Source: Glycera tridactyla (taxonomy: Eukaryota). Taken from it: a stretch of DNA of 64,000 nt. Both the position numbers and the translations under genes were made by a program. The stretch lies in the NCBI GenBank assembly GCA_965644265.1, contig OZ286473.1:63860001-63924000 (forward strand), in the 5' to 3' direction. This document shows positions 1 to 64,000 of this stretch, piece by piece. The notes below the pieces were generated by a model, which was not told the origin of the DNA, did not search any database, and saw only the letters and a list, made by a program, of their open reading frames with translations. The stretch's first letter is position 1; each line of letters opens with the position of its first letter.

Positions 1-1242
1 AGTCTGGCAGTGGGCTGGGTAATCTGCCAACGTACCCATTCTCGACGGAATTTGTCATTTCTTGAAAAAAAATCAGAGCATAACGTTTTTATGATTCACT
101 GGTGTTTGAAGTATCTCGAATCCAGCGTCTGATCACAGGATACTGACGGAATGGATACATCATCAATGCATATCTTCAGACAATACATGATAGAGTGAAG
201 TTTAATGCATATTGAATCATGATATACTGTCTGAATAGGTCATTTCCAGCATATATCAAATATACAAAACTTGGTTTTGATTGGGGATTGAGTGTTGTCT
301 TCTCAACACAATCAGACAACAATATGACAGCACTTTGGTCAGAATATGTCACTGATGTATGGTTTGAAAACCTTTCTTCTCTTGAGAAGCGAAAAGGACA
401 TTCTAGCTGAAGGGAATCCCATAATCTCATATGAGCTTTCGGTTCACCGCATGATATGGTTGATATATCTCACATTGTGCACTGAGACATGTATACATCT
501 ACTCATTTTTTTACTCTCTACTATATGTTGATTGATTCAGGTGGGTCATTTTCTCATACTTTGCTATGAGGCAAATCATAAGACAGTCATGCATTCTTCG
601 CCACATGATGAATTTGTTGGAGGAGGATACAAGATGAATATTTCGAATGCATGCAGCATTGATACTGAAGCATCGACTTTTGATGAACCAGGGGGATACA
701 TCAGTAACATGGACAAGGGGACGCTGTCTATAACGTCATATTTTCCTCTCTGAGTGGGCAAGGAGCCAGTGTATACATGCAGAGAGAGCCTACAAGCATT
801 GTGGTTGCTGATGCTGTGTATTAGAACTGGGTTGATGACACCCGGGAGACGGTTGGCCTATTCATTGCCATCAAGCAGCGATCAGCAACAAGGAGATGGA
901 CATTAATTATGACAGATTGCAAGAGGGAGAGAGAGGGAGATGATGAGCGAGGAGGTGAAGAAGGAGTGAGCAGAAGGCTAAAGGGAAAAAAAGGAAGCTG
1001 GAGATGATGGGTAAGGAAGAAGAAGTAGAGGTAGAGGGACAAGCTGACTGACAATCAATTGGATAGAGAAATGGACATCTATCTGGACAGAAAAAAGAGA
1101 TGAAGTTACATGTGTGATTTAGAGGCCTGTGAGGCGTCTGTCTTGTCAAGACCGGGCAAAATCGTCATCTACCCTTCACAGAGTGCAACATCTGAATCCA
1201 ATCAGGCAACCTAGATGGGAGAGGTGGAGAGATTTACCAACC

Positions 1243-1395
1243 GATAGATAGATGGATAGATGGATGAATAGATGGATGGATGGATGGATGGATGGATTGA
1301 TTGATGGATTGATGCATGAATGGATTGGTGGATGAATAGATGAATAGATGAAATTGATGGATTGATTGATGGATGGATGGATGGATGGATGGATG
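1243..1395. repeat. (GATG/GATA/GATT)n compound microsatellite (also 42413-42565)
   Basis: Direct reading. Confidence 0.95.
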
Positions 1396-3329
1396 AAGAC
1401 AGGTAGACAAGTGGACTGGGGAAGGAGGGTGGGGGCTGAGAAGGAGGGGGACGCAAAATTAGTAAAGAGAAAGATGAGGTCAAAGCAGTTAGAGGTAAAT
1501 GATGCAGAGGGACAGTGAAAGCAAAAGACGAAGCAGAAGAGTGAGTTTGGGGGAAAGAAGGAGAGAGAACGAGGAACGGGATGAAAAGAGAGAGAGCTTA
1601 GCCAGATACATTTGCCGTAGATATCGAATTATAGATATCCCTCATCTCTATCACTGATAAGCTTATACTGCGGTTTCTAAGTGGGCGAACGAGCTTCTTC
1701 AATTCATGAACACATGTAATTTAGCAGAAAGTCGCAATCTTTCCTGAACTGAAGGTGCTTTTCAGCATTGCTTATTGGTTTCTAGTGTTCCTGTATCATG
1801 AATTAGATTGAATTTGATTCCGCTGAAATGGACCCTCCATTATCTCTGCCAGGCAGAGCTCGCCTCTCCCTCCATAGCATGAGATGCTATCATCAAATTT
1901 CATGTCTTGGGACATCGACCCAGCGTCCACACAAGTCTTCTGCTTTCAATCATCAAAGTAGTGACATCTGATTGATGTCTTAATCAGTGAGGATTCAGCC
2001 CAACTCCGCTGTGAGATGGTTTGACAAGAATATCCACTAAGAATAGTAGCTCTAGTCACTCTATATTGCCTATCAGGCAGTTTTGTTACGTGACTTATAT
2101 TTCGTGTAATGGAAGAATGAGATCTGGAAATGAAGAGGTTTTCTCATGGTGTGATGAAGGTCACTTTTGCGAATAAGCTGTTTGCGTGGTCTCCAAGAAA
2201 AGTTTCTGCCACTTGAGCTCGGAATATGAGTTATTCAACATAGAGACATCGCATTGTATTGTATTGTATTGTATCACAACGAACATAAGAATAGAAAAAC
2301 CATCCAAAATAGAAGATATAATCGAGGTGATATCAGAAACTATGTCGAATATAGTCTTGTCGATAACATATTCATTAATCTGTGAGAAGCGAATTTTATA
2401 GCTGAAAGCAGAGGGAGCATATTTACAGTCTTGAAAAACAAATGGACCGGGGAAATATGAAAAGTTGTTGTTTACTGGAAACGGATGGCATTATTTTTTC
2501 AGCATTGATAGCAGAGCAATACGACATACAGAAGATTGCTTAAACCCAATTAGATGATTTGACTGCAAATGACACTTCATCAATCTGTTTTTTAGAACAG
2601 CTATCCTGGGCTCTGTAAAGGCATATTGATCAGCTGAGAAGTCACCAGGGGGCGATGTTGTTGTTTTAACTGAAGGTATATAGCTACAGAAAGTCAATGA
2701 TACAACTAGTTCCGATAATAGCCTCAGCACTGAACATGGTTAGGGTATTTTCTGACTCCACTACCAATCTGGGATTTTTTTGGAGTTGTGATTGTTATCA
2801 TTCGTGATAACCAGTGAATACACCAGTATCCGAGAGGCGGAGAATCCATGGGACTCAGTCGAAAATGTTCTGTCACCAGAATCATGGATTGAACCCAGAA
2901 TCATTGCTTTAATTCATTATTACTATCACAACATGGTGACTACAGATCATAACATGAATCAATATCTCCGTTTGTATATCATAGCTCATCTATATGGGCC
3001 TGGAGGCCTAGTTTATCTCGCCGGCTTCCTTCAAGACCTTTCGATCTGGTTCTGGGGGAACTACACGTGATCCAAAAATACGTTGGACTCAATGTTACCT
3101 ACATTGTAAGTCAATCCGCTGGCCTTTTTGACCCAAGGGAAACATTCTGCCTGAAAAGTTTTACAGAGATGACAATTGGTAGAGAATATAACTGAGTTGG
3201 AGTTTATGTCTGGTTCAACAGTGATGTATATCCATCCAGTTGCAAGTGATAAGAAATCATGTAATATGAATTCATAGATTGTCAGACTACACAAAAAAGT
3301 CATCAAAGGAAAGTACATTTTGTGAGATC

Positions 3330-3577
3330 GAGAAAAGGGGGGATCAAGGAAGGAATAAGGAGAAGGAGAAGAAGAGAAAGAATAAGCAGGAGTAGAAGTT
3401 TGGGAAGCAGAAGAGAGAGAAGAAAGAGAGGACGGAGAAGAAGAAGAAGAAGAAGAAGAAGAAGAAGAAGAAGAAGAAGAAGAATGCATGGACTGAATGT
3501 GAATTTTATTCCTGACATGTAGCTACTACTCTATACGCCTCTTGGATAGAGGAAGTGATGATGATGATGATGATGAC

Positions 3578-3623
<46 letters not shown>
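3330..3623. repeat. (GAA)n tract followed by (GAT)n microsatellite (shorter in copy 2, ~44500-44775)
   Basis: Pure GAA run ~3435-3484; GAT run 3556-3623. Confidence 0.95.
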
Positions 3624-4212
3624 GCATTCATGCTGAATGACAGTAGACCCTCTGGACATTTCAATGATAATGAGAATGATTATATTGATTTCCTCGTGGA
3701 TATGGGGTGCCTACCAATATCATCCAGCTAGGCAGGCATACAATCAGGCATATAATCAGGCCAGGTAGCTGACAATCACATGGTTGATTGAAACTTGTAC
3801 TACTACCCTGCAGGCCTATGAGAGACAACAGGCAAACAGTCAAAAGTAATATTGCCTAGTTTCTGCCACTTGACAGTGAACAAGGATGACGTCTAAGTCT
3901 GGTTAGGCTAGCATTCAATCAGGCTAAGGTGTTGACAATCACACGGGAAATTAGAGCTGGTAGTACAACCTTGCCGACAAGCACGCGTCTAGACGCCAAA
4001 TGTCAACAGCAATATTGGTTCACTTCACCAACACAAACCTTTTCTCACTGACAAAAGTTTGCAGCCCTTGTCATCATCACGTTCCCGACATTGAATGCAG
4101 AGTACATCTTGAATGAAATGCTTGGTCTGATCGGATTCTTTATCATGGTTGTATGATGAAATCACTAGGTCCCTGTCTGCTACCAGGAGTTATGCCTATA
4201 AGACGATTGATT
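3624..4212 (+). repeat. ~600-bp dispersed repeat, inverted paralog of 21770-22960 (also at ~44776-45365)
   Basis: The reverse complement aligns to 21770-21998 plus 22610-22960, e.g. GATTTCATCATACAACCA..ATCCGATCAGAC.AAGCATTTCATTCAAG.TGTACTCTGCATTCAATGTCGGGAA and GGTTGTACTACCAGCTCTAATTTCCC. Confidence 0.9.
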
Positions 4213-4213
4213 G

Positions 4214-4242
4214 ATCATCATCATCATCTTCATAATCATCAC

Positions 4243-4293
<51 letters not shown>

Positions 4294-4307
4294 AATCATC
4301 ATCATCT
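4214..4307. repeat. (CAT)n microsatellite (also ~45366-45462)
   Basis: Direct reading. Confidence 0.95.
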
Positions 4308-5737
4308 TCAGTAGCTGTAGCGAAATGATAGGCAATCAAATGGCGTTCCAGGAATGATGGATCATTTCTTCAATTACAACAATAGGAAGACCTATCTAAG
4401 CAACGACTCTTTGCCATACGGCTCGGCCATGAGGATGAATCAATATTTGTATAACAACAGGAAATAGCACTTTTTCAGCAACTGATCATCAATCCCTATT
4501 TTCAGGTGGCCGGCCATTCATTTTTACAGATTGATTACAATGATGATCGATCTTCAATCTGTTCTCCAAAAGATATGGCACATAGATATCGAGACAGAAT
4601 GGAGGGGAAGGCACTGGCTTCGCCAGTATAATCGTAATTCTTCAGCAACAGATTAACACCCTGTCATCTGATTTGCATACCACTTCCTTTTAAATTGATC
4701 CCATCTTAGACACCTTCCTCCATGATTTCATCATCACATATATCCTACCGCATCAACTCATATCATACCACTCTCACATCAACTGATATCATACCAATTT
4801 TCACAGGTTTCTCTTGCATGAGCGGCTGGGGCCTAACCGTGTGCACTCTCATGCCCGATAAAGTTCTCACCACCTTTCTCTTCATCTTTGCCTCGTCGTC
4901 AGTGATCTTCCATTTATATATTTCGAAGGTTCATATCAATGACTAGTGTTCACTCGGATCGTAAAATGGGTCATTTGAAAAAAAGTAGAGATAACAGACA
5001 ATTCGATGGCTTTGCTGATATGATAGATTCATCTCTGTAAGGCAACATTGGAGAGGAATTCCACAGCTACTTATCACCCTTTTCACTCGGTGATCATTCA
5101 TCGATTTATGTTAAGGGTTCAACAAACATAATGACTAATGTTCACTCTCATTTCAAAGTGATATATTTCGTAAGGATCCAGACAAAATGCCAGGCACTAA
5201 TGTCACTTGGCCAAAAGTATCGATTCATCCTAGCATGAGAACAATACACAATTTAGCATATGTCCCTCAATGGGGGTATACAATGTCTTTGTGAGTATGA
5301 TTGATCCATCCTCGAATCACAAAAATGAATGGTGCTTTAACAACGAATCATCTACCATGTTCTTCAGTGAACAGACATGTTTCAGGTCAGAAGAAGGGCA
5401 AGATAATGAACAATACTATGAACTTCCCAATATGATATGCATGCTCATTGTATCGTAACCGAAAAGTCTTTCTTCTATGACAATCTATCATATATTTTCT
5501 TTAGTGATCCATCACAAACTTACATGCTTTTTCAAGAATGAGTGATGCTCACTCTGATATAACAACTAATATATTTGGTCATCAAGGCTGAAAAGGAAGG
5601 CTCAAGACATAAGATTGGGGTTGACAGAGGTGAAGGTTTGAATCCTATATATCTTGAATATATATTGAAACTTTGATGACTCGACCTGGAGAGGTCAAAG
5701 CACATGGTGCTAAGTCAAGATCTTACTAATTCCATCA

Positions 5738-5900
5738 TAGTCCGGGAGCCACATGTCTCTAAGTGCTCAAAAATGGGTTTTCGCCTACTTGGCGAGGTAC
5801 CTGAGGTTTGACGCTCATTTATAGTGTAAAACTATCTCCTGAATCAGGATTTGAGGTGTGTATTGTAAAAAGACCTGGCGAACACATTCATTTTTTATGA
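5738..5900 (+). repeat. Left imperfect terminal inverted repeat of Academ copy 1
   Basis: 14-bp perfect terminus. The 24-bp block TTTCGCCTACTTGGCGAGGTACCT (5779-5802) matches 12679-12702 in reverse at 22/24. Weaker inverted similarity continues to ~5900 versus ~12582. Confidence 0.8.
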
Positions 5901-6632
5901 TGAATACACGTCTCCCCCAAAAAATAGGCAAAATATCATATTTTCATATTATCCACCATCCAAGCCCAGGACACAGACAAAGCTGCTAATTTTGAATGCC
6001 ATTTGCTCCTAGCATATGTATTCAACTGCAGGATGAATAAAAATCTCTTTAAACAGAAAATAGGTAGATCTTTCAGTGAAAATATACAAAAAATAGTGTG
6101 ATTTTTGGCATTTTTTTGTGATATCTCGCATGTTTTATGGTGCTATTCAGCAGTTTTCATGGATAGAGTCAAGATTATTCGTGGATGTGTTCTGTGGAAT
6201 GTACCAATCATGATTCTACTGCAGAATGTTGTTCACATTGTGAGAAAAAATTATGTCAATTTTTTCTTTATTGTGATGACGCAGACCTAACTCTCATTTC
6301 TGAGCAATACATATATTCCAGCAGCAACTGACTATTCATGGCCCATGTCCTACTTTTCATTTTGGGACAGGAGGAGACCTAGCAAGAACCTTCACAAAAG
6401 AATAATTTACCAAGTTTTATTTGCAGGTAAATGATCAGGTATTATAGGAAGACCAGATGTATGATGACAGGGGCGCCAGTAGGATTGCGAGTGAGTCTGA
6501 TCACCCATCCAATCTCCACAGGATTCTTGAAGGCAACTGTGTTGTTCTCATCTGATCAATATTTTTTCTGTATGTTTTCAGTTGTGCTGAATTGAAAATT
6601 GACAGAATCTATGTACAGCTAGATTAAGAACC

Positions 6633-9600
6633 ATGGCATCTCTGTTCCCAAGTCCTAAGAAGAAAGTGACAGTAGTCACAGACTATAGTCGTTGCATCAA
6701 GTGCCAGATACACCAAAGAGATACAAGTGAAGAACTGCACAATGTTTCCCATGCTAGCTACAGAACACTTGTAACTGTCCTGAATGCTCGAAATGATGAT
6801 ACATCAAAGAGACTGCAGGCAGATATCCAGTCAGAAGATGAATTTTTCAGAAAGCATCCAAAGTGGCACAATTCTTGTCGTGGTACCTGGACTACCAAGT
6901 CAAATTTCAATGCAGGTGAACAACAAAGATCATCAGATCAATGTAGATTAACAAGGAGCCAAAGTTATGAATTTGATTTTAAATGTATGTGTATTTTGTG
7001 TGGTGCAGAAAAATTACCTGGAAAGAAGAAACATGAGCGTCTCTCGAGGGTTGAGACTACATCAGTCCAAAAAACGATTTTTGATAATGTGGTGCAATGT
7101 GATGATCAGAAGGTCCGGACAAGAATCATTTCTGATAATGATTGCTCCATTGACATGATTGCAGTTGAGGCACGATATCACAAAACATGTTATTTGAATC
7201 TGATGAAAAAGTCAAAGACCAAAGACTCATCGAAAGATGTCAGTGAGTTCGATGCAGCATTTGAAATGTTAATAAGTGAGATAGAGGACTCATTATATGC
7301 AGGTAAACTGTATCACTTGACATCTGTGACTGACTTATATAGAAATCATTTAGTTACTGTTGGAATGGATGAAGGTAGGGCATCAATATATCGCAATGAT
7401 AACATGAAGAAAAGACTTCAGAGTTATTTTGGTGACAGCATATCATTCATCCCTCAATCTGGGCGATCTTCGGATATTATTTGCCATGCCAAAATGTCTG
7501 CAGCCAATCTCATAAAATCCTGGACTGAACTCCGATGTGATGTTGATGAGAATTATGTCAGATTAGAGAGTGATAATGCTGCTTATGATGAATCTTTTGG
7601 TGATTGTAGTGATGAGTTTGATGCAAAGATGACTTATAGATTCGCCCGAAAACTCAAATCTGACATTGAACAAATGAAGGCAACTTTCCAAAGGACAGAT
7701 ATACAATCATTTGATGTATCATATGAACAAGCATTTGCCATGGTTCCAGCAAGTCTGTATAATCTGATTGTATGTATGTTGTCAGATGTGTCTTGTGATC
7801 AAATAGGTGATAATGGGTGCATTGCCACTGAGCAAAGTCTTCATGAACGAGTGCTCAACCTTGCGCAGATTCTAGTGTATTCCATTTCAGGCTTACATAC
7901 ACCTGAACAGATTGGCTTAGCAGTATATGTCTTCCACAAAACCAGAAGTAAAGATGTCATAACAATGCTTAATCGGGCATGCCTCTGTATCAGCTATGAT
8001 GAGTTACAAAGGGTTCTCTCAACTGTTGCATTGGAAGTCAGTGAGCAGATTGATGATGAAAAAGTGTTTATCCCTCCAAATATAGTGCCAGGACCATTTA
8101 CCCAGTTTGCAATTGATAATCTGGACTTTTCTGAGTGCACACTTGAAGGAAGCAGTATGCATGTTACAAGTATGGTAATGTTCCAGACAGAAACACTGAC
8201 AGGAGGGTCACTTGGCAATGTACCTCTGAAGTTAAGCCGTAAGCGCAGCCTTCGTGGATCATCATGCGCCCTCTCTCTCACATCAGGGGAGCAAATGCGA
8301 GAAGTAAAGAAGGTAAAGCGCCAAGTGATTCCAGGAAAGAATACCGACATGAGTAAGATTCTTCAAAGATATGTGCCTGAAACACCAAATATGAATCTAT
8401 GCTGGAACTTGCTCCGCTTATGTCCAACTAAACTTCTTAAGGTGGAAGTTGACTGTCCTGGGTGGAAGACATTTCAGGCATCTCTGAAACCCAAGCATAG
8501 TCCAGTCACTACAATTGGATACTGTCCCTTTCTGCCGGCATCCCCAACCAACCCTGCAGTTGTAGAGGAGGCACTGAAGATATGCATGGGTGCAAGCAAG
8601 AAACTTGGAATGACCCATACTGTCGTGACACAGGATGAAGCAATATATGAGATCAGCTATACTCTTCGCAACAAGACACCATCTGACTTTCCCGATCTTA
8701 TTCTCAGGCTTGGGGGATTCCACCTACTGATGAACTACCTAGGTGCCATAGGAAAACTGATGCACGGCTCTGGACTCAAAGAACTATTTGTAAATGGCAA
8801 CCTTCTTAAGGATGGGACAGCAGAAAAGGTTCTAGCAGGCAAAGGCTACTATCAGGCTTTGAATGCACATATGGTTGTCTATGAAGCACTACAGGCACTA
8901 CGGTGGGAGGCGTTTGAAGATTGGGTTATTGATCAGAACATCAATACGGACTTTCTGGCTGACATCAATGATCTCATGGTGATACTAGAGAACAGATTCA
9001 AGATAAGAGATGTTGACAGTTGTGAAACAGCTTATCATATTGCAAAGCAGCTTGACCAAGTGAAGCTACTGATGAATCAGTATGATCAGGAGCATGCCAG
9101 TCACAAAACATACCAGCTCTGGATCAACTATCTTGATGTGATTGAGATCCTTCTTTCTTATTTACATGCAGAGCGGGGTGCTGTGTGGTAGGAACATCTC
9201 TCAGCCACTGCACAAATGGCAGAATACATTGCTGCAGCTGACCATATAAAGTACATCAAAACAGTAGTTTGTTACCTACAGGAAATGAGAAATTTGGAAA
9301 ATGAAGTACCTCACATCCATGATGCATTTGAATGTGGTGAGTTTACAGTGAAGAGATCAGCAGGTAACTTCAACTCAATCTGGACTGATATGGCTTTGGA
9401 ATGTTCTCAGAACTGTGACACAAAGGGTCGTTCTGGCCAAGCAGGACTGAAAGGTATCACAATGGATAAGTGGGCCCAAGAAAAATGGTTCAAGACCCTG
9501 CCATTTGCAGCAGCTGTTACAAATTCCATGAAATCAATGCTCCATATAAACAGTCCAGAGGAGTCACATGATTTGGAAAGTAGCAACATGAGAAAGAAGC

Positions 9601-11441
9601 AATATGACCTACGAGATATGGTCCTGGAATCAGTCAAGAAAGGTGAGATAATCAACCCTTTCGCTTTTACAAAGACAGATCTTGTGTCATCAGCTGATGG
9701 AATTGTTGCAACCGAACAGATTGCTGTGGATTTGCTAGATGCCAAAAAACATGGGAGAAAGGCATTGTATGAATTTGTGGATACAGATAAAACTAATAAA
9801 CTGAAGCTTCACACATTCAGTGACATGAAACCCCAGAAGAAGTGTGTCCCAAAATCAGTGAAACTTCTGGTTGCAAATGAAGTGGATACACTGAAACGGC
9901 TTCTGATGGAGATCGGAAGAAGCATGCACACAGTGAATTTGAAAGAGGCCCTCAACTATGAGCTTCAAGGCCACCCCCCAGCTCTTGCATACATAAACTT
10001 GGCAACAAACAATATTGTTCTGAGAAGTGGCAACAAATCATCTCTCCTAACAGTACTCAAACAGAAGTGTGAGCTAGATGAATGGCCTACAAGTATTCAG
10101 GAACCCACAAGGAAGCGTGGCATTATTGTAGACACTATGTCCTTTATCCATGCACATAAGCCATTGAACAATGAGCTTGGGGATTCATATGCCAATCGTT
10201 TGTTCCATGCTTTCATCCACAACACAGAATGTAGTGAAGTTCATCTAGTTGCTGATCGATATGATGGCCTGAGCACTGAAACAGGTGCTGGAAGTGGAAT
10301 AAGTTTGAAAGATGCTAGTGGGTGTCATGATCATAGAGGGCAGTCTGAAATGGTGTACAGTGTCAGTACTGGACATGCCATCAAGAACTGGAACAGTATT
10401 CTTTCCAGTAAGAAGAGTAAGACTCAGCTGGTGCGATACCTATTTGAGCAATGGTCACTCCAGCAAGAATGCATCCCGGAGACGCTGACAGTGACTCTGG
10501 GAGGTGGCTTTGAAGACCGGAAAGAAGTGCGGCTTCTTTGTAATGGAAGCACAAATGCCTTGGAGAGAGATTCTGATGATGAAATCCTCAGAACTTTATC
10601 ATCCACCCATGAAGAAGCAGACACACGCCTGTTCCTTCATTTAGCTGCTTGTGTTCATAATGGCTGTTCACAGGTGATAGTCAAAGCATCAGATACAGAC
10701 ATTGTGGTTATCAGTATATACCTCTACAATCGTCTCTCCTCCAGAGGGTTAGAAGAACTGTATATACACACTAGAGATAGTTTCATCCCAATCCACAAAA
10801 TTGCCCGGGTTCTGAAGACCAATGAAGCCAAGATGTTACCATTAGTCCATGCTTTGAGTGGGTGTGACACAACCAGTTTCTTCTTTGGAAAAGGCAAGAG
10901 AAGTTTTTGGGTGGCAGCTTCCAACCATCAGGCTGAGCTGGGTAGTATCTCCTCTGAAATCGAGGAAGATGGCCTAACTGCTGGGCTAATTGATCGTACA
11001 CTTGCAGTCGCTAAGATGGTCACAGTTGCTGTATATCATCAACAAGATTTCATAAGTCTCAATGAACTTAGACAACATCTTTATGCTAGAACAAAATCAA
11101 TCCAAGCCCTACCACCAACGGATGATGCCTTCCAGCAACATGTATTGCGAGCATTGTTTCAGACCTGTGTATGGGTCAAAGCTATGCAAACACAACCGAC
11201 TCTTCCCTCTCCATTGAATTTTGGATGGCTGATGTTGCCAGTTGGAGTCCAGCCTCTTTTGCTGACCGTAACCTCACTTCCTCCATCATTACAAGGAAGT
11301 CTGTTCTGTAACTGCAAGCAGATGTGTGCTAGAAACTGTCCATGCCATAAGAAACAAATGCCATGTGCAGTGGCTTGCACATGTCGTGGTGATATTGACA
11401 GGTGTTTGCGTATGCAGTTGGTACAAGATGATATTGACTGA
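6633..11441 (+). pseudogene. Academ transposase-XPG nuclease fusion (1602 codons) interrupted by one in-frame TAG at 9189-9191
   Basis: ORFs 6633-9191 and 9216-11441 are in the same frame, and copy 2 has CAG at the stop position. Motifs: NLS-like PKKKV; two CxxC...HxxC motifs (CIKC..WHNSC, CILC..YHKTC); putative catalytic FAID495NLD, TQD668EAIY, GGFH697 and DMALE923; FEN1/XPG-like acidic motifs IVD1167, AD1208RY, HEEAD1330, SD1354TD1356 and GCD1412; C-terminal CNCKQMCARNCPC...CAVACTC...C (9 Cys). Confidence 0.9.
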
Positions 11442-11989
11442 AACAAAATATAGTTTGTATGTATGTATGAATGTATATATGTATGTATTTGTGGCTCACA
11501 TCTCAGTCAACCCATATCTTCCAGGCCCAACAATTAGCCTGAAAAATTCTGATTCTGATACATATGATAAGTCTGATCAGTCAATTGCAATGGGTGGCAT
11601 TCATCGATATGATATCTTGTGTGGGTGCTATCATCATCAAGAAAGGTGTATTTAGTATCCTTGATCAGTGTCTTTGAATGCCTTTTGATATAACATGTAA
11701 GGTTTTCACAAAGATCCATGTTCGAGCTACACATGAAAGACTGGATGGAGAACATAGCTTAGAGAACCATCATAACAAATATTTAACATAGCACTTGAGG
11801 GGAAATGGGCACTACTTAGAATAAATAAGGTAATACATTTTATTTTACACAGGAAAGAATAGAAAATCTAAATCAGTAAGTGAGCCAAGCTATCATATGT
11901 ATCCATAAACTTTCAGAATGTTAAAAGATCAGCAATATTGAAAGCATGGGCAGTATTTGGAGGTGACAATTTCAGGCTTTTGTGACGTC

Positions 11990-12350
11990 GAATATTTGGT
12001 TGCAAGGGGGGTAGGATGGGTCATGAAGGCATAATTGGGAGAAGAAATATGCTGATCAACCCTATTTTTGCATATAGAGAGCCTCTTATCGATATCATGT
12101 TCTGTGTGTAATATCATAGCTATATTGCATGTTTTGGTTGACTTGTAGTGACTTTTGTACTTGATAGACGACAATGCTCGAATTTTTGCTTGCAAGGGGG
12201 GTAGGGGGGCTCATGAGGGCATAATTGGGAGAAAGAATGAACTGACCAAGCCAATTTTTACTGATGGAGAGCCTAGTATTATCATCATGTTTTGTGTGTA
12301 TTATCATAGATGTACTGCTGATTTTGGCTGAGTTGTAGTGACTTTTTTGC
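11990..12350. repeat. Diverged subterminal direct repeat (2 units, 190-bp period) in the Academ 3' arm
   Basis: TGCAAGGGGGGTAGG...GGCATAATTGGGAGA...GAGAGCCT...ATCATGTT.TGTGTGTA.TATCATAG...GTTGTAGTGACTTTT begins at 12001 and again at 12191. Confidence 0.85.
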
Positions 12351-12581
12351 TTTCCAAACGACGATTTTTGTGAAAAAAATCGAGATTTTCTCCCAAATTC
12401 TTGGTGAATTTGCATGGAAAATGTTATCCTATGCATCTGAAAGTATTTTTTTTCTGATTCAACTATATCATTCATGATTGTCATACAACAGAAGGTGAAA
12501 ATATTCACAAGTTTCAAAACTGTATTGGGATACATTACATATATGGGATAATATTGTGAATCTCGAAAAAAACGCAAGTTT

Positions 12582-12732
12582 TTATCAAAACGGAGGTGTT
12601 TGCCACCTTCTTTTTTTATACACAGTCCATATCATGATGCACAAACAGTCCACTTATCATAAAAAAACATCAAAGTTTAGGTACCTTACCAAGTAGGCGA
12701 AACTTAATTTTCACTGGCTGGCTCCCGGACTA
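12582..12732 (-). repeat. Right imperfect terminal inverted repeat of Academ copy 1
   Basis: The reverse complement starts TAGTCCGGGAGCCA...TTTCGCCTACTTGGTAAGGTACCT and aligns to the left end with a ~11-bp indel after the terminal 14 bp. Confidence 0.8.
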
Positions 12733-14502
12733 TCATGACAGGATATTCACAAGACATCCGCAACTATGGTAACAAGGGGGTAGGGCCACGCTTGAGGAAT
12801 ATGAGGCAGCACTTCTATATTGCAGTGTTTTTGTCAGGGTAACTACACGTGAATAGGTGATCCCAGTCCCAAAGGTGATAGCCAATCACATGCTAAAATT
12901 ACAAGGAATGATGATCATAGCTGTTGGAGAGTGAATGGTCTCTCTCAAGGTCAAGAGAGTTCATAACTGAAGACATCAGGTCTGCGATTTCCAAATCTGA
13001 TGCATTCTCGTTCTTCAGGTACTGTGTTATGTTCATAGCATTTTTTCGAACTCGAGTGTCAATCTCAAGCTAGTGACATATACATATAAAGTAATGAACG
13101 TGTATATAAATGAACATCTGTCTGATGTGAGAGCTACTTCATCTCGACAGTATTCCTCATTCTCCATCATCTTATGTTCAGGGCTCGTGGGAGTGTTGCC
13201 AGCAGGTTATGGAACATCCAACTTTCAAAGATCAGAAACACCGGCATACATAACCGAACAATAGCATCTGAGTATCACTGAAATGGGCCACATATAATTG
13301 TAATAGTACTATCTGAAGGCATCTTAAGGTTGGAGTAATTGTGATGGTTAGATTCAAGAGCATTTCTCGAGCTTTCCCCGCACATTTACTGAGTGTCTGC
13401 GTCTGTAACCAGGAATAACCAACACTGCAGAACTAAAAAACTCAGTATCCATGAAGAGCTTACACGTGTCTATACAATTCGGGTATGAGCATACACAATG
13501 ATTCATGGAATGTACCCTATATGATTGTGGTATCTAGAGGCTGTCTGGAAGTGATAACAACTATGGATGATAGGTACAGGTATATCTCTCATGGTCATTT
13601 CGTACACCAACTGAGAGTGTTGATTGATTAATCAACAGTAAAGAAATAAATATCAATTGTGAGTTCACTACTACTTTGAGAGGACCCGAACTTCACCAGG
13701 AGGTAATTGTGATATGTTCACACCTTTCATTGGGAAAAAAGATTGTGATGGTTGAATTCAACGTTATATGGCACATTCACTGATGATCCGAATCGCAATA
13801 AAAAAGGGGAGTAGCATCGCCCTTGGTCTTGGAGGAGGTATTGAACCATCAAGTATTCACTGACAATTATTCATCTCCGTGGCAAAATTTCTAAATCACT
13901 AAGGTACTGTTTCAGTGGGAGATCTTTAGCATGGCTGAAACGGACCCCTTTTGATTTTAATATGTAGAGGATGCCTCAAGGTGATGGTAAGATCCAAGGA
14001 CATCTTTCAAGGTTATCTGGTCAATCCACTGAGGGATCGAACCGAACCAAGAAGGTGAACATCCATTCACCATTGTTTTGTCACAATATGGCACGATTGC
14101 CCACGTATTGCCACGGGGCACCCGATTATCAGGGAAATGGGCTGGGTGTATGGAGTGTATGGAGTGTGAGAAGTTCACTCGGCTGCCAACCAAGATTATC
14201 CAGAATTATGAGCCATTGAGTCAACATGCCAAGTTATTCCACGCAGCCTATTTCTAGCTTCAACAACACCTTGCACCAAGATGTATATACACTAAGTGGG
14301 AAGCACTTGTCGCAATATCAATCTCAAATCAGCATAGATAGATTCCATTTTAGTGTTCTCTCGTCGATGCTGTCGCACCTGTCACTATCGAAATTGTCGA
14401 ATTGTTTTTACTCCTTTGATTCTCATCGTTTTGAATCTTGTATGACATTGTGGTTTTCTGTTGTTCATGCACTGCCAGATCCCTGGACACTTTCATACCC
14501 AT

Positions 14503-14555
14503 AATCATCATCATCATCATCATCATTATCATCATCATTATCATCATCATCATCA
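14503..14555. repeat. (ATC)n microsatellite (also ~55635-55687)
   Basis: Direct reading. Confidence 0.95.
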
Positions 14556-15629
14556 CATTATTTTGCAATACTCTTCCTAACTCACGCTTGATTGACAAAC
14601 GGAAATCGCATGAGAAATGACTGATAACTTACCACAATTGATATACTTCAACAGGGATAACAGGTGGTACGTACCTTGAAACAGAAAGCAGAACCAAGAT
14701 GTGTTATATTTTAGCATCAACACACGAATGTTATACTTCGAAATAGCAAAACCAAAATGGGGTTGGGTCAGGGTGTATTCATGCAGTATGCAGTTTATAT
14801 TGATCTCATGATTTATCTCATCAACAACAAAAATTCTTTCCATGAAACTTCATTCAGGTTTGGTTTGGTTTGGTTGACTGTTTTGACTGATCACAGTCCA
14901 GTACCACTGCCAGAGCCGGAAGGTTCTGATCTTCCCAGTGCTGCTTAGCTATTTATGGGTGACAGGTCTAATCTTGGCAAGGCGCAACCCTCTGCCTGTG
15001 ATTGAATTTTGAACCTCCTGTCTTATGCCTGCATATGTGTGTATGCTGAGGAGGGGTATTGGTGTAGCTGGATTCCGTAGTCACTTATCATAGCACCACT
15101 GCTAACCTAGGACCATTGTTTTCAGATCCCAGATAGGCGCTCACTACATCACCCAGCCCTAGTGGTGTGTAGCTCATGCCTCTTTCCGTGTTTTGAGCTC
15201 AAGATTGGGGGCCCAGACCACTGGTGTAGTCTGTGACTATTAGTGCAGTGTTTGGTCTGCCCATACTGGTACTCTCTGCTTCCTCACATCCTGCCGTGGT
15301 CACCCATAACACAACTAGCTGCAGCTACAGCTGTTCTAAATTTGAGTCAAGTGTGAAGAAGCTACCACTACACCACGCTTTCCTCTACATACAAATATCG
15401 GTGATTGATTGATCTAGGTTTGATATTGATACAGTGAGTAAGTTGATATTGACTTTGTGCTCAACTGAGATGAGGACTTTTCTCTCCCATTAGGATTCAT
15501 TCGAATAGAATTTCGATGAGAACTACATACCTTCCATGAGATGAGAATGATATAAACATATGACTTCTTATTCTGTATTCTATGGTTGTGATTGTCATGT
15601 ACTGAAGTGAGTCAGTGAATGAGTCAATG

Positions 15630-17207
15630 AATGTTCAATGCTTGGATTCGCTGAGATGAGATTGATCAATACTCTAGCCAGAAGTGAGTGAGTGGATGTT
15701 CAATGCTTGGATTCGTTTGGATGAGATTGATAAATACTCTAGCCAGAAGTGAGTGAGTGGATGTTCAATGCTTGGATTCGCTGAGATGAGATTGATAAAT
15801 ACTCTAGCCAGAAGTGAGTGAGTGGATGTTTAATGCTTGGATTCGTTGAGATAGGATTGATAAATACTCTAGCCAGAAGTGGGTGAGTGGATGTTCAATG
15901 CTTGGATTCGCTGAGATGAGATTGATAAATACTCTAGCCAGAAGTGAGTGAGTGGATGTTAAATGCTTGGATTCGCTGAGATGAGATTGATATATACTTT
16001 AGCCAGAAGTGAGTGAGTTGATGTTCAATGCTTGGATTCGTTTGGATGAGATTGATAAATACTCTAGCCAGAAGTGAGTGAGTGGATGTTCAATGCTTGG
16101 ATTCGCTGAGATGAGATTGATAGATACTCTAGCCAGAAGTGAGTGAGTGGATGTTCAATGCTTGGTTTCGCTAAGATGAGATTGATGAATACTCTAGTCA
16201 GCAGTTAGTGAGTGGATGTTCAATGCTTGGATTCGTTAGGATAGGATTGATAAATACTCCAGCCAGAAGTGAGTGAGTGGATGTTCAATGCTTGGATTCG
16301 CTGAGATAAGATTGATGCATACTCTAGTCAGAAGTGAGTGAGTGGATGTTCAATGCTTGGATTCGCTAAGATGAGAATGATAGATACTCTAGCCAGAAGT
16401 GAGTGAGTGGATGTTCAATGCTTGGATTCGTTGAGATAGGATTGATAAATACGCTAGCCAGAAGATAGTGAGTGGATGTTCAATGCTTGGATTCGCTGAG
16501 TTGAGATTGATGAATACACTAGCCAGAAGTGAGTGAGTGGATGTTCAATGCTTGGATTCGCTGAGATGAGATTGATCAATACTCTAGCCAGAAGGCAGTG
16601 AGTGGATGTTCAATGCTTGGATTCGCTGAGATGAGATTGATAAATACGCTAGCCGAAAGTGAGTGAGTGGATATTCAATGCTTGGATTTGGTGAGATAGG
16701 ATTGATAAATACTCTAGCCAGAAGTGAGTGAGTGGATGTTCAATGCTTGGATTCGCTGAGATGGGATTGTTATATACTACAGCCGAAAGTGAGTTAGTAA
16801 ATGTGTCATGTATGGATTCAATCAGATGAGATTGATATATACTACACCCAGCGAATGTTGTATGCTTGTATTCAATGAGGTGAGATTGTTCTATACTACT
16901 TTTAAGAGTAAGATAGTGAATGTTTCCTGCTTGTAGTTGATGAGATGAGGTTGTTCTATGCTACAGTCAGACAGTTGGTGAATGTTCCATGCTATTATTC
17001 GATGGGAGGAATGCGATATATACTAGAGCAAGGAGTGAGTCAGTTGAGGTTCCATACTTGGATTCGATGAGATGAGATTGTTATATGCCATTGCCAGAAA
17101 TGACTGAACGAATGTTGCAAGCTTTGATTCGATGAGATGAGATTGTTATATACTACAGCTAGAAGTGAGTTGGTAAATGTTTCATGCCTGTATTCGATGA
17201 GAACCAC
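15630..17207. repeat. 65-bp tandem repeat array: 18 conserved units plus ~7 degenerate units
   Basis: Consensus TCAATGCTTGGATTCGCTGAGATGAGATTGATAAATACTCTAGCCAGAAGTGAGTGAGTGGATGT. The CTTGGAT anchor recurs at 15641, 15706, 15771 ... 16746 (period 65), then decays to ~17200. Confidence 0.95.
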
Positions 17208-19674
17208 TTTATATGGGGCTTTCATCTTTGGATGCATGAATGATGAAGTATCACAGTCTGACATGGATCTGACATGCCATCAATCTCCATCTCCACTCTG
17301 GTTGCCAAGGTTACAAACCTCCACCAAATCTGGGAACGAAACAAAGGAAACAAGTTGATTACTACATCTATGTCACACCATCACAAAGCCAAGCAAAGCA
17401 ATCATATATGTCCGAGCAATGGTGGATTATGTCGAAGTGAGATTGACAATGGGATGCTGAGGTGGCACGAATTCGACTTGTCAAGCCGCGAAAAGTAATC
17501 CATCAACTGGTTGTCAAGGAGACGCCCTCAAAATCGACACCATGTGGAATATCCTCTATCCTCCATCTTGATGGACCCAACTGCTTATTCGTTTTTTGTC
17601 AAAATATACGGTTCTGAAGTCAAAGAGGTGGTGGAAGAATAGATCATGATTATCAAATGAAAAGGGTGACGTAGGTATCAATACATGAAACATACTCATT
17701 CAGACAGAAAGGCACATGCTATCAAACTCACCTTATTGTGTTGTTCAGACATTGACTAATATACCAAGCTTTCGTTTGGCCTGATTTCCCAGAACAGATG
17801 CAGATCTCGGGCATCCAGGTGCATTTCTCGGGCAATCACTTTTTTTTTCGAATGGGAAATAATGCCTCAGAATTGGATCGTGTTAATTCTTAGCTCATAG
17901 AATCCTAAAGAGTTGACTCTGGTGGAAGAAAATTATATTTCATCTAGAAAGTTGAGCAGTCGGTTAATGAGTACTTTTTTGTCCGATTGTTCATTCTCCT
18001 TATTAAGAATTAAATATATATATATGGAGTTAGGTTATTTTATTGAGGATTCTGATTGAAATTGACTGTCAGAATCCTCACTGAATCACATTAATGTGTT
18101 TCTGTTTTATGTCTGTGCGAAGGTAGAGGTCCCACCGGAATTTGGATGCGCTACCTTTATGGCAAATTGTTTGCTTTATACTATTGGCACAATGTGTGTG
18201 TGTGAGTTTGGGTGAATTAGATCCATCTATGTGGTCACTTCAATACATGGACCACATTTGCTCTCATTTTAGGAAGATTTACACTGGTTGCTTTTGGACA
18301 CCATCTGAATATCAGAAGCTTAGCGGCTGGTATCACAGTTGCGTGTTGCACACTTATCAGTATTTATTGTATGTGATTCATTACCAGATTATGGGTCATA
18401 TCGACTTGTGTATCACCTCAATGTCTGCAGCCAGCAGCGGCTGTCATCTGTCCTCCCTAAGAGCGGACACAGCCTTGCTCCCTGAGTGATGCCACTAATT
18501 TGATAGCTAGCCTCCCACTCCCATAATACCCCTCACAAATAAATCTCGGTAACTAGGAATCCATTCACTGCAGATTGCCCATACGATGGGGACTTGCTCT
18601 GCTGGATTAGATTTGGCTTCGTTACTGCATGTGTCACCGTTGACGTCTCCACTTGTTCTGTATTTAGGTCCGGCTGCCGGTAACATGAACAGAAATAGCA
18701 ACTTACTACATAAACCCCCACTCAACCACGATTATATGAAGCAACTCTTTCTTGTCATAATCGCATGGACGATTCAGTAATTATCTATATACTTTTCAGA
18801 TCGACTAAATCTTATTTGTGCCAAGACATTATATTTTATTCATGTCAAGTAAATGTATCTCGTTTGAGCCAGTTAACTGAATTTTATTCGAAGTATGTCT
18901 GCCGACTTCCATTGAAATGCATTTGATTGCCTGAAATGTATATGAATTTGTTGCATTTGAAGGAAGTGTTTATTGTTGTCATGCGACAATTAGTGATATT
19001 GTCCCATTCTTTCGCCTATTGCTACGATTGGATGGTTTTTTTTTATTGCTTCAGGTGCGAACGTCAGTCGGTAATTAAGAAGAGGTGGTATTGACAACAA
19101 TCGAACTTGCAGAACGCCGCCTGTTGCCCCTCGACCTCGAATGTTCTGTGGCGAATCAGCTCTGGCATGCTCGCATCATGTGACCAGGGCGGTATGTACT
19201 GATACAGAAAACCACATGTGCTACAACCCTTCGGTTTATCATCCGCTTCCGAACCAACACAGTAGCAGGTGATTACATACACGCTAGACCCGATATCGGA
19301 TGAAAAGATGAATGGTTATGCATATGAAGTATGCAACAGATCTGTCTGATACTTATTTATTCCACACTTATAGATATAATTTATGCATTTGCAGGTTTCT
19401 GTGACCGAGTATTTTCAATCTCAGTGGTGCGGACGCCCATATGACATGCATTTCTGGATCTGTCCATTGATAGATTACCGCCGTTTGGGCACTGTCATCA
19501 AAATTTCAAAAATATCTGGAATCGACTGGAGAATATTCTTTGATATTTGTATCCAATCAGCTGTGTCATAATAAATCTATAATGGTAATTCAGTGAATTA
19601 ATCCCTCCATTAATCCATCCATCCAGCAAGCTATCCATCTAGCCATCCATCATCTCTGCAAGTCTGTTCCTCTG

Positions 19675-19675
<1 letters not shown>

Positions 19676-19724
<49 letters not shown>
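19676..19724. repeat. (TG)n microsatellite
   Basis: Direct reading. Confidence 0.95.
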
Positions 19725-19725
<1 letters not shown>

Positions 19726-19984
19726 TGTCCTTCTGACCATGTGTTGTCTAAACAAATCCTCGTCTGGATGCTTTCACAATCTTTTATATAGTGTCATCAT
19801 ATCATTCTATGATCTGTAGACCTGAAGTATATTCCTGTATCAGTATTCATGGAGACAGAATTGATTGGGGTTTAATTGGAGAATGATGCAATATGCCTTG
19901 TAGTAGGTAGGTGTCTCAAGGGAACATTAAGGAAATGACCACTGGTAATGGTGCCAATGGACAGTATATATCCCGCTCTGCTAT

Positions 19985-20100
19985 ATCCCCACTCTCTTCT
20001 TTTATCTTTCTGATCGACCCTCTCCCTCCTTTCTCTCACTCGGATTCTCTCACCCTGTCACTCTACCTCTCTCCGTTTATCTTTCGACCAATCTTTTCTC

Positions 20101-20141
<41 letters not shown>

Positions 20142-20395
20142 TTATCCTCTCCCTCACATTTCTTCCATCTGCCCAGATCATCCTCATTCCCCTTCTCTCT
20201 TTCACCTGGAATCACTCTCTCTCTCTCTATCTGAGTCTCTACTACCCTCCTCTTTCTACCTTATCTATCTCCACTCATCCTTCTCTCCCAGTCCCAAGTC
20301 TTCCGCTGTCCCTTTGCCTCTTTCATCTTTATTCCCTCTAACCTGCACCCTCCCTCTTTCCTATCCTACATCTCTCTATTTCGCTCTCTCTCAGT
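19985..20395. repeat. CT-rich low-complexity tract with (CT)n core
   Basis: Pyrimidine-rich tract with pure (CT)n at ~20103-20135. The counterpart in copy 2 is ~62095-62950 and contains an N-gap. Confidence 0.9.
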
Positions 20396-21769
20396 TTTTC
20401 ATTGGATAGTGACGCAATATGCAAATGGGGAGGCAGGTGCATCAAGAAGGCACATTAAGGAAATGACCACTGGTCTTGGTGCCGATGGCCTGTTTATATC
20501 AATTTTCCTCCTTGATGATATCATCATATGGAAAGATGCATACAAATCAGCGTCATTATATGTGACTCGCATCCGCTGCCATTTCCGGGAATATGTTGCC
20601 ATGGATACTGGCGTCTCATTACAATCCAAAGGTCTTCTATCCACTCATCATTTACCATGAATGGCCAATATTTTACCGGCGTTCTCCCAATGAGTTTCAG
20701 TCAGGAAAACATATGGGATTCACAGGGAGTACATGAAACCCAAAAGTCTGATTAAAGAAGTCAATTAATCAATCATACTTTATGTTTTTATCAATCCTGC
20801 TATCTTCATCCATTGGTAAGTCAATCACTCATTCAATCAGTATCAGATGCGTTTCGAGGACCAGTCACTTGATTCAGAAATCACACCGTCCCGTAAGTTG
20901 TCTCTGCGGCAGTCTGCATGTCTGTCCGCTTGTCTATCAGTCAGCCAATAGTTCAGCCCAGAGGATAATCTACACCGAGTATTCATCCTGTCCCTTTGCC
21001 TTTCTGTTCCAGCCTCTTCCTGTATGTGTGTGTGTGTGTGTTTGTAGGTGTGTGTGTGCGTGTGTGTGTGTATCTGTCTCTTTGTCCATCTGGCTGTTTG
21101 TCTCTCTGTGTCTGTCTGCCTGCCGCTCGACAGGCTGCCAACTCACTCGTCTGTCTGTCAGTGTGTCCAATCTTCCACCTGTCCACGTGTCTGTTTGAAT
21201 ATCTGCCCGCTCAACTGCCTGCCCACACACCTGTCCGTCTATTCATTCGTCAGTCTGTCCATCAACCCGTCTGTCTACCTATCCCTCTGAGCATCTGTTT
21301 GTCCATCAGTGTTCACCTGTACCGTCAGGAATCTTGTGCGACAAGTTATAGATAAGTGTAGGTCATGTGATCTCACAATTTAGCGCTTAATATAGATCCA
21401 CAGTTGGTGGTGTGCACAGCTGAGATAAGCCGAGCATGATGATCGTTGACTAACTATGGGATGCTGGACCAGCCATGCTGTGGACACTTGAAAGAGATGC
21501 TTGCATGCCAACATGGGATGAGAAGATTTATCAGAGCAGGAGGCTTGCTCGATGACATCTGCCTTATCTGTATCTTATTCAGTTTGTTTAATTCAATGCA
21601 CAACCTCATCCTCATGCAATACCGATGGGGGAGTAGTAAAGGAAGGCGTGGCGGGAGGAGAAGAAGGAAGAAGAGCAGGAGGAGGAGGAGGAGGAGTAGG
21701 AGGAGGGCAAGATGGAGGAGAAAAAGTAAGATGTGTCGATGGTGTTGAGAGGATTGTGAGATATAATCA

Positions 21770-22960
21770 AGCAATCGTAATAGACATTACTCCTGAGAGC
21801 AGACAGGGATCTTTGTGATTTCATCATACAACCAGGATCAAAAATCCGATCAGACAAAGCATTTCATTCAAGTTGTACTCTGCATTCAATGTCGGGAATG
21901 TGATCATGACAAGGGCTGCAAACTTTTGTCAGGGAGAGAAGGTTTGTGTTGGTGAAGCCAACCAATATTGCTGTTGACATTTGGCGTCTAGAGACATGTG
22001 CCAGGGTCTTATATGGGTAGTAAATCTTAACTGGAAGCACTGCCCACATAAGGCCACTACCCACATTATACCCTGACAGTCAGGGTCTCATATGGGTAGT
22101 GATTCTTATCTGGAAGCGCTCCCCAAATTAGCATCGCTACCCATATAAGACCTTGACTGTCAGGGTCTTATATGGGTAGTTGGCCTTATGTGGGAGTAGC
22201 CTATTTCCTGGCCAGACACTCAACTTTTGGCCTTACCAACCAACCCACCAGGTCACCCAGGTCACTCTGATGAATGCTGTATGCTCAGCATCCCGGTGCA
22301 TCGCTTGGTTCGCCTGTGATTGACCAGCTCCCACATAAGGCCAGCAGTCAGAGTCTTATACGGGTAGTTGACCTCATGTGGGAGTAGCCTATTTTCCGGC
22401 CAGACACTCGAATTCTAGCCCCACCAACCAACCTAACAGGTCATTTGGGTCACTCTGGTGAATGCTGTATGCTCAAGACCCCTTTACATCACTTGGTTTG
22501 GCTGTGATTGACCAACTCCCACATGAGGACACCAGTCAGGGTCTTATATGGGCAGTGGCCTTATGTGGGCAGCGCTCCTAGTTGGGACTACCCATATAAG
22601 ACCCTGACACACGTGCTTATCCGAAAGGTTGTACTACCAGCTCTAATTTCCCATGTGATTTTCAACACCTTAGCCTGATTGAATGCTAGCCTACTCAGAC
22701 TTAGGCATCATTCTTGTTCACCGTCAAGTGGCAAAAACTAGGCAATATTACTGTTGCCAGTTGTCTCCGGTAGGCCTGCAGGGTTGTAGTAGAAGCTTCA
22801 GTTTACTGTGTGATTGGCATCTTTTTGTCCTGATTGTATGCCTAACTGGAGGCGAAAGGTATTGGTAGGCACCTGTTATCCGTGAGAGAATCAATATAAT
22901 CATTCTCATCATCAATGGGATGCCAGAAGGCCTGCTGTCACTCAGTTGGAGAGTCCACCA
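21770..22960 (-). repeat. Inverted paralog of 3624-4212, interrupted by the 611-bp foldback element
   Basis: Alignable on both sides of the insertion at roughly 80-90% identity by eye. Confidence 0.9.
21999..22609. mobile_element. Non-autonomous foldback/MITE-like element, 611 bp, TG..CA termini, possible 4-bp TSD (Ginger-like)
   Basis: ~80-bp imperfect TIRs start TG(C/T)CAGGGTCTTATATGGGTAGT. Flanks are CATG (21995-21998) and CACG (22610-22613). Two internal 188-bp direct repeats are present (anchors at 22161, 22349, 22537). The element is absent from the paralogous site at 3984-3987. Confidence 0.75.
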
Positions 22961-25064
22961 TCCTCCTCCTCGTCCCCTTCTCCTTTTCCGCCTTCTCCTC
23001 ATCCTCCTCCTCCCCCTCCTCATCCACATNNNNNNNNNNNNNNNNNNNNNNNNNNNNNNNNNNNNNNNNNNNNNNNNNNNNNNNNNNNNNNNNNNNNNNN
23101 NNNNNNNNNNNNNNNNNNNNNNNNNNNNNNNNNNNNNNNNNNNNNNNNNNNNNNNNNNNNNNNNNNNNNNNNNNNNNNNNNNNNNNNNNNNNNNNNNNGT
23201 GTCCGTCTGTGTGTCTGTCTGTTTGGTTCTTTTCGTTTCTATCTTTATCACTCTCGTCTTGTCTTATGTTATTCAATCCTCTCCTATCTCTTAGTCCTCT
23301 CTCTCATCTTCAGCTTCCCTCACCCTCATCTCATCTCCCCCTCTGTGTTACCTCACTCTTTGTTTCTTTTTTTGTTCTCTCCCTTCCCTCAACCCCCCCC
23401 CCCCCTCTCCCCATTATGGCCTGCTCCGGTGTGGATCTAGCGCCAGGGACCAAGGGTCACTCCGGAATTGACTGGCAAAATTCTCCCTCTGCTGCAAATG
23501 TGCCCTCTACACGATTCATAAATAGAAACTCAGAATCTTAATATAGAAATCCATAGGACGAACAACCAATGATAACATTCCCACCTTGGAACTGATCACA
23601 TAAATTAAAACACATTACGGAGATATCATGTTTAGACATAGGAGATAAATAGCAGAGTTGCGTGGGCTAATCACTGGTAAGTAATTGCCAGGGATTAGAG
23701 AAGAATTAGAAAAGTGATTGTCTTCATTTTCTCTAATTAGGAATTAGACAAGAGATTGCCCCTTATAGGTACTCACCAGTGCTACGTGAAAGGCTCTGCT
23801 CATATAATCAAGATGGCGAGAGAAATGTCTAATTTGACATTTACCTTCAGAAATTGGAATAATCTCTTCATGTGAATCCTTTTGTTTGTAAAAAGTTTAT
23901 TATATAAGCATGGTTGACAAAAGAGTCATTTTAAAAGCTTACATAGCCAGTCAAAATCAGTCACACAACACACATGGGAAAGAAACATCCGAATTCATAT
24001 AGGAACAGTAGTAATATAAACTGTACACTATTGAGGCACCCCAATGGGTGAAGAGACACGTTTGTGTGTGACAAGGACATTGATTCAAATTCGACCACGA
24101 AAATTATGGCTGTGCACCTGGGCAAATGATGCTTCTGGTTCACCAATGCCATCTACCACTATATTCTAGGCATTAAATGAGAAGGGAGAAAAGACTAGTT
24201 CTTATTCCACTCTTCAGTCTTAAAGATTGGATGCAAGACAATACAATACGGCACATAGGAATTAATGCCCACCAAAAACAGAGTCAGCGTCTCACTATTC
24301 AATGCAAAAAGTTTTGATTGCTGGTAATAGAGACAACCAATCTCTTTTACATTGATGAGATATAGGTTCAAAAGAGAGCTAGAACTACAAAAGCCTCAGT
24401 ATATGGTGCAATCGTGTGATGTTTGTTGCATAAACAACTAATTTCATCTACACAAATGCATGAGCAAGTTCATGGGAGTGAGAACACTCTCACTTCATGA
24501 CGCATTCAGGTAAGAAATTTGTGGGCAGAAATCTTCCTGGTAAGTACCTTCGAGTAACTTGTCATTATTCATATGCGCACTCATAGGGGCGCCATTATAC
24601 ACACAACATTCAAATCATAAACATGTCCATCAGACCAGGGTACAGCCTAGTGGGCACCATCAGGAACAGTTGCACAGTGAGAATTTTCACATACATTTAC
24701 ATATACCTATAAACGCCTTAATATTCACAATCATAGACAAACACGCCAAACTGGAGCGTAGTCATCAAGTCACAGGCAACTAGAATATAACTGTGGTTTT
24801 GGAACAAAACAATACAAACAAATAAACCCAATGAACCAAATGAATACTATCAGCAGCAGAACACAGTCAAAACACAGCCAAATCCAAACATGCTTCTGAG
24901 TTGCCAGTTGAATTTTGTAGACCAGGACAAACAAACGAGAAACAAGGTAAGACAAAAATAGCTTTCAAGATCCATAGCCAAATTCACCAACGCAAGTGGG
25001 ATTAACAAGAAGAAGTATATTCATATACATAGTGTGAAGACCAGTCATAATTGGCATGGACTGC

Positions 25065-25945
25065 TCATAGACCACGAAGAATTTTGAAATACTTCTTAGC
25101 CCTCCTCTTGAAAAGCTGAATGGATTCACTTGATTTGACATCACACGGAAGACTATTCCATATCAATATCCCATGTGAACGAAGACTCGCCTTGGCAAAT
25201 TTTGTGCGGAATTTTGGGACATAAAGATTGTTTCGCTCACTCTGCCTCGTAACAAGAGAACTGACATTGCTAGTTAGTGAAAAAAAAGGATCAGGTAGGT
25301 GCCAACAGTTTACGTATAAGTTGTTAAAAACTTGGATCGCCACATTGCGATTACAGATATCTTGCAGATATTCAACGCCAAGACTGATATGTAGCTGGGT
25401 GGCAGAGATAATCCCATGTAGCCCAGACACTACACGCAGGCAGTTTTTCTGGGCGACCTGTAATTTTTTCAATGGCGCTACATTCTCCCCATCATAAATA
25501 AAATCAAAATACAAAAACAGTGGGTGAACGAGTGCATTGTAGAGTTGCAGCGCCCTATTATTGGACAGACATTGGCGTATGCATCGAAGAGCATTCATTC
25601 TGACATATACTCTTCTACATAGCATGTTTGCATGTTTCTCGAAAACCAGATGTTCATCTAACTGGATTCCAAGATATTTATACGAGGGTACTCTTTCAAT
25701 TTCTCCACCATCAAATTTGATTGAAGAACAGCGTATAGCAGAGGTTTGTGGTCTGGTACCAAAGAATACACAGTTTGACTTCACCACATTTAGGGTTAAT
25801 CTCATGTCAGAAAACCATTGATTGACTTTGCTCAGATCGTGTTTTAACTTATCTACAATTTCACCCTCAGAATTGGCTATGCAGTAAATAGCTGTATCAT
25901 CCGCATAAAGCAGGACTTTACAATGTTCAAGAAGAAGAGAATGTC
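25065..25945 (-). mobile_element. 5'-truncated non-LTR retrotransposon (CR1/L2 group): C-terminal reverse transcriptase and ORF2 tail
   Basis: Minus-strand frame contains HCKVLLYADDTAIY, LTLNVVKS, YKYLGIQLDEHLVFEKH, LYNALVHP and NLYVPKFRT...WNSLP, which are typical of CR1/L2-group ORF2. Similarity stops just upstream of the YADD motif. The 3' end of the element is not defined. Confidence 0.9.
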
Positions 25946-28374
25946 TTTCCATGTTTACGCACTTCAGGAGAAGAATTATTGATCCAAAGTCCCAACGAAT
26001 AAGCATCTACATAACGATATTCGGTTTTATTGTTTGATCTGTGTGTGGAATATTGTACTCATCATTATGTATTCGGGAGAGGGGAAATCCGCCTTTTCCC
26101 AACTCTCACTCATGATAACTCTTGTTCCCATCGCGAGTTTAATCGAAGTTTGTCTCACCATCACATATACCCAAAGTATTATATATGCCCTGAATTATGC
26201 CCCTAGAGGCATCACTCTCACAAACCGTGATCACCAAATGATGGCAAACCGGAGAAGTTTTGTCCGATGGAAGTAATTGGTTCTCTGATTGTCCCACCTG
26301 ATGCACATCACATGGACTTTCCAACGACAACTGAGGAGCAGCGCAAATTGGTCAGTGATAATGTGGGTCTAGTTTTTGGAAAACCATTTTGCTGGAGTTT
26401 GTTTGTCACCAATCTGAGCAGTAACCCTGGTTATCAATGCACAACTCACTGTTGGGTGCAGAACCCACTTGACCACCTATTCCACGTCTTTTTATCTTCC
26501 CCTTGCATTGACATTCTATACCAATAGTGATTTATCTTTGAATTACGCATAGACATCCATCCCTAGCAGATTCAAGGCAGGGCCTCACGAGATCAGCCTC
26601 CGGTGGCTACTTCTTCGAAAAAGTAGTATTGAAATCGTGTCTGATTGTCTGAAACAGGATTTCTTAATTGGCACATATTGCTCCAGGTTGGTACATGCGG
26701 TTAAACCTAGAGCAAACCTGAACCAAACCTCAACCATAACTGGATGTAGATACAATCACTCCAATCCATCACTACAGCTTACAGGCAATGGTGATTAGGA
26801 CCTCTGCTCATATGGGTGGCCAGACCTAATGAGGTCCAACACTCAATATTGGACCTGAACCATCACGAAAATCTTCATAATCTTTGCTTCCCCTTGTGGA
26901 TGTAACTGGATGGAAACCCTATACTGTACCACTCAACATCACCCCGGTACAAATATGGTCGCAGTGATGGTAATTGTACAATGATTGCCCACTTAATGAA
27001 ATCTATCATTGGTTCCATACATTGAAGGGAAATGCACAAGTTTACACATTTCCCGATAAGAAAGGGAATCATAATCAGTGAGCTAAACTTGAGAAGTATT
27101 CCAGACTGTAATCTGTACTAGACGAATTGTAATGTTGACATAAGACACCACTTCTGATTACAAGCTGAACCAATATTAACGACCGAACATGATTTCCCAT
27201 GAGGCAATTGATTCTCCACCAACCTCAGATGATGAATGAGCTTTTACCTGGAAGTATCTATATATACTTGATTAAACTGTGATATAAATTCTCAAATTTC
27301 AAATGAAATAGAAAGCACCATACTTCAGTCAGAATGACACGTACGTTTTAAATCTGCGATCTGAAATTGTATCGATAATCATCATTTTCAAAATGTTGCG
27401 ATAGCAACAGAAATCAAACCTGATATCAATTCTGGCTATTGAGGCCCAAGGCAGGACTTTCACAGTATCATTTCTCCCCAATATGATATGAATATCCGTA
27501 GGCGAGAGGACTTCATTTTCAGGCATCAACATCGTTTTTTGTTTTCTATATTCCTCACAATACCCAATCTATGGCAGGAATGTGATAACCCTATTGTAAA
27601 TAAAAATTCAGATTTACTCGAATTCGAGCCATATCTTGAATGCGGATTGAGTGATCAGGCACACAATGTCATTGTTTATGAACTATGATGATGTCCATGC
27701 TCAGTGAAAACTGTCTTTCAGTTTCGTTCCCATTTTAGAGGTTGCAGTTCGGCTTCGAGAAACATTAAGCCTTCTTTTTTGAAAGCTCATGACGTGACAA
27801 TATTCATATTCATGGGTTTGTGTGCCTGATACTGGTGATATCTTCTCGCTTGCAGCAATGCCAGAAAAACAGCTCCGATCACACAAAACACTTCTTTCAC
27901 CAAGATATTTCCATATTTCTTCCCCATATGATTTAGGACCCCGTCACCATCAAGGTATTTTCAAAATGACTGCAATAATATTTTTCGAAATATTGTGGCG
28001 TGGAGATCTAACTACCTCCATGATATGGTCAGAACTCATGTAAACAGACAACCTGTGTTTTGTGTCTCCTCCTCTTCACTATTACGGCCTTTGGAATTTC
28101 CAAGCTGAAATTTGAAACAGCTCAATCAAGAAATATGCGTATTAAGTTCTAGACATTTTGGATGATATCTCACTTCATCATCGAACAGACAGGTGGAACT
28201 TGTTGTAGGTATCAAAGTGATTTGCGAAAGGATACTATCAGATTTGGTATGACAAGCCGAATTCAGCTGGTTTATCAATCAATGGATGCAGTTTCTGCAA
28301 TACCTAACAAAAAAAAAAATTGGATGTTTGTATATCGCCCTTCATGTAATCGTGGATGTTCTCCTCGTATATGT

Positions 28375-28377
<3 letters not shown>

Positions 28378-28404
<27 letters not shown>
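28378..28404. repeat. (TA)n microsatellite
   Basis: Direct reading. Confidence 0.95.
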
Positions 28405-28408
<4 letters not shown>

Positions 28409-29353
28409 ACTTGCACTAAGAAAGATACTTCTTTTGGGCATTTCCTTGTGGAGACGGAACTCACTGTTGAATGAACTAAGCTTGAGGGTCCGCTTCCAGC
28501 CAGTTGCATAATCAGATATTGAGTTGATAAAATGTATGATGAATTGTGTAGAGGTGTGTCATGACTGTCAGCTATTCGCACTTGCCAACCATTCAGGTTC
28601 CCCATCATTGAGTGTTCGGGGTTTCTGAGAGTCAGGTCAGCAGAGGACAGAAACTCTGGCTTTTATAGACCAGGACTAAATGGCATACCCACTGCTCTGG
28701 GTTGATCCATGCCATCAAACCTTAACCAAACAAAACTGTCAATCCGGTATCATTCATCATTTCATTCACAAAAGCTCGGTAAATACCCATTGGGTGTTCT
28801 CATTTCTGTTCGAAATCAGATATTCTCTCCATATCTGTGAAATGATAGCATCCATGACACTAGGCCCTTCAAGACATCGTATCGGAGTATGCCATACCTG
28901 CCCCTCTTGGAGGGGGCAGCAAAAGGCCATTGAAAACCAATGATTCAGCAAATTGCAATTAGGCGAGTTAATTGCAAGATATTGGCCAATTTGGTGAGTG
29001 ATGGGCGGATATAACAGAAGCAAAATTGGCTGTTGCTTAGCAACGGTTGGCAACACACCTAGTCTTGTATTCATGTATTCACCTCTTGATATGTATGAGG
29101 AAGGAGCGAAGGGTGATTGCCAGGCAATTCCTCTGCAAATATTTACCGTACTCTGGACACCATCATGGCATTGCTATGAGGTACTAACGTTGTAATGAAG
29201 GCATGAGAATGTGGGTAGTCACGTCATAAACTTGGAAAATTCCTGAAATGGATCATTCAAGCATCATCAGCTGCCTATATTGATGTGCCGATCGTTTGAT
29301 CGAACACACTTGTTGTCTTTTGCATGAGCTGATATGTGCCTGGTATAACAAAA

Positions 29354-29550
29354 ATATATGGCTGTGGAGTAAAAATACCAAACGAGGTGTGAATTTTCAA
29401 AGCAAGTTTGGTATTGCATTTTCAAGTTGGGGCCATATATTCTTGCTTTCATCACATGGATTAGGAAAGAAATCATCAAAACTAGTTCTCAACTAGCTGT
29501 GAAGTATCAGACTCAATACTCACTGAAAATGACATATCTATGTGATATAT
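29354..29550. repeat. Dispersed hairpin-containing repeat, short-loop version
   Basis: AATACCAAAC...GTTTGGTATT stem with a 22-nt loop. The following sequence is similar to 33185-33320. Confidence 0.7.
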
Positions 29551-32500
29551 GAAGCAACTTGCCACACTCGCCATGCACTCTATCAGTAGCATATGATGCA
29601 TCTCAGGGCCAAAAAGACATTAAACATTACGTTATTACTTCATATATGACACATAGCATTGATCTCCAGACATAAGCTGTCAGGCCAGACAGCGATGCTG
29701 TCACTCTCATATTGATGAAGGCATGGCCTTATGGTGAGAGAGAGGAGATGGCAGGCTGCTGGTGGTAAACCAGGATGGGGATGAACTCCAGATGAAATAT
29801 GTCCTTGAAAGTGACCACCCAGACACCTTCACTTAACACTATATGACCCCCTTAATGTAGCCATACATTTGAGTCCCTGAGTACAATAATACGTAGACGT
29901 ATGCCAGAAGCCGATATTGGGGTTCTCAATCATAGTGAATCCGTAGCCAGACCTCATTTCCTTTCCCACTCATCCAGACAACCCAACACCCATACTGATA
30001 CATCAATCAGTAGTAAATGGAATTCACCATGTCCTCTCCTAAATCTAATGCTAGGCCACTGCCCCAAAATACAAAATCCCTACAAAATACCCATCCCTCT
30101 CTATTGATTATTTCCTGCCCTTGCAGTCATTTCAGAATGAGGATTCGTATGTGTGATTGACTAAATAGTCCCTTTGCTTGAGGAGGTATGGTTGGCTGGC
30201 GAAGAAATGCAGATAATCACAGAAAATGAATCAGTCTATATTCATCAGGGCTGGTGTATCGATTGTTGAACGCCTGCCTCCTCAAGCTAAGCACCCATCC
30301 CACCGTTCTCTAAACAGGCATCTCAAATATCGGTAATCACTGCTACATCCTATCAATAAATGTGTCAGCAAATCAACAGTACATCATCGTGATCAGTAGC
30401 CTATGTGGCATATTCTACCCTGAATACATCGAGCACAACCCATGTTAGCTGATTCTGCTTGATTGACAATGCAGTCAGACCTGCTCTGAGCATGCCGTCA
30501 AAGGGAGTCACAAAAGCACATGCTTAGAACAAGTGCATGCTCAGTACAGGTAAATTCAAGAGGGAAAAATTCTGATTGGAAGCACACAGGATGGTTGCCC
30601 AAAAAAAGTTCTCGTTTAGTAGGGTACATGCTTAGGGCAGGTTTAACTGCATCGCTTTGGAATTATTGTGGGGTACTGGCCAGTAAAGCGTGGCGTGTAC
30701 ATTCACATTTCATCTACAGGTTCCATGATTCAGCTTCACCCATGGTGTCTAGTCAAGGCCAAACATTCTCTCCTAATCTACCGAGATGAATGGTAGATGG
30801 TCATATGTATTGTACGCCGAACTCGTCAACATTTAGGCAATATGCAGTCATGATAGTTTTCAATAGATATGATCCTGACGATTTGGATATGAAAACATGG
30901 CAGTCATAGGTTAAACCTGAAGGGGAACGATCAAAGTATCGTGAAAATTGCATCTTCAAAGGTAATGGTCACCTGATTGCAGTATGCCGTTGATAGATTT
31001 TATTAGGATCCTCAGCAACCGGACGTGGCCCTGATGAAGCTCACTTGTAGATGTCTGGGAGTGCAAGATGAGCAAAATTTGCAACATTGGTCCATCTAGG
31101 GTGACCGTATATCCATCGTTTTTTTGCATGAAGATCGGTGAACGATGTTGGCCTAATTACTGTATGAAAGGTCACGCATTCAAAGTGAACACTCCTTAAC
31201 AGTGCATAGATTGTTGAATATCGGGCTCAATGACCATCGAATCTCCTGCACTATCCTTTCGTTTCTTCGCAAATCACCAAAACGAGAAGAGTGAAACTAC
31301 GTGCTACATTTAGATTTGACACAATATTGGGTTGAACATAAAAGTGAACCCCACATTGATCACATTCCAAGACACTGCCATTGTCAATAAAGTCGGTTCA
31401 CGATGTTCATTTCGAAGCACCGCCCATTGCCATTGGTGACATAGCGTTCGCAAAATTGCAATCAATCTCAAGGCACTGAGTGCAAATTGTACATGATAGG
31501 GGTTTGGCAAATATTGAATTGAGCAAACAGGCAATTGAAGCGATTCAATCCAATGATCATCTCGTTTTGGGTGCTGACTATGAACCACGGGGATTTTTCA
31601 CATAGTGTCACTGCTCTAACAAATAGATTTCTGATATCAACAAGATCCCAGGGTAATTAAAGTAATCCTATCCGATCTTTCACACTCGTGTGTGCCGGAA
31701 AAATCACCTCTAGTGATGATTGCATATTTATGCATGTACATGTGTATTGTATATTGTATTACGAGTTAAAATAAAGGTTATTCAATTCAATCTCCATTCA
31801 ATCCTGTCTATATACCACAGATATATCGTTTGCGTACAGATTTGTGTGCCTAATGTGAACAAGATCGAATCCAATTGCATATTCATGATTAGGGATACAC
31901 CAATGGTATCGAAAAATTCGCCGTATATGTGTGATCGAATTAAATGAAAACCCCTCCGAGGTTTTGTCCCTTCAGAACTCACTGCTTCCTGAACCTGCTT
32001 GGATATTTTGACAAAAAAGGGTAGATGCGAGCTCGCAGACTTACATCAACATTTTGTTGACAGAATGGAATTTCATCGCATGATTCAACCCAAAACATGA
32101 TACCTTGCTGTTTGTCTCTGATCTACGAAAGATGGATTATCTATTTCCTACCAGCATCAATCTCACAAACCATCATCACAAAAAGTTCTCAAGTGGAAGC
32201 TCAAGCATAACTCCGCCTGTCTCATGTGAACCTGAATGGATTATACAATTGTATATCTTGCTATATATTCGTATAAAAGCCAACACCGAAATCCTTTTTG
32301 AAAGCTTTCGTTTTGCGCAGAGAACACCACTTCTTGCAAGATGTACATGGTCGGCGAATACTCAACCGATGTGTTCATTCATATCAGCCCTCACCTGATA
32401 TCGATGCTTCTTGAGGTCAATCTCAAAGCTTCGGACTAAATGGTGAATCATTTTCAGAGAAAAATTTAGTTCCATGAGTAATCTGTCACGAGATAACCCG

Positions 32501-32888
32501 ACACAGAGAGTCACTGACACAAGTGCTGAGTCTCTCCTTCTCATCATGAACGTGATAAGTTATCCGAAATTGATTCTATGCCTATCCTGATTTTCTCGCA
32601 CAATTTGATGAAGAAATAAGTTGTACATCTCCCCCCGAGATCACCCACCAACATCAGATCACATTGTCTCACATAGCAGTATATTTGTCTGCAAAATCGA
32701 CTTGTTTGAAGTCTGAGACTACGCAGATGCACTGATTAGCAGGCAGCATCATTTACTGGTGTCTGGTCTCTCGACCAGACCCCTTCCCAGCAGATGGCAC
32801 CCTTTTCGTCTTGACGCATGCGTTTCATGTTAGACCCCACTAGTACTACGACATCGAGATAAATGTTACAGATAGGTCCTGATGTGTA

Positions 32889-33320
32889 ATGTGACTGTGA
32901 AGTAAAAACGCAATACCAAACAAAGTGTGAATTTCACCGGATGTCATGAGACGCCCATGTAATGGCTCCGATTGGCTCCATAAAGCTTCCCCTCCCCCTG
33001 CTTGCGTCCACACCGAAGTTGCAATGATTTGACGACCAGGGTGGCAATATAGACGGACCCAGAAAATAGAGTGCGGAAGAGAAAAAGATAGAGATAGACA
33101 AACAGGGAGAGAGAGGGAGAGAGAGAGAGAGCGCGGGGGAAGGAGAACGAGTTTGGTATTGCGTTTTTACTTCACGGTCATATAGTCTTGCTTTCATCAC
33201 ATGAATTAGGGGAGAAATCATCAAAAAGTAGTTCCCAACCAGCAGTGAAGTATGACACGCAATACTCAACACCTGGTACTTCACCGAAAATGGCACATCA
33301 ATATGATAACATGTGATACG
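32889..33320. repeat. Dispersed hairpin-containing repeat (related to 29354-29550) with a ~200-bp insert in its loop
   Basis: 25-bp perfect inverted repeat at 32897-32921 / 33151-33175. Downstream CTTGCTTTCATCACATG.ATTAGG..AGAAATCATCAAAA matches 29442-29480. Confidence 0.75.
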
Positions 33321-33905
33321 GATAGGTGGTAGTGTGAGGTACGGCACTCCATACTGTCCCCTACAAGTTATATAGATATGTAGTTGTTAAATGCTATAAG
33401 AGTTCTACTTATGTTGCATGCCACTACTCCCAATATTAGCCAGTGACAAATGTTACAGTTAGGTGATGGTGTGAAGTATGGCGCTCCATACTGGTTCGAT
33501 TCTTCACTCAGCTGACTCAGCCAATATCTGCTAAGTGACACATTAGGCGATTTAATCAACGGGTTAAGGGCATCCATCAAGCCGTGCGCTAAACACGCCT
33601 TCTGCACACACGCAATACTTAACTCTCCACTCCAGTAAGCCTCACCCAGAGACACCCACTGACACCAGGTCATCTACACCTGCTAACATCAAGGTCAACC
33701 CTAACATGGAGGCCTCAAACCTGCGGTTCTTTGTTATATCCATGTCTTTTGAATGATAAGAGAAAGACTGAAAAACTGAAAATGCTGAAAAAAGAGGAAC
33801 TGCTGCCGGGGGCTGACCCTAAACTTCGCAAAAGGCATCAGTGGTTCTTCTACATGCATATAGGATAAGACTCCTATACGTATCACCAGTCTTTGTTATC
33901 CCAGT

Positions 33906-34823
33906 NNNNNNNNNNNNNNNNNNNNNNNNNNNNNNNNNNNNNNNNNNNNNNNNNNNNNNNNNNNNNNNNNNNNNNNNNNNNNNNNNNNNNNNNNNNNNNN
34001 NNNNNNNNNNNNNNNNNNNNNNNNNNNNNNNNNNNNNNNNNNNNNNNNNNNNNNNNNNNNNNNNNNNNNNNNNNNNNNNNNNNNNNNNNNNNNNNNNNNN
34101 NNNNNNNNNNNNNNNNNNNNNNNNNNNNNNNNNNNNNNNNNNNNNNNNNNNNNNNNNNNNNNNNNNNNNNNNNNNNNNNNNNNNNNNNNNNNNNNNNNNN
34201 NNNNNNNNNNNNNNNNNNNNNNNNNNNNNNNNNNNNNNNNNNNNNNNNNNNNNNNNNNNNNNNNNNNNNNNNNNNNNNNNNNNNNNNNNNNNNNNNNNNN
34301 NNNNNNNNNNNNNNNNNNNNNNNNNNNNNNNNNNNNNNNNNNNNNNNNNNNNNNNNNNNNNNNNNNNNNNNNNNNNNNNNNNNNNNNNNNNNNNNNNNNN
34401 NNNNNNNNNNNNNNNNNNNNNNNNNNNNNNNNNNNNNNNNNNNNNNNNNNNNNNNNNNNNNNNNNNNNNNNNNNNNNNNNNNNNNNNNNNNNNNNNNNNN
34501 NNNNNNNNNNNNNNNNNNNNNNNNNNNNNNNNNNNNNNNNNNNNNNNNNNNNNNNNNNNNNNNNNNNNNNNNNNNNNNNNNNNNNNNNNNNNNNNNNNNN
34601 NNNNNNNNNNNNNNNNNNNNNNNNNNNNNNNNNNNNNNNNNNNNNNNNNNNNNNNNNNNNNNNNNNNNNNNNNNNNNNNNNNNNNNNNNNNNNNNNNNNN
34701 NNNNNNNNNNNNNNNNNNNNNNNNNNNNNNNNNNNNNNNNNNNNNNNNNNNNNNNNNNNNNNNNNNNNNNNNNNNNNNNNNNNNNNNNNNNNNNNNNNNN
34801 NNNNNNNNNNNNNNNNNNNNNNN
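33906..34823. other. Assembly gap or masked run (918 N). Other N-runs: 23030-23198, 37430-38051, 40272-40402, 62504-62837, 63558-63697
   Basis: Runs of N; most abut simple-repeat tracts. Confidence 1.
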
Positions 34824-35610
34824 TCATGTATGAGAAATAATAGAGACAGATACTCATGGTGCGAGAAAGAGGGAAAGAGAGAGGGAGGGAGGGAAGGGAG
34901 GGAGGAGATAGGTAGGAAGGAAAAGAGAGAACGGAGAGGGACGGATAGACAGATCGAGATATAATGAGGACAACAGAGGGAACGAAATGCAGCGAGGCAG
35001 TGAAGGAGAATGCGAGATAGTTGATAGTCGTGGGAGGGGGGGGGGGTGGTGGTCAGAGCAGCCACTTGAGCAATCCTCACTGGGAGACCTCTACTGACAC
35101 CGTGTCATTCATGAACAGTGCTCCGCTTTGCTGATATCAATGTCACCCGACTTTCCACCACCTCATCCTGTATGAAAACAAGATCAGGGAGAGTGAGGGA
35201 TAGAAAATGACAGACAGACAGAAAGTGAGTTACAGATTGAGAATGAGAGACAATGACAGACAAGGGAAGATCGAGAAGGGAGAGAAAAGAAGAGGCTGAG
35301 ACCGACAGGGGTGGATAATAGTGACCAAAGACAGCGACAGAGAGAAAAAAAGAAATAGAGAGACGGGGAAAAGAGAAAAGATCCAGACAGGAACCAAGAG
35401 ACGGACAGAGAAAGTCAGACACGGTCAGATGGAGACCAGGAAGGGATAGACAAGAGACTCATGAAGACAGAAACACGGATACACAATTATATACACATTG
35501 AGAAAGAGGTCACAAGATATACAGTGAGAGCAAGAGGGATGACGCCAGATAGAGAGATAGAGTCAGAGATGGACAAAGAGGCCGACACAGAGAGCGGAAA
35601 GAGAACTATG
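34824..35610. repeat. GA-rich low-complexity region
   Basis: Purine-rich plus strand with GAGA/GACA motifs, next to an N-gap. Confidence 0.8.
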
Positions 35611-35991
35611 AGGAACTCATTCAATCCCTAATACCTGAATAAACTCTTACTCAATATGTCACAGAATCCATGCAGATTGATAGAATAAGCATGAGATTAC
35701 TTCTGAAAGCCAACGCTCAACATCGGTATGGCATCTCGGTAAGTTGATATTCACTGAGTGGTGGATTAAAGCTTTCAATCTCAAGATTAATGCCATCAAT
35801 CAAGCGCTGATTACAGAACGCTTAATCCTTCCTCAAACATCATGCATCATTCGCAGCAGGGTTGCCATGGTGAACCACATCTCACTCCTTCTATGGACCT
35901 TGGTTCGACCTTTTGTTGGATATACTCTGCTTCGAAATGTCATCAAATCACCCTCCATATATGCCAATCCCCCAAGTACCATGTCCCGTGT

Positions 35992-36290
35992 CATTGCATG
36001 GGCGTCTCAATAAAGCGTGAGGGGTCCTAAGTATATTGAGATGCCCATGTAATGGCTCCGATTGGCTCCATAAGGCTTCCCCTCCCTCCTGCTTGCGTCC
36101 ACACCGGAGTTGCGATGATTTGACAACCAGGGTGGTAATATAGACGGACCTAGAAAAAATGTGGGGAAGAAAAAAAGATAGAGATAGATAAATAAAGAGA
36201 GAGAGGGAAAGAGAGGAAGAGAGAGAGGGGAAAAGAGACAGAGGGAGGGATTGATGAGATTAGACGAAGGTGGAAGAGGGGAGAGAGAAA
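35992..36290 (+). repeat. Short dispersed repeat with GA-rich tail (second copy at ~32947-33145)
   Basis: GAGA(C/T)GCCCATGTAATGGCTCCGATTGGCTCCATAA.GCTTCCCCTCCC..CTGCTTGCGTCCACACCG.AGTTGC.ATGATTTGAC.ACCAGGGTGG.AATATAGACGGACC is shared by both loci and followed by a GA-rich tract. Confidence 0.8.
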
Positions 36291-38094
36291 GGACTGTGTC
36301 TGTATGATAGATAAAGCTGAGGATGGCAAGCAAGAGGACAAGAAGTTCTCTGATTTTGCGAGATGTGAGGGATCCACAGGCCGCTATTCCGCCAAATTCA
36401 TGAGATGGTACCCAGGAGAAGAGAATCGAATAAGGGAACCGAAAGAAAGATACTTGTACATATCACTGAAACGACTGCCAGTGTATATGGATCAGGTAAC
36501 TGCCCTTGGAATTTTTCTGACTGGAAGTTGATCTGTGAAATTCATGACCCAAGTAGCTGATATCTGTAAAAACGTGAAATAGTGTTCCTCCAGAGATTCT
36601 TGAAAAATTCAAAGAGCATCGGAACTTTCTGGAAGGAGCATCTGACGGACTGATCTTGTTCAGTATAACTTGTACTCAGAATCATGATGTTCATTCAATA
36701 CGGTCGTGTAGATTAATCCTGCCTACTTGTGCATGGTCAGCTTTATCATGTACTACGAAAAAGCCTTCTTTCATGCAGGTTTCTGCCGGATCAGGGTTTT
36801 CATTCTGAGAGTGAGCTTCATTTATTTCAAACGAATTCCCAGAATTTTCTCAATTGCCTAATATATTGGAGAGTGATATAGAATCAACCATTTTCAGAAT
36901 TACGATAACTTCTGACCGAATTATTTCATAGAGTAGTGTTCGAATTTCGGTTCATTCTCTGAGTACAATCAGGTAGTCAACTTTGAAATGTGTGAATAAT
37001 TCTGAGGTCATTGTACGATGCACGGTTCGGATGGAGGCCCAACTTCCATGTATTATGCTACGTAGATTTTTGTCAAATGGCTAAATGAGGAATTTATGTA
37101 TTGCATTTGTTTCAAAAAATTTACAGAGAATAACCGGCCAGGATTTGATTCATGTCATTATAGAGAACAGGAATATACAGAGAAGGCGCTGAAGCGACAG
37201 TTGTGGATTACAGCTATATTTGAGACCAAAGTATAGCAAATTATTACTTCCCATGCATCAATCATCCATCTTTCTCTCAGTTCCGATAAAACACATCCAA
37301 CGCTGACGTTTTAATGACGTCGATTAATCATAGGTGCTTCATTAATTATACCCAGCATATACTTCTTGTTCATTATGCGCTCTGTGCACATTGTGTTTCT
37401 ATGCACATCATGCGTAACTGATTACGGGTNNNNNNNNNNNNNNNNNNNNNNNNNNNNNNNNNNNNNNNNNNNNNNNNNNNNNNNNNNNNNNNNNNNNNNN
37501 NNNNNNNNNNNNNNNNNNNNNNNNNNNNNNNNNNNNNNNNNNNNNNNNNNNNNNNNNNNNNNNNNNNNNNNNNNNNNNNNNNNNNNNNNNNNNNNNNNNN
37601 NNNNNNNNNNNNNNNNNNNNNNNNNNNNNNNNNNNNNNNNNNNNNNNNNNNNNNNNNNNNNNNNNNNNNNNNNNNNNNNNNNNNNNNNNNNNNNNNNNNN
37701 NNNNNNNNNNNNNNNNNNNNNNNNNNNNNNNNNNNNNNNNNNNNNNNNNNNNNNNNNNNNNNNNNNNNNNNNNNNNNNNNNNNNNNNNNNNNNNNNNNNN
37801 NNNNNNNNNNNNNNNNNNNNNNNNNNNNNNNNNNNNNNNNNNNNNNNNNNNNNNNNNNNNNNNNNNNNNNNNNNNNNNNNNNNNNNNNNNNNNNNNNNNN
37901 NNNNNNNNNNNNNNNNNNNNNNNNNNNNNNNNNNNNNNNNNNNNNNNNNNNNNNNNNNNNNNNNNNNNNNNNNNNNNNNNNNNNNNNNNNNNNNNNNNNN
38001 NNNNNNNNNNNNNNNNNNNNNNNNNNNNNNNNNNNNNNNNNNNNNNNNNNNTGGACCGGGTCAGGCATATCGAAGGAGATGTGAAAGCAGAGAG

Positions 38095-38302
38095 GTGGTC
38101 TGATGGATGGTCGGAAGGACCGTGGAATGGACGTACGGTTGGGGTGATGAATGGTTGAATGGATGGATGGATGAATAGATCGATGGATGGATGAAGGGAT
38201 GGAAGAACAGACAGACTGATGGATGGACAGACGTGTGGATAGATGGACGGACAGATGGATGGTCCAATGGACAGATGACAGACATACAGACAGACAGACG
38301 GA
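38095..38302. repeat. (GATG/GACA/GACG)n degenerate tetranucleotide tract
   Basis: Direct reading. Confidence 0.85.
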
Positions 38303-41300
38303 TCCGTATAGGATCTGTATCTCAGCAGTATTGACATACATGTCCGAGATTGTCAAAATGCATAAAGGAGGATCAAGTAATAGGATTGTGACATAGATGC
38401 TTGTGATACCTTTCAAGGACATATTCGGATTCACAGAAGACTTAGGAAGTGAGATTCCATAAAATAAATCTTCCCAGAGAACAGCTAGTCTTTTGCGGTC
38501 AAATCCCTATCTGGCATCTCATTATCGTATATATGTGGAAAAGAATGATTAGTGAATCAAAAACTTCAATCAATGCAGTGGGTTGGTTGTCTATGTGAGT
38601 TCTGTTGCAGGGGATATTAGACAGTAGGTAATTTTCGATAGTTCATAGGGAGGGGTTATTTCACTGAGGCAGATGAGTGTTGGTCAATGTTCTGCCCCAC
38701 ATTATTGACCATCTGTCTCCAGCTAAGGGGATTGATATCCCTCGGCATCCTGCCCCATCACATATAAATCCTTTTGAATTATACAGGAATTAGTGCCCGA
38801 TCTATTCTGTATAAACCCATGAGGACTTTGTAGGAAAATTCACGTTTAGATATGCCATTGATAGATCTATGCAGATTAATTGGAGGCGCATATGGGTGTG
38901 TTTCAGAACTATCAGCTACTTCGAACTGACAACATTCATTATAGCTCATCATCTAGTGTTAGGGTGGATGGAAGACGTACGAGTAAACTGATATTGCTTC
39001 AGTTTGAAACTATCGACCCCTCTTTGGGCCGCCCATGGATTGCAAATATCTCACATGATTTTAGAATTTTTGGGGGATATCAGTGAGATATTGAAGACAA
39101 GTTGTGGTACAGTTCCTGGCAGCAGGAACGACCGGTATCGCCCAAGTCCAATGTTCTTGTTTGAGGCATCTCAAGGTACATTCTTCTACTACCATGGAGA
39201 GCAAGTTATGCAAGAGACCGGAGCAGCACTACTTCCACCAAGGTCTCAAACACCCATAAAAGTTGCCCCATGATATATACACCACTGGTTGTATTCAGGG
39301 GTGGTCTATGCTCACACAGGACAGCTTTTTTGGTCAATGCCTATAATGATCTCTATATCAGTGGATCGCCATATATCTCTTCAAAATAGCACAGCTCATC
39401 GTAAAAATGAACGAATCATAATGATTGTGATGATGGTATAGATGTACAGCAGCAGCTCCTGCTCGAATGCGCTCAACAGAAATGTCAAACTTCATAATCT
39501 CTCCCCGACAGAACCTTGATCATGAATTGATTGTCATATAGATACCGCCAATCATTATAATGATGAAACTGTCATGAATGGCCTACTTTACTGCACAAAT
39601 GAAATCACCAAGAAGAATAATAAAGAGGAATATATCGATATATCTTTCTTCGTCATGCAGGATGGCATATGATAATAAGTAGGGTAACAAACGGGGCATG
39701 ACTGATGATGTTGGAAGAGCGTAAGTAGTCTCAGAATATTAGTATAACATGAGTCACGTGATTCCCTCAGCGCATGCGCGTCTGATTACAAGTGCCTTCC
39801 ACCAACAACTCGTGCATACATCAGCAAAGCCCCTTAGGGTGTGTATTGTTTGAGTACAGCATATGTCTCACCCACTCGGGATTGGAACACTTTGTAGTGA
39901 TAACCACTAGGGAAATGATTGGATTGACCAAATCTCACTTTGGGTTAATCCAATCAGAATTTTGAATGGTTATGCTGACTGTCATTCAAGCACAGTGTCA
40001 CCTTCTCTTGACTCAGTACATCAATTATCCATATACACAATATTGTAATTAGGTCGGTTGCCTTATGCCAATTGCTATAGTGTAGTCAAGAAGTCAATAT
40101 CTCGAGGCGATGGTGTCATGCTCTAGGCTATAGTCGATTCCACTTTTCCAGTGACCTCTGATTTTCAGAAATATCTTTTTTGCAGTGGCTACGATGAACT
40201 CATGAGTAACAATGTATGGAAACATCTCCCCATGATGGTGCCCTGGATAACCTCACATTCATCATCATCATNNNNNNNNNNNNNNNNNNNNNNNNNNNNN
40301 NNNNNNNNNNNNNNNNNNNNNNNNNNNNNNNNNNNNNNNNNNNNNNNNNNNNNNNNNNNNNNNNNNNNNNNNNNNNNNNNNNNNNNNNNNNNNNNNNNNN
40401 NNAATATGCAACAATGAAGATTCTTTTAAAATGGATTAGATTATGTTTCTATCCAGTGTGATCTTTGCACTCTCTGTGGTTTCATGCCATGCTAGGATTA
40501 TAATCCACTTGATTAGCAGAAAGTAGGGCACTGAAGGAAGTAGACTACATGAATAAAATGATGATAAGGACATTGGCAACCATTGCTAGAGATCAGCATC
40601 TGAGGGGAAGCCATCATGCGATGGTCTCAGAGGGATGGTATTCTTGTTAACACATCCGGGAACAAGAACTGGTGATTTTGCACCAGATGACCCGCCCGAT
40701 AACAACAAAGGAGGGGAAGGGAAAGCAAGGAAAAATCCCGCTGTAGAGCCTCAAATCATGCTAGAACGAAGAAACGATGTCAGTGAGTTTTTGAGTTTCG
40801 ACATATTTCAATGGCTCTGCGGGGAACCTTTTTCACTAGATAATGACATTTTTGAAATGAAAATGAAAACATTCCGAGCCAAACAAAATGAACATGGGCG
40901 ATCTTTGATGAGCATGTGCAGCACTGGACAAATATTTCCGAGAATGACATCTCCCAAACAGTTCAATCTGCCCCCATATTTCCTGTCAAGAATGGTCCTG
41001 AATAGGCGCAGGGGCATTCCCACAAGACGAACATAATGTCAGTATCCAGCAAAAATGGGATAATTGCTTCTGCATAATACATGGGTAGCATAGTAGGTCG
41101 GACCACGTGTCTAACAACAGGCCAAACAAAAACTTCACTTAAACCCCTCCCTTCCCGATCAATACTTAATAGTCTGGCAGTGGGCTGGGTAATCTGCCCA
41201 CGTACCCATTCTCGACGGAATTTGTCATTTCTTGAAAAAAAATCAGAGCATAAAGTTTTTATGATTCACTGGTGTTTGAAGTATCTCGAATCCAGCGTCT

Positions 41301-44300
41301 GATCACAGGATACTGACGGAATGGATACATCGTCAATGCATATCCTCAGACAATACATGATAGAGTGAAGTTTAATGCATATTGAATCATGATATACTGT
41401 CTGAATAGGTCATTTCCAGCATATATCAAATATACAAAACTTGGTTTTGATTGGGGATTGAGTGTTGTCTTCTCAACACAATCAGACAACAATATGACAG
41501 CACTTTGGTCAGAATATGTCACTGATGTATGGTTTGAAAACCTTTCTTCTCTTGAGAAGCGAAAAGGACATTCTAGCTGAAGGGAATCCCATAATCTCAT
41601 ATGAGCTTTCGGTTCACCGCATGATATGGTTGATATATCTCACATTGTGCACTGAGACATGTATACATCTACTCATTTTTTTACTCTCTACTATATGTTG
41701 ATTGATTCAGGTGGGTCATTTTCTCATACTTTGCTATGAGGCAAATCATAAGACAGTCATGCATTCTTCGCCACATGATGAATTTGTTGGAGGAGGATAC
41801 AAGATGAATATTTCGAATGCATGCAGCATTGATACTGAAGCATCGACTTCTGATGAACCAGGGGGATACATCAGTAACATGGACAAGGGGACGCTGTCTA
41901 TAACGTCATATTTTCCTCTCTGAGTGGGCAAGGAGCCAGTGTATACATGCAGAGAGAGCCTACAAGCATTGTGGTTGCTGATGCTGTGTATTAGAACTGG
42001 GTTGATGACACCCGGGAGACGGTTGGCCTATTCATTGCCATCAAGCAGCGATCAGCAACAAGGAGATGGACATTAATTATGACAGATTGCAAGAGGGAGA
42101 GAGAGGGAGATGATGAGCGAGGAGGTGAAGAAGGAGTGAGCAGAAGGCTAAAGGGAAAAAAAGGAAGCTGGAGATGATGGGTAAGGAAGAAGAAGTAGAG
42201 GTAGAGGGACAAGCTGACTGACAATCAATTGGATAGAGAAATGGACATCTATCTGGACAGAAAAAAGAGATGAAGTTACATGTGTGATTTAGAGGCCTGT
42301 TAGGCGTCTGTCTTGTCAAGACCGGGCAAAATCGTCATCTACCCTTCACAGAGTGCAACATCTGAATCCAATCAGGCAACCTAGATGGGAGAGGTGGAGA
42401 GATTTACCAACCGATAGATAGATGGATAGATGGATGAATAGATGGATGGATGGATGGATGGATGGATTGATTGATGGATTGATGCATGAATGGATTGGTG
42501 GATGAATAGATGAATAGATGAAATTGATGGATTGATTGATGGATGGATGGATGGATGGATGGATGAAGACAGGTAGACAAGTGGACTGGGGAAGGAGGGT
42601 GGGGGCTGAGAAGGAGGGGGACGCAAAATTAGTAAAGAGAAAGATGAGGTCAAAGCAGTTAGAGGTAAATGATGCAGAGGGACAGTGAAAGCAAAAGACG
42701 AAGCAGAAGAGTGAGTTTGGGGGAAAGAAGGAGAGAGAACAAGGAACGGGAAGAAAAGAGAGAGAGCTTAGCCAGATACATTTGCCGTAGATATCGAATT
42801 ATAGATATCCCTCATCTCTATCACTGATAAGCTTATACTGCGGTTTCTAAGTGGGCGAACGAGCTTCTTCAATTCATGAACACATGTAATTTAGCAGAAA
42901 GTCGCAATCTTTCCTGAACTGAAGGTGCTTTTCAGCATTGCTTATTGGTTTCTAGTGTTCCTGTATCATGAATTAGATTGAATTCGATTCCGCTGAAATG
43001 GACCCTCCATTATCTCTGCCAGGCAGAGCTCGCCTCTCCCTCCATAGCATGAGATGCTATCATCAAATTTCATGTCTTGTGACATCGACCCAGCGTCCAC
43101 ACAAGTCTTCTGCTTTCAATCATCAAAGTAGTGACATCTGATTGATGTCTTAATCAGTGAGGATTCAGCCCAACTCCGCTGTGAGATGGTTTGACAAGAA
43201 TATCCACTAAGAAGAGTAGCTCTAGTCACTCTATATTGCCTATCAGGCAGTTTTGTTACGTGACTTATATTTCGTGTAATGGAAGAATGAGATCTGGAAA
43301 TGAAGAGGTTTTCTCATGGTGTGATGAAGGTCACTTTTGCAAATAAGCTGTTTGCGTGGTCTCCAAGAAAAGTTTCTGCCACTTGAGCTCGGAATATGAG
43401 TTATTCAACATAGAGACATCGCATTGTATTGTATTGTATTGTATCACAACGAACATAAGAATAGAAAAACCATCCAAAATAGAAGATATAATCGAGGTGA
43501 TATCTGAAACTATGTCAAATATAGTCTTGTCGATAACATATTCATTAATCTGTGAGAAGCGAATTTTATAGCTGAAAGCAAAGGGAGCATATTTACAGTC
43601 TTGAAAAACAAATGGACCGGGGAAATATGAAAAGTTGTTGTTTACTGGAAACGGATGGCATTATTTTTTCAGCATTGATAGCAGAGCAATACGACATACA
43701 GAAGATTGCTTAAACCCAATTAGATGATTTGACTGCAAATGACACTTCATCAATCTGTTTTTTAGAACAGCTATCCTGGGCTCTGTAAAGGCATATTGAT
43801 CAGCTGAGAAGTCACCAGGGGGCGATGTTGTTGTTTTAACTGAACGTATATAGCTACAGAAAGTCAATGATACAACTGGTTCCGATAATAGCCTCAGCAC
43901 TGAACATGGTTAGGGTATTTTCTGACTCCACTACCAATCTGGGATTTTTTTGGAGTTGTGATTGTTATCATTCGTGATAACCAGTGAATACACCAGTATC
44001 CGAGAGGCGGAGAATCCATGGGACTCAGTCGAAAATGTTCTGTCACCAGAATCATGGATTGAACCCAGAATCATTGCTTTAATTCATTATTACTATCACA
44101 ACATGGTGACTACAGATCCTAACATGAATCAATATCTCCGTTTGTATATCATAGCTCATCTATATGGGCCTGGAGGCCTAGTTTATCTCGCCGGCTTCCT
44201 TCAAGACCTTTCGATCTGGTTCTGGGGGAACTACACGTGATCCAAAAATACGTTGGACTCAATGTTACCTACATTGTAAGTCAATCCGCTGGCCTTTTTG

Positions 44301-44729
44301 ACCCAAGGGAAACATTCTGCCTGAAAAGTTTTACAGAGATGACAATTGGTAGAGAACATAACTGAGTTGGAGTTTATGTCTGGTTCAACAGTGATGTATA
44401 TCCATCCAGTTGCAAGTGATAAGAAATCATGTAATATGAATTCATAGATTGTCAGACTACACAAAAAAGTCATCAAAGGAAAGTACATTTTGTGAGATCG
44501 AGAAAAGGGGGGATCAAGGAAGGAATAAGGAGAAGGAGAAGAAGAGAAAGAATAAGCAGGAGTAGAAGTTGGTTAAGCAGAAGAGAGAGAAGAAAGAGAG
44601 GACGGAGAAGAAGGAGAAGAAGAAGAAGAAGAAGAATGCATGGACTGAATGTGAATTTTATTCCTGACATGTAGCTACTACTCTATACGCCTCTTGGATA
44701 GAGGAAGTGATGATGACGATGATGATGAC

Positions 44730-44775
<46 letters not shown>

Positions 44776-45394
44776 GCATTCATGCTGAATGACAGTAGAC
44801 CCTCTGGACATTTCAATGATAATGAGAATGATTATATTGATTTCCTCGTGGATATGGGGTGCCTACCAATATCATCCAGCTAGGCAGGCATACAATCAGG
44901 CATATAATCAGGCCAGGTAGCTGACAATCACATGGTTGATTGAAACTTGTACTACTACCCTGCAGGCCTATGAGAGACAACAGGCAAACAGTCAAAAGTA
45001 ATATTGCCTAGTTTCTGCCACTTGACAGTGAACAAGGATGACGTCTGAGTCTGGTTAGGCTAGCATTCAATCAGGCTAAGGTGTTGACAATCACACGGGA
45101 AATTAGAGCTGGTAGTACAACCTTGCCGACAAGCACGCGTCTAGACGCCAAATGTCAACAGCAATATTGGTTCACTTCACCAACACAAACCTTTTCTCAC
45201 TGACAAAAGTTTGCAGCCCTTGTCATCATCACGTTCCCGACATTGAATGCAGAGTACATCTTGAATGAAATGCTTGGTCTGATCGGATTCTTTATCATGG
45301 TTGTATGATGAAATCACTAGGTCCCTGTCTGCTACCAGGAGTTATGCCTATAAGACGATTGATTGATCATCATCATCATCTTCATAATCATCAC

Positions 45395-45448
<54 letters not shown>

Positions 45449-46892
45449 AATCATCATCATCTTCAGTAGCTGTAGCGAAATGATAGGCAATCAAATGGCG
45501 TTCCAGAAATGATGGATCATTTCTTCAATTACAACAATAGGAAGACCTATCTAAGCAACGACTCTTTGCCATACGGCTCGGCCATGAGGATGAATCAATA
45601 TTTGTATAACAACAGGAAATAGCACTTTTTCAGCAACTGATCATCAATCCCTATTTTCAGGTGGCCGGCCATTCATTTTTACAGATTGATTACAATGATG
45701 ATCGATCTTCAATCTGTTCTCCAAAAGATATGGCACATAGATATCGAGACAGAATGGAGGGGAAGGCACTGGCTTCGCCAGTATAATCGTAATTCTTCAG
45801 CAACAGATTAACACCCTGTCATCTGATTTGCATACCACTTCCTTTTAAATTGATCCCATCTTAGACACCTTCCTCCATGATTTCATCATCACATATATCC
45901 TACCGCATCAACTCATATCATACCACTCTCACATCAACTGATATCATACCAATTTTCACAGGTTTCTCTTGCATGAGCGGCTGGGGCCTAACCGTGTGCA
46001 CTCTCATGCCCGATAAAGTTCTCACCACCTTTCTCTTCATCTTTGCCTCGTCGTCAGTGATCTTCCATTTATATATTTCGAAGGTTCATATCAATGACTA
46101 GTGTTCACTCGGATCGTAAAATGGGTCATTTGAAAAAAAGTAGAGATAACAGACAATTCGATGGCTTTGCTGATATGATAGATTCATCTCTGTAAGGCAA
46201 CATTGGAGAGGAATTCCACAGCTACTTATCACCCTTTTCACTCGGTGATCATTCATCGATTTATGTTAAGGGTTCAACAAACATAATGACTAATGTTCAC
46301 TCTCATTTCAAAGTGATATATTTCGTAAGGATCCAGACAAAATGCCAGGCACTAATGTCACTTGGCCAAAAGTATCGATTCATCCTAGCATGAGAACAAT
46401 ACACAATTTAGCATATGTCCCTCAATGGGGGTATACAATGTCTTTGTGAGTATGATTGATCCATCCTCGAATCACAAAAATGAATGGTGCTTTAACAACG
46501 AATCATCTACCATGTTCTTCAGTGAACAGACATGTTTCAGGTCAGAAGAAGGGCAAGATAATGAACAATACTATGAACTTCCCAATATGATATGCATGCT
46601 CATTGTATCGTAACCGAAAAGTCTTTCTTCTATGACAATCTATCATATATTTTCTTTAGTGATCCATCACAAACTTACATGCTTTTTCAAGAATGAGTGA
46701 TGCTCACTCTGATATAACAACTAATATATTTGGTCATCAAGGCTGAAAAGGAAGGCTCAAGACATAAGATTGGGGTTGACAGAGGTGAAGGTTTGAATCC
46801 TATATATCTTGAATATATATTGAAACTTTGATGACTCGACCTGGAGAGGTCAAAGCACATGGTGCTAAGTCAAGATCTTACTAATTCCATCA

Positions 46893-49800
46893 TAGTCCGG
46901 GAGCCACATGTCTCTAAGTGCTCAAAAATGGGTTTTCGCCTACTTGGCGAGGTACCTGAGGTTTGACGCTCATTTATAGTGTAAAACTATCTCCTGAATC
47001 AGGATTTGAGGTGTGTATTGTAAAAAGACCTGGCGAACACATTCATTTTTTATGATGAATACACGTCTCCCCCAAAAAATAGGCAAAATATCATATTTTC
47101 ATATTATCCACCATCCAAGCCCAGGACACAGACAAAGCTGCTAATTTTGAATGCCATTTGCTCCTAGCATATGTATTCAACTGCAGGATGAATAAAAATC
47201 TCTTCAAACAGAAAATAGGTAGAATATACCAAAAATAGTGTGATTTTTGGCATTTTTTTGTGATATCTCGCATGTTTTATGGTGCTATTCAGCAGTTTTC
47301 ATGGATAGAGTCAAGATTATTCGTGGATGTGTTCTGTGGAATGTACCAATCATGATTCTACTGCAGAATGTTGTTCACATTGTGAGAAAAAATTATGTCA
47401 ATTTTTTCTTTATTGTGATGACGCAGACCTAACTCTCATTTCTGAGCAATACATATATTCCAGCAGCAACTGACTATTCATGGCCCATGTCCTACTTTTT
47501 ATTTTGGGACAGGAGGAGACCTAGCAAGAACCTTCACAAAAGAATAATTTACCAAGTTTTATTTGCAGGTAAATGATCAGGTATTATAGGAAGACCAGAT
47601 GTATGATGACAGGGGCGCCAGTAGGATTGCGAGTGAGTCTGATCACCCATCCAATCTCCACAGGATTCTTGAAGTCAACTGTGTTGTTCTCATCTGATCA
47701 ATATTTTTTCTGTATGTTTTCAGTTGTGCTGAATTGAAAATTGACAGAATCTATGTACAGCTAGATTAAGAACCATGGCATCTCTGTTCCCAAGTCCTAA
47801 GAAGAAAGTGACAGTAGTCACAGACTATAGTCGTTGCATCAAGTGCCAGATACACCAAAGGGATACAAGTGAAGAACTGCACAATGTTTCCCATGCTAGC
47901 TACAGAACACTTGTAACTGTCCTGAATGCTCGAAATGATGATACATCAAAGAGACTGCAGGCAGATATCCAGTCAGAAGATAAATTTTTCAGAAAGCATC
48001 CAAAGTGGCACAATTCTTGTCGTGGTACCTGGACTACCAAGTCAAATTCTAATGCAGGTGAACAACAAAGATCATCAGATCAATGTAGATTAACAAGGAG
48101 CCAAAGTTATGAATTTGATTTTAAATGTATGTGTATTTTGTGTGGTGCAGAAAAATTACCTGGAAAGAAGAAACATGAGCGTCTCTCGAGGGTTGAGACT
48201 ACATCAGTCCAAAAAACGATTTTTGATAATGTGGTGCAATGTGATGATCAGAAGGTCCGGACAAGAATCATTTCTGATAATGATTGCTCCATTGACATGA
48301 TTGCAGTTGAGGCAAGATATCACAAAACATGTTATTTGAATCTGATGAAAAAGTCAAAGACCAAAGACTCATCGAAAGATGTCAGTGAGTTCGATGCAGC
48401 ATTTGAAATGTTAATAAGTGAGATAGAGGACTCATTATATGCAGGTAAACTGTATCACTTGACATCTGTGACTGACTTATATAGAAATCATTTAGTTACT
48501 GTTGGAATGGATGAAGGTAGGGCATCAATATATCGCAATGATAACATGAAGAAAAGACTTCAGAGTTATTTTGGTGACAGCATATCATTCATCCCTCAAT
48601 CTGGGCGATCTTCGGATATTATTTGCCATGCCAAAATGTCTGCAGCCAATCTCATAAAATCCTGGACTGAACTCCGATGTGATGTTGATGAGAATTATGT
48701 CAGATTAGAGAGTGATAATGCTGCTTATGATGAATCTTTTGGTGATTGTAGTGATGAGTTTGATGCAAAGATGACTTATAGATTCGCCCGAAAACTCAAA
48801 TCTGACATTAAACAAATGAAGGCAACTTTCCAAAGGACAGATATACAATCATTTGATGTATCATATGAACAAGCATTTGCCATGGTTCCAGCAAGTCTGT
48901 ATAATCTGATTGTATGTATGTTGTCAGATGTGTCTTGTGATCAAATAGGTGATAATGGGTGCATTGCCACTGAGCAAAGTCTTCATGAACGAGTGCTCAA
49001 CCTTGCGCAGATTCTAGTGTATTCCATTTCAGGCTTACATACACCTGAACAGATTGGCTTAGCAGTATATGTCTTCCACAAAACCAGAAGTAAAGATGTC
49101 ATAACAATGCCTAATCGGGCAGGCCTCTGTATCAGCTATGATGAGTTACAAAGGGTTCTCTGAACTGTTGCATTGGAAGTCAGTGAGCAGATTGATGATG
49201 AAAAAGTGTTTATCCCTCCAAATATAGTGCCAGGACCATTTACCCAGTTTGCAATTGATAATCTGGACTTTTCTGAGTGCACACTTGAAGGAAGCAGTAT
49301 GCATGTTACAAGTATGGTAATGTTCCAGACAGAAACACTGACAGGAGGGTCACTTGGCAATGTACCTCTGAAGTTAAGCCGTAAGTGCAGCCTTCGTGGA
49401 TCATCATGCGCCCTCTCTCTCACATCAGGGGAGCAAATGCGAGAAGTAAAGAAGGTAAAGCGCCAAGTGATTCCAGGAAAGAATACCGACATGAGTAAGA
49501 TTCTTCAAAGATATGTGCCTGAAACACCAAATATGAATCTATGCTGGAACTTGCTCCGCTTATGTCCAACTAAACTTCTTGAGGTGGAAGTTGACTGTCC
49601 TGGGTGGAAGACATTTCAGGCATCTCTGAAACCCAAGCATAGTCCAGTCACTACAATTGGATACTGTCCCTTTCTGCCGGCATCCCCAACCAACCCTGCA
49701 GTTGTAGAGGAGGCACTGAAGATATGCATGGGTGCAAGCAAGAAACTTGGAATGACCCATACTGTCGTGACACAGGATGAAGCAATATATGAGATCAGCT

Positions 49801-52800
49801 ATACTCTTCGCAACAAGACACCATCTGACTTTCCCGATCTTATTCTCAGGCTTGGGGGATTCCACCTACTGATGAACTACCTAGGTGCCATAGGAAAACT
49901 GATGCACGGCTCTGGACTCAAAGAACTATTTGTAAATGGCAACCTTCTTAAGGATGGGACAGCAGAAAAGGTTCTAGCAGGCAAAGGCTACTATCAGGCT
50001 TTGAATGCACATATGGTTGTCTATGAAGCACTACAGGCACTACGGTGGGAGGCGTTTGAAGATTGGGTTATTGATCAGAACATCAATACGGACTTTCTGG
50101 CTGACATCAATGATCTCATGGTGATACTAGAGAACAGATTCAAGATTAGAGATGTTGACAGTTGAGAAACAGCTTATCATATTGCAAAGCAGCTTGACCA
50201 AGTGAAGCTACTGATGAATCAGTATGATCAGGAGCATGCCAGTCACAAAACATACCAGCTCTGGATCAACTATCTTGATATGATTGAGATCCTTCTTTCT
50301 TATTTACATGCAGAGCGGGGTGCTGTGTGGCAGGAACATCTCTCAGCCACTGCACAAATGGCAGAATACATTGCTGCAGCTGACCATATAAAGTACATCA
50401 AAACAGTAGTTTGTTACCTACAGGAAATGAGAAATTTGGAAAATGAAGTACCTCACATCCATGATGCATTTGAACGTGGCGAGTTTACAGTGAAGAGATC
50501 AGCAGGTAACTTCAACTCAATCTGGACTGATATGGCTTTGGAATGTTCTCAGAACTGTGACACAAAGGGTCGTTCTGGCCAAGCAGGACTGAAAGGTATC
50601 ACAATGGATAAGTGGGCCCAAGAAAAATGGTTCAAGACCCTGCCATTTGCAGCAGCTGTTACAAATTCCATGAAATCAATGCTCCATATAAACAGTCCAG
50701 AGGAGTCACATGATTTGGAAAGTAGCAACATGAGAAAGAAGCAATATGACCTACGAGATATGGTCCTGGAATCAGTCAAGAAAGGTGAGATAATCAACCC
50801 TTTTGCTTTTACAAAGACAGATCTTGTGTCATCAGCTGATGGAATTGTTGCAACCGAACAGATTGCTGTGGATTTGCTAGATGCCAAAAAACATGGGAGA
50901 AAGGCATTGTATGAATTTGTGGATACAGATAAAACTAATAAACTGAAACTTCACACATTCAGTGACATGAAACCCCAGAAGAAGTGTGTCCAAAAATCAG
51001 TGAAACTTCTGGTTGCAAATGAAGTGGATACACTGAAACGGCTTCTGATGGAGATCGGAAGAGGCATGCACACAGTGAATTTGAAAGAGGCCCTCAACTA
51101 TGAGCTTCAAGGCCACCCCCCAGCTCTTGCATACATAAACTTGGCAACAAACAATATTGTTCTGAGAAGTGGCAACAAATCATCTCTCCTAACAGTACTC
51201 AAACAGAAGTGTGAGCTAGATGAATGGCCTGCAAGTATTCAGGAACCCACAAGGAAGCGTGGCATTATTGTAGACACTATGTCCTTTATCCATGCACATA
51301 AGCCATTGAACAATGAGCTTGGGGATTCATATGCCAATCGTTTGTTCCATGCTTTCATCCACAACACAGAATGTAGTGAAGTTCATCTAGTTGCTGATCG
51401 ATATGATGGCCTGAGCACTGAAACAGGTGCTGGAAGTGGAATAAGTTTGAAAGATGCTAGTGGGTGTCATGATCGTAGAGGGCAGTCTGAAATGGTGTAC
51501 AGTGTCAGTACTGGACATGCCATCAAGAACTGGGACAGTATTCTTTCCAGTAAGAAGAGTAAGACTCAGCTGGTGCAATACCTATTTGAGCAATGGTCAC
51601 TCCAGCAAGAATGCATCCCGGAGACGCTGACAGTGACTCTTGGAGGTGGCTTTGAAGACCGGAAAGAAGTGCGGCTTCTTCGTAATGGAAGCACAAATGC
51701 CTTGGAGAGAGATTCTGATGATGAAATCCTCAGAACTTTATCATCCACCCATGAAGAAGCAGACACACGCCTGTTCCTTCATATAGCTGCTTGTGTTCAT
51801 AATGGCTGTTCACAGGTGATAGTCAAAGCATCAGATACAGACATTGTGGTTATCAGTATATACCTCTACAATCGTCTCTCCTCCAGAGGGTTAGAAGAAC
51901 TGTATATACACACTAGAGATAGTTTCATCCCAATCCACAAAATTGCCCGGGTTCTGAAGACCAATGAAGCCAAGATGTTACCATTAGTCCATGCTTTGAG
52001 TGGGTGTGACACAACCAGTTTCTTCTTTGGAAAAGGCAAGAGAAGTTTTTGGGTGGCAGCTTCCAACCATCAGGCTGAGCTGGGTAGTATCTCCTCTGAA
52101 ATCGAGGAAGATGGCCTAACTGCTGGGCTAATTGATCGTACACTTGCAGTCGCTAAGATGGTCACAGTTGCTGTATATCATCAACAAGATTTCATAAGTC
52201 TCAATGAACATCTTTATGCTAGAACAAAATCAATCCAAGCCCTACCACCAACGGATGATGCCTTCCAGCAACATGTATTGCGAGCATTGTTTCAGACCTG
52301 TGTATGGGTCAAAGCTATGCAAACACAACCGACTCTTCCCTCTCCATTGAATTTTGGATGGCTGATGTTGCCAGTTGGAGTCCAGCCTCTTTTGCTGACT
52401 GTAACCTCACTTCCTCCATCATTACAAGGAAGTCTGTTCTGTAACTGCAAGCAGATGTGTGCTAGAAACTGTCCATGCCATAAGAAACAAATGCCATGTG
52501 CAGTGGCTTGCACATGTCGTGGTGATATTGACAGGTGTTTGCGTATGCAGTTGGTACAAGATGATATTGACTGAAACAAACTATAGTTTGTATGTATGTA
52601 TGAATGTATATATGTATGTATTTGTGGCTCACATCTCAGTCAACCCATATCTTCCAGGCCCAACAATTAGCCTGAAAAATTCTGATTCTGATACATATGA
52701 TAAGTCTGATCAGTCAATTGCAATGGGTGGCATTCATCGATATGATATCTTGTGTGGGTGCTATCATCATCAACAAAGGTGTATTTAGTATCCTTGATCA

Positions 52801-53864
52801 GTGTCTTTGAATGCCTTTTGATATAACATGTAAGGTTTTCACAAAGATCCATGTTCGAGCTACACATGAAAGACTGGATGGAGAACATAGCTTAGAGAAC
52901 CATCATAACAAATATTTAACATAGCACTTGAGGGGAAATGGGCACTACTTAGAATAAATAAGGTAATACATTTTATTTTACACAGGAAAGAATAGAAAAT
53001 CTAAATCATTAAGTGAGCCAAGCTATCATATGTATCCATAAACTTTCAGAATGTTAAAAGATCAGCAATATTGAAAGCATGGGCAGTATTTGGGGGTGAC
53101 AATTTCAGGCTTTTGTGACGTCGAATATTTGGTTGCAAGGGGGGTAGGATGGGTCATGAAGGCATAATTGGGAGAAAAAATATGCTGATCAACCCTATTT
53201 TGCATATAGAGAGCTTCTTATTGATATCATGTTCTGTGTGTAATATCATAGCTCTATTGCATGTTTTGGTTGACTTGTAGTGACTTTTGTACTTGATAGA
53301 CGACAATGCTCGAATTTTTGCTTGCAAGGGGGGTAGGGGGGCTCATGAAGGCATAATTGGGAGAAAGAATGAACTGACCAAGCCAATTTTTACTGATGGA
53401 GAGCCTAGTATTATCATCATGTTTTGTGTGTATTATCATAGATGTACTGCTGATTTTGGCTGAGTTGTAGTGACTTTTTTGCTTTCCAAACGACGATTTT
53501 TATGAAAAAAATCGAGATTTTCTCCCAAATTCTTGGTGAATTTGCATGGAAAATGTTATCCTATGCATCTGAAAGTATTTTTTTTCTGATTCAACTATAT
53601 CATTCATGATTGTCATACAACAGAAGGTGAAAATATTCACAAGTTTCAAAACTGTATTGGGATACATTACATATATGGGATAATATTGTGAATCTCGAAA
53701 AAAACGCAAGTTTTTATCAAAACGGAGGTGTTTGCCACCTTCTTTTTTTATACACAGTCCATATCATGATGCACAAACAGTCCACTTATCATAAAAAAAC
53801 ATCAAAGTTCAGGTACCTTACCAAGTAGGCGAAACTTAATTTTCACTGGCTGGCTCCCGGACTA
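46893..53864 (+). mobile_element. Academ (AcademX-type) DNA transposon, full length (6972 bp), copy 2
   Basis: Same termini (TAGTCCGGGAGCCA at 46893; ...CCCGGACTA ending 53864), same TCA TSD (46890-46892, 53865-53867) and same flanks as copy 1. It therefore arose by segmental duplication, not by independent transposition. It is 23 bp shorter (net 13 bp in the 5' arm, 9 bp in the ORF, 1 bp in the 3' arm). Confidence 0.9.
47775..52574 (+). pseudogene. Academ transposase-XPG fusion, copy 2 (1599 codons), with two in-frame TGA stops and a 3-codon deletion
   Basis: ORFs 47775-49163, 49173-50165 and 50202-52574 are all in one frame. Stops are TGA 49161-49163 (TCA in copy 1 at 8019) and TGA 50163-50165 (TGT in copy 1 at 9021). 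SLNELRQHLY is shortened to SLNEHLY. Confidence 0.9.
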
Positions 53865-56761
53865 TCATGACAGGATATTCACAAGACATCCGCAACTATG
53901 GTAACAAGGGGGTAGGGCCACGCTTGAGGAATATGAGGCAGCACTTCTATATTGCAGTGTTTTTGTCAGGGTAACTACACGTGAATAGGTGATCCCAGTC
54001 TCAAAGGTGATAGCCAATCACATGCTAAAATTACAAGGAATGATGATCATAGCTGTTGGAGAGTGAATGGTCTCTCTCCAGGTCAAGAGAGTTCATAACT
54101 GAAGACATCAGGTCTGCGATTTCCAAATCTGATGCATTCTCGTTCTTCAGGTACTGTGTTATGTTCATAGCATTTTTTCGAACTCGAGTGTCAATCTCAA
54201 GCTAGTGACATATACATATAAAGTAATGAACGTGTATATAAATGAACATCTGTCTGATGTGAGAGCTACTTCATCTCGACAGTATTCCTCATTCTCCATC
54301 ATCTTATGTTCAGGGCTCGTGGGAGTGTTGCCAGCAGGTTATGGAACATCCAACTTTCGAAGATCAGAAACACCGGCATACATAACCGAACAATAGCATC
54401 TGAGTATCACTGAAATGGGCCACATATAATTGTAATAGTACTATCTGAAGGCATCTTAAGGTTGGAGTAATTGTGATGGTTAGATTCAAGAGCATTTCTC
54501 GAGCTTTCCCCGCACATTTACTGAGTGTCTGCGTCTGTAACCAGGAATAACCAACACTGCAGAACTAAAAAACTCAGTATCCATGAAGAGCTTACACGTG
54601 TCTATACAATTCGGGTATGAGCATACACAATGATTCATGGAATGTACCCTATATGATTGTGGTATCTAGAGGCTGTCTGGAAGTGATAACAACTATGGAT
54701 GATAGGTACAGGTATATCTCTCATGGTCATTTCGTACACCAACAGAGAGTGTTGATTGATTAATCAACAGTAAAGAAATAAATATCAATTGTGAGTTCAC
54801 TACTACTTTGAGAGGACCCGAACTTCACCAGGAGGTAATTGTGATATGTTCACACCTTTCATTGGGAAAAAAGATTGTGATGGTTGAATTCAACGTTATA
54901 TGGCACATTCACTGATGATCCGAATCGCAATAAAAAAGGGAAGTAGCATCGCCCTTGGTCTTGGAGGAGGTATTGAACCATCAAGTATTCACTGACAATT
55001 ATTCATCTCCGTGGCAAAATTTCTAAATCACTAAGGTACTGTTTCAGTGGGAGATCTTTAGCATGGCTGAAACGGACCCCTTTTGATTTTAATATGTAGA
55101 GGATGCCTCAAGGTGATGGTAAGATCCAAGGACATCTTTCAAGGTTATCTGGTCAATCCACTGAGGGATCGAACCGAACCAAGAAGGTGAACATCCATTC
55201 ACCATTGTTTTGTCACAATATGGCACGATTGCCCACGTATTGCCACGGGGCACCCGATTATCAGGGAAATGGGCTGGGTGTATGGAGTGTATGGAGTGTG
55301 AGAAGTTCACTCGGCTGCCAACCAAGATTATCCAGAATTATGAGCCATTGAGTCAACATGCCAAGTTATTCCACGCAGCCTATTTCTAGCTTCAACAACA
55401 CCTTGCGCCAAGATGTATATACACTAAGTGGGAAGCACTTGTCGCAATATCAATCTCAAATCAGCATAGATGGATTCCATTTTAGTGTTCTCTCGTCGAT
55501 GCTGTCGCACCTGTCACTATCGAAATTGTCGAATTGTTTTTACTCCTTTGATTCTCATCGTTTTGAATCTTGTATGACATTGTGGTTTTCTGTTGTTCAT
55601 GCACTGCCAGATCCCTGGACACTTTCATACCCATAATCATCATCATCATCATCATCATTATCATCATCATTATCATCATCATCATCACATTATTTTGCAA
55701 TACTCTTCCTAACTCACGCTTGATTGACAAACGGAAATCGCATGAGAAATGACTAATAACTTACCACAATTGATATTCTTCAACAGGGATAACAGGTGGT
55801 ACGTACCTTGAAACAGAAAGCAGAACCAAGATGTGTTATATTTTAGCATCAACACACGAATGTTATACTTCGAAATAGCAAAACCAAAATGGGGTTGTGT
55901 CAGGGTGTATTCATGCAGTATGCAGTTTATATTGATCTCATGATTTATCTCATCAACAACAAAAATTCTTTCCATGAAACTTCATTCAGGTTTGGTTTGG
56001 TTTGGTTGACTGTTTTGACTGATCACAGTCCAGTACCACTGCCAGAGCCGGAAGGTTCTGATCTTCCCAGTGCTGCTTAGCTATTCATGGGTGACAGGTC
56101 TAATCTTGGCAAGGCGCAACCCTCTGCCTGTGATTGAATTTTGAACCTCCTGTCTTATGCCTGCATATGTGTGTATGCTGAGGAGGGGTATTGGTGTAGC
56201 TGGATTCCGTAGTCACTTATCATAGCACCACTGCTAACCTAGGACCATTGTTTTCAGATCCCAGATAGGCGCTCACTACATCACCCAGCCCTAGTGGTGT
56301 GTAGCTCATGCCTCTTTCCGTGTTTTGAGCTCAACATTGGGGGCCCAGACCACTGGTGTAGTCTGTGACTATTAGTGTAGTGTTTGGTCTGCCCATACTG
56401 GTACTCTCTGCTTCCTCACATCCTGCCGTGGTCACCCATAACACAACTAGCTGCAGCTACAGCTGTTCTACATTTGAGTCAAGTGTGAAGAAGCTACCAC
56501 TACACCACGCTTTCCTCTACATACAAATATCGGTGATTGATTGATCTAGGTTTGATATTGATACAGTGAGTAAGTTGATATTGACTTTGTGCTCAACTGA
56601 GATGAGGACTTTCCTCTCCCATTAGGATTCATTCGAATAGAATTTCGATGAGAACTACATACCTTCCATGAGATGAGAATGATATAAACATATGACTTCT
56701 TATTCTGTATTCTATGGTTGTGATTGTCATGTACTGAAGTGAGTCAGTGAATGAGTCAATG

Positions 56762-58664
56762 AATGTTCAATGCTTGGATTCGCTGAGATGAGATTGATCA
56801 ATACTCTAGCCAGAAGTGAGTGAGTGGATATTCAATGCTTGGATTCGCTGAGATGAGATTGATGAAAACTCTAGCCAGAAGTGAGTTAGTGGATGTTCAA
56901 TGCTTGGATTCGCTGAGATAAGATTGATAAATACTCTAGCCAGAAGTGAGTGAGTGGATGTTTAATGCTTGGATTCGTTGAGATAGGATTGATAAATACT
57001 CTAGCCAGAAGTGGGTGAGTGGATGTTCAATGCTTGGATTCGCTGAGATGAGATTGATAAATACTCTAGCCAGAAGTGAGTGAGTGGATGTTAAATGCTT
57101 GGATTCGCTGAGATGAGATTGATATATACTTTAGCCAGAAGTGAGTGAGTGGATGTTCAATGCTTGGATTCATTTGGATGAGATTGATAAATACTCTAGC
57201 CAGAAGTGAGTGAGTGGATGTTCAATGCTTGGATTCGCTGAGATGAGATTGATAAATACTCTAGCCAGAAGTGAGTGAGTGGATGTTTAATGCTTGGATT
57301 CGTTGAGATAGGATTGATAAATACTCTAGCCAGAAGTGAGTGAGTAGATGTTCAATGCTTGGATTCGCTGAGATGAGATTGATAAATACTCTAGCCAGAA
57401 GTGAGTGAGTGGATGTTAAATGCTTGGATTCGCTGAGATGAGATTGATATATACTTTAGCCAGAAGTGAGTGAGTTGATGTTCAATGCTTGGATTCGTTT
57501 GGATGAGATTGATGAATACTCTAGCCAGAAGTGAGTGAGTGGATGTTCAATGCTTGGATTCGCTGAGATGAGATTGATAGATACTCTAGCCAGAAGTGAG
57601 TGAGTGGATGTTCAATGCTTGGATTCGCTAAGATGAGATTGATGAATACTCTAGTCAGCAGTTAGTGAGTGGATGTTCAATGCTTGGATTCGTTAGGATA
57701 GGATTGATAAATACTCTAGCCAGAAGTGAGTGAGTGGATGTTCAATGCTTGGATTCGCTGAGATAAGATTGATGCATACTCTAGTCAGAAGTGAGTGAGT
57801 GGATGTTCAATGCTTGGATTCGCTGAGATGAGAATGATAAATACTCTAGCCAGAAGTGAGTGAGTGGATGTTCAATGCTTGGATTCGTTGAGATAGGATT
57901 GATAAATACGCTAGCCAGAAGATAGTGAGTGGATGTTCAATGCTTGGATTCGCTGAGTTGAGATTGATGAATACACTAGCCAGAAGTGAGTGAGTGGATG
58001 TTCAATGCTTGGATTCGCTGAGATGAGATTGATCAATACTCTAGCCAGAAGGGAGTGAGTGGATGTTCAATGCTTGGATTCGCTGAGATGAGATTGATAA
58101 ATACGCTAGCCGGAAGTGAGTGAGTGGATATTCAATGCTTGGATTTGGTGAGATAGGATTGATAAATACTCTAGCCAGAAGTGAGTGAGTGGATGTTCAA
58201 TGCTTGGATTCGCTGAGATGGGATTGTTATATACTACAGCCGAAAGTGTGTTAGTAAATGTGTCATGTATGGATTCAATCAGATGAGATTGATATATACT
58301 ACACCCAGCGAATGTTGTATGCTTGTATTCAATGAGGTGAGATTGTTCTATACTACTTTTAAGAGTAAGATAGTGAATGTTTCCTGCTTGTAGTTGATGA
58401 GATGAGGTTGTTCTATGCTACAGTCAGACAGTTGGGGGATCTTCCATGCTATTATTCGATGGGAGGAATGCGATATATACTAGAGCAAGGAGTGAGTCAG
58501 TTGAGGTTCCATACTTGGATTCGATGAGATGAGATTGTTATATGCCATTGCCAGAAATGACTGAACGAATGTTGCAAGCTTTGATTCGATGAGATGAGAT
58601 TGTTATATACTACAGCTAGAAGTGAGTTGGTAAATGTTTCATGCCTGTATTCGATGAGAACCAC
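56762..58664. repeat. 65-bp tandem repeat array in copy 2: 23 conserved units plus degenerate tail
   Basis: Anchors run from 56773 to 58203 (22 x 65), which is 325 bp longer than copy 1. Confidence 0.95.
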
Positions 58665-61600
58665 TTTATATGGGGCTTTCATCTTTGGATGCATGAATGA
58701 TGAAGTATCGCAGTCTGACATGGATCTGACATGCCATCAATCTCCATCTCCACTCTGGTTGCCAAGGTTACAAACCTCCACCAAATCTAATCTGGGAACG
58801 AAACAAAGGAAGCAAGTTGATTACTACATCTATGTCACACCATCACAAAGCCAAGCAAAGCAATCATATATGTCCGAGCAATGGTGGATTATGTCGAAGT
58901 GAGATTGACAATGGGATGCTGAGGTGGCACGAATTCGACTTGTCAAGCCGCGAAAAGTAGTCCATCAACTGGTTGTCAAGGAGACGCCCTCAAAATCGAC
59001 ACCATGTGGAATATCCTCTATCCTCAATCTTGATGGACCCAACTGCTTATTCGTTTTTTTGTCAAAATATACGGTTCTGAAGTCAAAGAGGTGGTGGAAG
59101 AATAGATCATGATTATCAAATGAAAAGGGTGACGTAGGTATCAATACATGAAACATACTCATTCAGACAGAGAGGCACATGCTATCAAACTCACCTTATT
59201 GTGTTGTTCAGACATTGACTAATATACCAAGCTTTCGTTTGGCCTGATTTCCCAGAACAGATGCAGATCTCGGGCATCCAGGTGCATTTCTCGGGCAATC
59301 ACTTTTTTTCGAATGGGAAATAATGCCTCAGAATTGGATCGTGTTAATTCTTAGCTCATAGAATCCTAAAGAGTTGACTCTTGTGGAAGAAAATTATATT
59401 TCATCTAGAAAGTTGAGCAGTCGGTTAATGAGTACTTTTTTGTCCGATTGTTCATTCTCCTTATTAAGAATTAAATATATATATGGAGTTAGGTTATTTT
59501 ATTGAGGATTCTGATTGAAATTGACTGTCAGAATCCTCACTGAATCACATTAATGTGTTTCTGTTTTATGTCTGTGCGAAGGTAGAGGTCCCACCGGAAT
59601 TTGGATGCGCTACCTTTATGGCAAATTGTTTGCTCTATACTATTGGCACAATGTGTGTGTGTGAGTTTGGGTGAATTAGATTCATCTATGTGGTCACTTC
59701 AATACATGGACCACATTTGCTCTCATTTTAGGAAGATTTACACTGGTTGCTTTTGGACACCATCTGAATATCAGAAGCTTAGCGGCTGGTATCACAGTTG
59801 CATGTCGCACACTTATCAGTATTTATTGTATGTGATTCATAACCAGATTTTGGGCCAAATGGACTTGTGTATCACCACTGTCTGCAGCCAGCAGCGGCTG
59901 TCATCTGTTCTCCCTAGGAGCGGACACAGCCTTGCTCCCTGAGTGATGCCACTAATTTGATAGCTAGCCTCCCACTCCTATAATACCTCTCACAAATAAA
60001 TCTCGGTAACTATGAATCCATTCACTGCAAATTGCCCATACGATGGAGACTTGCTCCACTGGATTGGATTTGGGTTCGTTACTGCATGTGTCACCATTGA
60101 CGTCTTTTCTTGTTCGTTATGTAGGTCTCGCTGTTGGTGCCATGAAGAGGATTATCAGCTCACTTTTAGGACACAAACCTTCTACCCAACCACAATCTCA
60201 TGAAACAACTCGTGCTTATCACAATTGAATTGATGATTGAGTATTTTTTCTATTCTTTTCGAATGAACTATGACTCTTTCGAGCCAAGTCTTTGTATTCC
60301 ATTCAAGTCTTGTGAATGTATTTTGTTTGAGTCAGTTCACTGTATTCGATTAAAAGTATCTCTGCCGAATTCTTTCAATACAAATTTGATTGCCTGAAGT
60401 ATTTGAAATCTTGGTTGTCTAATTTCGATTGATATCCAGGTTACCATGTGGTTTGTGCTTGTTATCTTCATTGTTTATACGTTTTTTGTCCTCGTTCGAA
60501 TGTTGACATTCAGAGTTGAAAGTCTAATCTAATCTCAGCCCATTTAAGACTTTATACGGACAAGCATTTCCGTGATTGTTGAATAGTTCTGATGCTTGTA
60601 GCAGTCATGAATGGATTCGCTCTTCATCTCTTCCCTGATAATGCAGTGATGGTACTTCTGACATGGCCTTGAAGACAATTTACGTAGATTCAATCTCTTC
60701 AAAAACAGTACTGTTGGTCTTTGAAAGAGATGTTTTTTCGATACATCTCAGAGAGTAAAATGTCAGAACGTCCGAGCTAATTATCCCACCATTGTGGCCC
60801 ATAATTATACCGAATGCACCGAGTGCCATGTACGGCAAGACCGTACTTGTCGAGTCCCCTAGCGTCCCAAAGGTACGTATGGCCTTCTAGGGCTTAATAT
60901 GAGGTGCATTCTGTATACATCATCCGATATAGCCATTGCTCATCCATTTTGCTGAAATATGTGAGATAAATCAGTTACAGTCGATGTATTTGTTTTGAGT
61001 TGTCGTGCAACAACTAGTGAGTCCAGCTGGTAGAAACAGTCGCCAGCCCACCACCACAGGCCTGGCTTTAACAGTAGTGGCCTGATATCACAATACACTA
61101 CCGCTTGCTAGGAAGTTTATTTGCTTAGAAATGGATATTTTGACTTGCATCAGGTGCAAACGTCAGTCGGTGACTCAAAAAAGTTGGTAACGAGGAAGAT
61201 TGACCCTGCGACGATGCTGCCGGTGGATCCTTGACCTCGATAGTTCTGATGCGAATCAACGATGGCACGTGACCAGGGTGGTAGGTACAGATTCAGAAAA
61301 CCACATGTGCGACAACTCTTCAAGTTATCATCCGCTTCTAAACCAACATAGTAACAGGTGATAACATTGATGCTTGACTAAATATCGGATGATGAGATGA
61401 ATGGATATACATCTGAGGTGAGCAACAGATCCATCCGAGACTCATATATTCCATGCTTCTCTCGAGTTCACACATATAATTGTAATTTATGGATATTATT
61501 ATTCCTTTGCAGGTTTTGGTGACTAGGTTTTTCAATTCTCAGCAATGCCGATTCCCATATGACATGCTTTCCCAGATCTATCCATTTCAAGCTCACCACT

Positions 61601-64000
61601 GTTTTGGCACTGTCTTCAATAATGATTGTAGAATTGTTGGAATTGACTGTAATGATCTTTGTGATATTCAAGTGAATTTATCCATCCATTCATTTATCCA
61701 TCTAACCAGCAAGTGAGCTATCCAGCCAGCCAGCAATCCTACCCGCAAGTCTATCTCTCCAATCGTCTGTCCACGTCTGTGTGTGTGTGTGTGTGTTTGT
61801 GTGTGTGTTTTTTTGTATGTGTGTGTCTGTGTCTGTCCATCTGACCATTTTTTTGGTCAGTACTAATCCCTGTCCGAATGCTTCCATAGTCTTCTATATT
61901 TGTCAACATATTATTCTATGATCTGTAGACCTGAGGTATATTCCTGTATTAGTCTCCCTGGAGACAGCATTGATTTGGGTCTGATTGGAGGAGGATGCAA
62001 TATGCCATGAAGTAGGCAGGTGCCTCAAGGGGAGATAAGGGAGATGACCACTGGTTATGGTGCCAATGGACAGTATATATTCAGCTCTGCTATATCTTCG
62101 CTCTCTTTTTCTTTCTTTTTTTCTGCGCCCTCTTCTTCTTCGCTCAGTTTCTCAGAGTCCTTATTCTATCCTCGTTCTCTGTGTCTCTTTCTTCATCCTC
62201 TCTCTTGCATTTCTTTCCAGCCTTTTGCTATTCCACACTCTCCAGGTTTCTACCACTCCCTCTTCCCACCCCATTCACTTTCTCTATCCAAATCCCTACA
62301 TACTCTTCTCTTTCTTCCAATTTGTTTCACTCTATCCTTCCCGACCTTCTGTTTCCCAATTCCACGTACCACTCCCTCTCACTCTCTCACTCCCTTTGGT
62401 TATATTTATCTCTATCTCTCTTGCACTCTCTCAGTCTCAAGTCCTCCACTATCTCCTTTGCCTCTTTCACCTTTGTCACTTCTAATCTATTCTATCCCTT
62501 TCTNNNNNNNNNNNNNNNNNNNNNNNNNNNNNNNNNNNNNNNNNNNNNNNNNNNNNNNNNNNNNNNNNNNNNNNNNNNNNNNNNNNNNNNNNNNNNNNNN
62601 NNNNNNNNNNNNNNNNNNNNNNNNNNNNNNNNNNNNNNNNNNNNNNNNNNNNNNNNNNNNNNNNNNNNNNNNNNNNNNNNNNNNNNNNNNNNNNNNNNNN
62701 NNNNNNNNNNNNNNNNNNNNNNNNNNNNNNNNNNNNNNNNNNNNNNNNNNNNNNNNNNNNNNNNNNNNNNNNNNNNNNNNNNNNNNNNNNNNNNNNNNNN
62801 NNNNNNNNNNNNNNNNNNNNNNNNNNNNNNNNNNNNNTTCTCTGAGTCTTAAGTTCTCCAACATCTCTTTTGCCTCATTGACCTCTCTCTTCTCTCTCCT
62901 TCTTTCGGACTCACATTCTATCCTACCTCTTCCTTTTCCGCTTCTTCTCAAAGAAACAAATTTGGTTTTCATTGGATAGTGATGCAATATGCCACGAAGA
63001 AGGCAGGTGTATCAAGAGAACACATTGAGGAAATGACCACTGGTCCAGGTGCCGATGGCCTGTTCATATCACTTAGCTTATTTGATGATATCATCATATA
63101 GGAAGATTCATACAAATCAGTGTCATTATATGTGACTCGCATCCACTGCCATTTCCAGGAATCTCATTACATCTCATTACGATCCACAGGTTTTGTCGTC
63201 ATTTGCCATGAATAGCCATCAGTTTAGCAGCGTTCCCCCAATGGGTTTCAGTCAGGAAGATATGTGTGATTTATAGGAGGTCCATGAAACACAGCAATAA
63301 GGTAAAAGAAGTCAATCTATCAGTCATACTCTCTATTTTTTTTATTGATCCAGCTGTCTATACCAGTTGGTCAGTCAATCACTCATTCGATCAGTATCTG
63401 ATCCATTCAGTGCACCGGTCACTGGTTTCAGCAATCACACAGTTCTGGAAAGTGTCTTTCCATCAGCCTGCATGCCTGTCTGCCTGTCTATCAGTTGGTC
63501 AATAGTTCAGCCCCGAAGGTTATCTACACGAGTGGTAATTCTGTCCCTTTGCCTGTCNNNNNNNNNNNNNNNNNNNNNNNNNNNNNNNNNNNNNNNNNNN
63601 NNNNNNNNNNNNNNNNNNNNNNNNNNNNNNNNNNNNNNNNNNNNNNNNNNNNNNNNNNNNNNNNNNNNNNNNNNNNNNNNNNNNNNNNNNNNNNNNNTGT
63701 GTGCCTGACTACAACAACCCACCTACCTGTCCATCTAAGTGATAGTGCAATCAAAAATTTTAAGATGTGGGATGTTGGATCATTAGTTTTATCTTATTGT
63801 CAACCAAATGACGGAACCAAGACGGTGACATCATCTGGCTCACTATAACAATATGCATAACAGTGTTGAATATTAGTTTCATATTATTGTCAACCAAATG
63901 ACGGAACCAAGACAGTGACATCATTTGGCCCACTTTGATACCATGCATAACAGTGTTTAATATTTACACGTAATGTTGTGTGATATTGAGTGTTATTATA

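Follow-up and report, generated by a model that had tools for sequence, protein, structure and literature searches.

A decayed transposon, probably of the AcademX type, encoding a predicted DDE transposase core joined to a FEN/EXO1-like nuclease domain

In the current analysis, we examined a transposon insertion that occupies positions 5738 to 12732 of the window (the whole stretch of DNA analyzed, 64 kb in length); its features are collected in Table 1. The ends of the transposon are exact to the base. The perfect 14-bp inverted termini, TAGTCCGGGAGCCA and its reverse complement, are bracketed by a TCA target site duplication (TSD), and matches to TAGTCCGGGAGCCA with no more than two mismatches number 4 in the 64-kb window versus 0.08 expected by chance. 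Between the termini lies a single plus-strand frame (6633-11441) of 1602 sense-or-stop codons plus a terminal stop, with a lone internal TAG at codon 853. An earlier note on this DNA had described the 14-bp termini, the TCA duplication, and a 1602-codon frame with a single stop, and all of these are borne out in the window. The encoded protein runs from a Cys/His-rich N-terminal region through a predicted DDE transposase core and a FEN/EXO1/XPG-like nuclease domain to a CXC finger.

Table 1. Features of the 5738-12732 insertion and of its duplicate in the window
Feature	Position	Strand	Evidence or remark
Left target site duplication, TCA	5735..5737	.	Same TCA after right end
5' terminal inverted repeat, TAGTCCGGGAGCCA	5738..5751	+	Contigs from other runs diverge at 5737/5738
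Left subterminal inverted repeat	5770..5822	+	Partner 12659-12711; 53 nt, 75% complementary
ORF part 1, codons 1-852: Cys/His-rich N-terminal region and first two thirds of DDE core	6633..9188	+	Collinear with intact relatives
Predicted RNase H-fold DDE transposase core with helical insertion domain, residues ~440-1010	7950..9662	+	Conservation; model of relative P0012
DDE core residues: D495; D668; H697 (GxxH); E923	8115-8117; 8634-8636; 8721-8723; 9399-9401	+	
In-frame TAG, codon 853, sole stop in frame of this copy	9189..9191	+	CAG in duplicated copy; Q or S in relatives
ORF part 2, codons 854-1602 and terminal stop	9192..11441	+	
Predicted FEN/EXO1/XPG-like 5' nuclease domain, residues 1134-1525	10032..11207	+	Conservation, model, structural matches
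Nuclease carboxylates: D1167, D1208, E1327/E1328, D1330, D1354, D1356, D1412			
Nuclease arch residues K1226 and R1235; helix-two-turn-helix motif GCDTTS..GKGK			
C-terminal nine-Cys CXC-type finger, residues 1559-1586	11307..11390	+	
190-bp unit, 1.9 repeats, in 3' noncoding part of element	11988..12346	.	
Right subterminal inverted repeat	12659..12711	-	Partner 5770-5822; 53 nt, 75% complementary
3' terminal inverted repeat, exact reverse complement of the 5' one	12719..12732	-	
Right target site duplication, TCA	12733..12735	.	
Second copy of the same insertion, in segmental duplication	46893..53864	+	Termini 46893-46906 and 53851-53864

The same element is found with other flanks. Contigs from four other sequencing runs cover it at 90-99% identity and lack the flank of the 5738-12732 insertion; they split at 5737/5738 into two different flanks, and one run holds an internally deleted derivative in which position 7923 is joined to 9770. 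Three related elements in other assemblies (42-47% protein identity) have TAGTCYRGRAxCCA ends, a consensus derived from the four elements of the present analysis only, and their TSDs (CAA, TTT, and TAT) are each 3 bp long, so that the 3-bp duplication claimed for this element recurs elsewhere. No termini were seen in contigs L001 and L003-L005, where the element ends are absent or there are no clear terminal inverted repeats (TIRs), and contig L007 showed no TAGTCY terminus.

A second pair of termini in the window was considered as an independent copy and rejected. Window positions 1-18946 match 41171-60407, the flanks of the two copies are identical, the TCA is the same, and divergence between the duplicates is equal in flank and element (0.45-0.63%). 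The pair therefore represents the same insertion within a segmental duplication and provides no independent evidence for the TSD. Gene conversion between the copies, prompted by a BLAST identity of 98.1% over the whole block, was also rejected, given that substitution divergence is uniform over that same range; the lower BLAST figure arises from a 65-bp tandem array. The second copy has the sense codon at position 853 but is interrupted by stops at codons 463 and 797; it has also lost 9 bp in frame (amino acids 1479-1481) and 13 bp from the 5' noncoding part. Of the 29 coding differences between the copies, 20 are nonsynonymous, and substitutions have accumulated at the same rate within the ORF as beyond it. 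The history is thus one of a single insertion into TCA, followed by duplication of the locus and then by neutral decay of both copies.

Uninterrupted relatives of 1437-1691 amino acids align collinearly right through the position of the codon 853 stop. The 5738-12732 copy also bears missense changes at two conserved positions (G450C and R1234H), so that repair of the stop alone would not restore its ancestor; with all three lesions, it cannot be active. The suggestion in the earlier note that the element is a ready candidate for reviving was accordingly overstated, the more so as intact natural relatives already exist. A search at E<=1e-30 returned 4,302 representatives, many of them 1437-1691 amino acids long with the same collinear architecture; there are tens of thousands of relatives overall (many of them fragments), and dozens of uninterrupted ones are present in public data. 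Among the relatives, only DUF6589 and TCR/CXC were matched in Pfam, each in some of them. Neither ORF piece, nor the N-terminal 400 amino acids, gave a meaningful Pfam match; PDB sequences yielded no match for the protein or for its whole-length profile (A1), and tblastn against phage records yielded none either.

Pfam transposase models gave no match to the protein even at E<=1, and the case for a transposase core comes from conservation and from a structural model. The earlier note had singled out D495, D668, and E923 of the DDE-like transposase, and each member of this triad is at least 90% conserved among 85 sequences. The core was modeled on residues 440-1070 of a relative (P0012, 42% identical; pLDDT 89.9), in which the triad takes canonical positions: the first Asp on strand 1 (E102-112), the second Asp after strand 4 (E278-282), and the Glu in a helix (H533-546) that comes after an all-helical insertion. 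Structural matches to the core were led by the P element transposase (Z 10.3), followed by Hermes (8.4-8.8), ISCth4 (8.3), Tn5 (8.1), and Transib (8.0), with integrases at about 7 and RAG1 at 6.4-6.6; in an exhaustive structural search, the rows with Z>=5 were almost all DDE transposases or integrases. A conserved GGFH follows strand 5, with its His (H697) at least 90% conserved and a Gly where Cys or Asp would be expected; the C/DxxH signature occurs in hAT, P, MuDR, and Kolobok transposases (PMC9587614). As judged from the model, the region around the triad folds as a DDE transposase core of the RNase H type and falls in with enzymes such as those of P, hAT, and Transib/RAG1.

The claim of an XPG/FEN1 domain is likewise upheld by structure. 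An AlphaFold model of residues 1115-1525 (pLDDT 94.1) retrieved almost exclusively FEN, XRN, EXO1, and XPG entries among the best 50 Foldseek rows. Its match to EXO1 (Z 15.4) extends over 257 residues aligned at 3.8 Å, and FEN1 (14.0), Rad2/XPG (ca. 12), and GEN1 and T5 FEN (both 11.7) follow. At the sequence level, Pfam XPG_N and XPG_I had no match at E<=1 in the protein or in 10 relatives, Pfam PIN had none in the protein, and a profile of the nuclease domain (A2), aligned with PDB sequences, reached EXO1 at no better than E=0.07. The domain therefore belongs to a very divergent branch that is recognizable by structure. In 95 relatives (21-55% identity), D1167, D1330, D1354, K1226, and R1235 are invariant, and conservation reaches at least 90% for D1208, E1327, E1328, D1356, and D1412; an invariant Lys (K1135) sits at the start of the structural alignment. 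The earlier note had mapped seven carboxylates onto the FEN1 active site. Their order and conservation stand, but only two of the seven are aligned by sequence, and to EXO1 rather than to FEN1 (DRYD on EXO1 D78 and GCDTTS on EXO1 D225 in the above-mentioned HMM alignment). A profile of the central HEEADTR...DTD region (A4) gave only chance matches among PDB sequences (1ml8 and UmuD), so that E1328, D1330, D1354, and D1356 are not placed on FEN1 by sequence; the five other assignments come from order, secondary-structure position, and range-level structural alignment. Judged by its modeled fold, the accessory domain is a genuine enzyme of the FEN/EXO1 kind, whose predicted active site is complete and strictly conserved.

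After the nuclease domain comes the Cys-rich finger that had also been claimed, found here as a nine-Cys CXC finger. Of the XPG, PIN, and CXC domains that the earlier note had proposed to look for in Pfam, only TCR/CXC (PF03638) passes the cutoff, and it does so in a relative (P0032) and not in the 5738-12732 copy. Atlas neighbors of the protein bear the name Tesmin/TSO1-like CXC.

AcademX is a lineage of the Academ superfamily (Kapitonov and Jurka 2010 and Kojima 2020, as cited in PMC10045372 and PMC5751038). Its hallmarks, according to PMC10045372, are a protein of ca. 1500 amino acids that combines a transposase with an XPG-type nuclease, a TSD of 3-4 bp, and no helicase. Here, the 1602-codon frame encodes a single protein, collinear with its relatives, that unites a DDE transposase with a FEN/XPG fold by prediction; the TSD is 3 bp in this element and in the three related ones, within the AcademX range; and there is neither a Pfam helicase domain in the protein nor any other coding-strand ORF of at least 160 amino acids inside the element. 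The length of the element (ca. 7 kb) also fits: in bivalves, Academ transposons average 5.6 kb and rank with the longest DNA transposons (PMC10294476). We regard it as very probable that the 5738-12732 sequence represents a single inserted cut-and-paste DNA transposon of the AcademX type, autonomous in design and now inactivated. It is a nearly full-length copy of the known AcademX kind and not a new kind of element. The Academ membership claimed in the earlier note is thus probable on the strength of the single-protein, TSD, and no-helicase hallmarks.

It is very unlikely that the element instead represents another DDE superfamily, or one as yet unnamed, in which a FEN-like domain is present by chance. 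Such a reading gains from the fact that Pfam returns DUF6589 only and that the comparison with Academ was one of hallmarks. Other superfamilies with 3-bp TSDs are marked by CACTA ends or TWA targets, neither of which this element shows, while every reported AcademX hallmark is found (PMC10045372). A domesticated or cellular gene, for which a long open frame and strongly conserved catalytic residues might speak, is scarcely credible in view of the TIRs and TSD, the copies with other flanks in other runs, the stops, neutral decay, and lack of introns, and the tens of thousands of relatives, many of them fragments.

In the mechanism that we propose, the DDE core would bind the TAGTCCGGGAGCCA ends and expose 3'-OH ends, whose joining to target phosphates 3 bp apart would yield the 3-bp duplication. 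The likeliest task of the fused structure-specific nuclease would be to cut or trim the 5' (nontransferred) strand at the transposon ends, a division of labor like that of Tn7 TnsA/TnsB, which would permit excision without a hairpin and without a second hydrolysis by the DDE site. Such a TnsA-like role, drawn by analogy, is put forward tentatively and at rather less than an even chance. A broader and somewhat more doubtful proposition is that AcademX is a eukaryotic two-nuclease system in which the DDE site handles the 3' ends only, the FEN-like domain is a dedicated 5'-strand cutter, and the accessory enzyme (nuclease or helicase) sets the stagger at 3-4 versus 9-10 bp. If true, this would be a fourth way in which eukaryotes solve the second-strand problem, analogous to Tn7 TnsA/TnsB by convergence.

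Alternatively, the nuclease may act after strand transfer, at the site of integration or at the vacated donor site, by trimming 5' flaps or processing short gaps; we consider this unlikely but not far-fetched. By its predicted fold and its motifs, the domain sorts with enzymes that process flaps and gaps, tasks that FEN1 ordinarily performs. Moreover, TSD length in Academ follows the accessory enzyme, being 3-4 bp in AcademX, which has the nuclease, and 9-10 bp in AcademH, which has the helicase, a difference that Kojima ties to these enzymes (PMC10045372), and this points to the target-joining step. However, host FEN1 and EXO1 normally do such repair for other transposons, which makes the strict conservation of a private copy hard to account for. 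Less probable is that the DDE core forms hairpins on the flanking DNA, as do hAT, Transib, and RAG1, and that the fused nuclease opens or resolves them. Although the closest structural matches include Hermes, Transib, and RAG1, with the same helical insertion domain, the best match is the P element transposase, which works without hairpins, and we know of no FEN-family enzyme that opens them. The conserved GxxH (H697), at the position taken by C/DxxH in hAT, P, MuDR, and Kolobok (PMC9587614), also favors hairpins, but we judge that reading improbable.

To our knowledge, Academ ranks among the least studied superfamilies of DNA transposons, and AcademX has never been studied experimentally; in the collection of papers searched, none names Academ, XPG, and transposase at once. 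The present analysis adds confident structural models of the FEN/EXO1-like accessory domain, evidence that places the transposase core among DDE enzymes like those of P, hAT, and Transib/RAG1, and a terminal motif with a 3-bp TSD that is conserved across four independent insertions. The question of the role of a flap endonuclease within a transposase is now concrete enough for testing. The 5738-12732 specimen is not special in itself, being dead, duplicated along with its locus, and accompanied by plentiful intact relatives.

With regard to known systems, the element resembles AcademX in its one very large DDE plus XPG-type protein, TIRs, 3-bp TSD, lack of a helicase, and animal host, and none of the traits compared sets it apart. 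With P element, hAT (Hermes), and Transib/RAG1 transposases, it shares, as modeled, a DDE core of RNase H fold in which an all-helical insertion separates strand 5 from the Glu helix, the alignments covering 300-364 residues at an identity of ca. 10%. It differs from them in having GxxH in place of C/DxxH, and its 3-bp TSD contrasts with 8 bp for the P element and hAT and 5 bp for Transib/RAG1; we know of no fused second nuclease in any of these transposases. The nuclease domain has the predicted fold of FEN1, EXO1, XPG (Rad2), and GEN1 (ca. 250 residues aligned, chain residues 2-311, at 11-15% identity), together with the order of the seven carboxylates, the flexible arch with its invariant Lys and Arg, and the helix-two-turn-helix GCD motif. 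Unlike in those enzymes, in which the domain is at the N terminus, here it is internal (from about residue 1134 of 1602) and is preceded by some 20 extra residues with two short strands; given this internal position, the active site may differ from theirs in detail. Finally, what the element may share with Tn7 TnsA/TnsB is the logic only, with a DDE enzyme proposed for the 3' ends and a separate nuclease for the 5' ends; TnsA is a separate protein with a restriction-enzyme fold and has no homology to the nuclease of the element.

The element at 5738-12732 is a genuine, well-preserved and dead transposon of AcademX type, as judged by the hallmarks described for that lineage. The exact 14-bp termini, the TCA directly outside each end and the 1602-codon frame with a single stop, on which the earlier note had built its reading, were all found where it had placed them. 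Chance alone would give 0.08 occurrences of the 14-mer (with at most two mismatches) in the window; four are present. Contigs from four public sequencing runs, which come from two studies and bear two organism labels, were compared with 5500-11499. They covered the element at 90-99% identity, and none of them extended over the flank at 5500-5699; the match to the element stopped precisely at 5737/5738, beyond which two different, unrelated sequences followed. An internally deleted derivative, in which 7923 is joined to 9770, was present in one run. Since these contigs carry the element with other flanks, the family is multicopy and has other insertion sites, and the ends are real transposon ends. 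Three related elements (L002, L006 and L008; protein identity, 42-47%) lie on long contigs of other assemblies. The chance of a single 3-bp flank match is 1 in 64, and the four independent matches, including that of the window element, establish a 3-bp target-site duplication (TSD) for the group, with the terminal consensus TAGTCYRGRAxCCA. Terminal architecture nevertheless varies within the group: the L002 element has inverted repeats of about 650 bp that begin some 45 bp in from its ends; the window element, by contrast, has 14-bp terminal repeats and a short subterminal repeat.

Features of the window and of contigs carrying related elements
Feature	Location	Description
5' terminal inverted repeat	window 5738-5751	TAGTCCGGGAGCCA; exact reverse complement at 12719-12732
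Subterminal inverted repeat	just internal to element termini	53 nt
Reading frame	window 6633-11441	1602 codons; single internal stop, TAG, codon 853 (9189-9191)
Second copy	window 46893-53864	6972 bp
Duplicated blocks	window 1-18946, 41171-60407	about 19 kb each, 41 kb apart
65-bp tandem array	window 15620-17202, 56752-58659	about 19-25 units, 82-90% matches
N gaps between blocks	window 23030-23198, 33906-34823, 37430-38051, 40272-40402	
313-aa ORF	window 25065-26006 (-)	reverse-transcriptase fragment (Pfam RVT_1, E=4.5e-7), probably a retroelement remnant
AT-rich region around two N gaps	window 34001-38000	GC 0.27-0.29; overlapping long ORFs on both strands, probably low-complexity artefacts
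Related element	L002, 2691-12542	left TAGTCCGGAACCCA, right TAGTCCAGGACCCA; TSD CAA
Related element	L006, 7252-15027	left TAGTCTGGAATCCA, right TAGTCCGGAATCCA; TSD TTT
Related element	L008, 4510-13248	TAGTCCAGGAGCCA at both ends; TSD TAT
LTR-retrotransposon pol gene	L007 (other assembly), 1-2675	RVT_1, RNase H, integrase; adjoins a related Academ-like gene

The other two matches to the 14-mer enclose a second copy with identical flanks and, again, TCA. An independent insertion is ruled out for this copy by the shared flanks, the same TCA and the duplicated locus that self-comparison revealed. Substitution divergence between the two blocks is uniform (left flank, 0.45%; element, 0.63%; right flank, 0.52%), which means either that one insertion was copied with its locus, in what could be a genuine tandem duplication, or that the assembly placed two haplotypes in series. 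In either case, the second copy lends no independent support to the ends or the TSD. The 65-bp array is present in both blocks, with differing copy numbers.

Between the two copies there are 44 substitutions and 3 indels. Among the coding substitutions, 20 of 29 are nonsynonymous, and the rate is equal within and outside the ORF, which together indicate neutral decay. Stops at codons 463 and 797 interrupt copy 2, from which residues 1479-1481 are also missing, and its codon 853 reads CAG where copy 1 has TAG. Polarization against six to ten relatives showed that copy 1 also carries derived missense changes, two of them at family-conserved positions (G450C and R1234H) and others at E346, K603, V836, N1254 and C1303. 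The stop is therefore not all that separates copy 1 from its ancestor, and to call this copy ready for revival, as had been proposed, was too strong.

Neither ORF piece of copy 1 had a match in Pfam, a database that lacks a model for Academ, which is a recognized DDE superfamily (PMC5751038). A word search returned a few relatives (42-47% identity). An exhaustive profile search gave 52,829 representatives when the cut-off was E<=0.001 and 4,302 when it was E<=1e-30, and uninterrupted proteins of 1437-1691 aa were numerous among them. In 47 uninterrupted relatives, both ORF pieces align back to back across the codon-853 stop, so the frame is one gene. Some relatives pass the Pfam models DUF6589 (transposase core) and TCR/CXC (C-terminal finger). 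The Atlas neighbors are eukaryotic (Cnidaria, Arthropoda and Mollusca). NCBI assigns two close relatives, P0002 and P0006, to a metagenome-assembled genome of Sedimenticola sp.; they almost certainly come from misbinned eukaryotic host contigs.

In an alignment of 95 nuclease domain sequences (21-55% identity), D1167, D1330 and D1354 are invariant, as are the basic residues K1135, K1226, R1235 and K1422, and conservation is 90% or higher at D1208, E1327, E1328, D1356 and D1412; all seven FEN1-type acidic residues named in the earlier note fall within these sets. The AlphaFold model of residues 1115-1525 (mean pLDDT, 94.1; pTM, 0.93) has one weak stretch, domain residues 100-120, which bears K1226 and R1235, a look that would be expected of a flexible arch. 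Of the top 50 Foldseek matches, nearly all belong to the FEN superfamily (bacterial and T5 FEN, FEN1, EXO1, Rad2/XPG, XRN1/2 and T4 RNase H), with probabilities of 0.8-1.0 but E-values of only about 1e-3. VIA-align gave a Z of 15.4 for EXO1 (257 residues, 3.8 A, chain 2-311), 14.0 for FEN1, about 12 for Rad2/XPG and 11.7 for GEN1 and T5 FEN. The domain profile matched human EXO1 weakly (E=0.07) and sensibly, with VVfDrY..K..R.rR set against LVFDGC..KK..R.RR around D78 and lHalTGcDttS..GkGK against MCILSGCDYLS..GIGL around D225; the profile of the region of the central E/D pairs gave no sequence-level alignment. Predicted fold, motif order and conservation thus support a catalytically competent FEN-like enzyme, as had been suggested for the element, in the family.

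The transposase core has D495, N496, D498, D668, H697, D919 and E923 (numbering of the window element) conserved in at least 90% of 85 sequences. Because the stop interrupts this core, we folded residues 440-1070 of P0012, an intact relative of 42% identity (pLDDT, 89.9). The three catalytic residues (counterparts of D495, D668 and E923) lie on strand E102-112, just past strand E278-282 and in helix H533-546, and an all-helical region of about 220 residues separates this last helix from strand 5. Rescoring of the Foldseek list gave P element transposase a Z of 10.3 (364 aligned), followed by Hermes (8.8), Transib (8.0), ISCth4 (7.9) and RAG1 (6.6), then 4.1 or less. An exhaustive search of 48,161 chains again placed P element first (10.3), ahead of Hermes (8.4), ISCth4 (8.3), Tn5 (8.1), retroviral integrases (about 7) and RAG1 (6.4); Mos1, Mu, TnsB and IstA scored 5-6, and almost nothing else reached 5. 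As modeled, the core is a DDE enzyme of the insertion-domain type.

The element thus has defined ends, a 3-bp stagger and a single polypeptide in which two conserved catalytic domains are joined. The DDE core would expose the 3' ends and then transfer them, and the FEN-like domain would most likely act on the 5' strand at the element ends, in a role analogous to that of TnsA. Alternatively, the nuclease may trim flaps or gaps after integration, or it may open flank hairpins. AcademX elements have 3-4 bp TSDs and a nuclease, and AcademH elements have 9-10 bp TSDs and a helicase (PMC10045372); TSD length thus goes with the accessory enzyme, which suggests that the accessory domain works within the transpososome and is not a repair helper that acts late. 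In bivalves, where they are abundant, Academ elements rank with the longest DNA transposons (PMC10294476).

Every AcademX hallmark tested, as taken from literature descriptions, was found here, and the original description of an Academ-type transposase-nuclease element was accurate. Kojima (in 2020) reportedly described some Academ families in which a single protein joins a transposase to an XPG nuclease, and the element is a further member of this already known AcademX kind. Unlike cellular FEN/EXO1-type enzymes, in which the domain begins at residue 1-2 and the free N terminus adjoins the active site, the nuclease domain here is internal. Its structural alignment to FEN1 and EXO1 starts (at their residue 2) with the invariant K1135 (10035-10037), which might stand in for that free N terminus.
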